In this document: positions 1-64,000 of the stretch, one piece after another | Position numbering within the stretch: the stretch's first letter is position 1 | Layout: each line of letters opens with the position of its first letter | Translations under genes and position numbers: made by a program | The notes under the pieces: model-generated | The model's input: only the letters and a program-made list of their open reading frames with translations | The model's database searches: none | What the model was told of the DNA's origin: nothing | Source of the DNA: an uncultured Actinomycetes bacterium | GTDB lineage: Bacteria > Actinomycetota > Acidimicrobiia > Acidimicrobiales > Ilumatobacteraceae | Direction: 5' to 3' | NCBI GenBank assembly: GCA_963802395.1 | Contig: CAWDIP010000005.1 | Location: forward strand, 851,363-915,362 | Length of the DNA stretch: 64,000 nt

Positions 1-1095
1 GATCTGCCGGTGATCGGCGTCGGGCGGTTCAAGGATCCGTTGCAGGCGGAGCGAGCGTTGGCGGAGGGGCACTGCGACTTGGTCGGTGTCGTGCGCGGCC
101 AGATCGCCGATCCCGAGTTCGCCGCCAAGTCGAGGGCCGGTGCAACCGACGAGGTGCGGCTGTGTTTGTCGTGCAACCAGGAGTGCGTCGGACGGATGGG
201 TTTGAATCGGTGGCTCGGCTGCATCGAGAACCCTCGCACCGGCCGCGAGCACGAGTGGGCAGCGACCGACCACGTGCGCCTCACGGCCAAGCCCAAGCGG
301 GTCATGGTCGTGGGGGCCGGACCAGCAGGGCTCCAAGCCGCCATCGCAGCAGCGCGCAACGGCCACCAGGTGACGGTCTACGAGCAGCAGCCGCATGCCG
401 GAGGCCAGGTCCGCTTGGCCGCGAGCGTGCCCAACCGGGCGGAGTTCGGCGACATGATCCGCAATCAGCTGACCGAGTGCGATCGGCACGGAGTCGCCAT
501 CCACTACGGCGTCGGCGTGTGGCCGGGATTCGTCGCCGAGCAACGGCCCGATCATGTGATCGTCGCCACCGGCGCCGAGGCCGCTCGACCCTGGTGGGCA
601 CCCGCCGATGCGGCCAACGTCTGCGACGTGCGCGACGTACTCACCGGGGCGGCCGAGCCAGTCGGTCACGTCGTCGTGCTCGACGAGATCGGATTCCATC
701 ACGCCACCAGCGTTGCCGAGCTCCTGGCCGACCGCGGCTGCCACGTCGAGGTCATCACCAACGGCATGGTCGTCGGGCAGGACCTCGGCATCACGCTCGA
801 CATGGAGATGTGGTGGATGCGGGCGTCGAAGAAGGGGATCGTGCAAACGACCGATCTCGTCCCGATGGGCATGCAGGGCAGCACCCTCGACCTGCTCCAC
901 CACCCCACCGGGACGAACGTCACCCGGACTCCCGACTGGGTCGTGCTCGCAGTTCCGGCCAGCCCGGTCGAATGGCTGTACCACGATCTCACGGCGGCCG
1001 GTTGGAGCGTCGAGCGAGTCGGCGATTGCGTCGCCCCGCGTCGAGCCCACGCTGCGGTGGTCGATGGTGAGCGGGCCGGGGCGGGGATCCGATGA
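1..1095 (+). CDS. NADH:flavin oxidoreductase / 2,4-dienoyl-CoA reductase (FadH-like), 5'-truncated by window start. The C-terminal part carries the CxxCx3C Fe-S region and the FAD/NAD(P)-binding domain.
   Basis: The ORF runs in frame from position 1. Motifs seen: RLCLSCNQECVG (4Fe-4S cysteine cluster typical of the FadH/OYE-FAD family) and VMVVGAGPAGLQAAIAAARNGHQVTVYEQ (Rossmann GxGxxG). The stop overlaps the purE start (ATGA at 1092-1095). Confidence 0.8.
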   Translation, partial: DLPVIGVGRFKDPLQAERALAEGHCDLVGVVRGQIADPEFAAKSRAGATDEVRLCLSCNQECVGRMGLNRWLGCIENPRTGREHEWAATDHVRLTAKPKRVMVVGAGPAGLQAAIAAARNGHQVTVYEQQPHAGGQVRLAASVPNRAEFGDMIRNQLTECDRHGVAIHYGVGVWPGFVAEQRPDHVIVATGAEAARPWWAPADAANVCDVRDVLTGAAEPVGHVVVLDEIGFHHATSVAELLADRGCHVEVITNGMVVGQDLGITLDMEMWWMRASKKGIVQTTDLVPMGMQGSTLDLLHHPTGTNVTRTPDWVVLAVPASPVEWLYHDLTAAGWSVERVGDCVAPRRAHAAVVDGERAGAGIR

Positions 1096-1580
1096 ACGAG
1101 ATCGTCGCAGTGGTGATGGGATCGGCGAGCGACTGGCCGACGATGAGCAAGGCTGCTGGAGTCCTCGAGGAGTTCGGGGTCTCCCACCGCAGCCAAGTCC
1201 TCTCGGCCCACCGAATGCCCGACGAGATGTTCGCCTTCGCCGAGGCAGCCGAAGCCGCCGGGTTGCGTGCGATCATCGCCGGCGCGGGCGGGGCCGCCCA
1301 CCTGCCCGGGATGCTGGCTGCCAAGACCACGGTGCCCGTGCTCGGTGTGCCGATCGCCACTCGCCACCTCGGTGGCCAGGACTCGCTGTACTCGATCGTG
1401 CAGATGCCCGCCGGAATCCCAGTCGCGACGTTCGCGATCGGTGACGCGGGCGCCACGAACGCGGCCCTCTTCGCCGTTGCATTGCTGGCGAACGATGACC
1501 CCGAGCTCCGCGCCCGACTGCACGAGTACCGGCAGCGCCGACACGACCTCGCCGCAACGAGTGAGCTCCCTGAGCCGTGA
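1092..1580 (+). CDS. purE: N5-carboxyaminoimidazole ribonucleotide mutase
   Basis: 162 aa. MNEIVAVVMGSASDWPTMSKAAGVLEEFGV...AIIAGAGGAAHLPGMLAAKTTVPVLGVP is a textbook PurE sequence. Translationally coupled on both sides. Confidence 0.9.
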   Translation: MNEIVAVVMGSASDWPTMSKAAGVLEEFGVSHRSQVLSAHRMPDEMFAFAEAAEAAGLRAIIAGAGGAAHLPGMLAAKTTVPVLGVPIATRHLGGQDSLYSIVQMPAGIPVATFAIGDAGATNAALFAVALLANDDPELRARLHEYRQRRHDLAATSELPEP

Positions 1581-2746
1581 GCAGACCGATCACCCCGCCT
1601 GCGACCGTCGGGATCCTCGGCGGCGGGCAACTCGGCCGCTATTTCGTGATGGCGGCGCGAACGATGGGCTTCGGCACGATGGTGCTCGACCCCGACCCCC
1701 GCGTGCCCGCAGGAGCGGTGGCCGACGTGCATCTCGTCGCTCCGTTCGACGACCCCGACGCGCTGGCTCGGCTCGGCGCCGAGGCCGCTGTTGTGACGAC
1801 GGAGTTCGAGAACCCGCCGGCCGCCTCACTGGAGCGACTGGCGCAGGCCACCGTCGTGCGTCCCTCGCCTGCGGCCATCGCCATCGCACAGGACCGGCGC
1901 GCGGAGAAGCGCTTCCTCCGTGACCTCGGAGTGCCCACGGCCCCGTTCGCCGTCATCGAGACCGAGGCCGATCTGTCGGCCGCAGGAGCCGCAGGAGCCG
2001 CAGGAACGGTTGGTTTCCCGGCGATCTTGAAGACGGCCCGGATGGGCTATGACGGCAAGGGTCAGCTCGCCGTGATGTCCGCCGACGACTTGCCAGATGC
2101 CTGGCACGAGCTCGGTCGGGTCGCGTGCGTGTTGGAGCGCCGACTGCCCCTCGACCGCGAGGTGTCGGTGGTGTTGGGGCGCGGTATCGACGGTGCGGTC
2201 GCGGTGTATCCGATCGCGGCGAACATCCATGCGGGCGGCATCCTCGACCTGTCGGTTGTCCCGGTCGCTGCGCCCGGCGCGGAACAGCTGGCGATCACCA
2301 TCGCCGAGGCGCTCGGCTACGTGGGCGTCCTCGCCGTGGAGTTCTTCGACGTCGGCGGCGAATTGCTCGTCAACGAGCTGGCGCCGCGCCCGCACAACAG
2401 CGGCCACTGGACCCTCGACGGTGCGGCGACCGATCAATTCGAACAGCAGGTTCGAACGGTGTGCGGCCTGCGCCTCGGCGACCCTGCCCTGTCATCCGGG
2501 GGGTCGGGAGGGGTCGCGATGGCGAATCTGCTCGGGGACCGGTGGGAGCACGGCGAACCCGATTGGGCTGCGGCTTTGTCGGGCCCCGGTACCCACCTGC
2601 ATCTCTACGGGAAGGCCGAGGCGCGCGTCGGGCGGAAGATGGGGCACCTCACCGTGGTGGCCGCAGACCCCGACACCGCTGCCGGGCTCGCGCTCGCGGC
2701 ACGAGACGCCGCTACGCGCAGCGCTCGATCAGGCTCACCCGACTGA
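1577..2746 (+). CDS. purK: N5-carboxyaminoimidazole ribonucleotide synthase (ATP-grasp)
   Basis: 389 aa. N-terminal VGILGGGQLGRYFVMAARTMGF, an ATP-grasp core, and the C-terminal GRKMGHLTVVA motif typical of PurK. The GTG start overlaps the purE stop (GTGA). Confidence 0.9.
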   Translation: MSRPITPPATVGILGGGQLGRYFVMAARTMGFGTMVLDPDPRVPAGAVADVHLVAPFDDPDALARLGAEAAVVTTEFENPPAASLERLAQATVVRPSPAAIAIAQDRRAEKRFLRDLGVPTAPFAVIETEADLSAAGAAGAAGTVGFPAILKTARMGYDGKGQLAVMSADDLPDAWHELGRVACVLERRLPLDREVSVVLGRGIDGAVAVYPIAANIHAGGILDLSVVPVAAPGAEQLAITIAEALGYVGVLAVEFFDVGGELLVNELAPRPHNSGHWTLDGAATDQFEQQVRTVCGLRLGDPALSSGGSGGVAMANLLGDRWEHGEPDWAAALSGPGTHLHLYGKAEARVGRKMGHLTVVAADPDTAAGLALAARDAATRSARSGSPD

Positions 2747-2785
2747 CCGTCGGGCCGCCTCCACCGGCAGTAGTTTGCCCTCACC

Positions 2786-3415
2786 ATGTTCGCCTCGATC
2801 ATCAGTGATTTCACCGACAGCCTGTTCGAGCTCTCGGGGAACTGGTGGTTCCTCGGCGTGATCTTCGCCATCGCCTTCTTCGACTCGGTGATCCCGATCG
2901 TGCCGAGCGAAACGTGTGTGATCATGGGCGGAATCGCCGCGTCGCAAGGTGAGTACTCGGTGTTCCTCGTCATCGCCTTCGGCGCAGCCGGTGCGTTCCT
3001 CGGCGACAACACCGCCTATCAGATCGGCGCTCGCGCCGGACCGTGGTTCGAACGTCGCGCGGCTCGCAAGGAGAAGACGCGAAAGCGGCTGGAGTGGGCC
3101 CAGGAGCAGATCAGCGAACGCGGCGGCCTGCTGCTGATCACCGCCCGGTTCATCCCGGGAGGCCGCACTGCGCTCACGATCTCGAGCGGCATCACTCGGC
3201 AGTCACGGCGGTGGTTCGTCGGATGGATCACCGTTGCGGTCTGCATCTGGGCCACCTACGCGGCGATGCTCGGCTTCGTCGGCGGCAAGGCTGCGAAGGA
3301 CAACCACACCGCAGCGTTCATGATCGCGTTCGGTACTGCACTGGCCGTCAACGTCGTGATCGAGGTCGTGCGCCACGTGCGCAAGCAGCGTGCCGTGCCC
3401 GAGCCGGTGAGCTGA
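2786..3415 (+). CDS. DedA/SNARE-associated (VTT domain) family inner-membrane protein
   Basis: 209 aa, multi-TM. The conserved DedA core FFDSVIPIVPSETCVIMGG...GDNTAYQIG...ITARFIPGGRTALTISSG is present. Confidence 0.75.
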   Translation: MFASIISDFTDSLFELSGNWWFLGVIFAIAFFDSVIPIVPSETCVIMGGIAASQGEYSVFLVIAFGAAGAFLGDNTAYQIGARAGPWFERRAARKEKTRKRLEWAQEQISERGGLLLITARFIPGGRTALTISSGITRQSRRWFVGWITVAVCIWATYAAMLGFVGGKAAKDNHTAAFMIAFGTALAVNVVIEVVRHVRKQRAVPEPVS

Positions 3416-3424
3416 CCGATCGGG

Positions 3425-4962
3425 TCAATGCTCGATCGGCGGTCCCGCCAGCTCGCCGTCAGGATAACGCCACGCAAGGAGTAGGCCCACGCCGAGTGCC
3501 ACGCAGGCCGATACCCGGAGCCCGACATGCCCGCCGGCAACGAACGCGTCACGCACCGATTGGAGAAAGGCGTCGGCCTGCTCGGCTCCGAGGGTGTCGG
3601 CCATCCCTCGGGCCACTCCCGCTGCCCGACCGACATTGCGTCGTGCCTGCTCCGCCAGTTCGGGAGGAAGCGTGTCGAGCGCGCCAGCTACGCGACTGCG
3701 GTAGACCGACGTCACCACGCTGCCCACGATGGCGATTCCGATCGCTCCGCCGAGCTCGCGGGTGGTGTCGTTCACGGCTGAGCCGACACCTGCCTTGTGC
3801 ATCGGAACGCTGCTCATGATCCCGCCCGTGAACGACGGCATCGTGACGGCCATTCCGGCCGCGATCACGACAAGGGTGCCGGCGATGAACACGTAGGACG
3901 TGCGCTGCCCGCACAGCGACAAGCCGAACAACCCGGCGGCGGCGAGCATCGGACCGACCGACACGCATCGTTTGACGCCGAATCGTTTGGCGATGGCTGC
4001 GGACCTCGGCGACACGATGATCATCGTCACGGCGAACGGCAAAGACGCCACCCCGGAATGCAGCGCGCTGTATCCCCTCACGTACTGCAGGAACTGGGTG
4101 AGGACGAAGAAGGTCGAGAACATCGCGAGGAACATGCACGTGATCCCGATGCTCGAGAACGTGAACCGCGGCAGCCGGAACAGACCCATGTCGAGCATCG
4201 GCTCGGCGATGCGTCGCTCCCATGCCACGAACCCGGCGAGGCCGAGCGCTGCGACGAGGAAGCTGCCGCTGACGAGACCCGAGGTCCAGCCTTTCTCGGG
4301 GCCTTCGATGATGGCGAAGAGCAACGCGCTGAAACCCACAATTGACAGCACGGCCCCGACCGGATCGAGCTTCACCGCCCGCTGCTCCTTCGACGTCGGG
4401 GCGAGCATCCAGATCATGACGAACGCGACGGCGGCGATCGGCACGGCGACGAAGAAGACCGAGCCGTACCAGAACCGCCCGAGCAGAGCGCCGCCCATGA
4501 TCGGCCCGATCGCGCCGCCGGCGCCGGCGAAGCCGGCCCACGTCGCGATGGCCTTTTGACGCTCGTGCGGCGGGAACACGCTCGTGAGGAGCGAAAGCGT
4601 CGCCGGCATGATGAGTGCGGCGCCGACTCCCATCAACGCCCGGCAGGCGATGAGGACGTTCGGCGACGACGACTGACTGCAGAGCACCGAGGCCAGCGCG
4701 AAGATCACCAGACCCAGGAGCAGCGCCCCTTTCGTCCGAAACGGTCACCGAGTGCCCCCGCGAACAGCAACAGCCCGGCGAAGACGAGTGCGTAGGCGTC
4801 GACGATCCACAGGATCTGGGTGTCCGTGGGCCGAAGTGTTTCGGCGAGCGTCGGGATGGCGACGTTCACCGAGCTCACCGACGCCACCACCAGCACGAGG
4901 CTGAGGCAGAGGGCGCCCAGGATGTACCACCGCCGCTGATAAGCGTGGGGTTCGATCCCGAA
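3425..4962 (-). CDS. MFS transporter, EmrB/QacA (14-TMS drug:H+ antiporter) family; frameshifted near 4728-4745
   Basis: Two minus-strand ORFs (4705..5373 and 3425..4708) join into one MFS protein. The N-terminal part reads MVNETMVESFGIEPHAYQRRWYILGALCLSLVLV...GDRFGRKG, then the frame changes at a CCCCTTT run and continues ALLLGLVIFALASVLCSQ...RALMGVGAALIMPATLSLL. The total length is about 510 aa, typical for this family. Confidence 0.75.
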
Positions 4963-5026
4963 GCTCTCCACCATCGTCTCGTTCACCATCGCCCCTCCAA
5001 ATTCCCGGCCGCCACCGTACCGCCAC

Positions 5027-5081
5027 CCCTTCTGATCGCGTTTGGACGGCACCTGGGGTGCGCCGAACGCACCAAGAATCG
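5027..5081 (+). repeat. copy A of conserved ~57-nt intergenic element (CCCCTTCTGATCGCGTTTGGACGGCACCTGGGGTGCGCCGAACGCACCAAGAATCG), in the 5' leader of fixB
   Basis: About 80% identical to the copies at 12774-12831 (same orientation) and 8504-8565 (inverted). It lies about 60 nt upstream of the fixB ATG. Confidence 0.6.
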
Positions 5082-5143
5082 AAGCCGGCAGCGCGGCGAC
5101 CCCGCCTGGTCGACCCGGGGAGCGGGTCGGTAGCCTCGCCTCG

Positions 5144-6048
5144 ATGCTTGCGCTCGTCCCGGTTCGAGGAGGTTCCCTGCCGGCGGGCGGAGCCGAGTCC
5201 GTCGCCGAGGCCGAGGGTCGCGCCCTCGTGGTGGGTGAGGGCGCCGTGGTCGCAGCGGAGGAGCTCGTCGGTGTCGCCCACCACGTCGATGCCATCGAAC
5301 TCGGCCACTTCTTGCCCGGCGGCGTGGGCCGCCACCCTCGCGGAGATCCTGGCGCGACGAGCGCGTCGATCATCCTGCCGGCCTGTCCCGATGGTCGCGA
5401 TCTCGCGCCTCGCCTCGCCCATCTCCTCGGGTGGCCGCTTCACGCCGGCGCAGTGGCGATCGGACGAGAGCGGGTGACCTTGGCGCGGCGCGGGGGCCTG
5501 GTGCTCGAAACGGTCGACATCGACGGGGCGTTCGTCGCCACACTCCTTCCAGGGGTGCGAGGAGTCGATCCCGGCTCCCATGCTGCGCCCATCGAAGCCC
5601 GGAGCATGCGCATTGTTGACGGGGTGCGACGACGCCGAAGTCGTCGAAGTGCTTCCGCCCGACGTGACCACCATGGATCTCTCCGAGGCGCCGAGGATCC
5701 TCGGCGGCGGGGCCGGTCTCGCTGGAGCCGAGGCATTCGACGATCTGTCCAAGGTGGCTACCGCGCTCCATGCGTCGATGGGTGCGACCCGGGTGATCAC
5801 CGACCGGGGCTGGCTGGCCCACGACCGCCAGATCGGCACGACGGGGGTGGTGGTGAACCCGAAGTTGTACCTCGCCTTCGGGATCTCGGGCGCCGTCCAG
5901 CACACGCTCGGGCCTGGGCAACCCTGATCACATCATCAGCGTCAACACCGACCCGCACTGCCCGATGATGCAACTCGCCGATGTCGCCATCGTCTCCGAC
6001 GCCAACGAAGTGCTCGAACAGCTCCGGTCGAGGTTGTGTCATGGCTGA
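5144..6048 (+). CDS. fixB: electron transfer flavoprotein alpha subunit (EtfA/FixB); two frame disruptions (~5560-5600 and ~5915-5930)
   Basis: The N-terminal domain MLALVPVRGG...VDAIELGHF...DGRDLAPRLAHLLGWPL is in one frame. The FAD domain (RILGGGAGL...ITDRGW...QIGTTG...NPKLYLAFGISGAVQH) is in a second frame. The C-terminus (IISVNTDPHCPMMQLADVAIVSDANEVLEQL) is in a third frame and ends with ATGA overlap onto fixC. Confidence 0.75.
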
Positions 6049-7345
6049 CGTCGACGTCATCGTCGTGGGCGCCGGACCTGCCGGGTCCTGTGCCGCGCTG
6101 AGCCTGGCGCGAGCCGGGCGGAGCGTCATCCTGTTGGAGCGCGGTCCGTTCCCCGGCTCGAAGAACATGTACGGCGGGGTGGTCTACCCACGGATCCTCG
6201 ATCAGCTCATCCCGAACTGGTGGGACGAAGCGCCGATCCAACGATGGGTGACCCGACGGTCGACGATGTTGATGACCCCGACCCAAGCGATGACCGTCGA
6301 CTTCCGCACGCAGGCCTGGGCGGCACCGCCCTACAACGGTGCCACCGCGTACCGACCCGACTTCGACCACTGGCTGGCATCGAAGGCTCAAGCCGAAGGC
6401 GCGCAGCTGGTCTGCTCGACCACGGTCACCGGGCTGCTGCGTGATCAGCGAACCGGACGGGTCCTCGGCGTCACGACCGATCGTCCGGATGGCGAGCTCA
6501 CAGCCGACGTCGTCATCGCGTGTGACGGCGTGAACAGCTTCATCGCCAAGGAAGCCGGCCTCTACGGCAAGGTCGACGCGGCCAACTACACGCTCGGTGT
6601 CAAAGAGACCCTCGCCCTCCCGAAAGACGTCATCGACGAACGATTCGGCGTGCGCGGCAACGAGGGGGTCGACATCGAGATCCTCGGTGGCACCGGGCAC
6701 GTGAACGGAGGGGGGTTCGTGTACACGAACCTCGACACGCTCGCGGTCGGCGTGGTGCTCAAACTGCCGAAGCTCGCCGCCCAACGCGAGCGACCGGAGG
6801 CGATCATCGCATCGTTGAAGGCCCATCCTGCGATCGCTCCGCTGGTCGAGGGCAGCGAGGTGAAGGAGTACTCCGCTCACCTCATCCCCGAAGCCGGTTG
6901 GACGATGCTCCCGACCCTCGCCACCGACGGGCTGCTCATCGCCGGGGATGCTGCTGCGCTGTGCCTCGCTGCCGGTGTGTGGCTCGAAGGAGTCAACTTT
7001 GCGATGGCATCGGGCATGTACGCCGGGCAGACGGCAGCCGCGGCCCTTCGAGCGGGCGACACCACGGCTCGCGGCCTCGGCGGCTATCGGCGACGTCTCG
7101 AGGAGACGTTCGTGCTGAAGGACCACCGCAAGCTACGGGCCGTGCCCAACCTGGTCCTCAGCGATCGCGTGCAGCATCAATACCCCTCGCTGGTCAACAA
7201 CGTTGTCGAGCGCATGTTTCGAGTCGACAATCCGTTGCCGAAGCCGGGACTCCGGCGAATCCTCAGCCAGGAGCGCAAGCGGGCGGGCGTCAAGATCAAG
7301 GACCTCGCCGTCGATGCGTGGACCGGGATCCGGAGCTTCGGATGA
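6041..7345 (+). CDS. fixC: electron-transfer flavoprotein:quinone oxidoreductase, FAD-dependent (FixC)
   Basis: About 434 aa. MADVDVIVVGAGPAGSCAALSLARAGRSVILLERG is the dinucleotide-binding fold, and overall similarity is to FixC/ETF-QO. The stop overlaps the fixX start. Confidence 0.85.
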   Translation: MADVDVIVVGAGPAGSCAALSLARAGRSVILLERGPFPGSKNMYGGVVYPRILDQLIPNWWDEAPIQRWVTRRSTMLMTPTQAMTVDFRTQAWAAPPYNGATAYRPDFDHWLASKAQAEGAQLVCSTTVTGLLRDQRTGRVLGVTTDRPDGELTADVVIACDGVNSFIAKEAGLYGKVDAANYTLGVKETLALPKDVIDERFGVRGNEGVDIEILGGTGHVNGGGFVYTNLDTLAVGVVLKLPKLAAQRERPEAIIASLKAHPAIAPLVEGSEVKEYSAHLIPEAGWTMLPTLATDGLLIAGDAAALCLAAGVWLEGVNFAMASGMYAGQTAAAALRAGDTTARGLGGYRRRLEETFVLKDHRKLRAVPNLVLSDRVQHQYPSLVNNVVERMFRVDNPLPKPGLRRILSQERKRAGVKIKDLAVDAWTGIRSFG

Positions 7346-7659
7346 AGATCACCACTTCGAGCGGCGATCGCGACTGGCCCGAGATCTCGTTCGAGGACCG
7401 CATGGCCACGGCGGAGTTCCGAGTGCACGAGCGGCCCCACATCACGGTCGACAGCGATGTCTGTCGAAGCTGCACCACGCAGGAGTGCACCGTCGCGTGC
7501 CCGGCCAACCTCTTCATCCCCACCGCAGCCGGTGGCATCCTGTTCAACTACGAGCATTGCTTCGAGTGCGGCACCTGCTATCTGGTGTGCAACAAGGAAG
7601 GCGCCATCACCTGGTCCTACCCGGAGGGTGGGCACGGCGTGGTGTTCAAACGCACATGA
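7342..7659 (+). CDS. fixX: ferredoxin-like protein FixX
   Basis: 105 aa. MKITTSSGDRDWPEISFEDR...CRSCTTQECTVACPANLF...CFECGTCYLVCNKEGAITWSYPEGGHGVVFK matches the FixX 4Fe-4S ferredoxin-like family. It is translationally coupled to fixC and fixA. Confidence 0.8.
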   Translation: MKITTSSGDRDWPEISFEDRMATAEFRVHERPHITVDSDVCRSCTTQECTVACPANLFIPTAAGGILFNYEHCFECGTCYLVCNKEGAITWSYPEGGHGVVFKRT

Positions 7660-8480
7660 CCATCGGCGTCTGCATGAAGTGGGTCGATCGACGACCCGAG
7701 TTGCACGAGAACTCCGTAGCACCCACCGATGCCCGGTTCGCTGGCGTGTCAGCCGCCGATCAGTCCGCGTTGGAGCTCGCTCTGCGCACGGCAGCGGCGT
7801 GGGACGAGGATGTCGTGGCAGTGACCGTCGGACCGTCGGCGGCCATCGCCGTGCTGCGCGATGCACTCGCAGCAGGAACCCACCGAGCCGTGCACGTCGT
7901 CGCACCGGCTGAGCTCGACAGCGCTGGAGTGGCGAGCGTCATCGCGCCCGTCGTCGCCGACTGTTCACTCGTGTGGTGCGGCGACTACAGCCTCGACCGC
8001 GGAACCGGTTCGGTCCCAGCGTTCCTCGCGGCGCACCTCGGTGCCGCCCAGGCGCTCGGGCTGGTGCACGTCGAGCTCGGCTCGGACCGGACCGTGATCG
8101 GGTTGCGCCGTCTCGATGGCGGCCGGCGAGAACGGCTTCGCATCACCGGACCAGCCGTGATCTCCGTCGAAGGCCACGTGGCACCGCTCCGTCGAGCGTC
8201 ACTCGCGGCCGCGATCGCCGCCGGCCGCGCCGGGGTCGTCGAGCTCCATCCCGCGCTCCCAGCCGGCGATCCACGACGCTCCTCGCGGCCTTTCCGTCCG
8301 CGCGCCCGAGTGCTCGCTCCTCCGAGCGGAAGCACCGCCCTCAGCCGGATCGAAGTGCTCACCGACTCGACCGGTAGTCCCACCCGCGGCGAAGTCGTGA
8401 CGCTGGCACCGAGTCAGGCCGCCCACCACATCCTGCAGACCCTGGCCGACTGGGGCTACCTACCCCCCGACGCGATCTGA
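7656..8480 (+). CDS. fixA: electron transfer flavoprotein beta subunit (EtfB/FixA)
   Basis: 274 aa. MTIGVCMKWVDRRPEL...VVAVTVGPSAAIAVLRDALAAGTHRAVHV...CSLVWCGDYSLDRGTGSVPAFLAAHLG matches the ETF beta family. ATG 7656 overlaps the fixX stop. Confidence 0.8.
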   Translation: MTIGVCMKWVDRRPELHENSVAPTDARFAGVSAADQSALELALRTAAAWDEDVVAVTVGPSAAIAVLRDALAAGTHRAVHVVAPAELDSAGVASVIAPVVADCSLVWCGDYSLDRGTGSVPAFLAAHLGAAQALGLVHVELGSDRTVIGLRRLDGGRRERLRITGPAVISVEGHVAPLRRASLAAAIAAGRAGVVELHPALPAGDPRRSSRPFRPRARVLAPPSGSTALSRIEVLTDSTGSPTRGEVVTLAPSQAAHHILQTLADWGYLPPDAI

Positions 8481-8503
8481 CGGCGTCATCCAACCGGGAC
8501 CCT

Positions 8504-8565
8504 GCGATTCTTGGTGCGTTTCGTGTACCCCGTGTGCCGATGGAACGCGATCAGAATGTTGGGGG
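8504..8565 (-). repeat. copy C (inverted) of the conserved ~57-nt intergenic element, between fixA and the PQQ-propeller gene
   Basis: The reverse complement reads CCCCAACATTCTGATCGCGTTCCATCGGCACACGGGGTACACGAAACGCACCAAGAATCGC. Confidence 0.6.
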
Positions 8566-8583
8566 TGGGTACGGTGCGGGGGG

Positions 8584-10140
8584 ATGGGAGGGAGCCCGGG
8601 GTCGACGTGGGGCCGCGGTGCGGTGTTGGCCGTTGCGGGGGTGACGTTGGCGGTGGGCGTGGCTCGGGCATCGGCTGCTGATGAGGCCCACGATGTCGAG
8701 GCCCAGCGCCCCACCCAGCCCGACAGCGGGGTGAGCGACGCGGGAACCGGACCTGCCTCGACGGCCACGGTCGTCGCCGAGGCGGCTCAACTGGAGCCGC
8801 TGGCGGATCCGGCGGGCTTCCAGCAGCCGTGGGGCGACACGGTGGAGGGACTGCTCACGTTCCGGGGCAATCCGACCCGCTCGTACCACGGCGAGGGCCC
8901 GGTTCCGGCCGAACCGGTGGTCCGGTGGCGGTACCCCGACGATCGCATGTGCAGTCTGTCGACCGAGTTCAACCAGACCCGAGAATGGTGCGGCACCGGC
9001 TGGACCGGGCAACCCGCCGTGTTCGAGCGAGGCGGGCGCACGTGGGTGGTGTTCGGTGCCTACGACGCCAAGATCCACTTCGTCGACGGCGCGACGGGCG
9101 AAGAGATCCTCCCCCCGCTCGAGACCGGCGATCTCGCCAAGGGAGCCATCACCGTCGACCCCGACGGCTACCCGCTCGTCTATGCCGGTTCGCGTGACAA
9201 CGAGCTGCGGGTCATCGCCATCGACCGACCCGAACCGACGGTGCTGTGGAGCCTCGACGCCGCCGACGCCGGCGAAGGGCGATGGAACGACGACTGGGAC
9301 GCGGCGCCGTTGGTGGTCGCCGACCACCTCGTCGAAGGTGGCGAGAACAGTCGGCTCCACGTGATCGCGCCTCACCGCGCGCTACGACGGCCGACGGCTC
9401 GGTGGCGGTCGCTCCTCGGCTGGTGTGGAGCGCCCCCGGCTGGGACGACCAGCTCCTGGCCGACCTCGGCGACCACCGGGTGAGCTTCGAGAGCTCGGTG
9501 ATGATGCTCGGCGACATCGCCTATCTCGCCAACTCGGGCGGTCTCGTCCAGGGATGGGACCTGTCGTCGTTGCGAACGGATGCCCCGACACCGCAGCGGG
9601 TGTTGCGCTTCTGGACCGGCGACGACACCGACGCCACCATCGTCGGCGACGCCGAGGGCTTCCTGTACGTGGGGGTCGAGGTCGACCGCGACACCGAGCG
9701 CGGGCCACGCCATCGGCCAGTTGCTGAAGCTCGATCCGCGCCGCCCGGAGGCGCCGGTGGTCTGGTCGGTCGACGTCGACGGCGGCGACAACAGCGGCAG
9801 CTGGTCCACGGCCGCCGTCGTGGGCGACACGGTGATCTGGCCCACCAAGCCGGGCCGAGTCTTCGGGATCGATCGCGCAGTCGGGCTCGACCCGCTGGAC
9901 CCTGCAACTGCCCGGCCCGATGATCGGTTCGCCGACCGTCGTCGACGGCACGATGGTGCTCGGCGACGCCCGAGGAGTCCTCCACGCGTTCACGCTCGGC
10001 GACGGAACGCTGCCGCCCGACCGAGGCCTGGCAGATCACGCTCGGTGGCACCATCGAGTCGACCGCGGCGGTCTGGCGCGGCTCGATCTACGTGGGCACC
10101 CGCGACGGCCACCTCTTCTCGATCGGTGGTCGGATCGTGA
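8584..10140 (+). CDS. secreted PQQ-like / BamB-like beta-propeller repeat protein; at least 4 frame disruptions
   Basis: A signal-peptide-like N-terminus (AVLAVAGVTLAVGVARASAA) is followed by repeated propeller-blade motifs (WVVFGAYDAKIHFVDGATGEEI, PLVYAGSRDNELRVIAIDRPEPTVLWSL, DIAYLANSGGLVQGWDLSS, DTVIWPTKPGRVFGIDRAVG, SIYVGTRDGHLFSIGG). These are spread over 4-5 successive reading frames between 8584 and 10140. The proposed 3' end assumes a TGA at 10138-10140 overlapping the mftE GTG. Confidence 0.6.
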
Positions 10141-10808
10141 GGCTCGGGCCGGCAACGTGGTCGGAGCTCGAGTCCGATGCGCGGCCCATCGTGGTGCTGC
10201 CATTGGGCTCGTGCGAGCAGCACGGGCCGCATCTCCCGCTCGACACCGACACCCGCATCGCCGTCGCGCTCGCCGAACGCCTCGCCGCCCAACGCGGACG
10301 GGGTGCTCGTTGCGCCGCCGCTCGCGTTCGGCGCGAGCTGGGAACATCACGGGTTCCCCGGGCTGCTGTCGCTCGACGGCGGAGTTGCTCGCCGAGCTGC
10401 TCGTCGAGCTCGCCCGTTCGGCCGACTGGTCCGGCGGGCTGGTGTTCGTGAACGGCCACGGCGGCAACCTGCACGGCGTTCGCGACGCCGTTCGCCGGAT
10501 CACGTTCGAGGAGCGCCGGGTCATGTCGTGGTCGCCCCAGATCCCGGGCGAGCGATGCCCACGCCGGACGCACCGAGACCTCGATCATGCTCGCCCTTGA
10601 CCCCGAGCTGGTCCGCTCCGATCGGCTGGCTCACGGGTGGACCGGGGACCTGACGGCGGTCCAGGCGCACGGCGTCGCGGCAGTGAGCGAGCAGGGCGTG
10701 CTCGGCGACCCGACGGCAGCGACCGCCGCGGAGGGCCACGAGGTGCTCGACGACCTCACCGCCGATCTGCTCGCCCGCTTCGACGAGTGGTGCCGGCCCC
10801 CACCGTGA
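10137..10808 (+). CDS. mftE: creatininase-family protein, mycofactocin system MftE-like; 2-3 frame disruptions
   Basis: PIVVLPLGSCEQHGPHLPLDTDTRIAVALAERLAA matches the EQHGPHLPLDTDT signature of MftE. Further fragments (LVAPPLAFGASWEHHGFPG, LVFVNGHGGN, and DAHAGRTETSIMLALDPELV...GVAAVSEQGVLGDPTAATAAEG in a later frame) complete the family pattern. The stop at 10806-10808 overlaps the mftF GTG. Confidence 0.7.
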
Positions 10809-12258
10809 GATACGTCGTCGATCCGGCACTCGCTCGGTGGAGGAGCGCGCGATCGTCATCGGCGGATCGCCGCTCACGCTGTTCCGGCTCACGGTCGCCG
10901 GAGCCGAGTGGTGACGGCCATCCAGGGCGGCGATCCGCTGCCGCCCGGGCACGAGCGACTCACCGATCGACTGCTCGACGCCGGAGCGATCCACCCGGCC
11001 CCGGAGCCCGGCGACGGCGCCCGGCCCGAGGATGTGACGGCGGTGATCCCCGCGGTACGCGACTGGCCCCGACGATCTCGGCCGGCTCGTCGAGGGGCTC
11101 ACGGCCGAGGGAGTACGTCGTTGATCGTCGTCGACGACGCATCCCCGATCCCGCTCACTCGCCGCATCGCCGGCGCGCTGCTCGGTGGAGATGATCCGGC
11201 TCGACCGACAACTCGGGTCCGGGCGGTGCCCGCAACGCCGGTGCGCAGCGCGTGGAGACCCCGTTCGTGGTGTTCGTCGACGCCGACACCGAGCTAACGC
11301 CGGGATGGTTGGCACCCCTGCTCGCGCACATGGGCGACGCACGGGTCGGGCTCGTCGCGCCACGGGTCGAGCCGACCCCGGGGCACGGCGACCGGTTGGC
11401 GCGATTCGAGGCATGGCGGTCGCCCCTCGACCTCGGTCCCGCTCCCGCCCGAGTGCGCGCCGGGAGCCGGGTGAGTTACGTGCCGGCCGCCGCGGTCGCT
11501 CGTGCGGGTGGCGGCCTTTCGGGCGGTCGGCGGGTTCGACCCCGAGCTTCGCTTCGGCGAGGACGTCGATCTGGTCTGGCGGCTCGACGAGGCGGGCTGG
11601 CGCTGCCGGTACGAGCCGGCGTCCGTCGTGACCCACGGACCCGACCCGAGCTGCGGGCGTGGGTCCGTCAGCGATACGAGTACGGCACCTCGGCGGCTCC
11701 GCTCGCCGGTCGCCACCCCGGTGCCCTCGCTCCGGTCCGGGTCAGCGGCTGGAGCGCCCTCGCATGGGGCGTCGGGCACGCTGGTGTCGCCGCTCGCCGG
11801 CATCGCCATCGGTGCGGGCACGACCGCTCGCCCTGGTCCGCAAGCTCCGGCCGATGGAGCATCCGTTCGCCGAGGCGTCCCGGCTCGGCCGGCCTCGGCA
11901 ACCTGTTCGCCGGACGCATCCTCGCCGCCGCCCTGACCCGGGCCTGGTGGCCGATCGCGCTCGTGGCCGCGCTGTGTCACGCCGCGCCCGCCGGGTCGTC
12001 ATCTTGGCCGCGCGTGCTGCCGACCCTGTTCGAGTGGGCGACGCGACCGACCGGCGCTCGACCCGGTCTCGGCGCTCGGTCTCCGCATGCTCGACGACGT
12101 GGCCTACGGCGCCGGCGTGTGGGCCGGCATGGCCGCGCCACCGCACGCTCGATCCGCTCCGCCCCGATCTCGCGGAACTGGCCCGGCAACTCGGGACGGC
12201 GCAGCGAGCCGACCGGAGCGAGCTCGATCAGGAGCTGAGCTGGCAGCCGCTCGGATGA
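10805..12258 (+). CDS. mftF: family-2 glycosyltransferase, mycofactocin system MftF-like; multiple frame disruptions
   Basis: Fragments collinear with mycobacterial MftF occur across at least 5 frame switches: [53 protein letters not shown]...[34 protein letters not shown]...GLVAPRV...[13 protein letters not shown]...[43 protein letters not shown] and the C-terminal [10 protein letters not shown]. Confidence 0.65.
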
Positions 12259-12822
12259 GGTCGCTGCAGTCGACGCACACCGACTCGGGAACGATCCCCC
12301 ACCGCATCAGCCGGGCGAAGATCACGCAGCCGAGGCAGAATCCGAAAGCCGCTTCGAGGAACGCCGCCCCGGTGAGCCCGGCGATCAGCACGCAGTGCGA
12401 CGGCCGGTGGGCGCCGCGCAGCCACGGCGACCGAGGCCCGAGGCCGTGAAGGCGCGCACCGATGCCCTGGGCGAACCGCTTCGGGCGGGCCGGCCACCAG
12501 GCGGTGCGCGCCACCGAACCGGGGCGACGACGACCTGGGTGACGAACTGGCCGAGCGGGCTCAGCGTCGGGCCGGTGAGGACCCGGGCGAGGAATCCGTA
12601 GGTCAGCGGGAACAGCACCCAACCCGATCCAAGGCCGAGGAAGGCAACGGCCTGCAGCACGACGCCGCTGGCCACCAGCCGGGCCGAGGTCTCGTTGACC
12701 GTGTTGGGGAACCCGAAGACACGCTTCACGCCCGCCACCCTACCCCAATACCCGACCAACTCAGTCAACTTTCCCCCTTCTGATCGCGTCTTGACCGGCA
12801 GACGGGGGGCGACCGAACGCAC
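12228..12822 (-). CDS. DUF4395-family small membrane protein (C-terminal CxxC motif); probably one frame disruption
   Basis: KRVFGFPNTVNETSARLVASGVVLQAVAFLGL...WVLFPLTYGFLARVLTGPTLSPLGQFVTQVVVAP is in one frame. It continues in another frame as KRFAQGIGARL...AFLEAAFGFCLGCVIFARLMRWGIVPESVCVDCSD. The ends are approximate, and the 3' end is convergent with and overlaps mftF. Confidence 0.45.
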
Positions 12823-12831
12823 CAGGAATCC
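12774..12831 (+). repeat. copy B of the conserved ~57-nt intergenic element, immediately upstream of the alanine-racemase-fold gene
   Basis: CCCCCTTCTGATCGCGTCTTGACCGGCAGACGGGGGGCGACCGAACGCACCAGGAATCC. It ends about 15-25 nt before the gene start. Confidence 0.6.
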
Positions 12832-12845
12832 GGCTGGCGGCTAGC

Positions 12846-13815
12846 GTGCCGCGCCGATGGCCCTCGTGCTCACCGTGGAGCAGCCGGTGTGGTGGGATCA
12901 CGTCACTCGAGGTCGCCGAGCGGCTCGGCGACCGGCTCGTCCCCGTCATCAAGGGCAACGGCTACGGCCTCGGCCGGGCGACCTGGACGCGGTCGGTGGC
13001 CGAACTCGGGCTCGAGCAGGTCGCGTCGGAACGGTCGCACGAACTGCTCGACGTCACCGCGGCGACTCCGCCAGCTCGTCCTCACCCCAGCCTCGACGAC
13101 CCGATCGACGGTGTTCCCGACGACGCCGTGCTGACCGTCGGTTCGCGCTCCACAGCTCGAAGCCGCACGTGCTCATCGGCGGTCCGCTGGCGATCAAGCT
13201 GCGATCCTCGATGCAGCGCTACGGGGTCGCCGCCGACGAGCTCCCAACGATGCTCGATCGCGGTCCCTGCGGCTCGACCGCTTCGTACTCCACCTCCCCC
13301 TCGCCGGCACCGACGACGACCGCGTGGCCGAGATCGAGGCATGGCTCGCCCACCTCCCCGGCAGGTATCGACGCTCTCGGTGAGCCACCTCTCGATCGAC
13401 TCGTTCGAGGCGCTCGCCGCCCGCCACCCCCGACGGCGGTTCCGCAGCTCCGCATGGGCACCGCTCTGTGGCACGGCGACAAGTCGGCGTTCCACCTCGG
13501 GTGCCGAGTCGTCAACGAGGTACGGCCCGTCACCGACGGCGCCCGCGCCGGGTATCGGCAGGTTCCCGTGCCGGTCAGCGGCCACCTGGTGATGATCGGC
13601 GGCGGGCTCTGCCCACGGGCGTCAGCCCACTCCCCGACGGGCGAAGCCCCTTCCACTTCGATCACCAGCGACTCGAGCTCCTCGAAGGGCCCCACATGCA
13701 CACCTCGATCGCTCTCGTCCCCGAGGGCTGCGCCTGCCCGACGAGTCGGCGAGGTCGTCGACGTCCAGCGTCCGCTCACCCAGGTGCAGCCCGACCGATC
13801 GTGTGGCTCCGATGA
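12846..13815 (+). CDS. alanine racemase N-terminal-domain (fold-type III PLP) protein; at least 3 frame disruptions
   Basis: LVPVIKGNGYGLGRA is the PLP-lysine motif of the Ala_racemase_N family. Later fragments (HVLIGGPLAIKLRSSMQRYGV, LRLDRFVLHLPLAG, LSVSHLSIDSFEAL, MGTALWHGDKSAFHLGCRVVNEVRPVTDGARAGYRQVPVPVSGHLVMIGGG, DGRSPFHFDHQRLELLEGPHMHTSIALVP) lie in alternating frames. Confidence 0.55.
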
Positions 13816-13845
13816 ACGCGGCCGCCGACCTCGCCGAGCCCGGTC

Positions 13846-14967
13846 GTGCTTCCCGGATTCGACGTGGTCCGCGCCACCGCACTTCATCGGTGTCGTGGTG
13901 ATGAACTACCACGGCTACCTCAACGGCGGGAGCGGTCCGAACCCCGTCGTTCGCCGAGCGGGTGTTCGATCCGTTCGTCGGGCGTGCTGTCCACCCGCTT
14001 CGCCGCCACGTTCGTCACCGTCGCCGGTGTGGGCGTGGTGCTGCTCACGAACCGCTCACGCCGGTCGGGCGACGCCGAAGCCCGCCGCCGAGACCGGTGG
14101 CGGTTGATCCGGCGCGGCGCGTTCCTGCTCGCCCTCGGGTACGTGCTCGACTGGATCTGGGCAGGCACGATCCTGTTCTTCTACGGCGCCTACTTCATCG
14201 GTGGCGGCGCTGCTTTTCACCCTGCGGATCCGCTGGCTGGCCCTCATCGCATTCGTCAGTGCCATCGCGGCGTGGGGGGTGCAGTGGTGGTCGCTCGACC
14301 GGACCCTGAATGGTCACGACACGTGGTGGCTCATCTGGAGCGGCCGGGCATCGGGCGAGGCGGCCTCGATGCGAAGCCCTCGCGACGCCGTCTTCGACGT
14401 GTTCCTGCACGGCACCCATCCCGCTCTTCCCGTGGCTCACGTTCTTCTGCTGCGGAATGATCCTGGGCCGCCTGATCCCTCACCTCACCCGGTTTCGCCG
14501 CCCGCTCATCGTCGCCGGCGTGGGCGCGGTCGGCGTTGGTTACGCCGCGGCCACCCTCTTACGCCGGGCATACGAGTTCCCGACCTCGAACCTCGAGTTC
14601 CACCTCCAGGAGCTGTCGCACACCGACCCCTTCAGCCGACAGCCGCTGTACGTGCTGACCACGTTGGGTTCGTCGGTCGTGGCGACCCTCGGCATCGCCT
14701 GGCTCGCCGACCGCTACCCCACCTCGACACCGGTCGATGTGCTGCGCCGCTCCGGGCGGCTCACCTTCACGATCTACATCGCTCCACGTCCTGGTGTTCA
14801 GAGCAGTGGTCGACGTGATGGGTTGGGTCGGCCCGACCGGGCTCGACACCGCGCTGGCCTTCGCGCTGGTGGTGTTCGGGCTGGCGACGATCGCCGGCGC
14901 CTGGTGGCAACGCGTCCGTCGGGCTGGGCCCGGTGGAACGCGATCTACCGCCGAGTTCGGGGGCTGA
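13846..14967 (+). CDS. DUF418/DUF1624-family polytopic membrane protein; several frame disruptions
   Basis: The N-terminal GFDVVRATAL-IGVVVMNYHGYLNGG motif is followed by LSTRFAATFVTVAGVGVVLL, AFLLALGYVLDWIWAGTILFFYGAYFIGG, LTFFCCGMILGRL...LIVAGVGAVGVGYAAATLL, LTFTIYI and HVLVFRAVVDVMGWVGPTGLDTALAFALVVFGLATIAGAWW. These lie in 4 frames. Confidence 0.5.
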
Positions 14968-15014
14968 TCGCTCGCCGGCTCGACCCGCGCGGCAGCTCGA
15001 GCTCGGCCGGTGGT

Positions 15015-15981
15015 TCACTCCGAGAAGGTGTCGCACTGATCGCTGGAGCCGGTCTCGAACCCCCGACGGAACCAGGTCACGCGCTGCTCGGAGGTGCCGT
15101 GGGTGAACGAGTCGGGGTCGACCCGGCCGCCCGACTGCTTCTGGATCCGATCGTCACCGACCGCCGCGGCGGCATTGATGGCCTCGTTGATCTCGTTGGC
15201 GTTGTCGAACTGGTCGCGGGCGTTGGCGTCGTGGGCCCACACCCCGGCGAGGCAATCGGCCTGGAGCTCGAGTCGCACCGACAAGGCGTTGGCCTGCGAC
15301 GGGTTGCGTTGCTCGGCCTTCGTCGGACCTGGTCGCTGATCCCGAGCAGGTTCTGGAGGTGGTGCCCGTACTCGTGGGCGACGATGTACTGCGCGGCGAG
15401 ATCGCCCGTGGCTCCGAACTGGTCCTGGAGCTGGACCAGGAAGTCGAGATCGAAGTACACCTTCGAGTCGGCCGGGCAGTAGAACGGGCCCATGTTGGCG
15501 ACGGCCGATCCGCAGCCGGTGGTCGGTCGCCGCCGCTGAAGAAGACGGTCTTGGCGAACTCGTACTGACGGCCGGCCGCCGTGAACGTGCGGTCCCAGAA
15601 CTCCTGCACGTCTCGCTGCCCGCCGCAGATGATCTGGGCGATCTCGGTGTCGCACGGTCCCGAGCCGGCGGCGCCGCTTCCGGCGGCAGCCTCGGCTCGG
15701 CGTCGGGCGCCAAGCCCGACCGATGGCACATCGGCGGCTCGACGGCCCCGGTGCCGGCGCCGCGCGAGCAACTTGGGCAGGAACGCCACGGCGAGCACGA
15801 GGATCAGACCGAGCAGCCCGCCGCCGGCCTTCATCGGGATCCCGAGGCCTCCGCCGCCACCGCCACCGCCGCCCGACCCATCGGGAACGGGAAGCCGACT
15901 GCCTCCTCCGCCCCCGCCGCCACCCTGGCCGCGGCGGTCTTCGATCATCGAGTCGTTCCCGGACTCGCGGATCTTCGTCAC
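15015..15981 (-). CDS. YpfJ-family putative neutral zinc metallopeptidase (Zn_peptidase_2); 2 frame disruptions
   Basis: A Gly-rich N-terminus plus TM segment (GGGGGGGGSRLP...GGGGGGGGGLGIPMKAGGGLLGLILVLAV). Then FYCPADSKVYFDLDFLVQLQDQFGATGDLAAQYIVAHEYGHHLQNLLGI (the HExxH-type HEYGHH zinc motif), QANALSVRLELQADCLAGVWAHDA, and the C-terminal GDDRIQKQSGGRVDPDSFTHGTSEQRVTWFRRGFETGSSDQCDTF. Confidence 0.7.
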
Positions 15982-16023
15982 GTGTGCTCCGTTCCTGGGG
16001 CGAATAGCTGGGTCGACGGATGG

Positions 16024-17488
16024 TCAGATGGCGACGGCAACGTACTTGGTGACCAGGTACTCGTCGATACCGAACCGGCCACCTTCGCGACCGTACCCGG
16101 AGTGCTTGACCCCGCCGAAGGGCACGTTGGCGGCCGAGATCATGCCGGTGTTCATGCCCGATGATGCCGTGCTCCAGACCCTCGGCGACCCGGAAGAGGC
16201 GCGGCGTGGTCGCGGGTGTGGGCGTAGGCGGCCAGTCCGAACGGGGTCGAGTTGGCCATGCGCGAGCGCCTCGTCCTCGGTGTCGAACACGGTGAGCCCG
16301 AGCACCGGACCGAACGTCTCCTCCTGGGCGATGCGCATCGGTGGCGTCGATCCCGGTGAGCACCGTCGGGTCGAAGAAGTTGCCGCCGCTCGTAACTCGC
16401 CGCCCGTCAGCCGAGTGCCACCGACGACGCAGCGCGGCGCCCTTGGCGACGGCGTCGCTGCACGTGTCCTTCGGCCTTGGCCAGGCGCGTCGGCATCGAT
16501 CAGCGGGCCGACCATCACGCCCGGCGGTGAGCCCGTTGCCGACCGAGAGCGCCGGCCACCTTGGCCGCGATCCGGGCGGTGAACTCCTCGGCGATCCCCC
16601 GCTGCACGTAGACCCGGTTCGTGCACACGCAGGTCTGGCCGGCGTTGCGGAACTTGCAGGCGATGACCTGATCGACCGCGATGTCGAGATCGGCGTCGTC
16701 GAAGACGAGGTACGGCGCATGTCCGCCGAGCTCGAGCGACAAGCGCACGACCTGCTCGGCGGAGGCCTTGATCAGCAGCCGCCCGACCTCGGTCGACCCG
16801 GTGAAGCTGACCTTGCGCACCCGACCGTCGGTGAACAGGGTGTCGGAGACCTCGGCGGCCCGGTCGGAGGTGACCACGCCGAGCACGCCGGCCGGAAGCC
16901 CGGCATCGAGCAGGGCCTGGGCGACCGCCAACGCGGTGAGCGGGGTCGACTCCGCCGGCTTGATCACCATCGTGCAGCCAGCGGCCAGCGCCGGGGCGAT
17001 CTTGCGGGCCAGCATCGCCGCGGGGAAGTTCCACGGCGTGATGGCAGCGGTCACGCCGATGGGCTGGCGCATCACGAGCACCCGATGGTCGGGGCGCTGG
17101 GCCGGGACGATCATGCCTTCGATCCGCTCGGCTTCTCCGGCGAACCACTCGAAGAAGCTCGCCGAGTACTCGACTTCTCCTTTGGCCTCGGCCAGCGGCT
17201 TGCCCTGCTCGGCCGGTGAGCGTGCGACCGATCTCGTCGGCCCGCTCCCGCAGCAACGCTGCGGTCCGCAGCAGCAGCCGGGCCCGTTCCCGAGCGACCG
17301 TTGCCCGCCAAGCCGGGAAGCGCAGCCGCGGCCGCGTCGATCACGGCTGTGGTGTCGACGTGCTCCTGCGTCGGCGACCGAGGCGATGACCTCGCCGGTG
17401 GCCGGATTGGTGACGGGTATGTCTCGCCGCTCTGGGCGGCGACCCACGCCCCGTCGAGCAGGATCGTTGCGGGGCCGGGTGCACTCAT
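16024..17488 (-). CDS. NAD(P)+-dependent aldehyde dehydrogenase (succinate-semialdehyde dehydrogenase GabD-like); about 3 frame disruptions
   Basis: ILLDGAWVAAQSGETYP / VTNPATGEVIASV / EWFAGEAERIEGMIVP...ITPWNFPAAMLARKIAPALAAGCTMVIKPAESTPLTALA...SFTGSTEVGRLL...LELGGHAPYLVFDDADLD...ACKFRNAGQTCVCTNRVYVQ. The C-terminal part is in another frame: QEETFGPV...NTGMISAANVPFGGVKHSGYGREGGRFGIDEYLVTKYVAV. Confidence 0.75.
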
Positions 17489-17545
17489 GCCCGGGAGGGT
17501 ACCCGGCGGGCGCGTGTCGCCCGAACGATCAACGATCCGGAACGA

Positions 17546-18667
17546 TCAGCGTCCGGCGACGAGATCGTCGAGGTGCGTCCCGAGGGCACGGCCCGCAGCC
17601 GCGTCGGTGCACCAGGATTCGCCGAACACCCGCGCCCCCTCGTTCAACCGCGTCCTGAGTGCCTCATCGGTCCACATCGCCTCGATCGCCGTCGCCAGAC
17701 CGACCTCGTCGCCCGGGGAGTGAACGAGTGCGTTCACGTCGGGGATGATGTAGTCCTCGACACCGGGTCGCATGGTGGACACGAGCGCCCGGCCGTGTCG
17801 GTAGGCCTCGACCATCGTCACGAGACCGGCGTTGGCTCCACCGGTGGTGAGCGGCACGACGTTGACGCGGGCCCGGCGCACCAGACGGTGGATGTCGTCC
17901 TTGGGCAGCTGATCCAGGATCACGACCGACTTCGGCGGCGTCAGCCCGCTCAGCACGCGGGGTCCGGCGAGCACCAGGGTGCGGTACCCGAGCCGATCGA
18001 TGGCCTTGAAGAACGTGCCGTAGTCGCGGAAGCCCGAACCCGTTGCGAACACGAACGGCTCGTCGTCGTCGATCTCGTCCGTGGCAACTCCGCCGCCGTA
18101 CTGGAGCGGCGCGAACCGGAAGCGCTCGGCCGGCAGATCGAGCCGATCGCTGTAGAGCCCGATCTCGCGGGTGGAGTGGACGATGAATCGGTCGACAGCG
18201 CGCAGGCTCGTGCGGGCCTGCAGCAGCCGTCCGCCCTCGCCGAGCTCGGTGTTGAAGAACCACGAGAGCAACGGAACGTCGCGTCGGCTGAGCCGCTTCT
18301 GCACGGCAACCGTGGCGGCCAGCTGCGGGAACACCGTGACGATGCCCCCTTCGGTGGCGGCCAGAGCTCGCCGCCCTTGCCGGGCGTACTGGACCCACTC
18401 ACCGGGGCCCGAGACCGGGCGCTTGCGCTGGTGCCAGCTGCGTTCCTGGCCGACGCGAGGCACTTTGGTGAACCGATGACCGTCGCCCGGCACGAAGTCG
18501 GTCAGCCAACGATCGTGAGCGGTCTCGAAGAACGGCGCGGCGATCGCCCAATGGTGCACCGGCGTCGCCGAGCTGTTCGTCACGTCGCTCCTGGTCGTCA
18601 TGCGAGTGAGCACGAAGCCGACCGTACTGTCAGCCAACGCGGCCATGACTTGGGCGGATCGGACCAA
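17546..18667 (-). CDS. GT-B fold glycosyltransferase (family 1/4-like)
   Basis: Intact 373-aa ORF. The C-terminal domain FATGSGFRDYGTFFKAIDRLGYRTLVLAGP...VNVVPLTTGGANAGLVTMVEAYRHGRALVST is typical of GT4-type retaining glycosyltransferases. Confidence 0.65.
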   Translation of the reverse strand: MVRSAQVMAALADSTVGFVLTRMTTRSDVTNSSATPVHHWAIAAPFFETAHDRWLTDFVPGDGHRFTKVPRVGQERSWHQRKRPVSGPGEWVQYARQGRRALAATEGGIVTVFPQLAATVAVQKRLSRRDVPLLSWFFNTELGEGGRLLQARTSLRAVDRFIVHSTREIGLYSDRLDLPAERFRFAPLQYGGGVATDEIDDDEPFVFATGSGFRDYGTFFKAIDRLGYRTLVLAGPRVLSGLTPPKSVVILDQLPKDDIHRLVRRARVNVVPLTTGGANAGLVTMVEAYRHGRALVSTMRPGVEDYIIPDVNALVHSPGDEVGLATAIEAMWTDEALRTRLNEGARVFGESWCTDAAAGRALGTHLDDLVAGR

Positions 18668-18713
18668 ATCGGGCGAATCTTCGCCGATCCGAGCACCGAG
18701 CGTACCGACTCAC

Positions 18714-20249
18714 TCACGGACGATGAGTGTAGCGACGAACCGCTGTCAGTTCCTGGCGGCGTAGTCGGCGATCAGGGCGTTGGCCTGGGCCGCTCCGGCG
18801 GCGAGGGCCGTGGCGGGGTCGGTGCCGGTGAAGACCGGTCGCGATCATCTGGGCGGCGACGGCCCGGACCTCGCGCAGCGGGCCGAGCACCGGCCCGACC
18901 GACGCCGGGTCGTCGGCCGCCCCCAGCAGTTGGTCGTAGGCGACCTTGAACCGAGGGTCATCGGTGAAGGTGACGGCGATCGGTTCGAGCTCGAGCGCGT
19001 CGGAACGCACCGGGACGTACCCGGTGGCCGCGGCGTTCGTCGACTGGCTCTGCGGCGCTGACGAGGAACTTCACGTAGTCCCACGCGCCGGCCGTGACGG
19101 CGTCGGGCTTGTCGGCCACGATCCACAGCGAGTTGCCGCCGACGAGCGCGCCGGGGTCGCCGCCGGGCCCGGGCATGGGGCCGATGCCCAGATCGTCGAG
19201 CCCGATGCTGCGGGAACAGCCCGCCGCCGAGCGACGTCGAGCACCTGGCCGAGCGCCGCCGACGTCCCGATCGTCATCGCCGCCGGGTCGGCGGCTGGCC
19301 AGTTTCAGGAAGTTGTCCTGCCCGCTGGCGTTGTCGCCGACGTTGACCGCCAGCCCGTCGTTGATCATCTGCTGCAGGAACGTCAGCAACTCGAGACCCG
19401 GCCGGGCTGTCGAACAGCACCGCGGTCGCCGGCGCGCATGCGTCCGTTGTCGTTGTCGGCGTACAGCTCGCCGGCCTTGGCGAACCACTGCTCGAGGAAC
19501 CAGCCGCCACCCGAGTCGGCACCCGGAATCGAGCGCGATGCCGTAGGTGGCGGCGCCGCGAGTCGACGATCGCCTGGCTCGCCGCCCGCACCTCCTCGAG
19601 GCTCACCGGCGGGTCGTCGGGGTCGAGCCCGGCCGCCGCGAAGAACTTCGGGTGGAGGTAGAACAGCACCGGGTCGCTGACGTTGAACGGCATCGCCCAG
19701 CTGATGCCCTCGGTGGTGTACGCGCTGAGGGCTCGGGGCAGGAAGTTCGACGGGTCGTAGCCGTCGGCTTCGACGCACGCCTGCACCGGGACTGTCGACT
19801 CGGTGTCGCGGATGCTCTGCACCATGTACTCGGGGAACTGCACCAGGTCGGGGCGGGCCTCCTGGCTCGGCTGGCAGGTACTTCTCGATCGTCTGCTCGT
19901 AGCCGCCCTGGTTCTGCAGGGCCACCCGCACCTTGGCCTGCGCTGGCGTTGTAGGCGTCGGTGAGGTCAGCGAGCGTCGTCTCGCAGCACGCCGTTGAGG
20001 CCGTGCCAGAACGTGACCTCGACCGGCGCCGGTCGCGGCGGCGAGGGCGTCGACCGGGCACGGCGGGAGTTGGTCGAGCGGCGTGGTGGTCGTGGTGGGC
20101 GGCACGGTGGTGGCGCCGGGCACCGTGGTCTGGCCGGGCACGGTGACTGGCGGGAACGGTGGTGGCACCGGCTCGTTGCCCGCGTTGAGGATCGACTCGC
20201 CGTTGCCGCACGCCGCAGCCAGCGACGCGTCAGCAACGAGCTGCCGCAC
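18714..20249 (-). CDS. carbohydrate ABC transporter substrate-binding lipoprotein (family-1 SBP) with Pro/Thr-rich linker; multiple frame disruptions
   Basis: A lipobox-like N-terminus (LVADASLAAACGNGES), then a PT-rich linker and VEVTFWHGLNG. Further fragments are AQAKVRVALQNQGGYEQTIEKY, ISWAMPFNVSDPVLFYLHPKFFAAAGLDPDDPPVSLEEV, GGNSLWIVADKPDAVTAGAWDYVKFL, and the C-terminal PIAVTFTDDPRFKVAYDQLLGAADDPASV. Confidence 0.6.
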
Positions 20250-20260
20250 CGCAGCGCGGT

Positions 20261-21102
20261 CGCCGGTTCATCCCTTCACCGCTCCGGCGGTGAGGCCCCG
20301 CACGAGTTGGCGCTGGAACACCATCAGCACCAGGAAGATCGGCACCGCGGCGATGACCGTGCCGGCCCACACCAGGTTCGGCCGGTCGAGGGCGGACGAC
20401 CTGCAGGAGCTTCAGCCCGGTCTGCACCGTGTTCATGTCGTTCTCGGTCGTCACGAGCGACGGCCACAGGTACTGGTTCCAGCTCGAGAGGAACGAGAAC
20501 AGGCCGAGGGCGCCGAGCGTCGGGCGGACGAGCGGCACGGCGACCTCACGCAGGAACCCGAAGTGCCCGAGGCCATCCATCACCGCGGCTTCCCGGAGAT
20601 CCTTCGGCAGCTGCAGGAACACCTGGCGCAGCAGGAACGTGCCGAACGCGGTGGCGAGGAACGGCGCGGCGAGGCCCTGGTAGGTGTTGAGCCAGCCGAG
20701 CGAGTCGACGGTACGCCGGTTGGCGACGAGCGTGGCCTCGAGCGGGACGAGCAGGGTCGACGAGGAACACGCCGAACAGCAGGCCTCGGCCCGGAACTTC
20801 AGGAACGCGAACGCGTAGGCGGACAGCACCGAGGTGACCAGCTGGCCACGGTGACGATGACGGCGACGACGCCGGAGTTGAACAGGTAGCGACCGAGGCG
20901 GCCTTCGCGCCACGCGTCCTGCGGAACGTGCCGAGGTCGAACGAGTCGGGCACGAGCGGGCGCTGCAGCACCCGGTTGCCGGGCTTCAACGAGGCGATCA
21001 CCATCGTGTAGATCGGGAACAGCACGATGAACGCGACGACACAGCAGCAGCGCGTAGCGCACCGACGCGCCGCCACCCGCGCGGGAACGCGTCAATTGCC
21101 AT
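20261..21102 (-). CDS. carbohydrate ABC transporter permease (UgpE/MalG-like); frame-disrupted
   Basis: An EAA-loop region, VLSAYAFAFLKFR...LVPLEATLVANRRTVDSLGWLNTYQGLAAPFLATAFGTFLLRQVFLQLPKDLREAAVMDG...LSSWNQYLWPSLV. The C-terminus AGTVIAAVPIFLVLMVFQRQLVRGLTAGAVKG is in another frame, and the N-terminus VVAFIVLFPIYTMVIASLKPGN is in a third. Confidence 0.65.
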
Positions 21103-21999
21103 AGTGCACCCGCTTCTCGACGCCCGCGGAACTGCAGCGCCGACAGCACCAGCAGCACGAGGAACAGCAGCACCGCGGCGGCCGATTGCAGGCCGTCGTT
21201 GTTGCGGATGACCGACTCCCGGCCGTAGATCGAGGTAGGTCAGGCTGGTGGTCGAGTTCTGCGGGGCCGGGCCGCCGTCGGTGAGCAGATCGAACTCGCC
21301 GTAGGCCTGGAAGGCCCGACTGGTGAGCACCACGGTCGGCGAACAACAGGGTGGGGGCGAGCATCGGCACGGTGACGTTGGTGAACCGCCGCCAGCCGCC
21401 GGCCCCGTCGACGAACGCGCTCTCGTAGAGCTCCTTGGGCACGCCCTGCAGCCCGGCCGTCACCACGATGAACGTGAAGCCGAGGTTGGCCCAGATGAAG
21501 CTGATCGCCGGTGGCGGTGAGCGCCGTGCCCGGGTCACGCAGGAGGCCGGGCTGCTTGATCACCGGGAAGAGGTCGCGTCAGCCAGCCGATGCTCGGCAG
21601 CACCCCGACGCTCGGCTGCAGGAGGAAGAACCACATCAGCGAGGCCACCGCCACCGACGTGGCGACGGTCGAGGAGAAGATCGTGCGGAAGATGCCGATG
21701 CCTCGGACGTAGCGGTCGGCGAGCACGGCGAGCGCCACGCCGAGGAAGAGCCCGCGTCGGCACGGTGATGCAGCGCGAACTTGACCGTGACCGCGAGGGC
21801 GTGCTGGAACTCGTCGGAGCGGAACACGTCGACGTACTGGTCCCAGCCGTTCGATCGGCAGTTCTTGCCGGCGTTGTCGCACCGCATGGTGGCCGATCCA
21901 CACCGACCGCGCCGAGCGGGTAGAGCACGAAGGGCCGAGCACGAGCAGCGACGGCCCGAGCAGCGCCAGCGCCAGCGACGCCGCTCGTTGCGGCGCGCT

Positions 22000-22003
<4 letters not shown>
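21092..22003 (-). CDS. carbohydrate ABC transporter permease (UgpA/MalF-like); frame-disrupted
   Basis: N-terminus MKRAAT...STMRCDNAGKNCRSNGWDQYVDVFRSDEFQHALAVTVKFAL. Central part FIWANLGFTFIVVTAGLQGVPKELYESAFVDGAGGWRRFTNVTVPMLAPTLLF. C-terminus AFQAYGEFDLLTDGGPAPQNSTTSLTYL. These are spread over 3 frames, and the ATG overlaps the ATPase stop. Confidence 0.6.
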
Positions 22004-23014
<1,011 letters not shown>

Positions 23015-23109
23015 CCTAGTGCGGTGCTCCCACCCGTTCTTCGAGTCGACACCGAGGCTTCACCCAGGCCGGTCGATCTCGACTCGTCGCGGAGCGTCGA
23101 CCTAGCCTG

Positions 23110-23355
23110 GTGGCGATGAACGTCACCGACGGAGACCTCGAGGCCGATCCAGCCGACGACCAGGCCGAACCGCCGGTGGATCTGGAGCCGATCGCCACTG
23201 ATCTCGTCGATGTCGAGATCGCCCTGGCCCGTCTGGAGAATGGCTCGTACTGGACCGATGAGGTCACCGGCGAAGCACTTCCCGACGAGCTCCTCGCGTC
23301 GTCCCCTACCGCACGCCGCGCACCATCACCCGATCGGGAGCTGCCCGGCCCGTGA
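23110..23355 (+). CDS. small acidic hypothetical protein, degenerate (Cys-less) DksA/TraR-like C-terminus
   Basis: 81 aa. The stop overlaps the GTG start of the downstream UbiB kinase (GTGA), which argues for real translation. VEIALARLENGSYWTDEVTGEALPDEL resembles the DksA/TraR zinc-finger region with the cysteines replaced. Confidence 0.35.
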   Translation: MAMNVTDGDLEADPADDQAEPPVDLEPIATDLVDVEIALARLENGSYWTDEVTGEALPDELLASSPTARRAPSPDRELPGP

Positions 23356-24701
23356 GCCGGCTCGTCCGTCTCCGCCGATCCGCGCGGGTGTGGCGCCTGA
23401 CCGTTCGCAACGGCGCCCGATACCTGGTGGTCTCGGCACGAGGGCGCGCGGCAGGAGCTGAGCGGCGTTCCGAGTTGGAGCAGCGCTTCACACTCCGAAC
23501 CGCCCAAGACGTGGCGAACGAGCTGGGCCAGATGAAGGGGGCGATGATGAAGGTCGGGCAGTTGCTCGGCTTCATCCTCGAGTCCCTCCCCGACGACGCG
23601 CAGGCGGCGCTGGCCACCCTCCAGGCCGACGCGCCTCCGATGGCGCCCAGCCTCGTCGAAGCCACCGTCCGCCAGGAGCTCGGCGCCGCACCTTCTCGGT
23701 TGTTCCTCGATTGGTCGAGCGAACCCATCGCCGCGGCATCGATCGGGCAGGTGCACCGTGCGGTGCTCCGCGACGGGCGCATCGTCGCGGTCAAGGTGCA
23801 GTATCCGGGCGTCGGTGACGCCATCGGCGCCGATCTCGACAACGCCGAGCTGCTGTACGGGCTGTTCGCGTCGTTCGCCCTCAAGGGACTCGACACCCAC
23901 GCCCTCGTCGACGAGCTGCGGGCCCGCATGACCGAGGAGCTCGACTACCACCGCGAGGCCGAGAACCTCCTGCTGTTCGCCGACCACTATCGGGACCATC
24001 CATGGGTCCGCACGCCGGTGCTCGTGCCGGAGTTCTCCACCGGTCGGGTGCTCACGACCGAATGGGTCGATGGATGGAACTGGAGCGAGTTCGTCGAACG
24101 GGCCGACCCAGTGGCCAAGCAACGGGCGGCCGAGATCATCTGGCGTTTCGCCCAGGGTTCGATCCTGCGCCTCGGTGCGTTCAACGGCGACCCTCACCCG
24201 GGCAACTACCGGTTCCAACCCGACGGATCAGTGACGTTCCTGGATTTCGGCATGGTGAAGCACTGGGCGCCGGGCGAGTGGGAGCGCCTGAGTCCCTGCC
24301 TCGACCGCATCCTCGCGCGTGACCCCGAAGGACTGATCGCCGCCATGGAATCGGTCGACTTCCTCCCAGCCGAACACGGCCTCGATCCCCAGTCGGTGTT
24401 CGACTACGTGAGCTCGCCGTATCGCCCGTATCTCGCCGAGACGTTCCGCTTCACCCGCGACTTCGTCCGCGACACGATCCAGAAGATCGTCGATGTGAAG
24501 GGCCCCCACGCCGAGGCCATCAAGCAGCTCAACCTGCCGGCGAGCTTCGTCATCCTCGATCGAGTCGTCTGGGGCGTGAGTGCGATGCTCGGCAAGCTCG
24601 ACGCCGAAGCTCCCTGGCGGGCGATGCTGCTGGCCTACCGAAACGGTTCCTCGGGCGGCACCCCCCTCGGCGACCTCGAGCGCGCCTGGATCGAGCGCTG
24701 A
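23352..24701 (+). CDS. ABC1/UbiB-family atypical protein kinase (AarF-domain)
   Basis: Intact 449 aa. ASIGQVHRAVLRDGRIVAVKVQYPGV...NAELLYGLF...HREAENLLLF...EWVDGW...AFNGDPHPGNYRF...VTFLDFGMV matches the ADCK/UbiB kinase signature. Confidence 0.85.
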   Translation: MSRLVRLRRSARVWRLTVRNGARYLVVSARGRAAGAERRSELEQRFTLRTAQDVANELGQMKGAMMKVGQLLGFILESLPDDAQAALATLQADAPPMAPSLVEATVRQELGAAPSRLFLDWSSEPIAAASIGQVHRAVLRDGRIVAVKVQYPGVGDAIGADLDNAELLYGLFASFALKGLDTHALVDELRARMTEELDYHREAENLLLFADHYRDHPWVRTPVLVPEFSTGRVLTTEWVDGWNWSEFVERADPVAKQRAAEIIWRFAQGSILRLGAFNGDPHPGNYRFQPDGSVTFLDFGMVKHWAPGEWERLSPCLDRILARDPEGLIAAMESVDFLPAEHGLDPQSVFDYVSSPYRPYLAETFRFTRDFVRDTIQKIVDVKGPHAEAIKQLNLPASFVILDRVVWGVSAMLGKLDAEAPWRAMLLAYRNGSSGGTPLGDLERAWIER

Positions 24702-24822
24702 CCACCCTCGCGTTCGTTCACCCGACCCCCGGCTGCCGGGGCGGCAGTGAACAAACGTGGATCGGTGGGGCGGTGCGGGCGCACGTTCCCACTGGTGGCG
24801 GCACGGTGGCTACATTCGGCGC

Positions 24823-25422
24823 ATGCGAGGAGCCGGGTTGGGCATCGAGGAGACGGCCCGGCTCGCTGGGCACTCCCGCTGGTGCGAGTTGCAGCTGTTC
24901 GAGGCGCTCGGCCGGTTCGCCGTCACGTCGCCCGAGCCCGCGGTGAAGGTGCTGCTGGGCGCGCACTGCGGGCTCCACTCGTGGCATGCCGAGCTGTGGC
25001 ACGAGCGGATGCCCGAGATCCGGGCGACCGGCTCTGACCAGCTGACGCGGCCGGCCAGCCATGCCCTGGCGGGCGTTGTCGCGTCGGTGATCGCACCGGA
25101 GGCTCCCGAGCTCAGCATCGAGCGGCTCGTCGGTGTGTATCGCGTGTTCCTCCCCCGGTTGGTGGCCGCCTACACCAACCACCTCGAGGTCGTGCGAGGC
25201 TCCACCGACCAGCCGACCGAGCGCGTGCTCAGACTCGTCATCCGCGACGAACTCGAGCAGTGGCACGAGGGTGAGATGATGATCCAGTCGCTCGTTCGAT
25301 CGCCCGACCACGTCCGGCGGGCCACCGATCGCCAACGCGAGATCGAAGCACGGATGGTCGCCGCGGGTGGCGTCACGGTGCCGGATCCGGGCCCCGCACT
25401 CGAACGAGCCGATACCGGTTGA
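24823..25422 (+). CDS. hypothetical protein (no family recognised)
   Basis: About 200-aa ORF with protein-like composition (W/H-rich HSWHAELWHERMPE motif) and an ATG start. The annotated track ORF begins 66 nt upstream. Confidence 0.45.
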   Translation: MRGAGLGIEETARLAGHSRWCELQLFEALGRFAVTSPEPAVKVLLGAHCGLHSWHAELWHERMPEIRATGSDQLTRPASHALAGVVASVIAPEAPELSIERLVGVYRVFLPRLVAAYTNHLEVVRGSTDQPTERVLRLVIRDELEQWHEGEMMIQSLVRSPDHVRRATDRQREIEARMVAAGGVTVPDPGPALERADTG

Positions 25423-25561
25423 CCTGGGTCTTCGCGACGGACTCGACCGTTTCGGTGTAGGCGCCGGTCGATCGGGGTACGGGCAGGGGGCCGGCCGACG
25501 GGGCCGGTGGCGCGCCCTGTCCGTTGCGGACTCGGGCGTGTGCGACCCAAGGAGTTACTCC

Positions 25562-26428
25562 ATGCGTGCATCCGTCAGGCGAATCGCCATCCCTTTCTCG
25601 CTCGTCATCGGCGCTGCCGGCGTTCTGGCGACGTCCGCCTTGGCCCAGGAAGGCGGGCGAAAGGACGCAACCCCCAGCCCGATCGGCACCACCACCTCCA
25701 AGGTCATCCCTCTGTACGCGGCGGCAATGACCGGAGCGAAGGAGGTACCCGGCCCGGGCGCAGCCGATCCAGCGATCGGTGAGGCTCTGGTGACGGTCGA
25801 TGCAGTCACCAAGCAGGTCTGCGTCAACATCAGCGCCACCGGGATCACCGCCTACACAGGACTCCACATCCACAGCGGAGCCGCCGGGGCGCAGGGCCCC
25901 GTCGTCGTCGACTTCGCCCCTCCGACCGGCACGCTCGACAAGTTCGCCAAGTGCGTGACCGACGACGATGCGGTGGGTGTCGCCGCGGACCCGGCCGCGT
26001 TCTACCTGAACGCCCATACCGCGGAGTTCCCCGACGGTGCGCTTCGCGATCAGCTGTCCATCCGCGACACCGAGATCCAGATGCTCGCCACTCCGCAGCG
26101 GGCCTACGACTCGCGGACGATCACCGACGGGAAGATCTCCAACAGTGGTACGCGGGTGATCGACCTGTCGACCGCCGGCGTTCCGATCGGCGCTCGGGCG
26201 GCGATCATCAACCTCACGGCCACCCGATCGGTCGACGTCGGATACCTGACGGCCTACTCGAACGCGCTCACCACGGTGCCGCCCACCAGCACGGTGAACT
26301 TCTTCCCGAACGCCGACATCGCCAATGAAACCACCGTGGCGGTCGACGGGTCCGGCAAGATCAAGGTGTCGTCGGGCCCGCTCGGCCAGACCGACTTCAT
26401 CGTCGACGTGGTGGGCTACCTGCTCTGA
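25562..26428 (+). CDS. secreted CHRD-domain protein
   Basis: A strong SD (AAGGAG) lies 8 nt upstream of the ATG, followed by a signal peptide (IAIPFSLVIGAAGVLATSALAQEG). The CHRD hallmark is LSGAQEVP-like MTGAKEVPGPG...ALVTVDAVTKQVCVNISATGITAYTGLHIHSGAAGAQGPVVVDF. A second half, YLNAHTAEFPDGALRDQL, follows. Confidence 0.7.
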   Translation: MRASVRRIAIPFSLVIGAAGVLATSALAQEGGRKDATPSPIGTTTSKVIPLYAAAMTGAKEVPGPGAADPAIGEALVTVDAVTKQVCVNISATGITAYTGLHIHSGAAGAQGPVVVDFAPPTGTLDKFAKCVTDDDAVGVAADPAAFYLNAHTAEFPDGALRDQLSIRDTEIQMLATPQRAYDSRTITDGKISNSGTRVIDLSTAGVPIGARAAIINLTATRSVDVGYLTAYSNALTTVPPTSTVNFFPNADIANETTVAVDGSGKIKVSSGPLGQTDFIVDVVGYLL

Positions 26429-26448
26429 CAGAACCAGCACGCGACACG

Positions 26449-26476
26449 GTGAGGAGACCGATCTCGGTCTCCTCAC
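26449..26476 (+). terminator. 12-bp perfect hairpin (GTGAGGAGACCG-ATCT-CGGTCTCCTCAC) downstream of the CHRD gene; candidate intrinsic terminator or attenuator
   Basis: Perfect inverted repeat 21 nt after the CHRD stop and about 30 nt before the ung start. The T-tract is weak (high-GC organism). Confidence 0.45.
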
Positions 26477-26504
26477 TGGCGCGTCCGGACTACCTTCGAG
26501 CGTG

Positions 26505-27167
26505 ATGCCGACCGATTGGAATCCGCTGCTGCGCAACGAGTTCGACAAGCCGTACTGGAAGGACTTGCAGAGCTTCGTGGCCGGCGAGCGAGAGCGAGGT
26601 CCGGTGTTCCCGCCGGCGAACGAGGTGTTCGCCGCGCTCCACCTCACGCCGCATCACGACACCAAGGTGCTCATCTTGGGCCAGGACCCGTATCACGGCA
26701 TCGGTCAGGCCCACGGCCTGTGCTTCAGCGTGCGCGAGGGAACCACACCGCCGCCGTCGCTCGTGAACATCTTCAAAGAACTGCAGAGCGACCTCCGCAT
26801 CGATCCACCGCGGAACGGCTCCCTCGAGAGCTGGGCCCGCCAGGGTGTCCTGCTCCTGAACGCAGTGCTCACCGTCCGCGCCCACCAGGCCGGATCGCAT
26901 GCGGGCAAGGGCTGGGAGGTGTTCACCGACGAGGTGATCCGGACGGTGGCGGCCAAGCCGGAGCCAGTGGTGTTCGTCCTGTGGGGTGCCTACGCTCGTA
27001 AGAAGAAGGCACTGATCGACGTGAGCCGGCACCACATCATCGAGTCGGCCCACCCCTCGCCGCTGTCGGCGCACAACGGCTTCTTGGGGAGCCGACCGTT
27101 CAGCCGCGCCAACGAGGCGTTGGTCGCGGCCGGCCGTGAGCCCGTCGACTGGGCCCTGCCCAACTGA
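26505..27167 (+). CDS. ung: uracil-DNA glycosylase, family 1
   Basis: 220 aa. VLILGQDPYHGIGQAHGLCFSV (catalytic GQDPYH), LLLNAVLTVRAHQAGSH and HPSPLSA are classic Ung motifs. Confidence 0.9.
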   Translation: MPTDWNPLLRNEFDKPYWKDLQSFVAGERERGPVFPPANEVFAALHLTPHHDTKVLILGQDPYHGIGQAHGLCFSVREGTTPPPSLVNIFKELQSDLRIDPPRNGSLESWARQGVLLLNAVLTVRAHQAGSHAGKGWEVFTDEVIRTVAAKPEPVVFVLWGAYARKKKALIDVSRHHIIESAHPSPLSAHNGFLGSRPFSRANEALVAAGREPVDWALPN

Positions 27168-27196
27168 CGCCTCGCGTTCTCGACGTCAGCGGCCGA

Positions 27197-27796
27197 TCAC
27201 CGACTGGTGAGCCGCCCCCGCGCGTGCTCGGCCTCTTCGCGTACCCAACATCCCTCGAGGTGATCGTTGACGAGTCCCATCGCCTGCATGAATGCGTACA
27301 CAGTGGTGGGACCCACGAAGGTCCACCCGCGACGCTTCAGATCCTTGGCGATCCGGGTGGACGTCTCGCTCTTGGCCGCGAGCTCGGTCGGAGGGTCCAC
27401 GAACGAGGCGTCCGGCCAGAAGTACGCGGCGAGCGATCCTCGCTCGGCGATGAGCTCGCAGGCCCGAGATGCGTTGTTGATCGCGGATCGGATCTTTCCC
27501 TGGTGGCGCACGATCCCGCTGTCGGCGAGCAGCCGGGCCACATCGGCTTCATCGAATCCAGCGACGGTCGTCGGGTCGAAGCCGTGGAAAGCGGCGCGGA
27601 AGTTGTCGCGCTTGCGCAGGATCGTCAGCCACGACAGGCCCGACTGGAACCCCTCCAGACACAACTTCTCGAACAGCCGGACGTCGTCGACGACGCCGAA
27701 CCCCCATTCGGTGTCGTGATACGCGCGGTAGTCGTCCGTCGAGGTTCCCCACCCGCATCGAGGCCGACCGTCGTCACCGACCACAACGTCCATCAT
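27197..27796 (-). CDS. tag: DNA-3-methyladenine glycosylase I
   Basis: About 200 aa. RCGWGTSTDDYRAYHDTEWGFGVVDDVRLFEKLCLEGFQSGLSWLTILRKRDNFRAAFHGFD...GIVRHQGKI...RRGWTFVGPTTVYAFMQAMGLVNDHLEGC matches Tag including the Zn-binding C/H residues. Confidence 0.85.
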   Translation of the reverse strand: MMDVVVGDDGRPRCGWGTSTDDYRAYHDTEWGFGVVDDVRLFEKLCLEGFQSGLSWLTILRKRDNFRAAFHGFDPTTVAGFDEADVARLLADSGIVRHQGKIRSAINNASRACELIAERGSLAAYFWPDASFVDPPTELAAKSETSTRIAKDLKRRGWTFVGPTTVYAFMQAMGLVNDHLEGCWVREEAEHARGRLTSR

Positions 27797-27877
27797 GACG
27801 ACGATCCTTCCATGCGGCGACCGACCGGGCCGCAGCTCGTGCCGTCGGCGGCGAATGGCGCCCCATAACCTCCGGCC

Positions 27878-28870
27878 ATGCTCGACCCCTCGATTCGGCA
27901 ACGCTTCGCCGCCGTGAACGGAGTCCAACTCCACCTGCTCGAAGCCGGCGACGTCGACTCGCCGCTCGTCCTGCTGGCCCATGGCTTCCCGGAAGGCGCC
28001 TACTCATGGCGGCACCAGCTCGCTCCGCTCGCTGCCGCCGGCTTCCACGTGATCGCGCCATACCAACGCGGGTATGGACGCTCGTCACGACCCGAGGCGG
28101 TCGATGCCTACGGCATCGCCGAGCTCACCGGCGATCTCGCTGCGCTGATCGAAGAGTCGGGTCATGAAACCGCCACCGTCGTCGGACACGATTGGGGCGC
28201 GATGATCGCATGGGACTTCGCGCGCCTCCATCGTGATCTCACGCGTGGCGTCGTCGGGGTCAGCGTGCCGTTCGTGCACTGGCCCGGCCCACCGACACAG
28301 CTCATGAAGATGGTCTACGGAGATCGGTTCTTCTACATGCTCTACTTCCAGCCCGTCGGGACCGCCGAAGTGGAACTCGAAGCCGACGTTCGCACCACGA
28401 TGGCCAAGGTGCTCTGGGGTGGTTCGGGCCTGGGCTTCCCGGGCCCCCCGGCCTCCTTCGATCCACCTCCGATGGTCGGCACCGGCTTCCTCACCTACAT
28501 GCCCGAACCGCCAATACCGCCGTTCGGTGGACCGGAGGGCCCGTGGCTCACCGATGAGGATCTCGACGACTACACCGAGACGTTCGAGGCGTCGGGGTTC
28601 TTCGGTCCAGTGAGCTACTACCGCAACCTCGACGCCAACTTCGAGCTCGTCAAACATCTCACGGCGGCCGACGTGCCGATGCCATCGTTCTTCATCGGCG
28701 GCGCCAACGATCCGGTGCTCGTGATGGATCCCTCGGGCCTGGAACGCATGACGGCACTCCCTGACTTCCGGGGGTCGATCGTCATCCCGGGGGCCGGGCA
28801 CTGGATCCAGCAGGAGTGCCCGAGCGCGTTCAACGAGGCGTTGCTGGGCTTCCTCGCCACGCTCGGCTGA
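27878..28870 (+). CDS. alpha/beta-fold hydrolase, epoxide hydrolase-like
   Basis: Intact 330 aa. LLAHGFPEGAYSWRHQL...PYQRGYGRSS, nucleophile elbow VVGHDWGA, and the C-terminal GAGHWIQQECP are typical of the EH/haloalkane dehalogenase-like family. Confidence 0.8.
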   Translation: MLDPSIRQRFAAVNGVQLHLLEAGDVDSPLVLLAHGFPEGAYSWRHQLAPLAAAGFHVIAPYQRGYGRSSRPEAVDAYGIAELTGDLAALIEESGHETATVVGHDWGAMIAWDFARLHRDLTRGVVGVSVPFVHWPGPPTQLMKMVYGDRFFYMLYFQPVGTAEVELEADVRTTMAKVLWGGSGLGFPGPPASFDPPPMVGTGFLTYMPEPPIPPFGGPEGPWLTDEDLDDYTETFEASGFFGPVSYYRNLDANFELVKHLTAADVPMPSFFIGGANDPVLVMDPSGLERMTALPDFRGSIVIPGAGHWIQQECPSAFNEALLGFLATLG

Positions 28871-28911
28871 GTTCGGCGCCGCCCTCGCAAGGTGTCGGCC
28901 GGGGAGGACGG

Positions 28912-30993
28912 CTACGGAAGGGGAAATGCAGCGGACGTCGCGGACTGGGTCGACCGGGCCTTCGCCAACGCGACCGAGGCGGGCAACGCGGCGTCGAAGA
29001 GCCATCCCTGCAGGCTGCGGCACCCAGCCTGCACGAGCAGGTCGCGCTGGTCTGCCGTCTCGACCCCTTCGGCCACGCAGTCCAGGCCGACGTTCAGGGT
29101 GAGCCCGACAATGGCGGAAACGAGATTCGAGGCCATCGAGTCGGTACCCAACCCCTGTACGAACCGCTTGTCGATCTTGAGCATGTCGACCGGGAGCTCG
29201 AGCAGGTGAGCGAGACTCGAGAAGCCGGTTCCGAAGTCGTCGATCGCGATGTGCACACCCTCGCGGCGCAGCCGACTCAGGTTGTCCAAGGCATCGGTGG
29301 TGACGCGAAGCAGATCGGACTCCGTGATCTCCAAGCAGAGCTGTCCCGGCGCGATCGAACGACTCGTGCGTTCCGCCCAGATCCGTTCGGCAAACCCGAC
29401 CGAGCCGATCTGGTGCGGCGTCACGTTCATGTGCACCGTCATGTCGCCGCGCCCGGCGAGACGCAGCTCTTCCAGGAACGCGAAGGTCTGATCGAGCACC
29501 GAAGCGTCGAAGCGATTGCTCAGTCCAGCGATCCCGACCAGTGGCAGGAAGTACGGTGGTGTGAGAACGCCACGGACCGGATGGTGCCAACGCACCAGCG
29601 CCTCGAAGCCCGTGATCTCGGCGCAAGCGTCGACGATCGGTTGGAACCACATCCGCAACTCGTCGTTCTCGAGCGCCCGGTTGAGTTCGTCGACGACCTG
29701 ACGCCGCTCGGCCAACGGCGAGTCGGACACCGGGTTGACGTCACCGCCGACACGCGCAGTACGTCCCAACTCGAGCTCACTCTGCTCGACGAGCTGGCGC
29801 AGGGTCGCGTCGCCGTACTTGACGGCGAGTGCGGTGCTCACCCCGATCCGAAGGTCGTGGCCGTCGAAGATGATGGGCTCCGACAACGCCGACCGGATGC
29901 GATCGCGCACGGACAGCAAGCCGTCCATCGGCAACGGGCTCAACACGACGAACTCGTCGCCGCCATAGCGCGCCACCACGTCGTCGGTGCGCACGAGTCC
30001 CTGCAGACGGAGCGCGACCGACTGGATCACCGAGTCCCCGACGTCAGCGCCGTAGAGCGCGTTGATCTGCGCCAGTCGGTCGATGTCGAGCATCACCACG
30101 CCGAACGGCTCACCGGTCCGCGCCGAACGCTGCTCGAGCGGCGCCGCAGCCTCGTAGAAGCCGGCCCGATTGAGCAGGCCGGTCGCCGGATCGTGGCTGG
30201 CGAGGAACTCCGCCCGCTGTCGCGCAACACGTAGGGAATCGGCGACCTGCCCCGAAGCCAAGTAGCCGCACACGGTTGGGTCGTTCACCAGGTTCGCGAC
30301 GGTGAACTCGACGAGCACCTCGCTGCCGTCCTCGTGTCGCATCAGGCCGTCGACCGTGAACGTGCCCGACGATTCGAGCTCCTCCAGCGCCTGACCCAAC
30401 CACTCGCGTTGGGATGGAGCGATCATGGTCTCGAAATGCACGCCGGCGACCAGGCCCGGGTTGTAGCCGAGGTGACGGGTGAAGGCGCTGTTGATCGAGC
30501 GAACCGTGCCATCGGGCTCGATGATGGCGATCATCGCAGAGGAGTGGTTGACGATGGCCCGCAGCAGACCGACGTCGCCGCCGGCGACTTCGAGTGCATG
30601 CCGTCGGCTCACATCGCGGCCCGACACGATGAACCCGCCGGCGGCTTTGCCGTCGGCCACGCGGTTGGCCAGGACTTCCCATCGCCGCCAGCCGCCATCG
30701 GCTCCGAGGATCCGCACCTCGATGGGCGAGCCCTCGAGGGTCGCCATGCGAGCGACGACCAGATGCACGTCGTCGGGATGAACGAGCTCGAACACCGGCC
30801 GTCCGATCCACTCCGCTCGGTCGTGACCGAGCGAACGGACGCAGGCATCGTTGGCGTAGACGAGGCGGACACCGGCATCGATGACCAGGATCGCGTCCGG
30901 AATCTGGTTCAGCATCGACTCCTGAGAAACTTCGGGACCCGCCACGCATCGGAGATCGGCACGCGGACCATCGAGTTCAAGCGGTGGCTTCAC
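28912..30993 (-). CDS. PAS-PAS-GGDEF-EAL c-di-GMP signalling protein
   Basis: Intact 693 aa. Two PAS-like segments, a GGDEF domain with an RYGGDEF active-site motif, then EAL (EALVRW...EITES...DDFGTG...KIDKRFV). Confidence 0.85.
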   Translation of the reverse strand: MKPPLELDGPRADLRCVAGPEVSQESMLNQIPDAILVIDAGVRLVYANDACVRSLGHDRAEWIGRPVFELVHPDDVHLVVARMATLEGSPIEVRILGADGGWRRWEVLANRVADGKAAGGFIVSGRDVSRRHALEVAGGDVGLLRAIVNHSSAMIAIIEPDGTVRSINSAFTRHLGYNPGLVAGVHFETMIAPSQREWLGQALEELESSGTFTVDGLMRHEDGSEVLVEFTVANLVNDPTVCGYLASGQVADSLRVARQRAEFLASHDPATGLLNRAGFYEAAAPLEQRSARTGEPFGVVMLDIDRLAQINALYGADVGDSVIQSVALRLQGLVRTDDVVARYGGDEFVVLSPLPMDGLLSVRDRIRSALSEPIIFDGHDLRIGVSTALAVKYGDATLRQLVEQSELELGRTARVGGDVNPVSDSPLAERRQVVDELNRALENDELRMWFQPIVDACAEITGFEALVRWHHPVRGVLTPPYFLPLVGIAGLSNRFDASVLDQTFAFLEELRLAGRGDMTVHMNVTPHQIGSVGFAERIWAERTSRSIAPGQLCLEITESDLLRVTTDALDNLSRLRREGVHIAIDDFGTGFSSLAHLLELPVDMLKIDKRFVQGLGTDSMASNLVSAIVGLTLNVGLDCVAEGVETADQRDLLVQAGCRSLQGWLFDAALPASVALAKARSTQSATSAAFPLP

Positions 30994-33034
30994 GCTCAGT
31001 GGGCTGGTCGGCCGTCACGAGCGTCTGCTCCACCTCCGACTCGATGACCGGCGCGGTCACCGGCACGGACGGGCTGGCCGATGCGGTGCGAATCATCTTG
31101 ATCAACGATGCCGCGAGTCCCTCGACAGCGCCTCCCCCGCCGGTGACGAGCACCTCGGGCACGATCTGGATGCTGCCGTCGCCGACGGCGTTCGCCACGG
31201 CCACAAGGGCTGTCGCCCCTTCGCCGAGCGCGTGCTTCTGGGCTTCGTAGCCGGCGGCCTTCGCCAACCCGAGCGCCTCGGTGGCGCGAGCCTCAGCGAG
31301 CCCGATCGCCTGCAGCCGCGCCGCCTCCGCACGACCAGTGGTCTCGACGTAGGCCGCCTCTCCTCGGGCTTCGGCTTCGCGGGCATCGGCCCGGTTCCGG
31401 TTGATGTCGACACTCACCTGCGACGTCGCGAGCTGGCTCTGCATGTCGGCGGTTCCCCGAGCCTTCTCCATCTCGATACGGGCGATCTGTGCGCTCTGTT
31501 GCTCGTGGAAGGTGGCCTTCTCCTGTTTGGCGATCTCTCGCTGGGTCAATACCTGGACGAGTTCGGCCGGGAACTCGACATCTTGGATGTAGACGCCCCG
31601 CGTCTCGACGTCGTACGCGGCGAGGTAGCTCGAGATCGCATCGAGCGCAGAGCGCTGCACCTCACGGCGGGTCTCGATGAACTGCACCGCCTCCAACGCC
31701 TGGAGGGTGTTGCGGAAATGGTTGCCCACCGCCGACTGCAGCACTTCGTTCACGAGGTTCTGCATGGTGCCGACCATCGAGATCACTTTCGGCGCCTTCG
31801 TGTCGGGCACGTGGATCTGGACCTGGAGGTCGATCCGGAAGATGAAGCCCTCGCGGCTCTTGCCCTCGATGGGCGACAGATGGGCGTCGAGGTTGTGGGC
31901 CTGACTCACGGCGCTCGCCCAGTTCAGCGTGAGGATGCTCGTCGGCACGATCTCGGCTGCGTAGCACCGCGGGTTGATCGGGTACTTGCCGGTGCGCAGC
32001 GGCTCCTGCCAAATCCCGCGATGCCCGGGAGCCACGATCGAGCCGAACTTGAACTCGATGCCGCTCGTGTCGAGGGTGGGCAGCCCGACGAACGCCTTCA
32101 CGACCGCGACCTCGCCCTGCTTCACCACCAGCATCGGTACCAGTTCGACCCGGACCAGGAACGGATTCAGCAGGTAGGCGCCATAGAGCAGCGGGTCGTG
32201 CTGCAGACCGATCTTGCCGCCGTTGTCGACGAACTTCTGGAAGTCCTGGTAGTTGTTGTGCAGCTCGTTCTTGTTGCCGAGCAGCACTTCGATGATCTCG
32301 GCGTCGGCGGCGTTCGCCTGCTCCATCGCGACGATGTCGGCGTACGCACCGAGCCGGCTGGCGATGTCGCCACTCGGGAGGGGCTCACCCTCGAGCGCCG
32401 TCACGATTCCGATGACGTCCTGCTGTCCCTGCGGCGCGATCACCGTGATCTGCAGCTGTTGAACGGTGAGCCCGAACGATTCGGCACGCAGTCCCTCACG
32501 GGACTTGGAGACCTGCACCAGGTCGACCGACACCGGCATGCCATAGACGCTGCTGGCGGTGAGCACGATGAAACCCACCGGGTGGATCGGCATCAGCGTT
32601 CCCGGTGGCAACACTGGCCGCTGCACGCCCTTCTGGCCGCCGTTGGCGAGGAAGGTGCTCACGTTGGAGAAGTTCGCGAACTCGGGCCGGTAGACCACGC
32701 TCTTGGCGCCGATGGGGAGCGGGTCGCCGACCTGGGCGATGACCACCCCGATCTCGCCGGCCGGCACCTGGACCCAGGCATGACGCTGCACTGCGAAGAC
32801 CGGCCAGAGCTTGAACCGCAGCCCGGGCATCAGCAACTCGGCCTGGTACCCAGCCTCCCCTCGGAAGGCGATCGGGTCGTCGTTGGTGAGCTTCTTCAGC
32901 GCGAAGCGCTTGTTGACCAGCCCGACCTGCGCCGGGCCGATGAGGACGATGGAACGGATGATCAGGACGAGGGCGAGCGCGCCGATGACGATGGCTCCGA
33001 TGCCCGGGGTGCTGACGGCGACCACGTCGCCCAC
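30977..33034 (-). CDS. flotillin / SPFH (band-7) family protein with long C-terminal Ala/Glu-rich coiled-coil
   Basis: N-terminal TM (GIGAIVIGALALVLIIRS), an SPFH core and a flotillin-type EA-repeat tail (EAEARGEAAYVETTGRAEAARLQAIGLAEARATEALGLAKAAGYEAQ). The GTG start at 33034 (or 33025) is inferred. The 1086-aa track ORF is this gene plus an antisense read-through. Confidence 0.75.
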   Translation of the reverse strand: MGDVVAVSTPGIGAIVIGALALVLIIRSIVLIGPAQVGLVNKRFALKKLTNDDPIAFRGEAGYQAELLMPGLRFKLWPVFAVQRHAWVQVPAGEIGVVIAQVGDPLPIGAKSVVYRPEFANFSNVSTFLANGGQKGVQRPVLPPGTLMPIHPVGFIVLTASSVYGMPVSVDLVQVSKSREGLRAESFGLTVQQLQITVIAPQGQQDVIGIVTALEGEPLPSGDIASRLGAYADIVAMEQANAADAEIIEVLLGNKNELHNNYQDFQKFVDNGGKIGLQHDPLLYGAYLLNPFLVRVELVPMLVVKQGEVAVVKAFVGLPTLDTSGIEFKFGSIVAPGHRGIWQEPLRTGKYPINPRCYAAEIVPTSILTLNWASAVSQAHNLDAHLSPIEGKSREGFIFRIDLQVQIHVPDTKAPKVISMVGTMQNLVNEVLQSAVGNHFRNTLQALEAVQFIETRREVQRSALDAISSYLAAYDVETRGVYIQDVEFPAELVQVLTQREIAKQEKATFHEQQSAQIARIEMEKARGTADMQSQLATSQVSVDINRNRADAREAEARGEAAYVETTGRAEAARLQAIGLAEARATEALGLAKAAGYEAQKHALGEGATALVAVANAVGDGSIQIVPEVLVTGGGGAVEGLAASLIKMIRTASASPSVPVTAPVIESEVEQTLVTADQPTEREATA

Positions 33035-33216
33035 CTGCTTTCTGTGCTCGGTGTCGTGCGTTGTAGGTATCGCCGACCAGATTCCCGGCACTCCGATCCC
33101 AGGTGTACACCCACGCGCCTCGGCGAGCAAGGAGAACCGCCGACGCGACGATCCGGCCGCCCCTGTCGGGACCGGCCGGATCGCACGCGGAGATCGGTTG
33201 TCGCCTGCTCCCGGGG

Positions 33217-34056
33217 TCAGCGGTCGCGGAGCTTGGCCAACAGGCGCAGGATCTCCAGGTACAACCACACGAGCGTGACGAGCAGCCCGAGCGCCGCGAA
33301 CCACTCCATGTGCTTGGGGAGACCGGCCTGCGAGCCCTTGTCGATGAAATCGAAATCGAGTGCGAGGTTGAAGGCGGCGAGGCCGGCGACGAAGAAGCTG
33401 AACGCGATGCCCGTCGCCGACGACGAGGTCAGGAATTCGACTTTTCCGCCGAACAGGTTGATCAGCATGGCGATGCCGTAGAAGATCGCCACGCCGAGGG
33501 TGGCGCCCATGACGATGCGCCGGAACCGGTTGGTCACCTTGATGGTCTCGGTGCGGTAGAGCACGAGCATGACGCAGAAGACCGCGGCGGTGGCGCCTGC
33601 CGCCTGGACGACGATGCCGCTGTACGCAGCGTTGTAGTAGTGCGAGACCACGCCGACGAAGTACCCCTCGGCCAGGGCGTAGATCGGGGCGAGGACCTTG
33701 GCCCACTGCGGCTTGAAGTAGCAGGCGATCACGGCGCCGAAGCCGACCAGGACACCCACCATGGCGATCCCGGGGAAGGACGGGTCGGTCACCGGCTCCA
33801 CCGAGAACCAGCCAACGGCGGCAGCGGCCAGGAGCAGCACCATCAGAACACCGGTTGCGCTGGCTGTTCCCGCCACGGTCATGGCGTCGGCCGACCGAGC
33901 ACCGGTGGGTGGCCACGAAGTCACCGGGCCATCGGTGATGGGGCCGGCGTTGATCGGCATGCCGTAGCCCGGGGTGCTCCGATCGGGCGGGGCCCAGGTG
34001 CCGGAGCGCTCGGCCGCAGCAGGCAACGCCTTGTCGTTGAGGAGCGGGTTGGCCAT
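33217..34056 (-). CDS. Bax-inhibitor-1 / YccA family membrane protein
   Basis: About 279 aa, 7 predicted TMs. AVIACYFKPQWAKVLAPIYALAEGYFVGVVSHYY...FRRIVMGATLGVAIFYGIAMLINLF is a BI-1/YccA-like pattern. Confidence 0.75.
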   Translation of the reverse strand: MANPLLNDKALPAAAERSGTWAPPDRSTPGYGMPINAGPITDGPVTSWPPTGARSADAMTVAGTASATGVLMVLLLAAAAVGWFSVEPVTDPSFPGIAMVGVLVGFGAVIACYFKPQWAKVLAPIYALAEGYFVGVVSHYYNAAYSGIVVQAAGATAAVFCVMLVLYRTETIKVTNRFRRIVMGATLGVAIFYGIAMLINLFGGKVEFLTSSSATGIAFSFFVAGLAAFNLALDFDFIDKGSQAGLPKHMEWFAALGLLVTLVWLYLEILRLLAKLRDR

Positions 34057-34428
34057 CGAGGACCTCCAGAGACGTACCGGGTGACGTAGTGATCGGGACG
34101 TTACCGCCGCCGACCACGTCAGGAGCGCTCCTGGTCGATGGTTGGCACCCACTCCTGGTCCGTTCAGGCGGTCCTGCGGCAGGCTCGCCCACGTCTGTTC
34201 CTGGCCAAGAAGGGATCAAGTTCACGGCCGCCCTCACACCGTGGCCAGGTGTGACAGGCGTCGGCCCCCGACGACAGTCACGCTCGGCGCCCTTCTGCCA
34301 CCTACCGTGGGCTGGGAGAATGACGAAAAGACGCCCGTCCGGGTTGACGGACTTGACCGCGTGGGTATCGTGATCAACGTCCCGTCCGGCCGGGTAGTAT
34401 CCCCGGCCTTCACCCCTCCGAGAGGTGG

Positions 34429-35373
34429 ATGTCCGTGGCCAAGGATCGCGTCGAGCGAGACGAGGAAGATCTGGTCCGGCTGTATCTGACCGATATCGGC
34501 CAGTACACGCTGTTGACCAAAGACGACGAAGTTCGTCTCGCCAAGCAGATCGAGGCGGGCAAGACTGCCGCTGCGGAGTTGGAGAAGGGTGGCAAGGAGC
34601 TCTCCGCTTCGAAGAAGCGCGAGCTTCGTCGCCTTGCCCGAGAAGGGGAAGAGGCCGAACGAGCGTTCGTCCAGTCGAACCTTCGACTCGTCGTCTCCAT
34701 CGCCAAGAAGTACCAGGCGTCGGGGCTCCCCCTCCTCGACTTGATCCAGGAGGGCAATCTCGGCCTCATGCACACGGTCGAGAAGTTCGACTGGCGCAAG
34801 GGCTTCAAGTTCTCCACGTATGCCACGTGGTGGATTCGTCAGGCGATCACCCGCGGCATCGCCAACACCGGACGCACGATTCGGCTCCCGGTCCACGCGG
34901 GCGACACGCTCGCCCGGTTGCAGAAGGCCCGGGCCCGGCTCGAACTCAAGATGGGCCGCCCGGCGACCCTGTCGGAGCTCGCCCGCGAAGTGGAGATGCC
35001 CGAGGACAAGGTGACCGAGGCGCTGCGCTTCGCCGCCGAGCCCCTCTCGCTCTCCGAACCGCTGCGCGAGGACGGCGACGCCGAGCTCGGCGACGTCGTC
35101 GAGGACCGGTCGGCCGAGAGCCCCTTCGAGGTGGCTGCCACTGCGCTGCTTCCCGACGAGATCAACCGGTTGCTCGCCCCGCTCGACGATCGGGAACGCG
35201 AGATCCTGAAGTTGCGCTTCGGCCTCGATCGCGGCGAGCCACGCACGCTCGAAGAGGTCGGTGAGCACTTCAACCTCACCCGGGAGCGCATCCGCCAGAT
35301 CGAGGCCCGAGCCATGAGCAAGCTGCGCCACCCGTCGAGCGACACCGGCGCACGAGACCTGCTCGCCGTCTGA
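34429..35373 (+). CDS. sigB: RNA polymerase sigma factor, group 2 (SigB-like) sigma-70
   Basis: Intact 314 aa. Region 2 (DLIQEGNLGLMHTVEKFDWRKGFKFSTYATWWIRQAI), region 3, and region 4 (LREILKLRFGLDRGEPRTLEEVGEHFNLTRERIRQIEARAMSKLRH). There is no long region 1.1, so it is not the principal SigA. Confidence 0.85.
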   Translation: MSVAKDRVERDEEDLVRLYLTDIGQYTLLTKDDEVRLAKQIEAGKTAAAELEKGGKELSASKKRELRRLAREGEEAERAFVQSNLRLVVSIAKKYQASGLPLLDLIQEGNLGLMHTVEKFDWRKGFKFSTYATWWIRQAITRGIANTGRTIRLPVHAGDTLARLQKARARLELKMGRPATLSELAREVEMPEDKVTEALRFAAEPLSLSEPLREDGDAELGDVVEDRSAESPFEVAATALLPDEINRLLAPLDDREREILKLRFGLDRGEPRTLEEVGEHFNLTRERIRQIEARAMSKLRHPSSDTGARDLLAV

Positions 35374-35396
35374 CCGAAGTCCAGCAGTGACGAACT

Positions 35397-35428
35397 GAGA
35401 GGAGCGCCCCGCGAGGGGCGCTCCTCTC
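35397..35428. terminator. perfect 14-bp stem hairpin (GAGAGGAGCGCCCC-GCGA-GGGGCGCTCCTCTC) between convergent sigB-like and Pro-rich membrane protein genes; likely bidirectional intrinsic terminator
   Basis: Perfect inverted repeat with a 4-nt loop in the 91-nt convergent intergenic gap, followed by a T-rich GTTCTCTC. Confidence 0.55.
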
Positions 35429-35464
35429 GTTCTCTCACATGGAACGCGCCAGCTCGGCGAGTCG

Positions 35465-36259
35465 TCACAGGCGCTGGGCGGTGCGGCCCATCATGGTGTT
35501 CCGGTAGATCACGGCGAACGAGCACAGGCCGAACGAGGTGAGGGCGAACTGCAAGATGGCGCCGAGGATCGGTCCGAGGACCGGGATGACGCCGAGGATC
35601 GTCGCGATCACCGCAGCGGCGATCAGCAGGCCGAGGAACACGAGGAACACGAGAATGATGTTGCCCGATTGCTCTTTGACCGCCGCGAAGCTGGCGCCCA
35701 GCGGGTTCTCACCGTCGGCTCGGCGTTCCATCGCGGCGAACGGAACGAGACAGAGGAAGAAGGCCGCGATGAGCCCCGGCAGGACGCACAGCACGAGCCC
35801 GATTGCCACGATGATGGCGGCCACGATCGACCAGAGCAGGTAGGCACCGGCCCGCGAAGTGGCCTGCTGGAAGAGCGCCCCGATCGCCATCGGCTCATGG
35901 TCGACAGCAGCCAACGCCAACCGAGTGGTGGCGAGGGAACCGATGATGCTGACGACCACCGAGATCGCGGCCACGAGCAACAGACCGGCAGTCTCCGGAT
36001 CGTCGCCATTGATGAGTGCTCCGAGCAATCCGTTGATCACCCCGACGATCACCGCAACGATCACGAAGTCCTTGAGTCGCGCCCGGAACGCCGCCCAACC
36101 GCGGCTCAGCACCGCCCCGACGCTGAGCGGCCCTTCTCCCGGGGCAGGCGGTTGGTACATGCCGCCGGGCGGAATCGGTGGGGGCGGCGGCGGCCCGGGC
36201 GGCGGCGGGGGCGGCGGCGGCCCGGGCGGCGGCGGGGGCGGCGGCGGCGGCATGCTCAT
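35465..36259 (-). CDS. membrane protein with proline-rich N-terminus (PPPPPPPPPPGPPPPPPPPGPPPPPP) and 6 predicted TM helices
   Basis: About 264 aa. MSMPPPPPPPPPGPP...GMYQPPAPGEGPLS is followed by hydrophobic helices (FVIVAVIVGVINGLLGALING, LLLVAAISVVVSIIGSL, and others). The Pro-repeat is encoded by a GGC/GGG tandem DNA repeat. Confidence 0.55.
   Translation of the reverse strand: MSMPPPPPPPPPGPPPPPPPPGPPPPPPIPPGGMYQPPAPGEGPLSVGAVLSRGWAAFRARLKDFVIVAVIVGVINGLLGALINGDDPETAGLLLVAAISVVVSIIGSLATTRLALAAVDHEPMAIGALFQQATSRAGAYLLWSIVAAIIVAIGLVLCVLPGLIAAFFLCLVPFAAMERRADGENPLGASFAAVKEQSGNIILVFLVFLGLLIAAAVIATILGVIPVLGPILGAILQFALTSFGLCSFAVIYRNTMMGRTAQRL
36179..36250. repeat. tandem ~27-bp GC-rich repeat (GGGGCGGCGGCGGCCCGGGCGGCGGC x ~2.6) encoding the poly-Pro tract
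   Basis: Direct repetition is visible in the sequence at 36181-36250. Confidence 0.6.
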
Positions 36260-36436
36260 GTAGTGGGTCCTCCCTGGTGACGACAGGCGAAGGCTAGGGC
36301 ACCGACGGACGAGGACCGAGCACCCGACCACCGAGGCACCCATCGGATGTCGTGGCCAACGAGCGGAAGGCAAGATCCCGATCGGTCGACCGACAGAGTC
36401 CGTTGAACGAATGCCGAATCTGCCGATTGAAACGGT

Positions 36437-38755
36437 GTGGCACGACCAACCGAGCCGAGCGCGGGAGCATCGGGCTCTCATCGCGACGCGATCAGTGCCG
36501 CGGCGCGAGTCGCCTTGGCGACCCTGTGGGCGCTGACCATCCTCTACACCTGGTCGGTGCTGTACGTCTCGCGGCCCGAATCGGGATACAGCACTTTGTG
36601 GGAAGGCGTGGTGGCCAAGGTCCTGTACGGCGGCGCCGCGCTCATCGTCTTGATCCGGGCGACCCGGTTTCGTCGCCAACGCGCCGGCCAACTTGCGCTC
36701 GGACTCGGGTTGACGTCGAACGCGTTTGCTGACCTCTGGTACACGTTCTACGAGCAGAACCTCGATCCGATTCCGTTTCCGGGCTACTCCGATGTCCCTT
36801 ACCTGCTCACCTACGCCGGCTTGGCCGCCGGAGTCGTACTGATCTTCCAGGCCCAACAGCGCCGCAACACCGCCATGATCCTCGACGGACTCATCGTTGC
36901 ACTCGGGTCTGCGGCGGCGGCCGCCCCGTTCGTCTTCCAACCAGCACTCGCTGTCTCGGGCAGCCCGGCGCAGGCTGCGGTCGGACTCGCGTATCCGCTC
37001 CTCGACCTCTTGATCATGATCCTGTTGGTTGCGTCCGTCGCGTCCAACGGCCATCGACCGTCTCCGTCGGCCTTGTGGCTCGCCGCCGGCGTACTCGCGT
37101 TCGGCGGAGGTGACATCGCCTACCTGACCGCGGTCGAAGCCGAGACCTATCTTCCCGGCACGCTGATGGACGTCACCTGGATCGTCGGGGTGATGTGCTT
37201 GGCCACGGCCGCCTGGTCGCGCACCGCCGTCCGTGGTGGGTCGGGCGGCGACACCCACATGAGCCTCTCGCTGTTGCCTGTGATCGGCGCGACCATCGCG
37301 CTCGTCGTTCCGACGATGCAGATCTTCCTCCATGTGCCGCCCATCGCGATCGTGCTCGCGGTGCTCACCGTCACGGTGGTTCTCATCCGCCTGGCGTTCT
37401 CGTTGCGCGATGTCCGCCGATTGCTCGTGGTCTCGCGGCAGGCCCGGACGGACGAGCTCACCGCACTACCGAACCGGCGAGGATTCTTCGAGCTTCTCGA
37501 CCGTTGTCTGCTCGAGCGATCCGGACTGGCGGTGCTCCTGTTCGATCTCGACGGGTTCAAGGAGATCAACGACTCGCTCGGTCACGCCGCGGGGGATGAG
37601 CTCCTTCAACGGTTGTCCACCCGCGTCAGCAATCGGATGCCCGCCGGCACACACTTCGCTCGGCTCGGCGGCGACGAGTTCGCAGCCATCTTGCCGGTGG
37701 GGAACGAGACCGCGGCGTTCGAGGTCGCCACCGCGCTGGCCGGTTGGTTCCGCGAACCTGTCGCTGTGGAAGGAGTACCGGTCAGGGTGGGCGCGTCGTG
37801 CGGCGTCGCGCTCGCCCCGCTCCACGGAACAGCTCGTAGCGACTTGCTCCGGGCCGCAGACGTCGCCATGTATCAGGCCAAGCGCACCCTCACCGGTGGG
37901 GTGATCGTCTACCAGACCGACGCTGATCCCCATGATCGTGACCGACTGCAGCTCCTGGAGGAGTTCCGGGTGGCGCTCGATGCCCAGGAGTTCGTCCTCC
38001 ACTATCAACCGCTCATCTCCTTCGCCGACGGATCGGTCTCCGGCGTCGAGGCACTCGTCCGCTGGGCCCACCCGACCCATGGTCTGCTGGCGCCGCTGTC
38101 TTTCATTCCTCTCGCCGAGCGCGCCGGCCTGCTTCCACGCCTCACGCGGATCGTGGTGGAACAGGCCGTCGCCTTTGCCTCGACGTTCGGCACTGCTGAC
38201 GGTGATCTCGCGGTCAGTGTGAACATCTCGGTGCAAGACCTGCTGGACGAGGCCCTGCACCATGCGGTCACTTCGGCGCTCCAACGCCATGGAGTGGACG
38301 GTCGGCGACTCACGCTCGAGATCACCGAAGACGCACTCGTTCGCGACCCTGAACGGGCCCGCCGGCTCCTGCGCCCGTTGCGGGTTCTGGGAGTTCGGGT
38401 TGCGGTCGACGACTTCGGCACCGGCTACCAGTCGCTCGGTCAACTCCTCGCGCTGGACATCGACGAAGTGAAGCTCGACCGCTCGCTGGTCGCCGATGTC
38501 GCCGACAACCCGCGTTCACAGGCGGTGGTTCGAGCCATGGCGTCGCTCACCCGATCGCTCGGGCTGGACCTCGTCGCCGAAGGCATTGAGACCAGGGAAG
38601 CCCTTCAACAGCTGCGCGAGCTCGGCTGCACCATTGCCCAGGGCTTCTTCCTCGCCCGACCGCTGCCCGGCAACGATCTCCATGCCGAGATCGAGCGGCT
38701 GATTGCTGACGACCCGATGGGTCACCGCGTCACCTCGGGCGGCCCGGCTCGCTGA
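36437..38755 (+). CDS. integral-membrane sensor GGDEF-EAL c-di-GMP signalling protein
   Basis: Intact 772 aa. About 8 N-terminal TM helices (a MASE-like sensor), GGDEF with RLGGDEF, and EAL (EALVRW...EITED...DDFGTGYQSL...KLDRSLV). Confidence 0.85.
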   Translation: MARPTEPSAGASGSHRDAISAAARVALATLWALTILYTWSVLYVSRPESGYSTLWEGVVAKVLYGGAALIVLIRATRFRRQRAGQLALGLGLTSNAFADLWYTFYEQNLDPIPFPGYSDVPYLLTYAGLAAGVVLIFQAQQRRNTAMILDGLIVALGSAAAAAPFVFQPALAVSGSPAQAAVGLAYPLLDLLIMILLVASVASNGHRPSPSALWLAAGVLAFGGGDIAYLTAVEAETYLPGTLMDVTWIVGVMCLATAAWSRTAVRGGSGGDTHMSLSLLPVIGATIALVVPTMQIFLHVPPIAIVLAVLTVTVVLIRLAFSLRDVRRLLVVSRQARTDELTALPNRRGFFELLDRCLLERSGLAVLLFDLDGFKEINDSLGHAAGDELLQRLSTRVSNRMPAGTHFARLGGDEFAAILPVGNETAAFEVATALAGWFREPVAVEGVPVRVGASCGVALAPLHGTARSDLLRAADVAMYQAKRTLTGGVIVYQTDADPHDRDRLQLLEEFRVALDAQEFVLHYQPLISFADGSVSGVEALVRWAHPTHGLLAPLSFIPLAERAGLLPRLTRIVVEQAVAFASTFGTADGDLAVSVNISVQDLLDEALHHAVTSALQRHGVDGRRLTLEITEDALVRDPERARRLLRPLRVLGVRVAVDDFGTGYQSLGQLLALDIDEVKLDRSLVADVADNPRSQAVVRAMASLTRSLGLDLVAEGIETREALQQLRELGCTIAQGFFLARPLPGNDLHAEIERLIADDPMGHRVTSGGPAR

Positions 38756-38796
38756 CTCTGGCGACCTGCGCTTCGGGCCGCGCGTACCATGGCCTC

Positions 38797-39351
38797 GTGA
38801 CCACGCTCGCCGAACGATACCGCCGACTCGCCGACCACTTCAGCACCGTGGTGAACGCCGTTCCCGACGATCGCTGGGAAGCTGCGTCGCCGTGCGCTGA
38901 CTGGAAAGCGATCGACATCGTCGAACATGTCGCCGAGACCGAACTCGAGTTCCTCCGGCGCATGGCGTTCGCCGACGGACTCCCCGCCGAGCTTCCCGCC
39001 GCTGCGGTGGAGCGCTGGGTGCTCGTTCGGGAGGCGGCGCAATCGGTGCTCGACGATCCCAGTCGTGCCGACCGGACCTACGACGGGTTCTTCGGCCCGA
39101 CAACGGTGGCGAGCACGATCGACCAGTTCTATTCGATGGACCTGTGCGTCCACACGTGGGACCTCGCTCGCGCCGCAGGGCTCTCCCATCTCGAGCCGAT
39201 CGACCCGGTAGAGATGCGGACGATACGAGCCGCGTTGGCGGGGCTCGGCGAGGGCCTCCGTCAACCGGGCGTCATCGGCCCCGAAGCAGCGGTACCGGAC
39301 GACGCCGACGAGCAGACCAGGTTCCTGGCGTGGCTCGGGCGCCGCGCCTGA
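38797..39351 (+). CDS. DinB/YfiT-like (TIGR03086 / mycothiol-maleylpyruvate-isomerase N-terminal domain family) protein
   Basis: Intact 184 aa. AVPDDRWEAASPCADWKAIDIVEHV...FYSMDLCVHTWDLARAAG. A paralog lies at 49819..50412. Confidence 0.7.
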   Translation: MTTLAERYRRLADHFSTVVNAVPDDRWEAASPCADWKAIDIVEHVAETELEFLRRMAFADGLPAELPAAAVERWVLVREAAQSVLDDPSRADRTYDGFFGPTTVASTIDQFYSMDLCVHTWDLARAAGLSHLEPIDPVEMRTIRAALAGLGEGLRQPGVIGPEAAVPDDADEQTRFLAWLGRRA

Positions 39352-39377
39352 GCGAACCGCGTGAGACCCGCCGCGAG

Positions 39378-40142
39378 CTACTCGACCCCTGCCGCTGACT
39401 CGCCGAGGTACGCCGCGATCACCCGCGGATCCGCGCGCACCTCGGCCGGGGTGCCAGCGGCGATGATCGTTCCGAAGTCGAGCACGTAGAGGTAGTCGCA
39501 CACGTTCAGTACGAGTCCCATGTCGTGATCGATCAGGAACAGGCTGATGCCATGCTCGAGGAACGCTCTGAGATGTCCGCCCAAACGCCGGCTCTCGGCA
39601 GTGTCCAGGCCGGCCGCCGGCTCATCGAGCAGCATGAGCTTGGGTCGGGCGGCGAGCACCCTCGCCACGCTGACCAGCTTGCGGGTGCCGTGATCGAGCT
39701 CGCTCGGCAACGCCCCGAGCACTTCGGTCAACCCCATCAGCTCGAGCGCCCAGTCGACCTGCTTCGCCGCTGCTCGGTCGCGTCGAGTGGGGGCCACGAT
39801 GTCGAGCGCGAACGTGTACCACCTTGATCGCTCGACCCCGACCAACAGGTTGTCGCGTACGGTCAGGTCGTCGAACAGCTCCAACGACTGGAAGGTCCGG
39901 GCGAGCCCTGCGAGCGCACGAGCGTCAGGACCCAGGCCGCCGATGTCGTGGCCGTCGAAGGTCACCGTGCCACCGGTCAACGGGGTGAAGCCGGTGATCG
40001 CGTCGATGAAGGTCGTCTTGCCGGCACCGTTGGGCCCGATGAGTCCGACGAGCTTGCCCTGATGGCAGTCCAGATCGATGGCATGGTTGGCGTACACGCC
40101 GCCGTACTTGACCGTCAGCCCACGAGTTTCGAGCAGGGCCAT
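39378..40142 (-). CDS. livG: branched-chain amino acid (Liv-type) ABC transporter ATP-binding protein
   Basis: Intact 254 aa. Walker [16 protein letters not shown] insert, LSGGQ-like and DEPAAGLD motifs give the LivG pattern. Confidence 0.8.
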   Translation of the reverse strand: MALLETRGLTVKYGGVYANHAIDLDCHQGKLVGLIGPNGAGKTTFIDAITGFTPLTGGTVTFDGHDIGGLGPDARALAGLARTFQSLELFDDLTVRDNLLVGVERSRWYTFALDIVAPTRRDRAAAKQVDWALELMGLTEVLGALPSELDHGTRKLVSVARVLAARPKLMLLDEPAAGLDTAESRRLGGHLRAFLEHGISLFLIDHDMGLVLNVCDYLYVLDFGTIIAAGTPAEVRADPRVIAAYLGESAAGVE

Positions 40143-40167
40143 CGAGTCCTCCCGTTCGAATCGACGG

Positions 40168-41526
40168 TCACGTCATGATGCGATCCGGCACCCAGCTGCC
40201 ATGAGCCCCGTACGGCACTCGGCGAGGCAGGTGGACCGTTGCCACGGGCGGTGCGGCGAAGTTCTGCGCGTCGATGATGAGCAACCGGGACTCATCGGTG
40301 GTGGTGTCGTGGGAGAGGCTGATCACCCAACCTTCGTCCTCTCCGGCAACGTCCGAGGCTGGCGCGAACACCGGCTCGGCACCCCGAACACCTTCGCCGA
40401 GCTGGTGTTCCCAACACGCCCCGGACCGGAGGTCGTACTTCCAGAGCGCAGAGCCGTAGACGGGCTCCGCGCTGTCGCCCTCGCCCGCCATGGCCATCAG
40501 GTACCCGTACCGCGCGTCAAGGCCGATGAGCCGATCGTCGACCCGTCCGAAGTCCCCCGGACGATCATCGATCTGCTCCTCGGTCACCGTGCCGGCATCG
40601 AGGTCGATCGTCCAGCGCCACAACCTGCCGACCTCGGCGTAGTCGTCGTTGCTGGTGCCGAACGCCTCTCGCTGCCGCGAGACGTGGATCACGATGGTGT
40701 TGCCCACTTCGTGGGCGTTGACGGGGTGGAAGACGTAGCACGGGTCGATCTCGAACCAGCGGACATCGGCGTTCGTGCCGTGGCGCGGCATCACCCCCAG
40801 CCGGGCGCCGGCGTCGCGGTTGAACTTGAACGGGAGACCGGTGGCGAGCGAGTCGAAGTCGAAGCACACGGGCAGGTCCATGAAGATCACGTGATGCTCG
40901 GTGACGTTGAAGTCGTGCATCATCACCATGTTGGGAAGATCGATGCCCTCGAGCTGCTTCAACACTCCGTCCGCGCCGATGCGGATGTAGTGGAGGTATG
41001 GACGCTCCGAGCTGAGGTAGCTGAAGGCGATGAGCTCGCCGGTGATCGGGCACACCTTTGGATGCGCCGTCATCGAACATGTCAGCGCACCGCCGTAGTT
41101 CTGGTACCCGAGCGTGTTCAGCTCGCGGTCGACCTTCCACGGCCAATGCCCCTCCTCGAGGCACAACAGCTCACCGTTGTGGAGGACCACGTGGGTGTTG
41201 CCGGTGCCTCGTGTCAGGTCGCCGACGTTCGACATGACGTCGCCGCGCGGGTCGGTGATGTTGGGGGTCTGCACGAAGCGGTTCCGATACCACTCGGCCT
41301 TTCCGCCCGCGAGGCGTACTCCGTGGAGCATGCCGTCCCCGAAGAACCAGTGCGCGGACGTGCCCGACGCCGGGTTCGGACCAGTTCGGACGTAGGTACC
41401 GACGAGCTCGGGCGGAATGACGCCATCGACTCGAAGGTCGAAGTCCGTGCGCTCGTCGAGCACCGGGGCCCAGTTGTCCTTCAGATGCCAGGGAAGACCG
41501 GTGCGGATCGCCGTTTCTGCGCTCAT
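40168..41526 (-). CDS. carotenoid cleavage oxygenase / lignostilbene-alpha,beta-dioxygenase family protein
   Basis: Intact 452 aa. YVRTGPNP...HWFFGDGMLHGV, the four-His iron ligand pattern (TAHPK, MMHDFNVTEHHVIF, FHPVNAHE) and the C-terminal HGSWVPD match the CCD/RPE65 family. Confidence 0.8.
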   Translation of the reverse strand: MSAETAIRTGLPWHLKDNWAPVLDERTDFDLRVDGVIPPELVGTYVRTGPNPASGTSAHWFFGDGMLHGVRLAGGKAEWYRNRFVQTPNITDPRGDVMSNVGDLTRGTGNTHVVLHNGELLCLEEGHWPWKVDRELNTLGYQNYGGALTCSMTAHPKVCPITGELIAFSYLSSERPYLHYIRIGADGVLKQLEGIDLPNMVMMHDFNVTEHHVIFMDLPVCFDFDSLATGLPFKFNRDAGARLGVMPRHGTNADVRWFEIDPCYVFHPVNAHEVGNTIVIHVSRQREAFGTSNDDYAEVGRLWRWTIDLDAGTVTEEQIDDRPGDFGRVDDRLIGLDARYGYLMAMAGEGDSAEPVYGSALWKYDLRSGACWEHQLGEGVRGAEPVFAPASDVAGEDEGWVISLSHDTTTDESRLLIIDAQNFAAPPVATVHLPRRVPYGAHGSWVPDRIMT

Positions 41527-41558
41527 GTGACCAACGTAACGCGAACGGGAGAGGGACG

Positions 41559-43514
41559 CTATGGGGACCGACGGGCCACGATTCGTCGTAGCACGCCACG
41601 CGGTGCACCGACGATCCCCTGCGGGAACCTCACGGCCGCGACCATCAACACGATGCCGTTGACGGCGAATTGATAGCTCGATGCGTTGTCGCTGACGGCG
41701 TCGAGGGAGACGGTCAACAGTCCGCCGGCACCCAACACACCCGCGACCACGGCGCCGATCGGCGTAGCGATGCCCGCCAAGTACGCCAAGGCGACTGCGG
41801 TCAGCGAGTCGAACACGCCGAACGAACTCGACGACACAATGGTCCGGCTGTACGCCAGCAGTACCCCGGCGATACCCGCCAGGGTGCTCGACAGGGCGAA
41901 CGCCGACAGCTTCACCCGGGCGACCGATATCCCAGCCGCGGCAGCTGCCCGCTCGTTGGCTCGAACCGCGAGCCAACGCCGACCCGTCGCTCCGCGACGC
42001 AGGTTGGCGACGACGACGAGCGATGCGGCGGCGCACACCAACGTCATCGCCACGAAGGTGCGCCGCGGGAACGCGTCGCCGATCGCCGACACCCCGAGGT
42101 CGATACCGAACAGCGTCGGTGACTCGGTGACCGCGCCTTCGAACCCTCCCGTGAACCACGACCACTTGAAGGCCAGCTCCTCGACCGCCACTGCAGCCGC
42201 CAGCGTTGCGATCGCGAGGTTGAGGCCCCGAACGCGAACTGCCGGAAGCGCGGCGACCTGGCCAGCCAGTACCGCGACGGCAACCCCAGCGACGGGTGCG
42301 ACGGGGAACGGCAGCCCGAGATCGGCGGTGAACCTGACCATGCTGAACGCGGCGATTCCCGCGACCGCAAATGTCGCCAACGAGATCTGGCCGACGTACC
42401 CGGTGATCACCACGACCGACAGCGCGACGATCGTCGAGATCGCGGTCGTGATGATCCCCGATCGCCAGTCGGAGCCGACGAACACCGTCGCGACGACGCC
42501 GACGATCAGGAGGACCGTCGCCACTGCTGGTACGTGCCGCGTGTCGGCGGCGGAAGCCAACCGAGGTCCGGCGATGGCCGATCGGTCGGGCAGCACTTCG
42601 CCGCGGACTGCCAAGGTCACGAGCACCACGAGCAGCGGAACACCCTGCTGGAGCCCGATCCGTGGCAACCATTCCCATTCGCCCTGCAGACTCAGGATCT
42701 CCGACTGCGCCATGCCGATCGCAAAGCCGGTGGCGACAGTTGCCCACACCGAGTTGAACCGTCCGGGAAGCGCTGCGGCCACAGCGGGAACGATCAGCAG
42801 GCTGGTGGTCGAGGGATCGAGCCTGATCACCGGCGCGGCGAGGATGACTGCCGCCGCCGCGAGCATCGAGGCGATCATCCAATTGACGACGCCGACGGCG
42901 TTGGGCGAGATGCCCATCAGGACCGCACCGCGTTCGTTCTCGGCAACTGCACGGGTGGCGAGACCCAAGCGAGTGAAGCGATAGCCCAGCGCGAGCACCG
43001 CGGTCACCGCGACCACGATGACCGCGAGGAGATAACGGTCCGCCGGGACTCGCAGGCTGCCGACTTCGACGATGTGGTCGGGGAGCGGTCCGTCGATGAC
43101 CAACGCGACCGCACCCCTCGTCCCGAATCGCAGGCCGACGATGGCGATCAGGTAGACGAACAATCCGAGCGACGCCACCATTCGAGCGAGTGCCGGAGCG
43201 CTGCGCAACGGCCGGAAGACCACGGCGTAGATGAGGGCGCCGCACGCCGCGGCGAGCACCAGGCACATCACGAACGCCGTTGCCACGGTGGGCCGGGGAA
43301 CGGGGGAAACCCGAGCCGGAAGCCCGAGGATCGGCAGCACCAGTTCACCCGACGAGCGCAGCTCGTAGTAGACGAACGCGACGTACATGCCCAACGAGAC
43401 ATGAGCGAAGTTGATGACCCGGCTGGCGCGGTGGGCCACGACGACTCCCACGCCGAGCGCGGCGATCACCGCGCCGCTCCCGAGTCCCACGATCAGGGAC
43501 GTGAGATGGTTCAC
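41559..43514 (-). CDS. fused LivH-LivM type branched-chain amino acid ABC transporter permease
   Basis: Intact 651 aa, about 18 TM helices in two LivH/LivM-like halves. Confidence 0.8.
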   Translation of the reverse strand: MNHLTSLIVGLGSGAVIAALGVGVVVAHRASRVINFAHVSLGMYVAFVYYELRSSGELVLPILGLPARVSPVPRPTVATAFVMCLVLAAACGALIYAVVFRPLRSAPALARMVASLGLFVYLIAIVGLRFGTRGAVALVIDGPLPDHIVEVGSLRVPADRYLLAVIVVAVTAVLALGYRFTRLGLATRAVAENERGAVLMGISPNAVGVVNWMIASMLAAAAVILAAPVIRLDPSTTSLLIVPAVAAALPGRFNSVWATVATGFAIGMAQSEILSLQGEWEWLPRIGLQQGVPLLVVLVTLAVRGEVLPDRSAIAGPRLASAADTRHVPAVATVLLIVGVVATVFVGSDWRSGIITTAISTIVALSVVVITGYVGQISLATFAVAGIAAFSMVRFTADLGLPFPVAPVAGVAVAVLAGQVAALPAVRVRGLNLAIATLAAAVAVEELAFKWSWFTGGFEGAVTESPTLFGIDLGVSAIGDAFPRRTFVAMTLVCAAASLVVVANLRRGATGRRWLAVRANERAAAAAGISVARVKLSAFALSSTLAGIAGVLLAYSRTIVSSSSFGVFDSLTAVALAYLAGIATPIGAVVAGVLGAGGLLTVSLDAVSDNASSYQFAVNGIVLMVAAVRFPQGIVGAPRGVLRRIVARRSP

Positions 43515-43556
43515 CGAACGCTCCAGTGGCCCGATCGGTGCAACCGAACCGCCCGG

Positions 43557-45089
43557 CTAGCCAAGTGCGGCTGCGTAGAGATCGTCGGTCTCGATCCAGC
43601 CGCCGGTCGCTTCGAAGCCCTCGGGGAGGAAGACGAAGGGGTCGCCGGGCACGCCGGTGGTGGTGAACAGGCTCTGCTCCGGCGCGCAGAGCGCCGGGAG
43701 CCCCGGTATCCGTTCCCCGTCGCACGTGTACGAGTGACCCCAGAACGACGGACGGTCGACGGCGTCGCTCACCAACGCAGTGATGGCCGCGGAATCGATG
43801 TTGTCAGGACCCAACTCGACCAGCAGTGAGTACAGGTTCATGAACCCTCGGAACCCCACCGTTCCGGCAGCGCCTGCCGGTTCGACCGCGTACCGATCCA
43901 CGACGGCGTTGAAGATGTCACCCTCGATCACGTCGACGTCCGACGGGCCCTCGCTACTGAAGATGACCCCTTTGGCAGCGTCGCCGGCGGCCTCGAGGAT
44001 GGTCGTGGCCGCGCACGCCCCTACGAGGTAGATCTGGGCGGTCAGCCCGAGTTGCACCGCGCCTTCCATGACGGGCACGCAGGCTGTGTCGGCTGCTGCG
44101 ACGATGAGCGCGTCGACCTCGGCGTTGGTGGCCGCCGTGAGCACTTGCAGCATGTCGGCCCCCACGATGGGGAACGGCTGGAGCTCGACTCGCAAACCGA
44201 GCGATTCACCGACGGCCGCGGCGAAGTCCCTGGCCGTCACCGTGAACGACTCGAACTCGCCGTAGGCGATCATCACGCTCGTCGCTCCGTGCTGGGCGGC
44301 GTGGGCGAGCATGGCTGCCATCCCGCCCGCCGTCCCTCCGGAGAAGTAGAAGTTCGTCGCGGACTGCTGCTCGACCAGGTTGGCCGGGATGCCACCGATT
44401 GCCGGAATGCCGTTCTGCTGGAGCACGGGAATCGATCCGTTGCTCGTGACATCGATGCCACCGACCACGGCGACCACACCCGCCTGCACCATGTCCTGAG
44501 CGCATGCCTGGGACTGCTCGACGCTGAAGCTGGTGATGCACGGGACGATCTCGATCGGCCGACCCTCGACCCCCCCGAGCTCGGCGTTCACCCATGCAGC
44601 AGCGGCCTGCACCGCGCCGCGCAACTCGGGGAACGAGCCGAGCGGCGTGTTCTCCTGGTTGATCATGCCGATCTTGATGGGCTCGGCATCGGGATCGGCT
44701 GCTTCGGCCGCTGCGGGCACCTCGCCCAGGAACCACGGCTCACCGCGGAAGGCGGAGACCACCGACCCGTCGTCGCTCGGTTCGTTCTCGGTCGTGAGCG
44801 TGGTGTCCTCGGGGCTGACCGATGGCGCCGCCGTCGTGACTGGGCTCACCGCAATGGTCGGTTCGGATGCCGTGGTCGCCCCCGAGGTCCCTGGGCTCGC
44901 CTCGGGCTCGGCAGCCTCGCTGCACGCGGCCCCTGCGATGACGGTCGCCAACGCAACGGCAAGGCAACGCCTCGACGAAGAACGTCCCAGAGCCCAACCC
45001 ATACTCAACCCCCCGAGGTCGACGGACGGGCGAATGATTGCAGGTGTGGGAGCAGTGACGTGCAATTGCAGCCACGAGCCGCTCGTCAC
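43557..45089 (-). CDS. Liv-type ABC transporter periplasmic substrate-binding lipoprotein
   Basis: Lipobox AGAACS, a PT/S-rich linker, then a type-I PBP fold (IKIGMINQENTPLGSFPELRGA...). The true start is possibly M at 45002. The 45089 start would overlap the livF stop. Confidence 0.8.
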   Translation of the reverse strand: MTSGSWLQLHVTAPTPAIIRPSVDLGGLSMGWALGRSSSRRCLAVALATVIAGAACSEAAEPEASPGTSGATTASEPTIAVSPVTTAAPSVSPEDTTLTTENEPSDDGSVVSAFRGEPWFLGEVPAAAEAADPDAEPIKIGMINQENTPLGSFPELRGAVQAAAAWVNAELGGVEGRPIEIVPCITSFSVEQSQACAQDMVQAGVVAVVGGIDVTSNGSIPVLQQNGIPAIGGIPANLVEQQSATNFYFSGGTAGGMAAMLAHAAQHGATSVMIAYGEFESFTVTARDFAAAVGESLGLRVELQPFPIVGADMLQVLTAATNAEVDALIVAAADTACVPVMEGAVQLGLTAQIYLVGACAATTILEAAGDAAKGVIFSSEGPSDVDVIEGDIFNAVVDRYAVEPAGAAGTVGFRGFMNLYSLLVELGPDNIDSAAITALVSDAVDRPSFWGHSYTCDGERIPGLPALCAPEQSLFTTTGVPGDPFVFLPEGFEATGGWIETDDLYAAALG

Positions 45090-45814
45090 CCCGGAGCGGT
45101 CGCTCCCAGATAGCTCACTGCCAGGAGTTCCGGCTGTCGGGACAACTCGCGCGCATCACCCTCGAGCACCAGTTCACCGTGGTTCATCAGGTACGCACGA
45201 TCAGCGACGCCCAGGGCGAGATGCACGTGCTGTTCGACGACCAGGACCCCGACACCGGATCGGTCCGCGACATCGCGGACGATCGGCAGCAGTCGTTCGA
45301 CGATGATCGGCGCCAGACCGAGACTCATCTCGTCGACCAGCAGCAGCTTCGGCTCGGCGACGATCGCCCGGGCCACGGCCAGCATCTGCTGCTCCCCACC
45401 CGACAACAAGCCGGCCCGCCGGTTCATGAGTCGTCCCAACTCGGGGAAATGCGTCACCGCCGTGTCGAGCGCCTCGGATCGTGCGGACCGCCTGCCCCGC
45501 AACCCGAGACGAAGGTTCTCGCGCACGGTCAGGTCGAAGAACAGCGAACGATCCTCCGCGACATGACCGATCCCGCGCCGAGCGTTCCGGAACGGTGTTC
45601 GGAGATCGACGGCTCCGCCGAGGGCGACGATCGAGCCGGAGAGCACCGGAAGGAGCCCCGAGATCGCCCGGAGTGTCGTGGTCTTCCCGGCGCCGTTCGG
45701 TCCGAGCAGGGCAACGACCTCCCCAGCCGCGACTTCGAGCGTAACGCCCCGAACGACCGGCACGCCGCCGTACCCGGTGAACAAGTTGTCGACCGATAGC
45801 ACCACCTCGCCCAT
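45086..45814 (-). CDS. livF: Liv-type ABC transporter ATP-binding protein
   Basis: Walker [21 protein letters not shown], Walker [12 protein letters not shown]. The start is chosen at [11 protein letters not shown]. Confidence 0.8.
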
Positions 45815-45941
45815 GACATGCTCCGTTTCGGTTGTTCGGGGGGGACCCGAGCAACAGCCGGTGTCACCCAGGCGGCGACGCCCGGGGTCGGCCGGAGCAT
45901 CAGAGCGCGGCCCGCCGCCGCGATCGCGGGAGAATCCCCTC

Positions 45942-46958
45942 ATGAACCTCGACAAGTTCGACCGCTACCCGCTGACCTTCGGCCCGACGCCGATCGAGCA
46001 CCTGCCCCGTCTGACCGAGGCGTTGGGTGGCACGGTGCAGATCTACGCGAAGCGCGACGACTGCAACTCGGGCCTGGCGATGGGTGGCAACAAGTTGCGC
46101 AAGCTCGAGTACATCGTCCCGGATGCGATCAAGTCCGGCGCCGACACCCTCGTGTCGATCGGCGGCGTGCAGTCCAATCACACGCGCATGGTGGCCGCGA
46201 CGGCCGCCAAGATCGGCATGAAGTGCGTCGTCGTGCAAGAGAAGTGGGTGCCGCACTTCGATGCGGTGTACGACCGCGTCGGCAACATCCTGATGACCCG
46301 CCTCATGGGTGCCGACAGCAGGCTGGTCGACGACGGTTTCGACATCGGCATCCGCAAGAGCTGGGAGGACGCGATGCAGTCGGTACGCGACGCCGGAGGC
46401 GTGCCGTACGGCATTCCGGCGGGCGCATCGGTCCACCCGTACGGCGGCCTCGGGTACGTCGGCTTCGCGGAGGAGGTTCGCGACCAGGAACGGGATTTGG
46501 GCTTCCGGTTCGACTACATCATCGTGTGCGTGGTCACGGGTTCGACCCAGGCCGGGATGATCGTGGGCTTCGCGGCCGATGACCGCGCCGATCGGGTGAT
46601 CGGCATCGATGCCTCGGGCACGGTGGAACAGACCCGCGCCCAAGTTCGCCAGATCGTCGACGGCACCGCCGAGCTCGTCGAGTTGGGTCGCCCGATCCGT
46701 GACGACGAGATCGTCATCAACCCCGACTACGCCTACCCCGCGTACGGCGTGCCCTCCGATGAGACCAACGACGCCATCCGCCTCGCCGCCCGGACCGAGG
46801 CGATGATCACCGACCCGGTCTACGAGGGCAAGTCGATGCAGGGCATGATCGACCTCACCCGCAAGGGGTTCTTCCCCGAGGGTTCACGGGTCCTCTACGC
46901 CCACCTCGGCGGCGCGCCGGCCCTCAACGGCTACAGCTACTACTACAAAGACGGCTGA
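45942..46958 (+). CDS. acdS: 1-aminocyclopropane-1-carboxylate deaminase (PLP-dependent; ACC deaminase/D-cysteine desulfhydrase family)
   Basis: Intact 338 aa, near-collinear with characterised AcdS: [21 protein letters not shown]...[28 protein letters not shown]...[15 protein letters not shown]...VTGSTQAGM...[17 protein letters not shown]. Confidence 0.75.
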
Positions 46959-46967
46959 CCCACCGGG

Positions 46968-47456
46968 TCAGGACATGAGCGCGATCAGTTGGTCGAGCGC
47001 CGCGCCCCACCCCTCGTGGAAGCCCATCTCCTGGTGGCGCCGGCACCCGTTCTCGTCGGCGTGGATGGCCACGGCCCGGTAGTGCGTGCCACCGTCGGCA
47101 CTCGGCGTGAGCTCGATCCTGGCGGTGAACGGCAGGTCCTCGGCGCCGTTGGTGGGAGCGACCGGGCGGAAGCCCTCGGTCATCACGCTGGTGAAGACCA
47201 ACAGGCGGTGCGGGTCGACCACGAGGTAGCAGCCGGCGTTGGGGTACTGCTCGCCCTCGGGCGACTCCATGGTCGTGACGCAGCGCCCCCCGACGCGCAG
47301 GTCGACATCGGCGGCGACCGTCTTCCAAGGGGCCGGGGTGAACCACTGAACGATCAACTCGGGATCGGTCCATGCCGCCCACACCCGGTCGGGCGGTACC
47401 GGGATGGTGCGCTCGAGGACGAGGTCGAGATCGGGGGTCGGCGTGAAGTCGCTCAT
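46968..47456 (-). CDS. SRPBCC-superfamily (Aha1/activator-of-Hsp90-ATPase-like domain) protein
   Basis: About 162 aa. LVLERTIPVPPDRVWAAWTDPELIVQWFTP is a typical AHSA1/SRPBCC N-terminus. Confidence 0.65.
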   Translation of the reverse strand: MSDFTPTPDLDLVLERTIPVPPDRVWAAWTDPELIVQWFTPAPWKTVAADVDLRVGGRCVTTMESPEGEQYPNAGCYLVVDPHRLLVFTSVMTEGFRPVAPTNGAEDLPFTARIELTPSADGGTHYRAVAIHADENGCRRHQEMGFHEGWGAALDQLIALMS

Positions 47457-47560
47457 GTTCGCTCCTGGATCGTCGGACTGCGGACTGGACATCCATCATG
47501 CCGGTCGGAACTGGAGGACTGGATCAGAGCCCGGCCGACGCGTGCTCGGCGGGGAGCCGG

Positions 47561-49660
47561 TCAGGCGACGCGGAGCACTGAAGGGTACGTCGCGGTGCCG
47601 TAGGCGAGCCAGAGGTGGCCCTCTGCGCTGTCATCGGACGCCACCTTCAGCACGAGGCTCCTACCGGCCGCGATTGTTGCGTCGATCGCGGGCAGGGCGA
47701 CCGAGATCATCCCGAACGCCGCTCCGAAGCTCTCCTGGTCGAAGGAAGCCCCGGCGCTCGACAGCAACGTGCACGAACTGCCGAAGAAGCTGCAGTCGTA
47801 CAGGCCGACCTCCACTGCACCGCGCAGGGGCTTGAAGTCCCACGTCGCGACCCATAGGTCGAGCGTCGGTGTGCCTGTGACTCGGGTCGCCGACACCATC
47901 GGGGTCCACCACCGCTGCATTCTCGTTGCATCGGTCTCGGTCAACCCGGCGCCGTTCTTGAAGAGCAGGCCGGGATCGCTGTCGCGGTCCGCGTCGTAGT
48001 TCGGAAGTGGTCCATCGAGCAGAGTGCCGCCGAGCGGCAGGAACGGGACGGAGAACGTCACCAACCCCCTCCCGAGGTTCCACGTGAGCGGTGAAGCGGG
48101 CTGCGCAGCGGGCGGCGGCACTGGGATCGTCGGCACGGTGGTGGCGGGCGGCGCCGCCGGTACGGGTACCGGTGCGGCCGTCGTCGGTGCAGTGGTCGGT
48201 GCGGAGGTCGTACTGGGTGCGGCTGGTGGGGTAGTCGTCACGACGAACGGCTCGGTCGTGGCCGGTTCGATGAGCGGGGCGGCGGGGATTCCGCCGCCAG
48301 GCGACTCGGTCGGCACCTCGACGAAGGCCGTCGTGGCGGTGGGAAGTCCAACGGCGTCGGGCAGGGCGGCGACCTCGCCGAAGTTCGCAGCAGGAAGCTC
48401 GTCACCGGTCGGCGGGACCGTGGAGATGTCGACCATCGGGAGAAACAGCGTCGTAGCCGATTCCGCGATGGTGTCGTCGGCCGGGAGTCCGGCGGAGATC
48501 TCGACGACCGGTGGTGGCTCGGTTACCGGCACCACGGCAGCGGCGCCGGTTGCGGCGGCGATCGAGACCGCCGCAGCGCCGACGAGGCTGGTGCCCGAGC
48601 TGGTGGCCATGGTCATCGGTACCCGCATGATCTCGGGGACGTGCGCCATCCACCCGAGCGCGCCAGCGATCCAGCGCTCCTTGCCGAGTGAGATCTCGAG
48701 GAAGCTGCGCACGAGCACGGGGTCGAAGTGCGTTCCGGCGCATCGCAGCAGCTCGGCGCGAGCTTGGGCTGCCGGGAGCGGAGCTTTGTAGCTGCGGGTC
48801 GCGGTCATCACGTCGTAGGCGTCGCACAGGGCCACGATCCGGGCTCCGAGTGAGATCTCGGCGCCCGTACGCCCGTTGGGATAGCCGGTTCCGTCGAACC
48901 GCTCGTGGTGGTGGGTCGCGGCTTCGATCCAGTCCCCGAGCCAGGGCCGCAGGGTTTCGACGTACTGCTCGGCGGCCCTCGGATGGCCCCGAAGCACCTT
49001 CCATTCCTCATCGGTCGGCCGGCCGGCCTTGTTGAGGATCTCGGCTGGCACGGACAGCTTGCCGACGTCATGAGCGAGGGCGGCCCAGTTGAGCTTGTCC
49101 AGGTCGTCGGCACTGAGCCCGATCTGCTGGCCCAGCATCACCGAGTATCCCCGTACCCGTTCGGAATGCCCCCGGGTGAGACGGTCGTGGCGCTGCATCC
49201 GGGCCATGATCCCCACGAGCACCTCCGCCGCGACCTGTTCGGGGCTGGTCGGCGCCCCCCCGCCGGCCGCCGATTCCTTCAGGGATCGGGCGAGCGAACG
49301 AGACGAACTGGCTCGCATCGCAGTTCGGAAACGCGAGGGCGCCCTGTCGGGAAAGACGAGCGACATCTGGAACAGCGCGGCCAGAGGAACCACGCGCCGG
49401 GCCAGCCGCTGCGCACCGATCGAGGACGACATCGACACACCGATCAGGAGCGCCATCCAGGCGACGAACGGGCCCGCCCCGGCCGGCCGAGCCACGACGC
49501 TCGCCACGACCCGAACTGCGAGCACGCCGGTGAGCAACGGCACGAGGAACGCACCGACCCTGATCGCCAGGCTCACACCCTTTCGGGGCGTCCAGGCACG
49601 CTGTTCGAGCGTGTCGGCCTGGGACGAGGCCGAACCTGATGTTGTGCCAGGTCCCATCGC
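47561..49660 (-). CDS. membrane-anchored HD-GYP c-di-GMP phosphodiesterase with Pro/Thr-rich linker and C-terminal domain of unknown function
   Basis: HD-GYP core: HSERVRGYSV...LAHDVGKLSVPAEILNKAGRPTDEEWKVLRGHPRAAEQYV...HHERFDGTGYPNG. About 4 N-terminal TM helices. A 150-aa PT-rich tract, then about 200 aa with no recognised family. The start is approximate (track start 49837). Confidence 0.75.
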   Translation of the reverse strand, partial: AMGPGTTSGSASSQADTLEQRAWTPRKGVSLAIRVGAFLVPLLTGVLAVRVVASVVARPAGAGPFVAWMALLIGVSMSSSIGAQRLARRVVPLAALFQMSLVFPDRAPSRFRTAMRASSSRSLARSLKESAAGGGAPTSPEQVAAEVLVGIMARMQRHDRLTRGHSERVRGYSVMLGQQIGLSADDLDKLNWAALAHDVGKLSVPAEILNKAGRPTDEEWKVLRGHPRAAEQYVETLRPWLGDWIEAATHHHERFDGTGYPNGRTGAEISLGARIVALCDAYDVMTATRSYKAPLPAAQARAELLRCAGTHFDPVLVRSFLEISLGKERWIAGALGWMAHVPEIMRVPMTMATSSGTSLVGAAAVSIAAATGAAAVVPVTEPPPVVEISAGLPADDTIAESATTLFLPMVDISTVPPTGDELPAANFGEVAALPDAVGLPTATTAFVEVPTESPGGGIPAAPLIEPATTEPFVVTTTPPAAPSTTSAPTTAPTTAAPVPVPAAPPATTVPTIPVPPPAAQPASPLTWNLGRGLVTFSVPFLPLGGTLLDGPLPNYDADRDSDPGLLFKNGAGLTETDATRMQRWWTPMVSATRVTGTPTLDLWVATWDFKPLRGAVEVGLYDCSFFGSSCTLLSSAGASFDQESFGAAFGMISVALPAIDATIAAGRSLVLKVASDDSAEGHLWLAYGTATYPSVLRVA

Positions 49661-49818
49661 AGTGCACATCGGCACACCGGTCAGTCGGCTCAAGGCCGCG
49701 TCGAGCAGCTTCACGGAATCCACACCGGGATGCGAGCATCGCCATGCCGTGATCCAACGGACGCGTGTCCGGTCCACCGGCGACGCGCCGCATGACCCGA
49801 ACGAGGAAGGTCGCATCC

Positions 49819-50412
49819 ATGAACCACGAGATCCCACCCACTCCAGCGGCCGCTCGTCACCGGTGGGTCGCCGCGGCGTTCACCGATCGGGTGCGTCACG
49901 TCGAAGACACCGCGAGCTGGGACGCGCCGACACCCGTTGCCGCTTGGGTGGCGCGAGATGTCGTGGGCCACCTGGTCGAGTGGTTTCCGCCGTTCCTGGC
50001 CGCGGGAGGCGGCGAGCAGCTGCCAGCCGGTCCCGCAGTCACTGAAGATCCGATCACCGCGTGGGTCACGCAGTGCGATGCGATCCAGGCGCTCCTCGAC
50101 GACCCAGAGGCCTCGGCGCGTGAGTTCAGCCATCCGATGCTCCCACCGCTCCCCTTGGCCGATGCGATCGACCGCTTCTACACCGCCGACGTGTTCATGC
50201 ACACCTGGGACCTGGCCCGGGCCACCGGACAGGACGACACACTCGACGACACGTTCTGCCAGGAGCTGCTCACGGGCATGGAGCCGATCGACGACGTCCT
50301 GCGGCAGTCAGGCCAGTACGGCCCCCGAGTCGCCGTCGCCGACGATGCCCCCGTCCAACACCGGCTCGTCGGTTTCATCGGCCGCGACCCGAACTGGAGC
50401 CCAGCACAGTAG
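49819..50412 (+). CDS. DinB/YfiT-like (TIGR03086 family) protein, paralog of 38797..39351
   Basis: 197 aa. VAAWVARDVVGHLVEW...FYTADVFMHTWDLARATG has the same architecture as the 38.8-kb paralog. Confidence 0.7.
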   Translation: MNHEIPPTPAAARHRWVAAAFTDRVRHVEDTASWDAPTPVAAWVARDVVGHLVEWFPPFLAAGGGEQLPAGPAVTEDPITAWVTQCDAIQALLDDPEASAREFSHPMLPPLPLADAIDRFYTADVFMHTWDLARATGQDDTLDDTFCQELLTGMEPIDDVLRQSGQYGPRVAVADDAPVQHRLVGFIGRDPNWSPAQ

Positions 50413-50456
50413 GGCTGGCCAGGACCCTCGACCCCGGCCCCGGCCCCGGGCGATCC

Positions 50457-51688
50457 TCAGGACAGATGCTGCACCGTTGCGAGGAGCCGGTCGAGTTCGT
50501 CGGTGGTGTTGAAGTAGTGCGGCGAGGCGCGCACGACCTCGGCGAAACCCTTCGCATCCATGTCGAGCGCAGCCCACATCGCCGTCGATGCGTTGATGGT
50601 GATTCCTTCACGCTCAGCGGCCGCGACGATCTTGGTCGGGCGAACCCCGTCAACGGTGAACGTCACGATCGCGCAGCGCCGTTCGGCAGTGTCGGCGACC
50701 GTCACCCCGGGCAGATCGTCGAGCCACGTCGTAGGTAGTCGGCGAGGATCTGAACTCTGCGCTCGATCGCGTCGATGCCCACAACACGCGCTTGTGCTGC
50801 GGCCGACGCAAGGCCCACCATCGCGGCGTAGCTGACTTCGTACTCCTCGAATCGCGCCATCCCCGGACGGGTCTCGAGCCCCGAGGCCGGCGACCAGGAG
50901 GTACTGGTCGCATCGACTCCCGGCGGTCGAAAGCGCTCGACCAATCCGGCATCGACCCAGAGCATGCCTGTTCCACGGGGAGCACGAAGGAACTTCCGGC
51001 CGGTCGCGGTGAGCACGTGACAGCCCAGTTCGGTCACATCGAGCCGCATCTGACCGAGCGCCTGGCAGGCGTCGACGAAGAGCGGAACGCCGGCCGTCGC
51101 CGCACGTACTCCGAGGCCGGCGATCGGATTGACACTTCCGCAGTGCGTGCCGATCATGGTGGCGCAGATCACGCTCACGTCCGGACCGATCTCGAGCGCG
51201 TCGAGATCGATCGTGCCGTCGGCGAGCGCCGGCATCACCTCGATGTCGAACTCGGCGATGCGCTGGGTGCTGGCGAGGGCGGCGTAATGGGAGTGATACA
51301 CGAGTCGATCGACGAGCACCGTGCTACCGCCGGGAACGTTGTCGCCGACCACCCAACCCCACCAGGCCTTGACCCACGCCACGCTGTCGCTCGAGGTGAG
51401 GGCGATCTCGGATGGCTGCGCCCCGACAAGCGCGGCCAGGTCGACCCGGCCCTGCCGGAGGACATCGACGACTTCGTCGGCCGCCGAGTATCCACCCACC
51501 TCCGCCTCGCGGCGAAGGTGACCGATCACGGCATCGAGGGTCTGCTGCGTCGGTAGGGATGCACCGGCCGACAGCAGGAACGTGCGCCCATCGCACCCCG
51601 GAGTGGCGGCACGGGCCGCAGCTACATCGATCTGAGAACCTTCCACAACGGCAATCCTGCCAACCGATGGACATCGCTGCGAACCCAT
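50457..51688 (-). CDS. class V aminotransferase-fold PLP enzyme (cysteine desulfurase / epimerase-like); one frame disruption near 50700
   Basis: A 328-aa ORF (DACQALGQMRLDVTELGCHVLTATGRKFLRAPRGTGMLWV carries the PLP-Lys region). It continues in another frame with AERRCAIVTFTVDG...HYFNTTDELDRLLATV. Confidence 0.65.
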
Positions 51689-51785
51689 TCGCCCACCCAG
51701 CGTGCACCCCCCTCACGCAACGTCGATAGGCCTGCTACGATCCGTAGTTGCACCGGAGAATCGGCATGCGACCGGGTCGGCCGAA

Positions 51786-54333
51786 ATGCTGCTCCGGAAT
51801 GCTCGTGGGGGGCCAGGTGCGACGGTGCTGAGCATGACCGGCTGGAAAACGACGGTGACCGCCAGGTCTGAGCTCAAGAACCTGGCGAAGGCCGCCGAGC
51901 TCTACACGCGCGTTCGGGTACGGACCGACGGGACCAGTGTTGCCGGAGCGGGTGACCCCGACCCGATTCACATGTTCAAGCTGTTCAACCTGTCGGGCGT
52001 CGACTACAAGGGGCAACTGTCGAGCGGCTACGGCGCGGGCGGGTTCGGCGTCAACGTCACGACCGGAATCGATCTCGGTTCGGTTCTCGGCCCTGGTCTC
52101 ATCACCCTCAAAGCGATCATCAAGGGCGGCGGAGTTCGAGCGGATCACACGCTGCTCGTCTGCACCCGATTCCCCATGGCGCTGTACGAGAACTCGATCA
52201 CGAGCCTCGCACTTCCGCCCGGCGTGCCGCGCTGGAGAACTTCGAAACCGCTCGTCCTCGCCGTGCTGCATGGTGTCGCGTGGCAGGGAACGCTCGAGAC
52301 GAACGCGACCGCGGCCATCGGGGTTCCCGATGCCATCCAGACCGACGAGTTCGGACTCGGCATCGCTGCCGAGGCATCGGCCACGGCCATCGGCGACGTC
52401 CGCATCGTCGCGCTGGTCGACCGTAACGCCCGCGTCTTCGACGAGCGCCCGGGCTCCAGCCGTGTCGTCACCGCAGGAGCGGGCGCCGCCACGGCCTACG
52501 ACGGCAGCCTCGCCGAAGCCGTCGACTTCGCCCTCATCGGCGATCTCAAACAACGTGTGGCCCGCTGGATCATCGCGAGTTGGGCGGAGCGAGACTTCAA
52601 CCATCGCACACCCATCGTCATCGAGCTCCTCGTCGTCATCGAGCTCCTCGTCGTCATCGAGCTCCTCCTCGTCGAGCGGGTCGGCGCGGATGCAGCGCAT
52701 CCGCAGAGATCTTGCGGAGTTCGGCATCGGCTCCGACACCGACCCGGAGACGAACGCGGGGGATATGGACGCTGCGGAGTTCGAAGCCTTCGAGGTCGAT
52801 GACTCGCGTCCAGGCGAGACCGCGATCGATGAACCCGGAGCCGAGGAGCCAAGAACCGACGACGAGAGCACCTCGTTCCTCGGCGACCGCGCCAAGTCGT
52901 TGCTCGGAGACAAGGCCAAGTTGATCGAGTCCGAACCGGTCAAGGACGCCATCACCAAGGTCAAGGAGTGGTTTCGCTCGAGGAAGGGGACAGAGAAGCT
53001 GCAGTCGAGGCTCGACGACCTCAGGTCTGTCCTCGTACTCGAACAGGACTCCGCCGCCCACCTTGCCACGCTCGAGCAGTTCAGCCAGGCCCTGGGCGAG
53101 CGCGAGATGGCGAAGGGGAATGCGAAACGGGCGGCAAGAGCCGCAGGCGGATGGAACAACCTGGTCAAACGGATGAACAGCTCCACCGCCCCACCGGCCG
53201 TCCTACGACTCAGCTCGCGCACGTTCACCGGCAACCTTCATGGCTCCACCGGCATCGAGATCGGCAGCCTCAAGAAGCAGCTCGATCTCCACGGCGAGGG
53301 AGACCTCGACTACCTCCGCAAGTGGGTGAAGTACCGCTTCCAGATCCCGGCCGCCAAGGGCCGCGACCACCTGGTGATGACCCAGGACACCGTCGTCAAC
53401 CATCACCTGTTCACCGCCAAGGTTGCCGGAAAGGCATCGTTCGGCGACCGCTCCGTCAAGCCGCCGGTAGACGACGAGAAGGAGGCCGAGGCGCAGGACG
53501 AGGAGAAGGCAGAGGACGAGGAACAGGCGCCCGACAAGAAGGAGCTGGGATCGGGTGGGCGGTCCAAGACCTACGGCACCATCACCTATCGCTCGGCGAC
53601 CACGTACTGGCTGGCGTCGGACAAGTCGACACTGGCGTACCCGAATGGCAGCGGTGTGAGCTTCGGCCTTTCGATCAGCGCCGACCGCCTGCTCGACTAT
53701 GCCGCCTGGTGCGCGGCGCATCCCGACATCGGGCCCGATGACGACGCACTGAAGAAGACCGAGGGCTACCTCTCGTCGCAACTCCGGGTCGAGACCGCCT
53801 CGCTTCGCAAGTTCTTCGCCCGTTTTCAGTTCGAGGCAGGCCCGAAGCCCGACACGGACGGCGAGATTTCCGGCAAGCACCTACCGGAGGTCGCCCGGCC
53901 GCTGCTGGTGGAGTCCTCGTTCGCATTTCGTGAGACGACACCGCTCGTGATGCGCCCGGGAGCGCGACAGGAACCGGAGGATCTGTTCGAGAAGCATCAG
54001 CCGACCAGGGACCGTCTGGAGAAAACCGATCCAGGTGAGCTGGCGAACTCGTCGCTCCAGGCGCTGCGAATCCGTTACCCGCTCGGCGAAGCGGAGAACG
54101 CCACGAAGCTCTATTCGATCGGGATCAACTTCCTGATCGTCGCGTCGGTTGCGGCCGGGCGGGTCAGCGAGGTCGGCTCGGTCGGTTCGTTCGACCTCCA
54201 CACCGAGTTCTTCCCCGATCTGATCAAGGCGCCACCGGCCGACAAGACGGCGCGGCGCCAATGGGAACGCGACTACGTCTCGCAGTTCGAATTCGCGGTG
54301 CCACCGGTCGCATTGTTCGGCGACACGTCGTGA
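51786..54333 (+). CDS. large hypothetical protein A (~850 aa as reconstructed): N-terminal beta-rich domain, poly-Ser linker encoded by an 18-bp tandem repeat, acidic disordered region, C-terminal helical domain; no family recognised. A frame change lies inside the repeat.
   Basis: Frame 1 reads coherently 51786-52620 (...LIGDLKQRVARWIIASWAERDFNHRTPIV). Frame 2 reads coherently from the poly-Ser through 54333 (SSSSSSSSSSSSSSSSSGSARMQRIRRDLAEFGIGSDTDPE...FEFAVPPVALFGDTS). The start codon choice (ATG 51786 or 51834) is uncertain. There are no enzymatic or NTPase motifs. Confidence 0.5.
52613..52672. repeat. 18-bp tandem repeat CATCGAGCTCCTCGTCGT x3 (plus partial unit); encodes poly-Ser in one frame, IELLVV in another, and DDEEL on the opposite strand
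   Basis: Direct repetition seen at 52619-52636, 52637-52654 and 52655-52672 (the third unit has one substitution). It coincides with the frame switch in protein A. Confidence 0.7.
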
Positions 54334-57300
54334 GCTACGACACCATCGTCAGCGACGTGACCACGGCACTCGGTGACCTCGGTGCGGCCTTCGACGTCAC
54401 CGCCGACGGGTTGCGCCTGCGAGAACCCGTTGGTGGGGCCGACCTCGTCGCCCTCATCGGCGGCGCATTCGGTCGCCCGCAGCTCGTGCCGGACTGGATG
54501 CCGTCGGGGGTCCAGCTCGATGTCTTCGCGATCTCCAAGGCCGGTGAATCCGTCGACCTGCACGTCACCGCCAGCCACCAGGGAGTGTGGAAACCGTTCC
54601 CCGAGCTGACCGTGACGACCTGTTCGATCACCCTGGTCGAGGCGAACGGAGCGTTTGCGGGGATGGTTCGCGGCGCGGCGATGCTCGAAGATCTCGATCT
54701 CGAGCTCCTCGTTCAGTTCGAGGTGCCGTCGGAGGTCTTCCTCATCGAGCTGTCCTCGCCTGCCGATGCCGACCCGGCGGGCGCACAGAAGATGCTCGAC
54801 ACGCTCGGGATGGTGCACCACACGAGCCCTGACGGCGGACCGGTGCTGGTGGACTTGTCGCTCACCGGTTCGATCGCGCTCGGCACGTATGTGATCCATG
54901 TCGAGGCGGCAGATCTCCTGCAACTGCCGGCCTTGACGATCGCCCGGGTGATCGCTGACGCCCGTTTCGGGGATTCGACCAGTGTGTCGGTGTTCATCGA
55001 GGCCCTCGTCGGCGACGGGATCGACATCGAACTGCTCGGCGAGATCACCGCCGACGGATGGCTGCTGCGCGGCGCGTTGAGCCTGCCAGGCGAGGGTTTG
55101 AGCATCGGCGCGTTCGCCGCCTCGCTGGCCGGTGGTGACCCGCCTCGGCTCCCCGAGATGATCTCGTCGCTCGCCCTCGAGGAGGTCGACATCACCGTCG
55201 ACACCGCGGAGCACCTCGTCGCGTTCCACTGCCGGTTGACCTGGGAAGGCAACCCACTCGACGTCGCCATCGAGCACCGGCCCGACGGGTTCAGCGCTGT
55301 CGGCAAGCTGCATGTCGGCGACTGCGAGTTCCTCGTCGCCTTCGACTCCGATGAGAGCGGGGGCACGCTCGTCGGCGCGTTCTCGGCCGCCTCGGGCAGC
55401 CCGCTGTCGGTCGCTCACCTCGTCCAGGCGCTGGGCACCTCCGACCAGATTCCCGGCGCCGAGCAGCTGCACATCGAGATCGAGGACGCCGCCATCGCCC
55501 ATGGTTCCGTTGCGGACCAGCCGGGCGAATGGCTCCTCGGTGCCGACCTCGGGCTCGGCCTCGACCTCGCTGCGCTCCGGGGACTCCCGCTCGTCGGGGG
55601 AATGCTTCCGGCCGGCCAGTCGCTGAAACTGGCATTCGCTGTCGGGGCCAGGAGCGACTGGAGTGAGGCTCATCTCACCACCGTCACCGGACATCTCCCT
55701 GCGGCGTTCGCGGTGCCGAAGGTTGCCGACACCCTCACCTTTTCGGGCGTCCTCGACGTCGGCGGCGACCCGATCCACCTCGACTTCCCGGCGCCCCACG
55801 AGAGGGCGCTGCCCGCAGCGCAGCAGCCGCTCGCTGCTCGCGAGAAGCCCGCGACCGGCCCGGGCACCAGGGCCGGCAACGCCGACACGGCCGGCCCCGG
55901 GGCGCCGCGGCCCGCCACCGACTCGATCAGCTGGCATGCGGTCGACCGCTCGTTCGGTCCTGTGCACATCAGCCGCGTCGGGCTCGGCTGGGACGGTGAT
56001 GCGCAGGAGGTTGCCATCGCTCTCGACGGCTCGCTCGGCCTGGGTGGCCTCACGCTCTCGCTCCAAGGATTCGGCGCTCACTACCGCCTCGCCGAGCACG
56101 ACCTGCACGTGACGCTGTCCGGGCTCGGCCTCGATTTCACCAGCGGCCCGGTGGAGCTCTCCGGCGCGTTCCTGAACGTCGACGGCGACTTCGAGGGCAG
56201 GGTGCTGATCCGCACCGAGCAGGCGACCATCACTGCCCTCGGTGCGTTCACGACGATCGACGGTGCCCCGTCGATGTTCGTGTACGGGCTGCTCGACTAC
56301 CCGCTCGGCGGGCCGCCATGCTTCTTCGTGGAAGGCCTCGCGGCGGGCTTCGCCTACAACCGTGAGCTCCGCCCGCCGACGCTCGACGGGGTGCGAACCT
56401 TCCCACTGGTCGTCGACGCGATCGGCGCCGCCGGCGGGAACACGACGCCGACCGACCCCGGCGCCCAACTCGCGGCGCTGCACGAGTTCGTCCGTCCGTC
56501 GCTCGGCCAGAACTTCCTCGCCGTCGGGGTGAAGTTCAACTCGTTCAAGCTGATCGACAGCTTCCTGCTGCTCGTCGTCAGCTTCGGGAACACGCCCCAG
56601 ATCGATCTCTTCGGCTCGTGCACCTACCAGTCGCCCCCTGGCGAACTGGCAGAAGGTACGCCGGCGCTCGTCCACGTCGGTCTCGACTTCGTCGGGCATC
56701 TGCCAGTGGAAACCGGTGAGCTGCAGATCGAAGCCAAGCTGACCAACGGCTCATACGTTTTCGACCCGAAGTGCGTCATCAGCGGCGGATTCGCGTTCTA
56801 CAGCTGGTTCAAGGGTGAGTACGCCGGCAGTTTCGTGCTCTCCATCGGCGGCTATCACCCGACGATCCACCCTGAGACGCGAACACCGCGCTGGCCCATC
56901 GTCCAGCCGCTCACCCTGCGGTACAACCTGAGCGACGAAGTGTCGATCACCGGCAGCGTGTACCTCGCCCTCGCCCCCTCGATGATCATGGCCGGGTGCG
57001 CGGTCAACGCCACCGCCAGCATCGGTTCGGTCGAAGCGGGCTTCTCGATGAGCCTCGATTTCCTCGTGATCGTGGGAGCCGTACCACTACTCGATCGACG
57101 CCCACCTCGACATCTACGCGCGCTGGAAGTGCTTCAGCACCCACGCTTCGGCGACCCTGTCGATCAACGGCCCAGAACTCGCCGGGTACGCGCGGGTGAG
57201 CTGGAGCGTGTTCGACTTCGACATCCATTTCGGCACCTCGAGGAACAACGGTCCGACGCCGATCCCGTGGGACGGCGAACGCGGCTTCCAGCCGAAGTTC

Positions 57301-57930
57301 CTCCCCGACCCAACTGCGATCCATTCGACTCGCTCCGTCAGCGGGATGGTTTCGATGCTGGTGCCGGACGGGTCGTCGGGCACTTGGTGGGTGATCAATC
57401 CGTCGGAGTTCGCGATGGAGGTGTCCACCGCGATTCCCGCCGGGCGGTGCACGTTCGGCGACACGTGCATGACCAGCGATCGTGACCCGATCGGGATCGC
57501 CCCGATGAACCGGCTCGACGGGGTGACCTCAGAGCTGCGCGTCGCGGTCCAACGCCGCATCGAGGCGACGTGGCGAGATGTCTCCGACGAGTTCAGCACC
57601 ACTGCCGTTCACAGCCGCTTCCCGTCGGCCCTCTGGGGCACGACGTTTCAACCCACGCTCGATCAAGTCGGCGACACCGTCTCGGCAATCGGGGGCCTGA
57701 TGATCGCTCTCGGCCAGGGGATGCACGTCCAACGTGGCAATGCCGAGCCTCGGGGGATTGCCGGCTTCGCCGACGGCAACGTGATCGACCTCCCGCGCCA
57801 ACCGTGGCCCGACGTCGGCGATTGGGCACTCCCCGGTGACGTCTCCGGAGTGCCGTGGTTCAGCGACCACCTCGGCGATCTCGGGTTTTCCGCCGCGCGA
57901 TCTGTCGGTCGGTCCCACGTTCGGCGATGA
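54330..57930 (+). CDS. large hypothetical protein B (~1200 aa; Gly/Leu-rich DLGLG-type repeats, beta-rich); one frame disruption near 57065-57085; no family recognised
   Basis: GTG 54330 overlaps the TGA of protein A (GTGA). A coherent ORF runs to ~57070, where the translation degenerates into Arg-rich junk. A coherent continuation sits in the adjacent frame (EPYHYSIDAHLDIYARWKCFSTHASATLSINGPELAGYARVSWSVFDFDIHFGTS...) through 57930. Confidence 0.55.
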
Positions 57931-57978
57931 CATCCCGTTCGAGCGTCCGGGACTCGACAACCAGGGGCAAGGCTGCTG

Positions 57979-59908
57979 ATGCCGGACGAGGACACGCCTG
58001 CACCGACGAGTTCGCTGGCCCCGCCGATGGGCCCCGACGACGTCATCCGCTTCCACGCGAGCCATCGTCCGCAGCTGCTCGACGGCGATTACCGGGTGAT
58101 GGTCGTCCACCTGCTCAGCGAAACGGCCCGGGACCCGCAAGGCGACAACGCCAGGGATGTGACCACCGAGCATCGCTTTCCCCAGGCGACCGGGGCCGAG
58201 ATCGACGGCTTCGGCGACGCTGATGTCGGCCAACACTTCTGCGTCGCCGGCCCACGGTTCAGCCTGCAACCGTCGGAGGTCCACTCCGTGTACCCCCCGC
58301 CGGGCACGAGCGGCGATTTCAGCAACACGTTTCCGCACGTCGTGTTGACCAGACCGACCTTGCCGTGGGAGCGCACCGCTACCTACCGGGCCGAACCCGA
58401 TCCTTCCCAGCGTGACGACACCGGCGCACCGTGGTTGGCGGTGCTGCTGTTGGAGGACGGCGAGATTGCCGAACCGGCCAATCGGATCACCGTCCATCAG
58501 ATCACCGTCGGCGACTTCTTCACCGGGGCGGCCGGAATTGCGCCGCCGCTGATCAGGCCGGCAACGTCGGATGACCTCGCCGATCCGATCCGGGTACTGG
58601 ACATCAACCTCGGCTTGATGTCCAGCCTGCTGGTCCCTGCCGCCATCCCGTGGCTCACCCATGTCCGAACGATCGGGCCGGCGCATGACGCCGCCGATCG
58701 CGACGTCGAGTCGGCCACCGTCGTCGCCAACCGGATGATCCGGCCCGGACGCCGCTACGAGGCGCATCTCGTGTCGATCGAGGAGTGGATCGAGGACGAC
58801 CTCTGGCGGCTCAGCGACCATGACCTGACGGTTCGGATGGTCAGCCTGCACAGCTGGACGTTCGGTTGCGACGATGGCCCGAGCTTCAAGACCGAGGTCG
58901 GCAACCTGAGGGCCCGGCGGATGTCGTTGGACAGCTCGAACAAGGGGCTGTCCGCGCCGTATCTCGACCGCGGCTTCGTGCCGCTGCGCCACGAGTTCCG
59001 CAATGGCGACCGGGCAGTGTCGTGGTACCGAAGCCCACTCTCGCCGTACGGGGCAGAGACGATCGACGTCGACGAATCGAATTGGTCGGCCGTGCGATCG
59101 TCCGACGCGCTGCGGCGGTTCGACCGGGCGTCGGGCATGTACGACGTCAGCTACTCCGCCGCCTGGGAGCTCGGCAGGCTTCTCGCCCTCCATGATCCAC
59201 TGATCGGGCTCCGCCTTCACCGCTGGAAGCGGGATCACGCCCGGCACGAGCAACGCACGTCGGTGCTCGGCGCCCACCGGGACCTGCTCCTCGCTCCCCA
59301 CGAGCCGGTCGAGCCGGTGCTCGATACCGCCCTGACGAACTGGTTCATCACGCAGCTGCACCGGCTCGGGTCAGTGCCCTACCGCTATCTGGTCCCCGAC
59401 GACGACCTGGTGCCGACCCGAGCAACTGCAGTTCTTCACGGTCGATCCGCTCTGGATCCGTTGTCTTGCCGACGGGGCGTTCAGCGTCGGACGGATCAGC
59501 CAGGCCGACGCCCAACGGGACGACCTCCTGGCGGAGCTCTTCCTCGCCCCAGCGTCGCAACTCCACGGATTCATCCTCCGATCGCGCATCCTCGTCGACT
59601 ACCCGGGATTGATGATCGACGCGACCGGGCCCGACGGGCTTCCCGCGGCGATCGCCCGCATCGCCCATCTCGCCCCCGGTCTGCTGATCGCACTCTACGA
59701 ATCGTCGATCGGTCAAGTGTCACTGCACCTCCACCCCCAGGTGGTCCATTTCGAACTCCCCGACGTGGAGCTCTGCGGGTACACCAATTCTGATGGAGTC
59801 GTCGATATCAGTTCGCTCACCGCGGCCGCCGGCAGCACCGATTCCGGCGAGCTCGCCTGGGTGTTGCAGGCGCCGATGCACCGCGCCCGATTCCACGTGG
59901 AGGCATAG
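57979..59908 (+). CDS. large hypothetical protein C (~640 aa); one frame disruption near 59410; no family recognised
   Basis: ATG 57979 with an upstream AGGGG. Coherent to ...YRYLVPDDDLVP, then the continuation is in the adjacent frame (EQLQFFTVDPLWIRCLADGAFSVGRISQADAQRDDLLAELFLAPASQLHGFILRSRILVDYPGLMIDATGPDG...FHVEA) ending at TAG 59906-59908. Confidence 0.55.
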
Positions 59909-62900
59909 GTGACGACACACATCTTCGTCCCGCTGCGGGTCGATGCGCTGGCGACCAGCCGGCCGATCTCGGTCGTCAGCCCGACCGCCGACGTGACGTC
60001 GCTGCCCTGGTTCGACGGCACCCGTGATCGCTTCGCCGAGATCCCCAACGTCGCCAGTGCGATCAACACGGAACCCTTCGCCGACCATGCTTTCCGACTC
60101 GAATCAGGTGTCCACCTCCACTGGACACTCCCCGAAGGTCTCACCCGTGGCGCGGCCAGGCGCGCCTCGAACGACAACGACATCAGCGAGACGGACATGC
60201 CTGGCGGGGTCGACCTCGGCGACTTGACGATGCCACCCGCTCCGAACCGTTGGCTGGTCCGTCGCCGATCGCCGTCGCCGGCCGAGTGGTTGGTGGAGAG
60301 CGACTATGTCCACGATCGCCACGATGAGGCCGGGCGGGGCTCGATCGCCTTCCAGCTGATCGGTCAGCCGTCGACTTTGGCGAATGGGGAGTCACCGCCG
60401 AGTCCGCCGTTCGTCAGGATCGGCCGGGTCACCCCGCTCGACGACACGACGGTCGCCGCTGTTCTCGGCACGGCCGAGCAGGTGGGGGACGCGTACCTCC
60501 CGGACATCGATCGACCGCTCACCGCACTCGGGCATCACGATCCGACATTCGCTGCGCTCTACCCCAACTGTCATGGCGTGTTCGGGTTGCACGACGAACT
60601 GCACATCTCGTCGGCGAGCGGTGGGGGCGACATCACCTACGACGTGCTCGGCTGGTATGGCGGCGGCGCGCAGGATCCGCTGACCGCGTTCCTCGAGCGC
60701 GAGCTCTTCGTGCTCGACATCGACGCGGTCAAGGCAATCGTCAACCGTGAGCGAGCCACTCACCGACCGAAGCCCCTGCCGCCCCTTCCCGACGGCGACC
60801 CCACCGATGCCGAGTTCGGCGAAGCCCTGAGAATCCGGATCCGGCAGCGATTCGGGTGGCACCTCGACGACATCGCCACCATCGTGCCCGACCGACACGT
60901 GGCGCACCCTGTGCTTTGGCCAGGTCGTCGTCTCGCCGGAAGGATGGCTCCAAGCCCAGCCGAAGTCCGAGATCACCTCTGCCGCGGTCGCAGTCGGCAA
61001 CACGACGGCCGAAGCGGTGGCTGCGTTCCTGGCCGCCCGTGGCACCGACTCGGTCGACGCCGACGTCGAGCGACGGATCACCGCGCTCGAACTCGCCAAG
61101 CCGATCCTCCACGAACATCTCGACTTCGGAGCAAAGCTCGGAGCAGCCCACCACTCAGCCCGCTTCACGCCCGTGTCCGGACACCGTGTCTGGACCTTGC
61201 GGCCTCGCCCCGCCACCCCCGTCGTGGAACGGACGGGCTACGAGGAGGCCATCGGGCTGCCCGCCGATCTCGCACTCGATCTCGACCAGCTCAATGTCGA
61301 CCAGGCCCAGATGGACGCCTACGCCGACGATCTTCGCTCGCGCTGCCAGGAGTTGTTCGCTGACTGGCATCGGCTGATGGTCGCTACCTATCCGCCGCGT
61401 TCCACCGATCCGATCGGCATCGACCTCGCCGCCCTCGGCAACTACCTCGTGCGCAACCATCTCGAGCCACTCGAGGCCGATCGGGCGCACGTCGCCTCGC
61501 TCGCGGATCGGGTGGCGAACCGCTGGTGGCGGATCACCCGAGACCTCGACGCGTACAACGCGACCGCGCGAGCCAATCGATCAACTCGGGCTCGAGACAT
61601 GTCCCGGGCCCCGGTACTGGCGGCCGAACGATCCCGTCGTGCTGCTCGCCGGAGCCGATGCGGTACCGCCGACGCGCCACGGCGTCGATCTCGTCGACGG
61701 TGCGCTGCCATGTCGGTGCGGATCGATCTGGCCGGAGTTGCACGACCACGACACCTTGTACCCGTGGGACGACCCCGACCCGGCGTTCATGATCGCCCGA
61801 TCAGCGGTGACGACACCGCCATGGAACCCGCTCCTGATGGAATGGGAGGTCGAGGTCCTGGCCCTTGCAGAGGGGTGCAACGGACACGCCGGCGACCCGC
61901 GATTCGACCCCTCGCCATACCAACGGTCATTCATCACGACGAACTTCGACCTGCCCGTCGGTCAACCCGACCTTGCGCGCCGTGTCAGGTTCGGACTGGC
62001 GGCCAGTGGATTCGAGTATCTCTCCGGCCGTTCGATCCTCCACCCCGGACCGGTGAGACGACTCGCCGACCTGCTCCAGGCGGCCGACCCCGACAACGAG
62101 TTGCTCCTCGATCTCGAAGCACTCGCCGGCGCCGTTGCCCAACCGCTGGTCGGTTTCCACGAGGGACTGCTGATGCGCCGGGCGGAGCCGCAACTCGCCA
62201 TCGAGGACCCGCTCGGGTTCGCCGACAACCAGGCGCTCGCTGGCCGGGTTCGCGACGCGGTCGGTGACGTTCACCCGGACAGTCCGGTCGCCGGCGCCCC
62301 GTTCCACCCGATCCGCACCGGCGAGATGGTCATCGAACGCCTCCGGCTGATCGATTCGTTCGGCCAGACGCGCGAATGGCGTCCTGAGGCTGTGCTCGGC
62401 TCGTCTGCGATGGGAGGTAGTGCCGGGGGCGATCGGGTGAGCCTTCCGCCCCGCATCACCCAACCGGCCCGAGTGCACGTCCGATGGCTCGCAGCGGAGC
62501 ACGACGATGTGACGGTCAACGATCACCCGGCTACCACACCGATCTGCGGGTGGTTGCTCCCGAACCTGCTCGATGAAGCGATCGATGTCTATGACACCGC
62601 CGGCAGGTTCGTCGGACTGATCGACGGCGATGGTCGATGGCGGCCGGCACCCGGTCTGTTCGGCGCACCTCGGGGTCCTGACGAGATCGACAATCGGCAC
62701 CTGGCGGAGGTCGTGCGCTGGTTGCTCTCGACGATCCGCTCACCGCACCCCGAGCAGGAGGCGGCGCTCGGTCTCGAGTCGCCGGCAACACCCGACGTCG
62801 TGATCGGCGCTCTGATCGACCACATCGAGACCGCGCTCGACACCATCGAGCCACTGGACGGCGCCGGCCACCAGAGCCGGGCACTGCTGATCGGCCGACC

Positions 62901-63810
62901 GATCGCCGTGGTTCGCGCCCGACTGGATCTGCAGTTGCTCGGACGACCCGCGTGCGACCAATCGTGGGAGCATCTCCGCCATCGCTTGTTGGGCAGGCCG
63001 CCGAGCGATCACGGCTTCACCGAGGTCGAATTCGCGGTGCGGATCGGTGAACACCAACAGTCGAACGATGGCACGGTTGGCTATTGGGTGACCGACGGCG
63101 CCGGGCGACTCACCGGCCGGCACCTGCGTTTCACTCACGACGAAGGACCCCCGACCGCGATGCTCACGTTGGCGGGAGCCCCGATCGACCTCACCGTGCT
63201 GCTCGACCCGCGTGCGGTGATGCACGTGACGTCGGGCGTGCTGCCTACGACATCGATCGGGATTCCTCCCGCACTGTGGGCCCCGGCGCTCGATGGCCTG
63301 TCGGCGTCGTTCCTCTCGGCGCCGATCCTGATGCCTGCCGAGGAGATCGCCGTCCCACTGCCTCGCGAGCCGAGCTGCTCGTGGTCCTGGTCGCAACGGG
63401 TGGGCGGCCGCTGGATCGAGGTGGCTGACCGGCCGACGGTGGAGTACTCGGCGATGCTCGACGCCTTCCCGGAGCCAGGCAGGGCCCAAGCGGTGTGGCA
63501 GACTGCGCTGCGGACTCGAGTGCTCGAACCCGACCCGACCCACCCTGCTCGTGCGCTGTTGTCGCTCGACGCGTCGAACATGCCGAAGGGGTCGGGCGCC
63601 GACGGCCCGAAGCCCGCGACACTCGACGAGGACACGCTCCACGCGCTCCACCGCATCGCCACCTACATCCGCCCGGCGCTCATCGAGGCCACGTTTGGCA
63701 AGCCGGCCGTGATCCGCGAGGGTTGGCTGCAGCTACGCAGCACCTTCGCCGACGGCACCCGAACGCCGCCGCATGCCCAAACGGCCAACGACTCATCGGA
63801 GGGTTTGTGA
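59909..63810 (+). CDS. large hypothetical protein D (~1300 aa); frame disruptions near 60900-60935 and 61555-61570; no family recognised
   Basis: GTG 59909 follows the previous stop immediately, with GGAGG 5 nt upstream. There are three coherent frame segments (59909-~60920; ~60900-~61560 including AAFLAARGTDSVDADVERRITALELAKPIL; 61560-63810). No Walker or HExxH motifs. Confidence 0.55.
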
Positions 63811-64000
63811 TGACGAGCCCACTGGGTGGAGCACTGGAATTCGCGTTGGAGAACCGCGCTGGTCGGGCCGAGTTGAACCTCTCCGATGGGCCCCAATCGC
63901 TCGTGTTCGTGATCACCAACCGTTCGAGCGATTCGATCGCCACCCGGCCGGGCTCCACGCTCGTGGTCGGGTTCCGTGCCGGCACCCTGCGCAGCCCCCA
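63810..64000 (+). CDS. hypothetical protein E, 5' end only (truncated by window end)
   Basis: ATG 63810 overlaps the TGA of protein D (TGATG). MTSPLGGALEFALENRAGRAELNLSDGPQSLVFVITNRSSDSIATRPGSTLVVGFRAG reads coherently to the window edge. Confidence 0.4.
   Translation, partial: MTSPLGGALEFALENRAGRAELNLSDGPQSLVFVITNRSSDSIATRPGSTLVVGFRAGTLRSP

Follow-up and report, generated by a model that had tools for sequence, protein, structure and literature searches.

An element of 51-53 nt occurs exactly three times in the 64-kb stretch of DNA analyzed here (hereafter the window). Its copies all lie within 8 kb and occupy three consecutive intergenic regions with promoters in a syntenic gene cluster. 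As against an RNA or a jumping repeat, the element is most likely the shared binding site of a putative regulator. The more specific reading, that an operator specific to this lineage was copied to the three promoters, is a plausible one that falls somewhat short of probable.

The element and its three copies

The copies (Table 1) were recovered by three approaches, which bear out the places reported in a preliminary description of this DNA and refine the coordinates. The gapped pattern TTCTGATCGCGT-N5-9-GGCA-N2-4-GGGG has three matches in the window, where none is expected from 100 shuffles; an nhmmer profile retrieves the copies with E = 5e-19, 1e-17 and 6e-17, the next best match in the window having E > 1; and a covariance-model search of the window returns the same three. 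Neither a fourth copy nor an isolated arm was found anywhere in the 64-kb window, and no other dispersed repeat family is present within it. The orientation of the copies alternates (+, -, +), with inverted copies flanking each gene block, and no inverted repeat in the window is longer than the one formed by c1 and c2 (55 nt at 80%).

Pairwise identity is 77-83%, close to the earlier estimate of ~80%: c1 and c3 agree at 44/53 positions, c2 and c3 at 41/53 (77%). Across the alignment 38 of the 53 columns are invariant. The conserved boxes are a left arm (TTCT-GATC-GCGT), an asymmetric center (CGGCA-N3-GGGG) and a right arm (ACGC-ACCA-AGAA-TC); the terminal arms match as an inverted repeat at 8/12 positions and are separated by 26-28 nt, and a short C-run lies on the TTCT side of all three copies. 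Relative to the others, c3 has two spacers that are each one base longer and a right arm with one A-to-G change. The 15 variable columns are nearly all single changes, not saturated, and are grouped in the spacers with the boxes left invariant (P about 0.01 in a runs test framed after the data had been seen). The similarity ends sharply, and the flanks of the copies are unrelated.

Table 1. The element copies, the surrounding genes and their predicted -10 boxes (window coordinates)
Feature	Position	Strand	Remarks
Copy c1	5026..5080 (C-run 5026-5029, core 5030-5080)	+	between divergent MFS (-) and fixB (+); CCCC + TTCTGATCGCGT-TTGGA-CGGCA-CCT-GGGG-TGCGCCG-AACGCACCAAGAATC
Copy c2 (inverted)	8506..8565 (core 8506-8556)	-	26 nt past fixA stop (8480), before propeller gene; C-run reads GGGGG on + strand (8561-8565), 4 nt (AACA) between core and run
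Copy c3	12773..12830 (CCCCC 12773-12777, core 12778-12830)	+	between divergent DUF4395 (-) and Ala-racemase-like (+)
DHA2/EmrB-type MFS efflux gene	3425..4989	-	one frameshift near 4710-4744
fixB-fixC-fixX-fixA operon	5144..8480	+	ETF alpha, ETF-QO-like, ferredoxin, ETF beta; fixB with two frameshifts
Secreted PQQ-like beta-propeller, creatininase-family (MftE-like) and GT2 (MftF-like) operon	8584..12240	+	several frameshifts
DUF4395 gene	12250..12729	-	one frameshift
Ala_racemase_N-fold gene	12857..13800 (end approximate)	+	frameshifted
Predicted -10, MFS	5014..5019	-	TACGGT; then 24-nt leader with Shine-Dalgarno GGAGGGG, ATG 4989
Predicted -10, fixB	5131..5136	+	TAGCCT; 7 nt before ATG 5144, leaderless
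Predicted -10, propeller gene	8570..8575	+	TACGGT; 8 nt before ATG 8584, leaderless
Predicted -10, DUF4395	12737..12742	-	TAGGGT; 7 nt before GTG 12729, leaderless
Predicted -10, Ala-racemase-like	12842..12847	+	TAGCGT; 9 nt before ATG 12857

Genomic context and predicted promoters

The cluster order, MFS / fixBCXA / propeller-creatininase-GT2 / DUF4395 / Ala-racemase-like, is conserved in relatives, as is gene orientation, and no inversion is seen; in the relatives mftA-B-C are located near the cluster. The genes that flank the copies belong to unrelated families. Compared to the relatives, a GNAT gene is missing here at the spot now occupied by c2. The preliminary description had every copy directly upstream of a plus-strand gene start, which is incorrect: c1 and c3 lie between divergent genes and c2 past the fixA stop, and the -10 boxes closest to c1, c2 and c3 belong to the MFS (minus strand), propeller and Ala-racemase-like genes, respectively.

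A TAnnnT -10 box is predicted at all five start codons and is kept in a relative, and four of the genes look leaderless. In the relative L004 the equivalent MFS site has TACCGT and a GGGAGGG leader; the propeller gene has the identical TACGGT + 8 nt, then GTG, with N-termini that align; DUF4395 has TAGGGT + 6 nt, then ATG; and the Ala-racemase-like gene has TAGGGT + 7 nt, then ATG (N-termini MALVLTV here and MAVVLTV in L004). At the fixB promoter GTAGCCT is invariant in 4/4 aligned relatives. As the five -10 boxes are similarly spaced from the same start codons in L004, the promoter assignment amounts to a two-species footprinting. The TAnnnT hexamer is rare, with 43 occurrences on both strands in 64 kb versus about 160 expected from TA and T frequencies; of these 43, five lie on the flanks of the copies.

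In every copy one arm covers the -35 region of a predicted promoter. The distance from the end of this arm to the -10 box is 10 nt in c1 (TTCT arm, MFS), 13 nt in c2 (TTCT arm, propeller gene) and 11 nt in c3 (GAATC arm, Ala-racemase-like gene), and the promoter-facing arm is not constant. Each divergent pair has one more promoter, that of fixB or of DUF4395, which lies 35-50 nt from the opposite arm; the fixB promoter is 50 nt from c1. When the element is placed at random within the same intergenic regions, a spacing of 10-13 nt has P = 0.002 and a shared 4-nt window of any position has P = 0.047, and three random copies would all fall in consecutive promoter regions with P about 0.01 if ~25 promoter regions are assumed (a rough estimate); as these tests were framed after the data had been seen, the support that they lend is modest (P about 0.01-0.05).

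Absence from relatives and the missing TetR system

The element does not occur in the syntenic loci of relatives, whose MFS proteins are 69-85% identical. Species-representative genomes, JGI metagenomes and viral contigs scanned for the exact pattern gave no real match, and neither did BLAST of plasmids and phages. In the data searched it is specific to one Acidimicrobiales genome. Its absence from every relative examined indicates that it is young, and the block conservation of its boxes could merely reflect this recent origin.

In the relatives, the MFS -10 box is preceded at 15 nt by a TetR-type palindrome, TTTCGCTAC-N6-GTAGCGAAA, within the MFS/fixB intergenic region, and the MFS gene is followed by a TetR gene. 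No TetR homologue of either of the relatives' types was detected by tblastn in the window, from which the palindrome is also absent by nhmmer, pattern search and alignment (a different sequence stands there). Here the MFS stop (3425) nearly touches the DedA stop (3415), where the relatives carry the TetR gene, and the MFS -10 box that their palindrome precedes has c1 at 10 nt on its upstream side. The element is like the relatives' operator in its position at or over the MFS -35 region of the divergent MFS/fixB region and in its inverted-repeat character; however, it is unrelated in sequence, about twice as long and found at three promoters instead of one, and its arms are widely spaced around an asymmetric center. 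With no short perfect palindrome in it and no cognate TetR gene in the locus, identity with that operator can be rejected. Instead, we infer that the element took over from the TetR system in this genome.

Comparison with known systems and alternative explanations

The neighborhood is mycofactocin-associated, with MftE-like and MftF-like genes, and the center of the element has an invariant GGCA. The mycobacterial MftR operator is a 27-bp site of the form T-N2-GGCA-N5-TGCC-N2-A (PMC8728441). The element, by contrast, differs from it in length and architecture and is without the TGCC partner: 5 nt past GGCA the copies read GGTG, GGTA or GGGG. It is hence not an MftR operator, and a shared 4-mer is no evidence of a relationship. 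A sigma-54 GG-N10-GC (-24/-12) signature fits c1 (GGCAC-N5-GTGC) and c3 loosely, whereas c2 has AC at -12; the orientation suits a downstream gene in only two of the three copies.

The leader RNA or hairpin entertained in the preliminary description loses ground on several counts. A structured RNA (cis leader, 3' element or sRNA) would form an imperfect hairpin, with UUCU/AGAA and GCGUU/AACGC paired around the GGCA/GGGG center. RNAalifold does fold the copies into a shared imperfect hairpin whichever strand is read, and c1 folds better than shuffles (z = -2.4), but the forward z is +0.4 for c2 and -0.5 for c3, and the reverse values are -1.0, -1.4 and -0.3. The covariation term is about zero, with one compensatory pair versus several broken ones in an alignment of only three sequences, and the paired arms, being invariant, are not informative on RNA structure. 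While c2, which lies beyond the fixA stop and would be transcribed by read-through, could be a U-less terminator or a stabilizer, c1 and c3, read either way, precede the predicted -10 boxes of genes that look leaderless or have a short leader, and no known promoter would transcribe them; no terminator-like site is present. The preliminary description matched the element to no riboswitch or RNA motif. Rfam at gathering thresholds has 0 matches over the whole window and, in E-value mode over 4800-13000, three weak ones (E = 1.1-3.5), none at the element even with E <= 5 allowed. Since the copies are upstream of the -10 boxes, whose placement is a prediction, the element is probably not a leader RNA, and we regard a structured RNA of any of these kinds as very improbable. 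Least credible is a site for recombination or another DNA transaction, for which one could point to the inverted c1/c2 and c2/c3 pairs that enclose the fix operon and the propeller-GT2-DUF4395 block, like recombinase targets, to the alternating orientation that places each gene block between inverted copies, and to gene loss nearby: the GNAT gene at the c2 position and the TetR gene after MFS, with a deletion junction (about 3415-3425) about 1.6 kb from c1. Nevertheless, gene order and orientation are as in the relatives, with no inversion, no recombinase is among the window ORFs scanned, and flipping of the blocks would part no gene from its own promoter. To our knowledge, the element is unlike the attC or dif consensus.

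Possible, though on the unlikely side, is a promoter-region repeat without a dedicated regulator, a short non-coding segment copied locally into three nearby intergenic regions by ectopic recombination, gene conversion or some form of transposition, and tolerated there, with any effect on expression incidental. The sharp boundaries of similarity between unrelated flanks favor it, as do the absence from all relatives and from public collections scanned for the exact pattern, which makes the element recent and lineage-specific, the mostly single changes, which fit modest neutral divergence, and the 38 invariant positions, more than a binding site needs. In published terminology such a repeat would be a putative mobile promoter or mini-repeat, a purely descriptive category with no mechanism implied, whose members are stretches of at least 50 nt with at least 80% identity that lie within about 150 nt of the non-homologous CDSs downstream of them and have non-homologous neighbors (Matus-Garcia, Nijveen & van Passel 2012; PMC3488235). 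As homologous non-coding stretches of 50-100 nt at about 80% upstream of non-homologous genes in one genome, c1-c2 (55 nt at 80%) and c1-c3 (44/53) fall within it, with c2-c3, at 77%, under the cut-off and joined via c1. Unlike such promoters, however, the copies are limited to one syntenic cluster and stand upstream of ancestral, conserved -10 boxes; therefore the copied unit is something beside the promoter and not the promoter itself. Further points against a tolerated repeat are that the copies fall at successive promoters, three in a row, within a single syntenic cluster and have a similar spacing of arm to -10 box, the concentration of substitutions in the spacers, the lack of any more copies, or of another repeat family, in the remaining 56 kb, and the absence of any transposase or RAYT gene noticed in the partly annotated window. 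The REP/MITE-like repeat of the preliminary description is likewise disfavored on what the 64 kb show. The element is short, intergenic, partly palindromic and multi-copy, as such repeats are, but it has only three copies in 64 kb, within 8 kb of each other, which are promoter-proximal and not at 3' ends, with weak hairpins that are not consistently stabler than shuffles: within the window this does not amount to a REP/REPIN. A MITE is unlikely in that the terminal inverted repeat matches at just 8/12 positions, no duplicated target sequence is found in the flanks of the three copies, and 51-53 nt is below the typical MITE length.

A candidate operator for a shared regulator

Of the options raised by the preliminary description, a site for a shared regulator is the best supported, by the consecutive promoters, the overlap with -35 regions and the position of c1 where relatives have the TetR palindrome. 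Against it stand the change of promoter-facing arm between copies (TTCT in c1 and c2, GAATC in c3) and the asymmetry of the center box. The regulon proposed there (ETF, a racemase and mycofactocin-like genes) has to be redrawn: the closest promoters are those of MFS, propeller-creatininase-GT2 and Ala-racemase-like, with the fixB promoter 50 nt away. On the operator reading, the element would act as double-stranded regulatory DNA: a composite operator, quasi-palindromic and about 51-53 bp long, to which a putative, probably oligomeric transcription factor binds. This factor would be encoded outside the window, in which no candidate regulator gene was found. The arm over the -35 region would act at MFS in c1, at the propeller-creatininase-GT2 operon in c2 and at the Ala-racemase-like gene in c3; the other promoters are 35-50 nt from the opposite arm. 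Binding would therefore place the operons in the conserved cluster under common control, most simply through repression by occlusion. Both protein binding and the sign of regulation are what we infer from this arrangement. As to origin, the sequence would have been copied to the three promoters within the lineage, taking over from TetR and its palindrome at MFS/fixB. A length of ~52 bp with 38 invariant positions far exceeds the typical need of an operator, and this excess points to a copy-paste origin and not to selection alone.

If the frameshifts in the cluster genes represent real pseudogenes, little remains to be regulated. It is also conceivable, if rather doubtful, that this is a mobile operator, a regulator-binding module of ~52 bp, complete in itself, which was copied to three promoters of a mycofactocin/ETF-associated cluster and replaced the ancestral TetR-operator control after the loss of the TetR gene. 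If true, this would be the rewiring of a regulon caught in the act, by way of binding-site propagation as opposed to turnover through point mutation.

The repeated element

The three stretches named in the preliminary description were inspected and all contain the same element of 51-53 nt: c1 in the divergent MFS/fixB intergenic region, c2, inverted, between fixA and the propeller gene, and c3 in the divergent DUF4395/Ala-racemase-like intergenic region (see the table). The pattern TTCTGATCGCGT-N5-9-GGCA-N2-4-GGGG has three matches in the window as against 0 expected from shuffles, and matches to the right arm, AACGCACCA(A/G)GAATC, are confined to the same three places. In a search with an nhmmer profile of these copies, the copies themselves have E values between 5e-19 and 6e-17, and no other sequence in the 64 kb falls below E = 1. 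A covariance-model search of the window likewise returns the three copies only, and single-arm patterns (TTCT-N4-GCGT) detect neither additional copies nor an isolated arm of either kind elsewhere in the window. For the centre box, CGGCA-N3-GGGG, there are two extra matches, at 24727 and 57683, a number to be expected by chance. The longest inverted repeat of the window is that formed by c1 and c2 (55 nt at 80%), and no second dispersed repeat family is visible in it.

An alignment of the three copies has 38 invariant columns out of 53, with pairwise identities of 77-83%, and their flanks are unrelated except for a C-run. The invariant boxes are TTCTGATCGCGT, CGGCA, GGGG, AACGCACCA and GAATC, and the 15 variable columns are grouped in three spacers (runs test P about 0.01, framed after the data had been seen). 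On counting, nearly all of these columns prove to be single changes, for which reason we withdraw the claim of saturated spacers between frozen boxes; purifying selection on the boxes is hence moderately supported, solely through the clustering of the changes, and recency of the element is an alternative account of their conservation. A micro-ORF reading was rejected, as indels between the copies break any reading frame.

Positions of the element copies, genes and predicted -10 boxes in the window
Feature	Position	Strand	Basis or remark
purE-purK	1092-2746		Pfam/tblastn
DedA	2786-3415		Pfam/tblastn
MFS efflux gene	3425-4989	-	Pfam/tblastn
MFS -10 box TACGGT	5014-5019	-	24-nt leader with GGAGGGG
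c1 core	5030-5080	+	C-run on TTCT side
fixB -10 box TAGCCT	5131-5136		7 nt to ATG
fixB-fixC-fixX-fixA	5144-8480		Pfam/tblastn
c2 core	8506-8556	-	C-run on TTCT side
Propeller -10 box TACGGT	8570-8575		8 nt to start codon
Secreted PQQ-like propeller, creatininase-family gene, GT2	8584 to about 12240		Pfam/tblastn
DUF4395	12250-12729	-	Pfam/tblastn
DUF4395 -10 box TAGGGT	12737-12742	-	7 nt to start codon
c3 core	12778-12830	+	C-run on TTCT side
Ala-racemase-like -10 box TAGCGT	12842-12847		9 nt to start codon
Ala_racemase_N-fold gene	from 12857		Pfam/tblastn

The gene cluster and its relatives

The gene map, based on Pfam scans and tblastn with the proteins of relatives, shows the gene labels proposed earlier to be essentially right. 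The window has a G+C content of 68%, and homologues of the adjacent MFS protein come almost all from Acidimicrobiales/Ilumatobacteraceae MAGs. The order of the cluster is kept in syntenic loci of relatives (L001-L006, L030, L031) with MFS proteins 85%, 76%, 72% and 69% identical. A closer relative for comparison at c2 was not obtained, a propeller homologue of 85% identity being on a contig of 1.8 kb whose first bases are already inside the gene. In two of these loci (L030 and L031) mftA-mftB-mftC lie a few kb from the cluster, and the neighbourhood is therefore mycofactocin-associated. These genes, mftC (radical SAM/SPASM), mftB and an mftA of 37 aa with GVY at its end, are located at about 17.4-18.9 kb, no more than 7 kb from the same MFS-TetR-DedA genes, so that the creatininase and GT2 genes of the cluster are plausibly mftE and mftF; mftA, mftB and mftC are absent from the window.

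By tblastn, the window lacks two genes that the relatives have: a TetR gene directly downstream of MFS and, between fixA and the propeller, a GNAT gene. The TetR gene (TetR_N + TetR_C_11) follows MFS in every close relative (L001 5766-6338, L002 6278-6919, L004 11565-12158); in the window it is cleanly absent at 3415-3425, with 10 nt between the MFS and DedA stops. A second TetR gene (TetR_C_33) and its MFS partner are likewise missing.

Between 3425 and 13800, several genes are frameshifted relative to the relatives' orthologues (MFS 1, fixB 2, propeller 4, GT2 at least 3, DUF4395 1, Ala-racemase-like 2-3), while purE, purK, DedA, fixC, fixX and fixA are unbroken. The break points do not lie at long homopolymers, and truncation affects many homologues from very long ENA contigs too: there are hints here of long-read assembly indels rather than true pseudogenes. 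Elsewhere, at 36167-36250, a coding region contains a tandem repeat, GGC-rich and of 12-15 nt period, which probably encodes a Gly-rich low-complexity segment.

Distribution of the element

The nhmmer profile, the covariance model and the single-arm patterns find no copy of the element in the syntenic loci of the relatives. The public collections were scanned with exact-match patterns, which diverged copies would escape: 185,579 GTDB species-representative genomes gave 15 matches, all without the centre boxes, against about 16 estimated by chance; JGI metagenome contigs gave five, all without the right half or right arm; viral contigs gave 0. BLAST returned a single chance 26-nt match in plasmids and no match in phages. 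With no true copy in relatives or collections, these searches indicate that the element is lineage-specific and presumably young.

Promoters and the placement of the copies

TAnnnT hexamers are about four-fold depleted in the window: TA occurs 509 times, and the 43 hexamers (19 on the plus and 24 on the minus strand) are roughly a quarter of the about 160 expected on both strands by our composition arithmetic. A large share of them sit 6-9 nt before an ATG or GTG (for example at 2771, 5131, 8570, 12737, 12842, 23103 and 27866), which is a signature of actinobacterial leaderless genes, and no -35 consensus is visible at other promoters of the window. Promoters of this genome appear to consist of a -10 box only, and its mRNAs to be mostly leaderless. 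In the three regions, consensus scans for promoters and terminators gave nothing, the scanner requiring a match to a -35 sequence that the promoters of this genome lack. Three closely spaced TAnnnT hexamers (34303, 34366, 34395), one with a TTGAC-containing -35-like sequence, precede a gene of the sigma-70 family (regions 1.2, 2, 3 and 4).

The -10 boxes next to the three copies of the element account for five of the 43 hexamers. In the orthologues of L004, the hexamer is the same or nearly so, its distance is the same and the protein N-termini align; the predicted promoters are therefore backed by two-species footprinting. The copies are upstream of all five -10 boxes, and transcription would reach a copy only if read-through from fixA ran across c2. 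Between an arm and the closest -10 box that faces outward there are 10 nt in c1 (TTCT arm, MFS), 13 nt in c2 (TTCT arm, propeller) and 11 nt in c3 (GAATC arm, Ala-racemase-like), placing an arm in each copy at about -37 to -24 of the predicted transcription start; in the divergent pairs, the second promoter is farther off, at 50 nt (fixB) and 35 nt (DUF4395). On random placement within the same intergenic regions, all three gaps fall at 10-13 nt with P = 0.002, and share some window of 4 nt with P = 0.047, both tests having been framed after the data were seen; the non-random spacing is suggestive, not conclusive. The element is not the source of a -35 box, because the hexamer located 17 nt before the -10 box is different in each copy and other promoters are without a -35 consensus. 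On inspection, ECF-type and sigma-54-type promoters inside the element were not favoured; to the sigma-54 pattern GG-N10-GC c1 and c3 fit loosely, c2 has AC at the -12 position, and the orientation suits a downstream gene in two of the three copies.

In the MFS/fixB region of relatives there is a TetR-type palindrome, TTTCGCTAC-N6-GTAGCGAAA, confined to that one promoter: it is a perfect 9-bp inverted repeat in L004-L006 and is represented by a single arm in L001-L003, and the TetR co-transcribed with MFS presumably uses it as its operator. In L004 its position is 9923-9946, with 15 nt between it and the MFS -10 box downstream. The window has neither palindrome nor TetR gene, and the corresponding position is taken by c1, which is 10 nt from that -10 box on its upstream side. 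At 154 nt, the intergenic region is similar in length to that of L004 (141 nt), and by this comparison the element has replaced old sequence rather than simply being added to it. In L004, a near-palindromic 12-13-mer, ACGGAGC(A/G)TCCG, was seen by eye in both the DUF4395/Ala-racemase and propeller/GNAT intergenic regions (1621-1640, 5815-5835) and could be a shared site in that genome.

Alternative explanations

The preliminary description had offered a shared regulator site, a leader RNA or a REP/MITE-like repeat. The leader RNA fares worst, a structured RNA being very improbable. RNAalifold does give an imperfect hairpin in both orientations, resting on the invariant arms, but on these three sequences it has one compensatory pair against several broken ones and a covariation term of about zero. 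Fold z-scores are inconsistent (c1 -2.4, c2 +0.4 and c3 -0.5 in the orientation first described; -1.0, -1.4 and -0.3 in the other), and no terminator-like site occurs in the three regions. The earlier statement that no known RNA motif is matched holds: Rfam gives nothing at the element, whether the whole window is scanned with gathering thresholds or the 4.8-13 kb part with E <= 5. On three sequences, these results and the location of the copies upstream of the -10 boxes make an RNA function unlikely.

A propagated repeat devoid of function is the main rival, which we consider unlikely while taking it seriously. Its MITE-like form finds little in the data: there are no target-site duplications at the three copies, the arms match at only 8/12 positions, the size is below that of typical MITEs, and the other 56 kb of the window hold neither further copies nor other such families. 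There is a likeness to 'putative mobile promoters', a descriptive class without mechanism (PMC3488235) comprising propagated promoter-region sequences, whose working definition (>=50 nt, >=80% identity, upstream of non-homologous genes) the element fits; as the ancestral -10 boxes lie outside the copied unit, what was propagated would be a promoter-adjacent module and not a promoter. A recombination site has the slimmest chance of all, and it is rather improbable that the answer lies among explanations not named here.

The most economical reading, held tentatively, is that of a DNA-level regulatory module bound by a putative factor, in line with the shared regulator site first proposed. It draws on the presence of copies at three consecutive promoters of one conserved cluster, the consistent arm-to-promoter spacing, the substitutions that avoid the boxes, and c1 taking the place of the lost TetR operator; counting against it are the limitation to three copies and their mixed orientation toward the nearest promoter. 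No regulator for the element was found in the window when about 40 ORFs were scanned with Pfam and five regulators of relatives (TetR_C_11, TetR_C_33, TetR_C_6, HTH_67, GNAT) were used in tblastn, the only transcription-related gene found being the sigma-70 gene (34357-35370). The element resembles the TetR operators of relatives in its operator-like place at a divergent efflux-pump promoter, but is not of the TetR-operator type. With the mycobacterial MftR operator, T-N2-GGCA-N5-TGCC-N2-A (PMC8728441), it has only the 4-mer GGCA in common. CsoR-like or MftR-like palindromes were rejected, being seen only in c1 or only as a 4-mer.

Biological implications

The element is real, clean and lineage-specific, but small and three-copy; were it merely a neutral propagated repeat, it would be a minor curiosity. 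If the reading as a regulatory module is right, the locus would show coordinated control of several operons (the efflux pump, the ETF/FixABCX system and the mycofactocin-associated maturation-like genes) rebuilt after the loss of a local repressor, by means of one long binding module copied to each promoter. A 52-bp bait could then fish out the regulator, and would offer a handle on regulation in the Acidimicrobiia, which are poorly studied and mostly uncultured.

Follow-up and report, generated by a model that had tools for sequence, protein, structure and literature searches.

The DNA stretch analysed here, 64 kb long and referred to below as the window, carries a set of mycofactocin-related genes on its plus strand, and all coordinates are given in window numbering. 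The window start falls within the gene for a mycofactocin-system FadH/OYE family oxidoreductase 2 (OYE_2), and the left window edge truncates this gene to its 3′ part (364 codons, 1..1095, + strand). Inserts comprising purE, purK, a DedA-family gene, and an MFS gene separate it from a four-gene module on the + strand, which consists of etfA/fixB for a mycofactocin-associated ETF alpha subunit (5144..6048), a fixC-type gene for an FAD-dependent, ETF-quinone oxidoreductase-like oxidoreductase (6041..7345), a fixX-type gene for a ferredoxin-like protein (7342..7659), and etfB/fixA for a mycofactocin-associated ETF beta subunit (7656..8480). The last three are intact, and etfA has four indels in the deposited sequence. 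The stops and starts of the module overlap, by 8 nt at etfA/fixC and by ATGA at fixC/fixX and fixX/etfB. The module is followed on the same strand by a β-propeller gene (8584..10140, ATG at 8584), by mftE for the mycofactocin precursor peptidase of the creatininase family (10137..10808, GTG start at 10137 and TGA stop at 10806–10808), and by mftF for the mycofactocin GT2 glycosyltransferase (10805..12238, GTG start at 10805, 3′ end uncertain by about 20 nt). A propeller and four ETF/Fix genes had already been named as the upstream neighbours in a preliminary description of this DNA, and that part stands. Convergent with mftF is a gene for a DUF4395 membrane protein (12242..12739, − strand), located by tblastn and a frameshift-aware alignment to its orthologue in the relative L001; AlaRac, DUF418, and Zn-peptidase genes come next.

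Profile comparison places etfA and etfB in families curated for the mycofactocin system. The corrected etfA product scored 375.2 bits on the mft_etfA model NF038209 (cut-off 240), and the intact etfB product scored 231.8 bits on the mft_etfB model TIGR04503 (cut-off 200). In frameshift-aware alignment with the orthologues of the relative L083, etfA shows 187 identical residues out of 295 with four indels and no stops, while etfB shows no indels. The fixC product is assigned at the family level only (323 bits on NF007542 FixC, below the cut-off of 610); it is 79% identical, with no indels, to its L083 orthologue, which has the Pfam domain ETF-QO_FixC_C. The best NCBIfam match of the fixX product is NF011993 FixX, at 49 bits and below the cut-off of 166. 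The partial OYE gene, which encodes the C-terminal 364 residues, reached 451 bits on TIGR03997 over profile positions 284–643 (full-length cut-off 793, next family 211), and is 80% identical to residues 288–662 of the 666-residue orthologue in L083/L084, itself scoring 955 bits. NF038209, TIGR04503, TIGR03996, and TIGR03997 are bioinformatic models of hypothetical-equivalog or equivalog type. The synteny between mycofactocin and ETF genes is already reflected in the names of NCBIfam models: the window etfA and etfB pass the cut-offs of the mycofactocin-associated ETF models, the association seen in our census is the one that these models encode, and among the mycofactocin-system OYE 1/2 models (TIGR03996, TIGR03997) the partial gene is best matched by OYE_2. 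Since such dedicated models exist, we dropped the idea that the ETF-mftEF synteny is new. Our literature search found no paper linking mycofactocin with ETF. The preliminary description had counted the fix genes as unrelated neighbours; etfA and etfB match curated mycofactocin markers.

As deposited, mftE lacks an uninterrupted reading frame, being broken by three +1 insertions, and its uncorrected fragments scored 64, 23, 43, and 58 bits on the MftE model TIGR03964. Removal of three single bases (near 10296, 10381, and 10544) gave a corrected MftE of 253.2 bits on this model (cut-off 172, E = 2e-75, profile positions 1–221 of 228), while the next-best family, creatininase, gave 97 bits against its cut-off of 235. 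Corrected MftE aligns end to end with P0001 over 222 codons (75% identity, three +1 insertions, no stops), and all four metal/catalytic motifs of the creatininase fold (EQHGPH, DTD, GHGGN, and HAGxTETS) are present and aligned with those of P0001. The MftE signature previously noticed in this creatininase homologue is borne out, with EQHGPHLPLDTDT from 10215 and DAHAGRTETS from 10554. Corrected MftF scored 406.3 bits on TIGR03965 (cut-off 280, E = 2e-121, profile positions 8–466 of 467) and contains a Pfam Glycos_transf_2 match of 60.8 bits; its next-best family, EpsD, reached 76 bits against a cut-off of 370. Alignment with the corrected MftF of L001 gave 286 identical residues out of 441 with 16 indels (ten +1 and six +2) and no stops. 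The GT2 is collinear with MftF, as had been described, and mftF overlaps mftE through a 4-nt GTGA at 10805–10808. Both proteins thus score above rather than below the trusted cut-offs of their families. A chance match to MftE and MftF is excluded, because in the profile search the uncorrected fragments match TIGR03964 and TIGR03965 and no other model, and because the corrected products reach the E-values given above. Judged by these profile matches, mftE and mftF are genuine late-step mycofactocin genes.

The gene between etfB and mftE encodes a propeller that is predicted to be membrane-anchored or secreted; its sequence has an N-terminal hydrophobic segment and then a low-complexity linker. 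Compared with the L001 orthologue, 337 of 482 residues are identical, with five single-base insertions (near 9382, 9395, 9711, 9880, and 10016) and no stops. The TGA stop at 10138–10140 is part of a GTGA (10137–10140) that overlaps the mftE start. The translational coupling to mftE claimed earlier holds as far as the motif is concerned, but the stop is reached only after one further 1-nt correction near 10125–10137; as deposited, the propeller frame reads into mftE. A true propeller-MftE fusion was considered, the two frames being continuous as deposited, and was rejected: a stop ends the propeller frame at the junction in 9/9 relatives, and in the window the GTGA motif is preserved one frame off. 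Specifically, the propeller matches Pfam PQQ_2 (PF13360) with 41.4 bits (gathering score 27.6) in its C-terminal 120 residues only, and scores 36.7 bits on the PQQ-dehydrogenase model TIGR03075 against a cut-off of 480, and 43 bits on the BamB equivalog TIGR03300 against a cut-off of 285, so that its membership is at the fold/repeat level only. We further examined the AlphaFold model of P0241, which is 76% identical to the window propeller (pLDDT 90.5, residues 1–31 below 50). Its best PDB matches by Foldseek are Cake8, BamB, YxaL, and tetrathionate hydrolase (E about 1e-15, TM-score up to 0.89 on the target), while among quinoprotein structures PedH appears only at about rank 43 with a TM-score of 0.48 on the target. 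Comparison with NCBIfam, Pfam, and PDB structures revealed neither a catalytic nor a cofactor signature. As modelled, the protein adopts an eight-bladed BamB/YxaL-like fold and is not a PQQ enzyme; the former label "PQQ-like" is apt for the PQQ_2/BamB repeat family and misleading for an enzyme. It shares the fold and the repeat match with BamB and YxaL (PDB 3prw and 7dxn), but is not a BamB orthologue and is unlike the PQQ dehydrogenases. To our knowledge, the Gram-positive-type cell of Acidimicrobiia is without BAM machinery.

No mftA, mftB, mftC, mftD, or mftG was found in the 64-kb window by tblastn with Acidimicrobiia and Mycobacterium queries, and a six-frame regex search for the MftA C-terminus (CGVY*, DGMC) gave no match in the window, in line with the earlier observation that mftABCD is missing there. 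The window is asymmetric, spanning 8.6 kb upstream of the propeller and 52 kb downstream. We compared it with a census of 82 MftE loci, of which 53 are comparable Acidimicrobiia loci, outside the Mycobacteriales and with at least 4.5 kb of upstream sequence. The Mycobacteriales loci have a compact mftABCDEFG, and mftF lies directly downstream of mftE in 73 of all 82 loci. The etfA-fixC-fixX-etfB module lies upstream of mftE-mftF on the same strand in 32/53 loci, eight of which also carry the propeller, while mftC occurs within 10 kb in only 6/53, and no mftG occurs within 10 kb in any non-Mycobacteriales census locus. OYE_2 precedes the ETF/Fix block in about 20 other loci; in two loci (L071 and L064) mftBC-OYE_1-OYE_2 are contiguous; and DUF4395 directly follows mftF in the same orientation in 31 of the 69 loci with enough sequence, making it a recurrent convergent neighbour. 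In dozens of Acidimicrobiia genomes, taken at species level, the linkage of mftE-mftF to the ETF/FixCX module is tighter than that to mftABC. A syntenic relative (ERZ25039524 contig_7133, 3.57 Mb) has the order of the window, with OYE_2 upstream of etfA-fixC-fixX-etfB-propeller-mftE-mftF-DUF4395-AlaRac-DUF418-Zn-peptidase, and carries mftA (PF23709), mftB, and mftC on the same strand 15.1 kb upstream of the propeller; no mftD could be located in this contig, the closest syntenic relative. Because mftABC lies at this distance there and the window opens in OYE_2, the mftABC of the source genome probably lies about 3–8 kb left of the window edge, a placement made by synteny with relatives, the window covering only the distal part of the locus. 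The earlier proposal of a split cluster was right in that mftE-mftF stands apart from mftABC in the syntenic relative, but this is the usual Acidimicrobiia architecture rather than an anomaly. The term "orphan" does not fit, as mft_etfA and mft_etfB are directly upstream of propeller-mftEF and OYE_2 stands at the window start.

All these findings make it very likely that the window holds the distal portion of a mycofactocin locus of the ordinary Acidimicrobiia type, neither orphan nor relic, whose broken frames are assembly consensus errors. The preliminary description was correct that both mftE and mftF are frame-disrupted as deposited, and it raised the possibility of a decayed remnant. That mftE, mftF, and their neighbours are pseudogenes of a mycofactocin system being lost is improbable, although the frameshifts are present in the deposited assembly, where the truncated 299-residue product of 8584–9483 is public as P0317 (946,672-bp contig), mftABCD is absent from the window, disruption is heaviest in mftF, and this gene is imperfect in relatives too, that of L001 carrying one frameshift and that of L002 scoring below the cut-off; some real erosion of mftF in the group is conceivable from these two cases. 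The pattern of the damage speaks otherwise. The indels number about 86, are one or two bases long, and in roughly 80% of cases are single-base insertions; the corrected frames contain no in-frame stop. The indels are patchy rather than uniform, densest in mftF (about 1 per 90 bp), and confined to about 4.7–5.9 kb and 9.4–23 kb, affecting etfA and all genes between 9.4 and 21 kb: etfA 4, propeller 5, mftE 3, mftF 16, DUF4395 2, AlaRac-like 12, DUF418 8, Zn-peptidase 2, aldehyde dehydrogenase 14, ABC binding protein 14, permease 5, and MFS 1, with none in DedA, fixC, or etfB. Thus the same damage affects about 12 unrelated genes over about 12–14 kb with clean flanking stretches, and the 23–64 kb region shows long uninterrupted frames in a codon-position frame model trained on the window's own composition (an assumed GC3 of 0.93 had over-called non-coding sequence). 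The broken genes show no excess amino-acid divergence: their identity to orthologues is 56–85%, which is also the range of the intact DedA, fixC, and etfB, and even with 14 indels the aldehyde dehydrogenase reaches 85%. In bacterial pseudogenes, base losses are generally held to outnumber gains, the opposite of the insertion excess seen here. We judge the mftE indels to be technical because all neighbouring genes are affected alike. These data point to consensus errors in the deposited assembly rather than gene decay, and the organism itself probably carries these genes intact.

It is less probable still that the pair is an unrelated paralogous module, in which a creatininase hydrolase and a GT2 act on a non-mycofactocin substrate, perhaps with the propeller, as the preliminary description had offered as an alternative. 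The lack of a precursor peptide or radical-SAM gene in the window and the unusual propeller gene translationally coupled upstream of mftE would fit such a module. Against it, both proteins pass equivalog cut-offs while the next families fall far below theirs, the pair is flanked by mft_etfA, mft_etfB, and OYE_2, the orthologous pair of the syntenic relative shares its strand with mftABC at a distance of 15 kb, and propeller-linked mftE genes are interleaved with ordinary ETF-linked ones in the MftE tree (rough neighbour-joining on 220 residues). This reading is already largely refuted. Compatible with the distal-locus explanation is the suggestion that some Acidimicrobiia use the propeller as a working mycofactocin accessory, for instance as an extracytoplasmic partner to the ETF/MftEF operon, the opposite view being a passenger insertion. 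The propeller/mftE/mftF arrangement does recur in other genomes: the propeller sits between etfB and mftE in 8/53 counted loci (9/82 overall), and a search with the propeller gave 34 metagenome contigs, three of which show the same placement; in every propeller-type locus the propeller stop overlaps the mftE start or directly adjoins it (TGATG, GTGA, or a stop after which mftE follows in frame); and these loci are scattered over the MftE tree, although the tree behind this scattering is the rough one named above. We nevertheless regard an accessory role as unlikely. The other 31/34 metagenome contigs carry the homologue (39–58% identity) without mftE/F or ETF nearby, and the four non-mft loci inspected are flanked by a luciferase-like monooxygenase, AlkZ, a two-component system, and an M3 peptidase; the family as such was thus rejected as mft-specific. 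Moreover, the etfB-mftE junction also receives an MFS gene, a transposase, and an enoyl-CoA hydratase, and the profile and structure comparisons gave the propeller no catalytic or cofactor signature.

In the Acidimicrobiia-type locus, the genes run in the order mftA-mftB-mftC, OYE_1, OYE_2, etfA-fixC-fixX-etfB, and mftE-mftF, with lineage-specific genes between the blocks. In mycobacteria, MftE releases the MftC-modified Val-Tyr core from MftA to give AHDP, and MftF attaches a β-1,4-glucan chain (PMC7491314). By homology, MftE of this locus would release the same core as AHDP and MftF would add the β-1,4-glucan chain, while the ETF alpha and beta subunits with FixC and FixX presumably shuttle electrons between mycofactocin-dependent metabolism and the quinone pool. 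Compared with the mycobacterial mftA-B-C-D-E-F(-G) cluster (Rv0691A-Rv0697; PMC3023750, PMC7491314, PMC11778925), the window has mftE and mftF at equivalog level, adjacent, in the same order, and with a 4-nt overlap; in contrast, mftEF here stands apart from mftABC, by 15 kb in the syntenic relative, and in the window it is preceded by the ETF/FixCX module and the propeller, with no mftD or mftG near. The module has the same four-gene composition as the bifurcating FixABCX/EtfABCX complexes (Thermotoga maritima EtfABCX, PMC10734219) and is translationally coupled, but its order is B-C-X-A, FixC and FixX score below the generic cut-offs, and the ETF subunits belong to a separate mycofactocin-associated family.

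By itself this locus matters little: it adds one more example to a curated system, from an uncultured member of the Acidimicrobiia whose assembly contains a low-quality stretch. It illustrates that apparent orphan genes can arise from a window edge, and that dense frameshifts in one stretch, common to all its genes, should suggest assembly error before gene decay. We tentatively propose, as a possibility we hold to be doubtful, that in Acidimicrobiia the ETF/FixCX module, joined with mftE-mftF in a single transcription unit, could re-oxidise mycofactocinol to the quinone pool, or reduce mycofactocin via bifurcation, and so fill the role that MftG has in mycobacteria, with the membrane-anchored propeller as a further component in one sub-lineage; our literature search found no paper on an ETF-based mechanism of mycofactocin recycling. 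If true, this route would bear on cofactor recycling in the approximately 25% of mftC-positive genomes that are without mftG (PMC11778925). For organisms without MftG, the mycofactocin-ETF connection is a concrete lead on cofactor recycling that can be tested.

The + strand carries etfA/fixB (5144-6048), fixC (6041-7345), fixX (7342-7659) and etfB/fixA (7656-8480), with overlapping stop and start codons throughout, followed after 103 nt by the beta-propeller gene (ATG 8584 to TGA 10138-10140), mftE (GTG 10137 to TGA 10806-10808) and mftF (GTG 10805 to about 12238); the DUF4395 gene (12242-12739, - strand) is convergent. The GC content of the window is 66-74%, and the nearest protein relatives are from Acidimicrobiia, chiefly Ilumatobacteraceae MAGs. 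The previously cited MftE motifs are found at 10215 and 10554. Even the uncorrected ORF fragments match TIGR03964 (MftE) and TIGR03965 (MftF) only, far above chance, confirming that the pair is real. After indels of 1 and 2 nt were undone by alignment to an orthologue, MftE reaches 253 bits against TIGR03964 (cut-off 172) and MftF 406 bits against TIGR03965 (cut-off 280), while the runner-up families fall far under their own cut-offs. By this curated standard the two predicted proteins belong to the mycofactocin families. The preliminary description had also considered a creatininase/GT2 module acting on a different substrate, and had named scores under the MftE/MftF cut-offs as evidence against its own reading; since both scores came out above, the different-substrate module is not supported. 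By analogy with mycobacteria, where MftE frees the MftC-cyclised Val-Tyr core as AHDP and MftF attaches a beta-1,4-glucan chain (PMC7491314), both enzymes may have the same roles here.

The frame disruptions were mapped by a purpose-written protein-to-DNA aligner allowing 1- and 2-nt skips, with orthologues from related contigs as queries. MftE is full length (222 codons, 75% identity to the orthologue P0001) with three single-base insertions; the propeller (70% identity to its orthologue in comparison locus L001) has five, and a sixth must be assumed right ahead of its stop; and MftF (65% identity to L001 MftF) has about 16 indels. Neighboring genes are similarly affected, including those for an alanine-racemase-like protein (12 indels), DUF418 (8), an aldehyde dehydrogenase (14, yet 85% identity to its orthologue), an ABC binding protein (14), a permease (5), a Zn-peptidase (2), DUF4395 (2), etfA (4) and an MFS protein (1), whereas DedA, fixC and etfB have none. 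Roughly 86 indel events were counted in all, about 80% of them +1 insertions, and the corrected frames of all aligned genes, those of MftE, the propeller and MftF included, contain no stop codons. A codon-position frame model gives long unbroken frames at 1-4.7 kb, 6.0-9.4 kb and about 23-64 kb. These clean stretches flank an error-dense patch (about 4700-5900 and 9380-23300), in which single-base indels, for the most part insertions, run at roughly 0.4-1.2% and the public gene calls fragment each gene. The indels belong to the deposited assembly, since a truncated 299-aa propeller product of 8584-9483 is itself public (P0317, from a 946,672-bp contig). Decay had earlier been proposed as one possibility; the damage, however, consists of indels only, is biased to insertions, lacks nonsense codons, comes with no raised amino-acid divergence and hits all genes of the stretch regardless of function, which points to a poorly polished stretch with consensus error rather than to decay of mftE/mftF. 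Among related MAGs, the L002 mftF (10681-11889, 402 aa) reaches 88 bits on TIGR03965 over its N-terminal part only, and the L001 mftF has one frameshift at about 11665; mftF is imperfect in several of them, through either assembly error or real erosion.

The neighbors of the pair are mycofactocin markers by NCBIfam, and the pair is not an orphan. On the models for mycofactocin-associated ETF subunits, the product of etfB reaches 232 bits with the beta model (TIGR04503, cut-off 200) and corrected etfA 375 bits with the alpha model (NF038209, cut-off 240). The first ORF of the window, a truncated OYE_2 gene (1-1095, +), matches the C-terminal half of TIGR03997 (mycofactocin system FadH/OYE oxidoreductase 2) at 451 bits and shares 80% identity with a complete orthologue, for which the score is 955 bits. 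The closest fully syntenic relative, ENA ERZ25039524 contig_7133 (3.57 Mb), has the order OYE_2 ... DedA ... etfA-fixC-fixX-etfB-propeller-mftE-mftF-DUF4395-AlaRac-DUF418-Zn-peptidase, with mftA, mftB and mftC on the same strand 15.1 kb upstream of the propeller. Given this synteny, and since position 1 is codon 288 of OYE_2, mftABC can be expected some 3-8 kb outside the left edge. The absence of mftABCD holds for the 64 kb but is probably an edge effect, as the window extends just 8.6 kb 5' of the propeller; of the earlier interpretation, "split" stands. In the same relative (L084), OYE_1 (11283-13115, 703 bits) directly follows mftC, and an alcohol dehydrogenase of the TIGR03989 family, labelled NDMA-dependent by NCBIfam and reportedly tied to mycofactocin by Haft, lies 4-6 kb upstream of mftA (3954-5569, -) in two fragments of 294 and 81 bits, suggesting that this long-read assembly has a frameshift as well.

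We then compared 82 loci with MftE homologues, 80 from species-representative genomes and two being contexts of individual database proteins. Mycobacteriales loci have the compact mftABCDEFG cluster. Among the 53 non-Mycobacteriales loci whose upstream sequence spans 4.5 kb or more, etfA-fixC-fixX-etfB lies directly 5' of mftE-mftF on the same strand in 32, the propeller is present in 8, mftC lies within 10 kb in only 6, and mftG was found in none. The etfB-mftE gap is below 150 nt in 18 of all 41 loci with an etfB match upstream of mftE, about 20 loci have OYE_2 ahead of the ETF block, and mftBC-OYE_1-OYE_2 are contiguous in L071 and L064. Additionally, a convergent DUF4395 membrane-protein gene immediately follows mftF in 31/69 related loci; this conservation suggests a possible link to the mftEF unit, one recorded by no curated family. 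The spacer blocks of the locus are very fluid. Here purE and purK (1092-2746) are inserted between the OYE_2 and DedA genes, a point occupied by a BNR-repeat gene in the syntenic relative (L083) and by TetR, thioredoxin and MFS genes in L001/L002.

The propeller protein comprises an N-terminal hydrophobic segment, probably a signal peptide or membrane anchor, a low-complexity linker and about 420 propeller residues. Its Pfam PQQ_2 match is limited to the last 120 of these, placing it at repeat level only, and it scores 37 bits on the PQQ-dehydrogenase model (cut-off 480) and 43 bits on the BamB equivalog (cut-off 285). Modelled with AlphaFold, a homologue of 76% identity (pLDDT 90.5) best matches eight-bladed propellers, namely designed Cake8, BamB, YxaL and tetrathionate hydrolase, with quinoproteins ranking far lower. 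The propeller/mftE/mftF arrangement does recur, the propeller stop abutting or overlapping the mftE start in 9/9 relatives that carry it, and propeller-type loci are dispersed over a rough MftE tree; both would fit a functional link with mycofactocin. However, the etfB-mftE junction also takes an MFS gene, a transposase or an enoyl-CoA hydratase, and of 34 metagenome contigs bearing a propeller homologue, 31 carry neither mftE/F nor the ETF genes, the neighbors being unrelated in the four inspected. We consider such a link unlikely; the most economical reading is that an extracytoplasmic propeller gene of wide occurrence was inserted here in a lineage-specific manner. Homologues of 49-54% identity on metagenome contigs of about 51% GC (L094, 9665-12420; L091; L087) have a two-component system upstream and, downstream, a luciferase-like monooxygenase and an AlkZ-like glycosylase, a context common to those contigs and without relation to mycofactocin.

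Elsewhere, the window contains two TIGR03086/TIGR03083 genes (DinB-like, mycothiol-dependent maleylpyruvate-isomerase family; 38732-39337 and 49866-50394), a carotenoid-cleavage-type dioxygenase gene (40170-41537, -) and an ACC deaminase gene (45929-46955; TIGR01274, 557 bits). A + strand run of large ORFs at 51700-64000 (798, 1074, 604, 484 and 723 aa), whose sole Pfam match is DUF6603 in the 1074-aa protein (54261-57485, 326 bits), appears to be an uncharacterised system of several genes for large proteins.

The locus is an ordinary further example of a curated system: NCBIfam has models for the association of mycofactocin with ETF and with OYE proteins. These families are not listed in Haft 2011 (PMC3023750), and our literature search found no paper joining mycofactocin to ETF/FixABCX or to Acidimicrobiia. 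In mycobacteria, MftG couples mycofactocin oxidation to respiration, and mftG is missing from about 25% of mftC-positive genomes (PMC11778925). The tight ETF/FixCX-mftEF operon of those Acidimicrobiia that have no mftG nearby is therefore a reasonable candidate for a route of cofactor recycling.

Follow-up and report, generated by a model that had tools for sequence, protein, structure and literature searches.

Proteobacterial loci for the deaminase of 1-aminocyclopropane-1-carboxylate (ACC) pair the enzyme gene, acdS, with a divergent Lrp-type regulator gene, acdR. A GntR-type regulator, acd-AR, has been described for many Actinobacteria, and E295 together with L322 is the AcdS-specific residue criterion (PMC4048297). 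Described ABC importers of the HAAT (Liv-type) subfamily include E. coli LIV-I (LivJ/K-HMGF) and importers for non-amino-acid carboxylates. The carotenoid-cleavage-oxygenase (CCO) family includes plant CCD1/NCED and the dioxygenase LsdA, in which, according to the literature on LsdA and NOV1, a Tyr101/Lys134 pair holds the 4-hydroxyl group of stilbenoid substrates and activates it. Few bacterial CCOs have a known physiological substrate. In the window (the whole 64-kb stretch of DNA that was analysed), an acdS gene stands next to an operon that combines a Liv-type importer with a CCO. We favor, with somewhat better than even confidence, the explanation that two distinct units adjoin here: a stand-alone acdS, and an uptake-and-cleavage operon, livF-sbp-livHM-cco-livG, where sbp encodes the substrate-binding protein (SBP).

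All six genes were confirmed at or near the coordinates given in an earlier, sequence-only reading of the window, and positions 39378 and 46958 are exact gene ends (Table 1). That reading had described a complete Liv-family importer upstream of acdS and an intact CCO gene between the permease gene and livG; every component was found, and the gene order it gave is right. The minus-strand genes are separated, from livF to livG, by 83, 42, 32 and 25 nt, an operon-like spacing that suggests co-transcription of all five. The ATG start of livF has GGAG 9 nt upstream. The acdS gene is flanked by the livF-like ATPase gene on one side and by a gene for an SRPBCC protein on the other, and GC3 is uniform across all six reading frames (0.80–0.91).

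Table 1. Features of the acdS and importer locus, in window positions.
Feature	Position	Strand	Evidence
LivG-like ABC ATPase, at the end of the operon	39378–40142	-	Pfam ABC_tran + BCA_ABC_TP_C
CCO family enzyme, 452 aa	40168–41526	-	PF03055 RPE65, E = 8e-112
Fused LivH-LivM type permease, 651 aa	41559–43514	-	Two BPD_transp_2 stretches
Lipoprotein SBP, 481 aa	43557–45002	-	Peripla_BP_6, PF13458, E = 1e-32
LivF/UrtE-like ABC ATPase, at the start of the operon	45086–45814	-	ABC_tran
Divergent intergenic region livF/acdS, 127 nt	45815–45941		
acdS, 1-aminocyclopropane-1-carboxylate deaminase, 338 aa	45942–46958	+	TIGR01274, 556.6 bits
GC-rich hairpin, candidate shared terminator, between the acdS stop and the convergent stop of the SRPBCC gene	46955–46971		CTGACCCGGTGGGTCAG

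Signals outside the reading frames are few. The region between livF and acdS gave no sigma-70-like promoter match and no Rfam match, and its inverted repeats are short and weak only. Window-wide scans for promoters, terminators, inverted repeats, Rfam families and tRNAs returned nothing informative. The hairpin at the end of acdS is a terminator-like match on the minus strand, but a weak one, as the regional count of such matches does not exceed the shuffled expectation. Neither a GC3 anomaly nor long flanking repeats were found as signs of a mobile element or a recent insertion. Two DinB-like genes bracket the block, and their mutual identity is only 35%.

Judged by its sequence, the acdS product is a bona fide ACC deaminase, as it had looked to the earlier reading. 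Its TIGR01274 score is above the cut-off of 392 bits, and D-cysteine desulfhydrase models reach 210–243 bits on it, under their own cut-offs. The enzyme of Pseudomonas sp. ACP (PDB 1RQX/1TYZ) aligns ungapped with residues 1–338 (526 bits). In the numbering of that enzyme, the PLP lysine K51, S78, Y294, E295 and L322 are all present, including the two residues that the earlier reading had singled out for an alignment check. The protein would be a cytoplasmic PLP enzyme converting ACC to 2-oxobutyrate and ammonia.

The window is apparently from an Acidimicrobiales genome. Its AcdS shares 88–92% identity with the proteins of Roseibium, Oryzibacter, Aureimonas and Tistlia, and belongs to a sequence cluster that it has in common with Alphaproteobacteria. 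Proteobacterial homologs at 90–92% identity keep a divergent AsnC/Lrp gene, homologs at 93% adjoin a BenE permease gene, or nirK/pseudoazurin and infC, and a Liv system was present at none of the nine AcdS-homolog places sampled. Similarity between the window and the homologous loci ends at the ends of the open reading frame. Within it, nucleotide identity is 80–82%, and GC3 is 0.91 in the window as against 0.68–0.78 in the homologs. The absence of acdR noted earlier was upheld: tblastn over the 64-kb window found no Lrp/AsnC-type gene (no match better than E = 0.25), the queries being the AsnC-type regulator that adjoins acdS in Roseibium and an E. coli Lrp sequence, and Pfam scans of the flanking genes found no regulator. 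Beside the window acdS there is neither the divergent acdR of the proteobacterial loci nor the GntR-type acd-AR of Actinobacteria. The gene was probably acquired horizontally, as a stand-alone gene without its Lrp-type regulator. The literature searched held no paper on marine Roseibium acdS.

The importer is complete as an HAAT system, with a Peripla_BP_6 SBP, two fused BPD_transp_2 domains and ATPases of the LivG and LivF types. Its components are distant from the curated families. The LivG-like ATPase scores 203.7 bits against NCBIfam LivG (equivalog cut-off 362). The LivF-like ATPase scores 206 bits against UrtE and 152.4 bits against LivF (cut-off 441 for LivF), both under cut-off. The permease is LivH/UrtB-like over residues 6–273 and LivM/UrtC-like over 325–640, all under equivalog cut-offs (56.8 bits against 379 for LivH; 94.1 against 366 for LivM). 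Since every NCBIfam equivalog cut-off is missed and the SBP matches no NCBIfam family, the transporter is no LIV-I ortholog. The SBP has a linker of ~95 aa rich in Pro, Thr, Ser and Ala, and its lipobox-like cysteine (AAC|SE) is conserved in 69 homologs; one database entry, P0123, is 100% identical to it and likewise 481 aa long. An AF2 model (pLDDT 93) has the type-I PBP fold, and a Foldseek search of the PDB together with a profile search gave 14–19% identity alike to binders of amino acids, aromatic acids, fatty acids, urea and amides.

The company kept by this transporter in its relatives is informative. Among sampled loci, which are metagenome fragments fetched by similarity and thus a non-random set in which co-occurrence is counted without a formal null model, acdS is found at 0 of 31 with orthologs of the window SBP and at 0 of 80 with orthologs of the window CCO. 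Even the closest relative, at 88% identity, is without acdS. A CCO gene lies no more than 8 kb away at 20 of 30 SBP-ortholog loci. Conversely, 17 of the 25 CCO orthologs counted (at least 74% identity and enough flanking sequence) lie directly upstream of an SBP-LivHM(-LivG-LivF) set from a paralogous transporter. The linkage persists though the arrangement varies between divergent, co-directional and nested, and it recurs with two paralogous transporter lineages whose SBPs are ~30% identical. The slot between LivHM and LivG holds an AMP-binding CoA ligase at four loci (L001, L013, L115 and L116), closer transporter relatives have CCO or CoA-ligase genes where the window has acdS and the nested CCO, and genes for TetR, acyl-CoA dehydrogenase, SnoaL, Rieske oxygenases, P450 and SDR recur in related clusters. 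The sequence-only reading had described the CCO gene as nested inside a Liv-type amino-acid importer; the CCO is no oddity there but the conserved partner of the transporter. The same reading had expected that, if its view was wrong, transporter orthologs would be tied elsewhere, to branched-chain amino-acid genes. They are indeed not linked to acdS, but their partners are CCO, CoA-ligase and oxygenase genes. Its further suggestion of a plant-associated lifestyle module finds no footing: no plant link was found, all of the relatives are MAGs of the Acidimicrobiales type, and TARA and 'marine metagenome' records are among the related metagenome contigs.

These associations suggest that the CCO and the transporter are functionally coupled. 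A soluble ligand would be captured by the lipid-anchored SBP and taken in through the fused permease, driven by the two ATPases. The CCO, a putative cytoplasmic non-heme-iron enzyme in which no signal peptide was seen by eye, would cleave a C=C bond, either in the imported compound itself or in something closely derived from it. The cleavage products may in relatives be processed further by an acyl-CoA ligase, an acyl-CoA dehydrogenase and Rieske oxygenases. Genes for CoA ligase, TetR, acyl-CoA dehydrogenase or a Rieske protein were not found near the window operon among the flanking genes scanned, so the downstream pathway is drawn from the relatives only. As ligand we would expect a carboxylate that contains an alkene and may be apocarotenoid-like, in preference to ACC or a branched-chain amino acid. 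Counting against a coupling of importer and CCO is that classical CCO substrates are hydrophobic and are not known to require SBP-dependent import. The literature searched held no description of a CCO-linked ABC importer. We suggest, quite tentatively and as a possibility we would not bet on, that the Liv importer and CCO form a previously undescribed, widespread Acidimicrobiales uptake-and-cleavage system for soluble polyene or apocarotenoid-like carboxylates.

Three other explanations were weighed. The importer had been put forward from the sequence alone as a candidate ACC uptake system, taking up ACC for the divergent AcdS so that the pair would be an ACC-scavenging module. In its favor, ACC is itself an alpha-amino acid of small size, the specificity of HAAT systems can be broad, both units share the divergent intergenic region, and the literature searched yielded no bacterial ACC transporter, leaving the niche open. 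We nevertheless give this explanation hardly any credence, because in the relatives the transporter travels with the CCO and never with acdS. The nearest AcdS homologs (90–93% identity) for their part have no adjoining Liv transporter, CCO or CoA-ligase genes fill the positions of acdS and the nested CCO in closer relatives, and the SBP matches no amino-acid-binding equivalog. It is most likely that acdS adjoins the uptake-and-cleavage module by accident, and far less likely that the module was co-opted for ACC in this one genome, where the divergent control region could co-regulate acdS and the operon. A general HAAT importer for amino acids or for amide- or urea-like nitrogen compounds, with the CCO as uncoupled, inherited synteny, we regard as unlikely but the most deserving of the three. 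The best weak PDB sequence match of the SBP is the amino-acid-binding LivK (3TD9), UrtD, UrtE, LivG and LivF are the best-scoring models for the ATPases, and homologs are annotated at source as 'branched-chain amino acid transport system substrate-binding protein'. However, the transporter model scores are all far under the curated cut-offs, passive synteny would hardly maintain the CCO link over two transporter lineages and three arrangements, and the CoA ligases between permease and ATPase genes indicate a carboxylate substrate.

The remaining explanation has the module importing lignin-derived or stilbenoid aromatic acids, with the CCO as a lignostilbene or isoeugenol-type dioxygenase. It draws on the 4-hydroxybenzoate- or p-coumarate-binding Peripla_BP_6 proteins (4EVS, 4F06, 4EY3 and 4F8J) that are among the SBP's best matches by profile and by fold, on the recurrence of Rieske oxygenases and CoA ligases in related clusters, and on LsdA being a clear PDB match of the CCO (E = 1e-57). 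The window CCO keeps all four iron-binding histidines, equivalent to LsdA H167, H218, H282 and H472, and the equivalent of E135. But at Tyr101 the window CCO has a deletion and at Lys134 it has Glu, both changes being found also in 82 of 101 related CCOs, and since this pair is absent we set aside a role as lignostilbene dioxygenase, one of the options named earlier. The profile scores favor the apo-carotenoid side as well. The best NCBIfam match is the apo-carotenoid 13,14-dioxygenase model NF052295 (389.5 bits against a cut-off of 675, so no equivalog), as compared with 238 and 191 bits for the lignostilbene dioxygenase models, and the top PDB matches are carotenoid 9,10-dioxygenase and NCED. 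We consider the stilbenoid explanation improbable. A retinal-producing role for the CCO is unsupported, with no carotenoid-biosynthesis or rhodopsin genes nearby, either among the window genes scanned or among the recurring neighbor families of CCO-ortholog loci.

Returning to the two-unit explanation, the conserved pairing with an SBP-dependent importer implies that the CCO substrate is soluble and imported, and ligand screening of the SBP offers an easy experimental handle on it. If the tentatively suggested Acidimicrobiales system is real, no SBP-dependent importer dedicated to a CCO substrate would have come before it, and the SBP would be a direct route to the substrates of bacterial CCOs. 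Such a system could bear on the turnover of pigment-derived organic matter by aquatic Actinomycetota. For ACC biology the outcome is mainly negative, in that the locus is not one to cite when candidates for a bacterial ACC transporter are named. The acdS here would be a single gene moving between phyla and shedding its regulator.

The relationships of the operon to known systems are of several kinds. With E. coli LIV-I, the transporter shares the ABC subfamily and the component set, but all its components score far under the equivalog cut-offs of LivG, LivF, LivH and LivM. It also differs in its fused permease, in having a lipoprotein SBP whose linker is long, and in its gene order. With the HAAT importers for non-amino-acid carboxylates it shares the Liv-like make-up and, in relatives, a setting amid CoA ligase and oxygenase genes. 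The SBP has the type-I PBP fold of the Rhodopseudomonas palustris aromatic-acid binders (4EVS, 4F8J, 4JB0) and of the Thermomonospora curvata fatty-acid SBP (4N03), with TM of 0.70–0.75, although it is only 14–18% identical to aromatic-acid and fatty-acid HAAT SBPs. The CCO has its fold and iron ligands in common with LsdA (PDB 6OJR) and lacks the substrate-activating pair. With the NF052295 family and plant CCD1/NCED (PDB 9M3E, 3NPE), it shares the four-His iron site and the motifs TAHPK, MMHDF, FHPVNA and AHG, and it differs from them in being encoded within an ABC importer operon.

The segment from 39378 to 46958, in a window of 66–74% G+C, holds six genes whose coding frames have a GC3 of 0.80–0.91. 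Profile matches bear out the gene identities and order proposed in the sequence-only reading. The gaps within the minus-strand set are 83, 42, 32 and 25 nt, making a single transcript for its five genes plausible, and 127 nt separate livF from acdS. An SRPBCC/AHSA1 gene is convergent with acdS, with 9 nt between their ends and a GC-rich hairpin between both stops. Farther out are two GGDEF-EAL proteins, an HD_5-domain protein, two DinB/MDMPI_N proteins and a sigma-70 factor; among the flanking genes inspected, no regulator gene directly adjoins the locus.

Genes of the acdS and liv-oxygenase locus (window positions)
Feature	Coordinates	Strand	Remarks
LivF/UrtE-like ATPase	45086-45814	-	family profile matches; transcribed first of five
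Peripla_BP_6 solute-binding protein (SBP)	43557-45002	-	family profile matches; second in transcription order
LivH-like + LivM-like permease fusion (LivHM), 651 aa	41559-43514	-	family profile matches; third
RPE65/carotenoid-cleavage-oxygenase (CCO) family gene	40168-41526	-	family profile matches; fourth
LivG-like ATPase with BCA_ABC_TP_C tail	39378-40142	-	family profile matches; fifth
acdS	45942-46958	+	divergent from livF

Genes for cyclic-di-GMP turnover are unusually dense around the locus, with two PAS/GGDEF-EAL proteins and an HD_5 (HD-GYP-like) protein at 28912–30993, 36437–38755 and 47561–49837. The DinB/MDMPI_N paralogs (38797–39351 and 49765–50412; 35% identical, same strand) bracket the liv-CCO operon, acdS, the SRPBCC gene and the HD_5 gene; with no long repeats in the DNA beside it, the pair gives no hint of a mobile element. 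A DUF6603 protein of 1074 aa (54261–57485) is flanked by large ORFs without a Pfam match (51937–54333, 57979–59793 and 61639–63810), making 51937–63810 an uncharacterized block of big genes. An aldehyde dehydrogenase ORF (16515–17447) matches only positions 77–294 of a 461-position Pfam model and overlaps a longer same-strand ORF (15077–16720), which may reflect a frameshift or a miscalled boundary.

By its sequence, acdS is a genuine ACC deaminase gene, as first supposed. It scores 556.6 bits against equivalog TIGR01274 (cut-off 392); the D-cysteine desulfhydrase and CuyA models score under their own cut-offs. Residues 1–338 align gap-free to the Pseudomonas sp. ACP enzyme (PDB 1RQX/1TYZ) and retain K51, S78, Y294, E295 and L322, of which E295 and L322 tell AcdS from its relatives (PMC4048297). 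By itself the gene is ordinary.

The closest AcdS homologs are metagenome proteins, 93% identical, followed at 88–92% by Alphaproteobacteria such as Roseibium, Oryzibacter, Aureimonas and Tistlia; the actinobacterial AcdS studied previously has only ~70% identity to beta- and gammaproteobacterial AcdS (PMC4048297). In two proteobacterial loci, whose AcdS are 92% and 90% identical, a divergent AsnC/Lrp-type gene lies 143–158 nt upstream of acdS, which is the known acdR arrangement. The window acdS lacks it, and tblastn of the whole window gave no acdR counterpart (best match E = 0.25), in line with the earlier remark that acdR was missing. The alphaproteobacterial AcdS, 88–92% identical to the product of window 45942–46958, keep the divergent AsnC/Lrp-type gene (L118 5379–7017). 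Homology to other loci ends at the ORF boundaries, nucleotide identity is 80–82%, and GC3 is 0.91, in keeping with the codon bias of the host and like the window neighbors (homologs 0.68–0.78); the transfer was therefore not recent. In all, acdS looks horizontally acquired with its regulator lost, as if it had crossed between phyla long ago and on its own.

The adjacent importer had been put forward as a candidate ACC uptake system. If so, transporter and acdS might be expected to travel together. An SBP scan with one genome per species gave 27 loci, all titled Acidimicrobiales-type or unclassified Actinomycetota MAGs, to which we added four individually fetched contigs with the closest SBP homologs (71–88% identity over the binding domain). 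Not one of the 31 contains acdS. Conversely, the 93%-identical AcdS genes have no Liv system nearby: in two contigs (L108, L109) acdS follows a BenE-family permease gene after 24 nt, and in five others (L110–L114) between a pseudoazurin/nirK/Crp group and alpha/beta-hydrolase plus infC. Among everything sampled, the acdS-Liv adjacency occurs in this genome only, and it is very improbable that the operon imports ACC. In the segments concerned (L108 8775–11017, L109 3–1216), the BenE-family (PF03594) gene is on the same strand as acdS, a position that makes it a stronger candidate than the window's Liv system for a transporter linked to acdS.

Nor does the "Liv-type" label carry information on an amino-acid ligand here. 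Every transporter component scores far under the E. coli LIV-I equivalog cut-offs, no NCBIfam model matches the SBP, and the SBP is equidistant (14–19% identity) from amino-acid, 4-hydroxybenzoate or p-coumarate, fatty-acid, urea and amide binders. It has a conserved lipobox-like cysteine and a long low-complexity linker, and its AF2 model (pLDDT 93) matches the type-I PBP fold. Six cysteines of the binding domain (43557–44714; C59, C71, C212, C234, C331 and C343 in trimmed numbering) are invariant in 69 homologs, and a C-terminal W-G-H-x-Y-T-C-D segment is also conserved; these may form disulfides and an extra subdomain.

The oxygenase keeps all four iron-binding histidines. Its best curated model is apo-carotenoid 13,14-dioxygenase (389 bits, under the cut-off of 675), against 238 and 191 bits for two lignostilbene dioxygenase models, and its best solved relatives are carotenoid 9,10-dioxygenase and maize NCED, then the lignostilbene dioxygenase LsdA. 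Aligned to LsdA, it has the Tyr101 segment deleted and Lys134 replaced by Glu, a pattern shared by 82 of the 101 related CCOs in the loci fetched. In the literature on LsdA and NOV1, this pair of residues binds and activates the stilbenoid 4-hydroxyl; lignostilbene-type activity, one of the options initially offered, is therefore unlikely and was set aside. No signal peptide is apparent by eye, so cytoplasmic action is expected.

A CCO gene lies within 8 kb in 20 of 30 SBP-ortholog loci, usually divergent from the SBP gene, and three of the ten loci without one break off immediately upstream of the matched SBP. In the closest relative (L119; SBP 88% identical over the binding domain, LivHM 88%), a CCO paralog, not livF or acdS, is directly upstream of the SBP gene. 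A metagenome scan with the window CCO gave 80 loci; 17 of the 25 orthologs with at least 74% identity and enough flank lie immediately upstream of, and on the same strand as, a paralogous transporter (SBP ~30%, LivHM ~40%, ATPases ~60% identical to the window's). Two transporter lineages thus show the link to a CCO, which takes three forms: divergent, co-directional and, in the window, nested. All these co-occurrence counts come from loci retrieved by similarity and carry no formal null model. Two or three tandem CCO paralogs, 26–50% identical to the window enzyme, adjoin the transporter at L001 16434–20850, L115 681–3620, L043 10049–12802 and L047 5905–8659, which suggests a family of related substrates.

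The remaining genes that recur beside the transporter are catabolic. In four loci (L001, L013, L115, L116), the very position between LivHM and LivG is taken by an AMP-binding acyl-CoA ligase, and TetR regulators, acyl-CoA dehydrogenase, a SnoaL-like protein, paired Rieske oxygenases, P450, SDR and luciferase-like monooxygenase also recur. More distant CCO orthologs (62–71% identity, many on low-GC contigs) lack the transporter and neighbor Rieske, Ltp2/ChsH2-type thiolase, enoyl-CoA hydratase and Baeyer–Villiger-type genes. The downstream catabolic genes of the relatives are absent from the window itself. No plant link was found for the plant-associated lifestyle module once suggested; TARA and "marine metagenome" records are among the related contigs.

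On balance, we lean towards a stand-alone acdS beside a separate uptake-and-cleavage module. The former would be an independent gene for ACC deamination, without a regulator. In the self-contained operon, the lipoprotein SBP and the fused permease with two ATPases would import a compound, the cytoplasmic oxygenase would cleave a C=C bond in it, and other parts of the genome would encode the CoA-dependent processing. The gene identities, the residues and the linkage are observations; co-transcription, coupling and the class of substrate are deduced. Related clusters have CoA ligases, which argue for a carboxylate substrate, and the oxygenase type argues for an apocarotenoid-like conjugated alkene and not a 4-hydroxystilbene; that it is specifically apocarotenoid-like is a tentative and rather doubtful proposal. 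We found no description of a conserved association between a CCO and a binding-protein-dependent importer in the literature searched; the parts of this cluster, which is of the catabolic ABC uptake kind, all belong to known families.

Follow-up and report, generated by a model that had tools for sequence, protein, structure and literature searches.

Support for an operon of translationally coupled genes, encoding large proteins of an undescribed multi-protein system, in an uncultured actinobacterium

Our results support the view that five genes of an uncultured Actinomycetes bacterium, here designated A through E, are translationally coupled in one operon, and that their large products form a multi-protein system that has not been described. 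The genes are at one end of the stretch of DNA that we analyzed (64,000 nt; "the window"). Over 20 loci, spread across eight or more bacterial phyla, encode B, C and D together with a protein that resembles E. We suspect, tentatively, that A through E make up a new kind of complex, self-contained and serving effector delivery or conflict; how and where it might act is part of that suggestion.

Organization of the operon and integrity of this copy

The operon contains the following features.

51786..54333, + strand: gene A, 848 amino acids once frame-corrected, in pieces at 51786-52613 (frame 0) and 52615-54333 (frame 1)
52615..52673, + strand: 18-nt tandem repeat, 3.3 copies (Tandem Repeats Finder), encoding the poly-Ser run of A
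54330..57930, + strand: gene B, 1199 amino acids once frame-corrected
55941..57315, + strand: DUF6603 domain of B, predicted to be an antiparallel beta-meander sheet
57979..59908, + strand: gene C, 641 amino acids once frame-corrected
59909..63810, + strand: gene D, 1299 amino acids once frame-corrected, the largest conserved subunit
63810..64000, + strand: first 63 codons of gene E, up to the window edge; the full protein is expected to be ~700-760 amino acids

The five coding units run on one strand from 51786 to the window edge, as described in the first-pass annotation of this DNA, and the junctions that it listed are present. The GTG start codon of B at 54330 overlaps the TGA stop codon of A (GTGA), the TAG of C (59906-59908) directly abuts the GTG of D at 59909, and base 63810 is common to the TGA of D and the ATG of E (TGATG). 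Between B and C there are 48 nt. Because start and stop codons overlap or abut, and because there were no internal promoter or terminator signals above chance in the operon, we read A through E as one unit. Rfam and tRNA scans of the whole window gave no matches.

None of A through D is a single open frame as the sequence stands. The frame plot and the open-frame map revealed that each is interrupted by a frame switch, at these sites.

~52570-52690, in A, at the poly-Ser repeat: frame 0 to frame 1
57068/57073, in B: frame 0 to frame 1
59415-59426, in C: frame 1 to frame 2 (tblastn junction mapping)
~60895, first of two in D: frame 2 to frame 0
61571-61585, second of two in D: frame 0 to frame 1

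The earlier size estimates of about 850, 1200, 640 and 1300 amino acids therefore hold for the joined frame pieces (848, 1199, 641 and 1299) and not for the sequence as deposited. All five frameshifts are single-site, and the 18-nt repeat is likely where that in A occurred. Homologues of A through D are each encoded by one continuous open reading frame, and the alignments cross every junction. We conclude that A through D are single genes with frameshifts within them. In the public record, A is represented only by a 522-amino acid piece (P0001) and D only by a 723-amino acid piece (P0293).

The five frameshifts are most likely assembly errors, and thus the organism probably has an unbroken operon. 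A cysteine-desulfurase-like gene that adjoins the operon and is unrelated to it is likewise frameshifted, which makes an error of assembly the likeliest cause. It is quite improbable that the operon is instead a decaying array of pseudogenes, with five real mutations and no functional complex made from this copy. That there are five frameshifts inside 12 kb would fit such decay, as would the finding that the junctions are outside obvious homopolymers. In addition, the deposited 946,672-nt contig itself carries the frameshifts, given the broken products on record (P0001, P0293 and P0294). However, the joined proteins have no internal stops (4,050 corrected codons are free of stop codons), similarity to relatives is kept in every piece, and GC3 is high in the correct frame throughout all pieces; the frameshifted neighbor, too, is what an indel-prone assembly would produce. 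An independent short-read contig (L027) is 99.85% identical and has no indels across its 3.9 kb, although it spans none of the five frameshift sites; it breaks exactly at the poly-Ser repeat of A. If the frameshifts were real, then this particular copy would be dead. If the window is an indel-prone assembly, then frames have to be corrected before any gene-level finding from it is interpreted.

Families and predicted structures of the five proteins

The five proteins had been called family-less. This was incorrect for B, which belongs to a Pfam family (DUF6603, E = 1e-95); A, C, D and E have relatives too, and all of these are unnamed. DUF6603 was the sole match when ten frame pieces were compared to Pfam, NCBIfam, PADLOC and PHROGs, and the ten protein pieces had no match in PADLOC-DB 2.0 at E <= 0.01. 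None of A through E matched a known-family profile of Tc toxins, extracellular contractile injection systems (eCIS), type VII secretion (T7SS), RHS proteins or defense systems. As the first-pass annotation had also stated, there are no transmembrane helices or signal peptides: we found no hydrophobic segment and no signal-like N terminus in A through E.

The frame-0 piece of B matched DUF6603 (PF20248) over profile positions 1-368 with 321.7 bits, far above the gathering score (27) that defines membership, and the frame-1 piece matched positions 372-460 with 42.9 bits. Homologues of B are continuous across its frameshift junction, and the B protein of the related locus L020 is 49% identical to it. 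A literature search for DUF6603 and PF20248 found no papers. The DUF6603 domain is C-terminal in B, following an N-terminal region that is poorly modelled and partly beta-hairpin. In the AlphaFold2 model (m93bf6ac61255), the domain is a very large antiparallel beta-meander sheet (block-mean pLDDT mostly 80-95 for residues ~530-1130); the beta-solenoid that had been suggested from repeated motifs gained no support. Comparison of the B model to viral structures in BFVD gave TM-scores of only ~0.1, and neither C nor the DUF6603 domain of B, both modelled with high confidence, matched any solved or viral fold. Fold comparison with B gave generic beta-sheet matches only, and so a role for B as a pore or shell is conjecture. 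B did not qualify as an outer-membrane beta-barrel, which would call for a signal peptide, a closed barrel of matching topology and a host that has an outer membrane.

C has 109 homologues, all annotated as "hypothetical", and some are from ascomycete fungi. Because B and C are fused in proteins from other genomes (L006 and P0114), C is likely a partner of B. Each of the three frame pieces of D matched one continuous homologous open reading frame, and D shares 50-55% identity with its counterparts in L020 and L022. D had no match in Pfam, PHROG or PDB sequences, and the family profiles of A, B, C and D gave no significant match to PDB sequences. In the examined loci, wherever both are present, D is followed directly by an E-family gene.

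E is a member of a family (E/F2) that is fibre-like in many relatives. The 63 amino acids of E in the window are 47-49% identical to the N termini of the E proteins of L020 (695 amino acids) and L022 (760 amino acids), and contain an N-terminal motif common to F2 family members. These two E proteins match a LamG protein of Micromonospora, and the Laminin_G_3 domain occurs in E-family proteins. Relatives in other phyla matched the tail collar fibre family in PHROG (4e-32), and the F2 profile matched the Bdellovibrio fibre Bd2133 (3e-8; PDB 8ond; PMC10769870). The E proteins of L020 and L022, which are close relatives, gave no direct fibre match. In both of these loci, the operon ends with E (695-760 amino acids). 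The partner genes anticipated beyond the window (NTPase, nuclease, secretion ATPase) were absent from these close relatives.

A has two parts, much as the first-pass annotation had it: an N-terminal domain is joined to a C-terminal domain by a disordered linker that contains a poly-Ser run and acidic stretches. P0002 (761 amino acids, a single open reading frame) aligned end-to-end to both pieces of A with 39% identity, and a 704-amino acid protein encoded in L020 is 39-43% identical to A. An exhaustive search found 165 cluster representatives of the A family at E <= 1e-3, and thus A is not an orphan. A had no match in Pfam, NCBIfam, PADLOC or PHROG. A match to Cry6Aa in the profile search of PDB sequences with A (E = 0.017) was dismissed because it falls in a helical, low-complexity stretch.

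Conservation of the gene set and a variable slot upstream of B

We found that the gene set is strongly co-conserved across phyla. B, C, D and F2/E co-occur in L001 through L016, from Bacteroidota, Cyanobacteria, Proteobacteria, Anaerostipes and Chthoniobacterales, with the gene order D-F2-(slot)-B-C or B-C-D-F2. In Micromonospora the order is D-LamG-MBL-B-C, where MBL is a protein of the metallo-beta-lactamase fold. The megaplasmid pSCL4 of Streptomyces clavuligerus (ATCC 27064) has B-C-D, the ascomycete Hypoxylon texense has a B/D/C cluster, and cultured strains of Micromonospora, Tenacibaculum, Lewinella and Leptospira contain the B-C-D module too. We rejected phage origin or carriage, as there were no relatives of B or C in the 2.9 million viral contigs of IMG/VR.

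We defined the A-B-C-D-E type as an A-family gene directly 5' of a DUF6603 gene, followed by homologues of C, D and E on one strand. The locus in the window is of this type, and complete operons were found in an Acidimicrobiia metagenome-assembled genome and in a metagenome; L020/L021 contains the full set. Further loci are L019 together with L022/L023, and L026, which shows A then B. A and B are directly adjacent in L020/L021, in L026 and in the window; for the organism of L019/L023, the A-B linkage is deduced from two contigs of one sample.

The gene that directly precedes B differs among loci. Here it is a member of the A family, and elsewhere it encodes an MBL-fold, EEP or subtilase enzyme. 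The slot proteins of other lineages include some with the MBL motif THxDxDH. There were Lactamase_B matches among the slot enzymes, one of them fused to B in L012 (E = 1.5e-11), and matches to subtilase (E = 6.6e-37) and EEP; an alpha/beta-hydrolase is found inside DUF6603 proteins of more than 3000 amino acids. Slot proteins from other phyla were not picked up by an HMM of the A family, indicating that they are analogous to A by position and not homologous. The lack of enzymatic signatures that had been described is true of the locus in the window; in other lineages, recognizable hydrolases hold the position of A.

Possible functions and comparison to known systems

The results support the earlier suggestion that a delivery or conflict system is more likely than metabolism. 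In the scheme that we put forward, B (the giant beta-sheet protein) and C, fused in some genomes, would work as a unit, and D would be a large scaffold that travels with E. E would be a fibre-like subunit that binds carbohydrate or a surface and targets the complex. An exchangeable payload would be encoded by the slot gene 5' of B or be joined, as a domain, to the N terminus of B; in this locus it would be the A family, and in others an enzyme of the MBL-fold, EEP, subtilase or alpha/beta-hydrolase type. B and C may hold the slot protein or move it across a barrier, and the slot protein would inflict damage. Assembled in this way, the proteins would be an effector-delivery (toxin-type) conflict apparatus that is released without a classical signal peptide. 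Several findings count against the scheme. A through E lack signal peptides and membrane segments, and related loci have no conserved gene for secretion, lysis or an ATPase close by, so that the scheme does not account for export. A has no recognizable enzymatic fold or motif, and no small conserved downstream or immunity-like gene was seen in related loci. The missing fibre matches to the E proteins of L020 and L022 weigh against it as well. In addition, neither F2 nor slot homologues were seen within 14 kb of the locus on pSCL4.

The proposed complex resembles Tc (ABC) toxins in having several very large co-encoded subunits without signal peptides, a big scaffold with receptor-binding modules, a large beta-sheet protein beside an exchangeable enzymatic payload, and homologues in fungi; a fungal Tc complex has been reported (PMC13236867). 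In contrast to Tc toxins, in which the payload is the C terminus of an RHS protein, the payload here is 5' of B or at its N terminus, and there is a separate fibre-like subunit. The Tc markers VRP1, TcA_TcB_BD, SpvB, TcdB_mid and RHS/YD repeats were absent from A through E (Pfam). Like eCIS and tailocins (Afp, PVC and the cytoplasmic contractile systems of Streptomyces), these are self-contained operons of structural proteins, with tail-fibre-like targeting proteins and exchangeable effectors, without classical secretion, and present in Streptomyces, cyanobacteria and Bacteroidota. Unlike eCIS, the operon and the annotated related loci have no genes for sheath, tube, baseplate (gp25, gp6 or J), spike or AAA+ ATPase, there are no relatives in viral contigs, and B is dissimilar to viral structures. 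Some E/F2 members have a C-terminal tail-collar-fibre domain, as in phage tails, or repeats that match Bd2133 of the Bdellovibrio mosaic adhesive trimer (MAT) fibres (PMC10769870), and LamG domains are typical of fibre tips. However, this likeness is confined to one subunit, and the conserved core of E/F2 is a different, unannotated domain. As in polymorphic toxin and defense systems, unrelated hydrolases are swapped at one position, or fused, next to a conserved core. In contrast to those systems, there are no RHS, LXG, WXG, PAAR or VgrG trafficking domains, no adjacent immunity genes and no PADLOC family; Pfam and NCBIfam likewise gave no T7SS or polymorphic toxin domain (WXG100, LXG, PE/PPE or RHS) in A through E.

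Two other functions merit consideration. One is intracellular defense or regulated cell death, in which cytoplasmic E, with D, B and C, would sense phage, mycovirus or stress, and the variable enzyme would kill or arrest the cell in the manner of abortive-infection effectors. Cytoplasmic contractile systems take part in cell death in filamentous organisms, and many of the hosts here are filamentous (Streptomyces, Micromonospora, Trichodesmium, Saprospiraceae and ascomycetes). The absence of signal peptides and export genes is consistent with defense, as are the slot repertoire (nuclease-type MBL, EEP, protease and lipase-type hydrolase), which is usual among defense effectors, and the occurrence in fungi, which have other immune modules in common with bacteria. 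We nonetheless consider it unlikely: PADLOC gave no match, there is no NTPase or other usual sensor or switch domain, and the surroundings are metabolic or regulatory and not defense islands. Furthermore, more than 4,000 amino acids of non-enzymatic protein would be unusual for a defense system, and the normal role of LamG and tail-fibre tips is to attach to a surface from the outside.

The other is a structural or adhesive surface scaffold, with fibre tips for prey, host or polysaccharide and no payload, to which the enzymes would be degradative accessories. This would account for the LamG, Ig-like and fibre domains, for beta-sheet proteins of very large size, and for hosts that are surface-associated, algicidal or predatory (e.g., Saprospiraceae, Lewinella and Tenacibaculum). 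It is improbable, as we saw no signal peptides, sortase/LPXTG signals, T9SS C-terminal domains or anchors, and the proteins occur in fungi without secretion signals. Fusion of enzymes to B, and exchange of unrelated enzymes at a fixed position, suggest cargo and not loose accessories.

The notion that we prefer, with some hesitation, is that of a new class of conflict machine, found across many phyla and in ascomycetes, in which B-C, D and E may deploy an exchangeable enzyme. The target could be other cells or, equally provisionally, the producer itself, as in regulated death of filamentous organisms. Such a machine would perhaps be made of folds without a solved relative, and would have no known secretion or energy-coupling component. 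These ideas can be tested now with B-C-D on pSCL4 and with the other cultured strains. If they are correct, then this is a widespread undescribed protein machine that exceeds 4,000 amino acids per set, with core proteins that have no solved structural relatives and with three parts that are clustered in fungal genomes too. It could add a new large architecture for delivery of toxins or effectors to those of Tc, eCIS and T6SS-like systems, a new source of modular payload carriers, and an example of a multi-gene module transferred between kingdoms.

Layout of the operon and cause of its frameshifts

We found that the five large genes reported in the first-pass annotation are real, but that none of A-D can be read as one open frame in the given sequence. 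In the window (G+C ~67%), coding signal from 51.8 kb to the end is exclusively on the + strand. Based on third-position G+C and a stop-to-stop map, the coding frame switches once each within A, B, and C, and twice within D. Frameshift junctions were pinned to a few bases by tblastn with intact homologues.

Features of the operon and its upstream neighbor
50350-51688, - strand, class-V aminotransferase (cysteine-desulfurase-like) gene, divergent and directly upstream of the operon
~52570-52690, + strand, frameshift in A, at an 18-nt tandem repeat encoding poly-Ser
54330, + strand, A/B junction, GTG of B overlapping TGA of A
57068/57073, + strand, frameshift in B (tblastn)
48-nt gap, + strand, B/C junction
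59415-59426, + strand, frameshift in C (tblastn)
59906-59909, + strand, C/D junction, TAG of C (59906-59908) abutting GTG of D (59909)
Between 60700 and 60903, + strand, first frameshift in D (~60895 from motif alignment)
61571-61585, + strand, second frameshift in D (tblastn)
63810, + strand, D/E junction, base common to TGA of D and ATG of E

Joining the pieces yields proteins of 848 (A), 1199 (B), 641 (C), and 1299 (D) aa with zero stop codons, matching the sizes first reported; of E, the window contains the N-terminal 63 aa. The earlier observation is confirmed in part: the genes exist, but with frameshifts. Sequence inspection showed that the gene junctions had been read correctly, and GGAGG-like ribosome-binding sites precede D and E.

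In homologues, each of A-D is one ORF that aligns over every junction, and the DUF6603 profile runs on in B, where one frame leaves off at profile position 368 and the next resumes at 372. We favor assembly error over decay because the frame pieces are all free of acquired stop codons and have kept their similarity, because a neighboring gene is also split, and, weakly, because a contig from an independent sample (L027; Logan ERR11593397) matches window 52638-56580 without indels (99.85% identity, 6 mismatches), a stretch that covers none of the five frameshift sites. The same contig ends exactly inside the poly-Ser 18-nt repeat; thus, the repeat is hard to assemble, and it is the probable site of the frameshift in A. 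The split neighbor is the aminotransferase gene, which is present as described but is itself frameshifted near 50.72 kb (PDB 6wci residues 80-332 in one frame, 339-417 in another), suggesting that the whole assembly is indel-prone. The frameshifts are in the deposited record, in which broken products of 522, 723, and 1051 aa are public, from a 946,672-nt contig. That this copy, and only this copy, is a pseudogene array seems unlikely.

Elsewhere in the window, G+C is 70-75% in 8000-21000, especially 10788-13982, compared to 66-69% outside it. By a frame model, this block has many short frame switches and a 3.2-kb stretch without a clear coding frame. Overlapping chains of same-strand ORFs (8584-10600 and 12857-15482) may be further frameshifted genes, and a Creatininase fragment in the block matches profile positions 71-130 only. 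A (GGC)n / 27-nt tandem repeat (36176-36251) lies directly upstream of a 774-codon open frame (36431-38752).

Families and conservation of the gene neighborhood

The proteins had been described as family-less. This holds for A, C, D, and E with respect to curated families, but B matches Pfam DUF6603 (PF20248), a family of no assigned function and the sole curated one among A-E, and A and C have relatives. No frame piece matched NCBIfam, PADLOC, or PHROGs, and a full-text literature search found no paper naming DUF6603 or PF20248. The 109 relatives of C, all annotated as hypothetical, come from Acidimicrobiia, Micromonospora, Streptomyces, Pseudonocardia, Cellulomonas, Leptospira, Longimicrobium, Pyrinomonadaceae, cyanobacteria, and five ascomycete fungi. 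A word-indexed search gave the impression that A is an orphan; this was overturned by exhaustive phmmer with an intact homologue (P0002), which recovered 165 cluster representatives, most of them 650-850 aa long. Metagenomes also contain giant DUF6603 proteins of 2800-3600 aa (P0116, P0121-P0143), with the domain near residue 2100-2900. Alpha/beta-hydrolase-type domains lie upstream of it in the giants scanned (P0116 and P0122; P0135 by precomputed Pfam). One source names these giants 'large repetitive protein'.

A genome-wide scan for B found 18 loci, in Bacteroidota, Cyanobacteria, Proteobacteria, Anaerostipes, and Chthoniobacterales. When their ORFs were clustered, four families recurred, namely B, C, D, and F2 (570-1140 aa). 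They are arranged either as D-F2-(slot)-B-C, with 'slot' denoting the place immediately upstream of B, or, like the window, as B-C-D-F2. B, C, D, and F2/E co-occur in distant taxa, and the full operon is found in close relatives; neighborhood conservation had been proposed as a check.

Related loci
L020, Acidimicrobiia MAG: A 704, B 1211, C 604, D 1250, E 695 aa
L022/L023, metagenome: A none listed, B 1241, C 600, D 1293, E 760 aa
L028, Streptomyces clavuligerus ATCC 27064 plasmid pSCL4 (1.8-Mb megaplasmid), 1611344-1641329: B-C-D, window order
L025, Hypoxylon texense (ascomycete) CP156178.1, 1606701-1630124: DUF6603 gene clustered in ~14 kb with homologues of D (1366 aa) and C (1068 aa)

Proteins of L020 and L022/L023 are 39-55% identical to those of the window. 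E is followed by genes for an ankyrin-repeat protein, a serine recombinase, and a TetR regulator in L020, and by small ORFs in L022. These genes are unrelated to the operon, which therefore ends at E, and the partner genes predicted beyond the window were not found in these relatives. A is directly followed by B in the window, in L020/L021, and also in L026, a distant locus; for a fourth organism, the link is inferred from L019 and L023, two contigs that come from a single sample. B and C are fused in L006 and P0114. In pSCL4, tblastn detected no F2 or slot homologue within 14 kb. C homologues occur in further fungi (Nemania, Glonium, Aspergillus tanneri, and Podospora), and the fungal cluster suggests that a multi-gene module was transferred between kingdoms.

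Judged from the host list, a filamentous or multicellular habit is frequent among the carriers (Streptomyces, Micromonospora, Kitasatospora, Embleya, Trichodesmium, Gloeotrichia, Saprospiraceae, Lewinella, Promineifilaceae, and ascomycetes), with exceptions such as Leptospira, Anaerostipes, and Paenibacillus. L020 also encodes an unannotated 551-aa protein (1921-3576) upstream of A, with a small opposite-strand ORF between, that has two C-terminal hydrophobic segments and a SHRWE-type motif; the window has no counterpart upstream of A.

The variable slot and the E/F2 subunit

The content of the slot varies among loci. In five, it is a metallo-beta-lactamase-fold (MBL) protein with a THxDxDH motif, either as its own gene (L001, L004, and L024) or fused to the N-terminus of B (L012 and L015); the Micromonospora order is D-LamG(F2)-MBL-B-C. 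The slot holds a subtilase in L002 and an endonuclease/exonuclease/phosphatase family protein in L008. Alpha/beta-hydrolase domains form part of DUF6603 proteins of 3000-3600 aa. In Acidimicrobiia-type operons it is occupied by the A family, which has no homology to the other slot proteins. Effector-carrying systems likewise have a conserved core and exchange unrelated hydrolases at one position, the pattern of the DUF6603 loci.

Judging from sequence, E is a member of F2. Its 63 residues match the E proteins of L020 and L022, these match the Micromonospora LamG protein, and an N-terminal motif is common to E and F2 members. F2 members contain Laminin_G_3 domains, and in one of them a C-terminal domain matches families of phage tail-collar fibres (4e-32, PHROGs). 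The family profile also matches (3e-8) Bd2133 (PDB 8ond), a Bdellovibrio prey-recognition fibre (PMC10769870).

A candidate multi-subunit apparatus

Of the readings considered, the best supported, which we propose tentatively, is that A-E form a single multi-subunit complex, a novel type of apparatus for effector delivery or conflict. B and C would make up a large beta-sheet module, D would be a scaffold for E, E would target the complex, and the slot protein would be the payload. We infer the assembly, location, and delivery of such a complex. Tested for membership among Tc toxins, extracellular contractile injection systems, T7SS/polymorphic toxins, and known defence systems, the operon fit none. 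Genes for an ATPase, secretion, lysis, or immunity are not conserved near the operon in the related loci examined, and no relatives were found in viral contigs.

A rather unlikely alternative is that the same parts serve a cytoplasmic defence or cell-death system. A-E have no signal peptides or transmembrane segments, as first reported, and this absence of signals for export speaks for it, as do the filamentous growth of hosts and the fungal copies. A purely structural or adhesive assembly is quite improbable. With the corrections made here, our results support the original interpretation of an undescribed multi-protein delivery or conflict system.

The system appears to be undescribed and far from known kinds. 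It is testable in cultured strains, and the host of pSCL4 is a genetically tractable industrial strain.

Follow-up and report, generated by a model that had tools for sequence, protein, structure and literature searches.

The DNA analysed here (the window, 64,000 nt) has a G+C content of 68%, which gives long ORFs in every frame, and ORF length is therefore no proof of a gene. Positions 51834-64000 carry a conserved operon that encodes very large proteins, with counterparts at positions 1-11732 of contig L002, an Acidimicrobiia MAG contig (GCA_043955495.1) on which the syntenic operon is intact, and at positions 564-10240 of contig L005. The order is protein A (~800 aa), a DUF6603 protein (~1200 aa), and then products of ~600, ~1250, and ~700 aa; on L002, gene A is followed by a DUF6603 gene of 1211 aa and by genes of 604, 1250, and 695 aa. 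Gene A and the DUF6603 gene share a 4-nt start/stop overlap (GTGA, 54330-54333), and the same overlap is seen on L002 (1729 versus 1732) and on L001 (2570 versus 2573). Apart from DUF6603, the operon proteins had no match in Pfam, NCBIfam, PADLOC, or PDB sequences; Rfam and the literature yielded nothing on function, and DUF6603 was not mentioned in the literature searched. The pair of DUF6603 and gene 3 recurs out to Microcystis, in which a gene unrelated to A lies upstream. The features of the operon are collected in Table 1.

Table 1. Features of the DUF6603 operon in the window, with the evidence on which each was placed
Feature	Positions	Strand	Evidence
Gene A, ~833 codons, two-module protein, with a +1 frame break	51834..54333	+	Colinearity with P0002; relatives with both modules
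A-N: N-module in frame 0 (position modulo 3 = 0), then start of the linker	51834..52613	+	GC3 phase; tblastn with L002 protein A to 52574; alignment
Likeliest interval of the single extra base	52575..52614	+	Array periodicity; L004 match; end of frame-0 conservation at 52574
Spurious frame-0 tail of the A-N ORF: IELLVV repeats, Arg-rich peptide, stop	52614..52802	+	ORF translation; codon log-odds
18-bp tandem repeat, 3.3 copies, in the inter-module linker	52615..52673	+	Tandem Repeats Finder; six-frame reading; P0002 model
A-C: linker and C-module in frame 1	52615..54333	+	ORF translations; tblastn; database products
DUF6603 gene, start GTG 54330, one extra base within 57069-57072	54330..57930	+	Pfam PF20248; ortholog motif; tblastn
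Gene 3, ~626 codons, no known family, extra base at ~59416	58027..59908	+	tblastn with L002 gene 3
Gene 4, ~1300 codons, no known family, two breaks	59909..63810	+	tblastn with L002 gene 4; frame tracker

Gene A, whose start we place at ATG 51834 from the alignment with P0002, changes reading frame part of the way along. In a GC3 frame plot the GC-rich third position changes phase, from 2 to 0, at ~52620-52700, a codon-usage frame tracker puts the switch at 52689/52690, and an intact ortholog aligned by tblastn runs in frame 0 to 52574 and in frame 1 from 52978. All three bear out the frame change that the original prediction had seen beside a tandem repeat; the switch is real in the sequence as given, and this rests on the position-specific GC signal. 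The N-module of the upstream part (A-N) is closed by a conserved GDLKQRVARWI at 52542-52574, and the upstream ORF then continues out of frame, through an Arg-rich stretch, as far as a stop at 52802. Over positions 52693-52760 the codon log-odds are -10.6 for frame 0 and +5.2 for frame 1. The 366-aa A-N ORF had no entry in the sequence collection searched. For the downstream part (A-C), two starts have been called: ATG 52690 (547 aa, Logan), which is the start originally suggested as one possibility and is present in the sequence, and ATG 52765 (522 aa, source record). The deposited record contains the break as well: P0001 (522 aa) and P0155 (a truncated DUF6603 product of 1051 aa) lie on the same 946,672-bp contig.

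The tandem repeat at the switch has a period of 18 bp, and Tandem Repeats Finder reports 97% matches and no indels along it. Its unit, TCGTCATCGAGCTCCTCG, occurs three times in tandem versus 0.01 matches by chance; this is the CATCGAGCTCCTCGTCGT of the original prediction in another register, and the 3.3 copies agree with the three units and partial fourth described there. In the A-C frame (position modulo 3 = 1), the array encodes a run of 21 serines from 52615, as expected from the ~20 serines first reported, and this Ser21 is the sole poly-Ser run across the six frames of the window. In the A-N frame, the same DNA reads IVIELLVVIELLVVIELLLVE, i.e., (IELLVV)3. Within the repeat, GC3 is high in the A-N and A-C frames alike. 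The codon log-odds over the repeat favour frame 0 (+21.6 versus -2.1 for frame 1), which makes the poly-Ser reading insecure. The repeat is a linker segment that most probably encodes Ser21. Such a segment would be like the poly-Ser and other low-complexity linkers that join domains elsewhere, being a mixed-codon Ser run between two folded modules, placed where the ortholog is disordered and Ser/Asp-rich; it is unlike them in that its translation as serine hinges on the site of the extra base and is not secure. A-C holds two further short tandem repeats, both in frame and both in segments that P0002 lacks: one of period 24 and 2 copies at 52873-52921 (FLGDRAKSLLGDKAKL) and an acidic GACGAG/18-bp repeat at 53473-53530 (DEEKAEDEEQ).

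The relatives of protein A bear on whether A-N and A-C are one gene or two. When A-N, the Ser run, and A-C were joined in a corrected frame and used as the search query, the only matches were P0001, which is the source's own 522-aa A-C product, and P0002 (761 aa), whose residues 30-760 are colinear with residues 43-831 of the frame-corrected product. An exhaustive profile search widened the family to 230 relatives, typically of 650-870 aa. On a local re-scan, 113 of the best 150 relatives had both modules in one chain, and the single-module relatives were short fragments or long proteins in which the other module was simply undetected. P0002 and P0003, which are the nearest intact relatives, and likewise P0007 and P0015, are uninterrupted across the junction, where GDLKxRVAxWI is followed by a variable linker (Ser/Asp/Glu-rich in P0002). 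Gene A shares the hallmarks of this family, in that its two modules are colinear with a single gene and the DUF6603 gene lies immediately downstream. An equivalent of the 18-bp repeat is absent from the aligned relatives, and no closer relatives were found in the species-representative genomes or JGI metagenome contigs scanned. Since the relatives are single ORFs colinear with both modules, we read A-N and A-C as the halves of one ~833-codon gene; the alignments show a single-gene ancestry. The suggestion that A-N and A-C belong to one protein is thereby upheld, at ~830 aa, and the comparison of one ORF with two that had been proposed as a check returned one ORF across the junction in the intact relatives.

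The AlphaFold model of P0002 (pLDDT 76.7, pTM 0.76) consists of a beta-hairpin N-module with helices, a disordered segment, and a beta-rich C-module. The disordered segment (residues 247-313, pLDDT < 50) is the counterpart of the repeat region of the window. Both modules of the model contain beta-hairpins ~20 residues long. Foldseek returned no convincing solved relative of this fold; its sole matches were to outer-membrane beta-barrels, and we rejected these at TM-scores ≤ 0.14 and an rmsd near 30 Å.

Where the surplus base sits can be narrowed from both sides. The three copies of the unit are exactly periodic and free of indels, and the surplus base must therefore lie outside the array, either 5' of 52615 or 3' of 52673. 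Logan contig L004 (run ERR11593397), which was assembled independently, begins inside the repeat at 52638 and matches window positions 52638-56580 with 6 mismatches and no gaps, a comparison that reaches neither the candidate interval 52575-52614 nor any other break and in which L004 is possibly not error-independent of the window sequence. It reproduces the final 1.7 units of the array together with its 3' edge, and also the GGG at 52677-52679. This agreement from 52638 onward favours a break within 52575-52614 and, with it, the poly-Ser reading. The extra base most likely falls in that interval, in which GGG at 52582-52584 and CCC at 52611-52613 are the candidate runs, with A 52614 also possible. 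The six mismatches between L004 and the window (53966, 55077, 55111, 55207, 55222, and 56165) all lie in CGCG or GCGCG contexts, and in four of them the window has C where L004 has T. This suggests that one of the two data sets has a systematic error tied to this motif, perhaps related to methylation.

Gene A is not the only broken gene of the operon. In the DUF6603 gene, positions 1-370 of PF20248 are found in frame 0 (to 57068) and positions 372-460 from residue 2 of a frame-1 piece; orthologs have LDF-x-x-x-WEPYHY versus LDF-L-V-[ATCG]-WEPYHY in the window, i.e., four bases for one residue, and tblastn aligns query residues 1-919 and then 921-1136. In gene 3, residues 1-435 of the L002 ortholog align to 59415 in frame 1 and residues 436-601 from 59417 in frame 2, with LVP-[A]-PEQLQ in the window versus LVPPEHIQ in the ortholog. 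The L002 gene 4 product (1250 aa) gives three tblastn HSPs in three frames, with breaks near 60872 (frame 2 to frame 0) and near 61566 (frame 0 to frame 1) that the frame tracker puts at 60892 and 61568. By tblastn of the L002 proteins, every one of the five operon breaks goes from frame f to frame f+1, with that of gene A between 52574 and 52690, and two of the five are each pinned to a surplus of exactly one base. Identity to the L002 orthologs from one side of a break to the other is 45% then 39% for gene A, 52% then 42% for DUF6603, 44% then 48% for gene 3, and 48%, 50%, and 54% for the successive parts of gene 4. No independent, near-identical copy of the region of breaks 2-5 was found, and a frame-corrected chimera met only the source's truncated product. 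We also considered whether breaks 1, 2, and 4 have an '[A]TCG' insertion context in common, and set this aside as not significant (ATCG occurs about once per 100 nt).

Similar breaks are found far from the operon. To track frames across the window we used a Viterbi pass over a codon-usage model trained on the window's intact genes, which replaced a GC3-only six-frame scan that was unable to separate the strands. This tracker recovers all five operon breaks and, at 3.4-23 kb (3400-23100), ~34 more stop-free breaks on both strands, 23 of them insertion-like and 11 deletion-like; between 23 and 51 kb it finds essentially none. The whole window thus holds about 40 single-base frame breaks. The genes hit at 3.4-23 kb encode a MalK-like ATPase, two ABC permeases, a solute-binding protein, an aldehyde dehydrogenase, a beta-propeller protein, and a creatininase, and one permease gene has up to ~8 breaks. 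When the tracked segments are joined, they give coherent proteins with stops at the gene ends only. After frame correction, Pfam recovers Aldedh at 77-461 of 461 positions from 3 frames, Creatininase at 4-236 of 238 from 4 frames, SBP_bac_8 at 9-277 of 279 from 5 frames, and BPD_transp_1 at 4-174 of 184, versus 56-111 from the single-frame piece. Two permease breaks were pinned by homologs of 62-67% identity, one as a one-base deletion and the other as a GGG-to-GG homopolymer loss. A frame-corrected query from the transporter region found no near-identical independent copy.

Two further observations concern this part of the window. The homologs of positions 18800-21900 that scored best in the database against the frame-corrected transporter genes, all from ENA/NCBI MAGs (P0272-P0277), are odd fusion proteins of 589-905 aa, and the tail of P0276 looks out of frame and aligns with the window's own out-of-frame translation; errors of this kind seem to be common to related MAGs. 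A 1.47-kb segment at 10788-12253 has the highest G+C content of the window (~74%) and is non-coding according to the frame tracker. Rfam found nothing in it, and it may be a gene too damaged for tracking or truly non-coding.

We consider it very likely that gene A is one gene split by an artefact, namely a consensus or polishing error in a long-read MAG. The frame switch is then most likely not a biological feature, and the indels are, by inference, most likely assembly artefacts rather than mutations. The product of gene A would comprise a beta-hairpin-rich N-module, a disordered low-complexity linker, and a C-module, and one extra nucleotide just 5' of the repeat, within 52575-52614, would throw the rest of the gene into the +1 frame. 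Given such a shift, gene callers report two ORFs: A-N, which ends in nonsense sequence, and A-C. The extra base would be one of the ~40 indels of the window, five of them in this operon, and it is because the gene A break is one among so many that we put a sequence-quality artefact at the head of the explanations. After the breaks, GC3 is still high, internal stops are absent, and identity to orthologs is not falling; the breaks are many, and they lie in unrelated conserved genes along which conservation is continuous. Dozens of breaks in housekeeping genes that bring no stops, no loss of GC3, and no drop in identity are the signature of consensus indel errors, not of decay or recoding.

It is well documented that indels break up genes in long-read assemblies and MAGs (PMC12007338, PMC9262707). 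As in those cases, conserved genes here are cut by single-base indels into neighbouring ORFs that differ in frame, the indels are numerous within a region, some are homopolymeric (GGG to GG), conservation runs across the breaks, and related MAG proteins carry the same artefacts. The likeness is not complete. All five operon breaks are insertion-like, and at least two of them lie outside homopolymers, which is not the classic pattern of homopolymer deletion and speaks against an artefact; the breaks of the window are also patchy. Their absence from 23-51 kb calls for some local cause, for which low coverage or a mixture of strains are guesses. Low-complexity repeats are harder for consensus callers, and the adjacency of break and repeat is, on our estimate, a modest coincidence (a chance of ~6-8%, given a target of 140 nt and the density of breaks seen here).

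A real mutation, by which gene A and its operon were recently inactivated or split, with the halves made separately or not at all, is in our judgment unlikely. The break does stand in the deposited assembly, the five operon breaks are clustered in one accessory operon, a kind of locus that is often lost, and the surrounding sequence is otherwise reproducible according to L004; but comparable or denser breaks occur in housekeeping genes with amino-acid conservation intact and no internal stops, true decay should give more substitutions and stops than indels, and neither conservation nor GC3 drops downstream of any break. Relaxed selection past the lesion, which stops or a loss of GC3 or conservation would betray, is not seen. 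We regard as improbable the particular case of a recent +1 mutation at the edge of the repeat, which would give the N-module a hydrophobic tail of IELLVV repeats and have translation of the C-module start anew at ATG 52690. If the extra base were real, low-level rescue by +1 slippage at CCC-A would be possible, and similar lesions would run throughout the five-gene DUF6603 operon. It is very improbable that A-N and A-C evolved as overlapping genes that are translated separately, A-C from ATG 52690 or ATG 52765. That idea, put forward in the original prediction with ATG 52690 as the start, conflicts with the family architecture and reflects gene calls made on a broken sequence: gene callers did give products of 547 and 522 aa, and a few database relatives have one module only, but the latter are the fragments and long proteins with an undetected module described above, every close relative is fused, the A-N ORF ends with 63 out-of-frame residues, and the P0002 model (pTM 0.76) joins the modules by a disordered linker in one chain.

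The repeat itself invites two further readings, which together with evolved separate genes share a very small part of the probability. Contingency loci, as in Haemophilus and Neisseria, undergo phase variation by slipped-strand mispairing, and their repeats have unit lengths not divisible by 3 or are located in promoters. A contingency switch of that kind, in which copy number toggles between a fused and a split protein, was among the proposals made for this locus; we hold it to be extremely improbable. The resemblance is confined to a near-perfect tandem repeat in coding sequence that coincides with the frame change, for the unit of 18 bp is divisible by 3 and cannot toggle the frame. Eighteen base pairs are six codons, so that gain, loss, or collapse of a whole unit keeps the frame, and the 3-nt sub-periodicity of the unit is likewise frame-preserving. 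The array has no internal indel, four other operon breaks and ~34 elsewhere lie outside any repeat, and relatives have no equivalent repeat. Variation in copy number was not observed either, in a comparison where the one independent contig, L004, begins inside the array. The six-codon unit and the absence of internal indels also dispose of the related proposal that a slippage polymorphism in repeat length, or an assembly collapse of the repeat, caused the frame switch. CCC-N sites are prone to +1 slippage, and all five operon breaks are +1; yet the chance that a programmed +1 ribosomal frameshift, e.g., tRNA-Pro slippage at CCC-A (52611-52614), yields the full-length protein is close to nil. 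As in prfB-type frameshifting, a full-length product here needs a +1 change of frame, but, unlike prfB, the locus lacks a conserved shift site, an in-frame stop, and a hungry codon. The protein is encoded in a single frame in orthologs, which do not conserve the shift, the five sites have no common slippery motif, stop, or rare-codon context, and dozens of like breaks, deletion-type ones included, occur in unrelated housekeeping genes.

On the reading that we prefer, a split of one gene by a consensus error, the finding is in the first place a caution: a frame switch linked to a repeat is not to be read here as phase variation or as overlapping genes. The genes of this record need frame-aware handling, and the truncated annotations include A-N, A-C, the DUF6603 product of 1051 aa, and the pieces into which genes 3 and 4 are divided. 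Once corrected, the locus is a conserved and wholly uncharacterised operon of very large proteins, and this is the only part that may be worth study in its own right.
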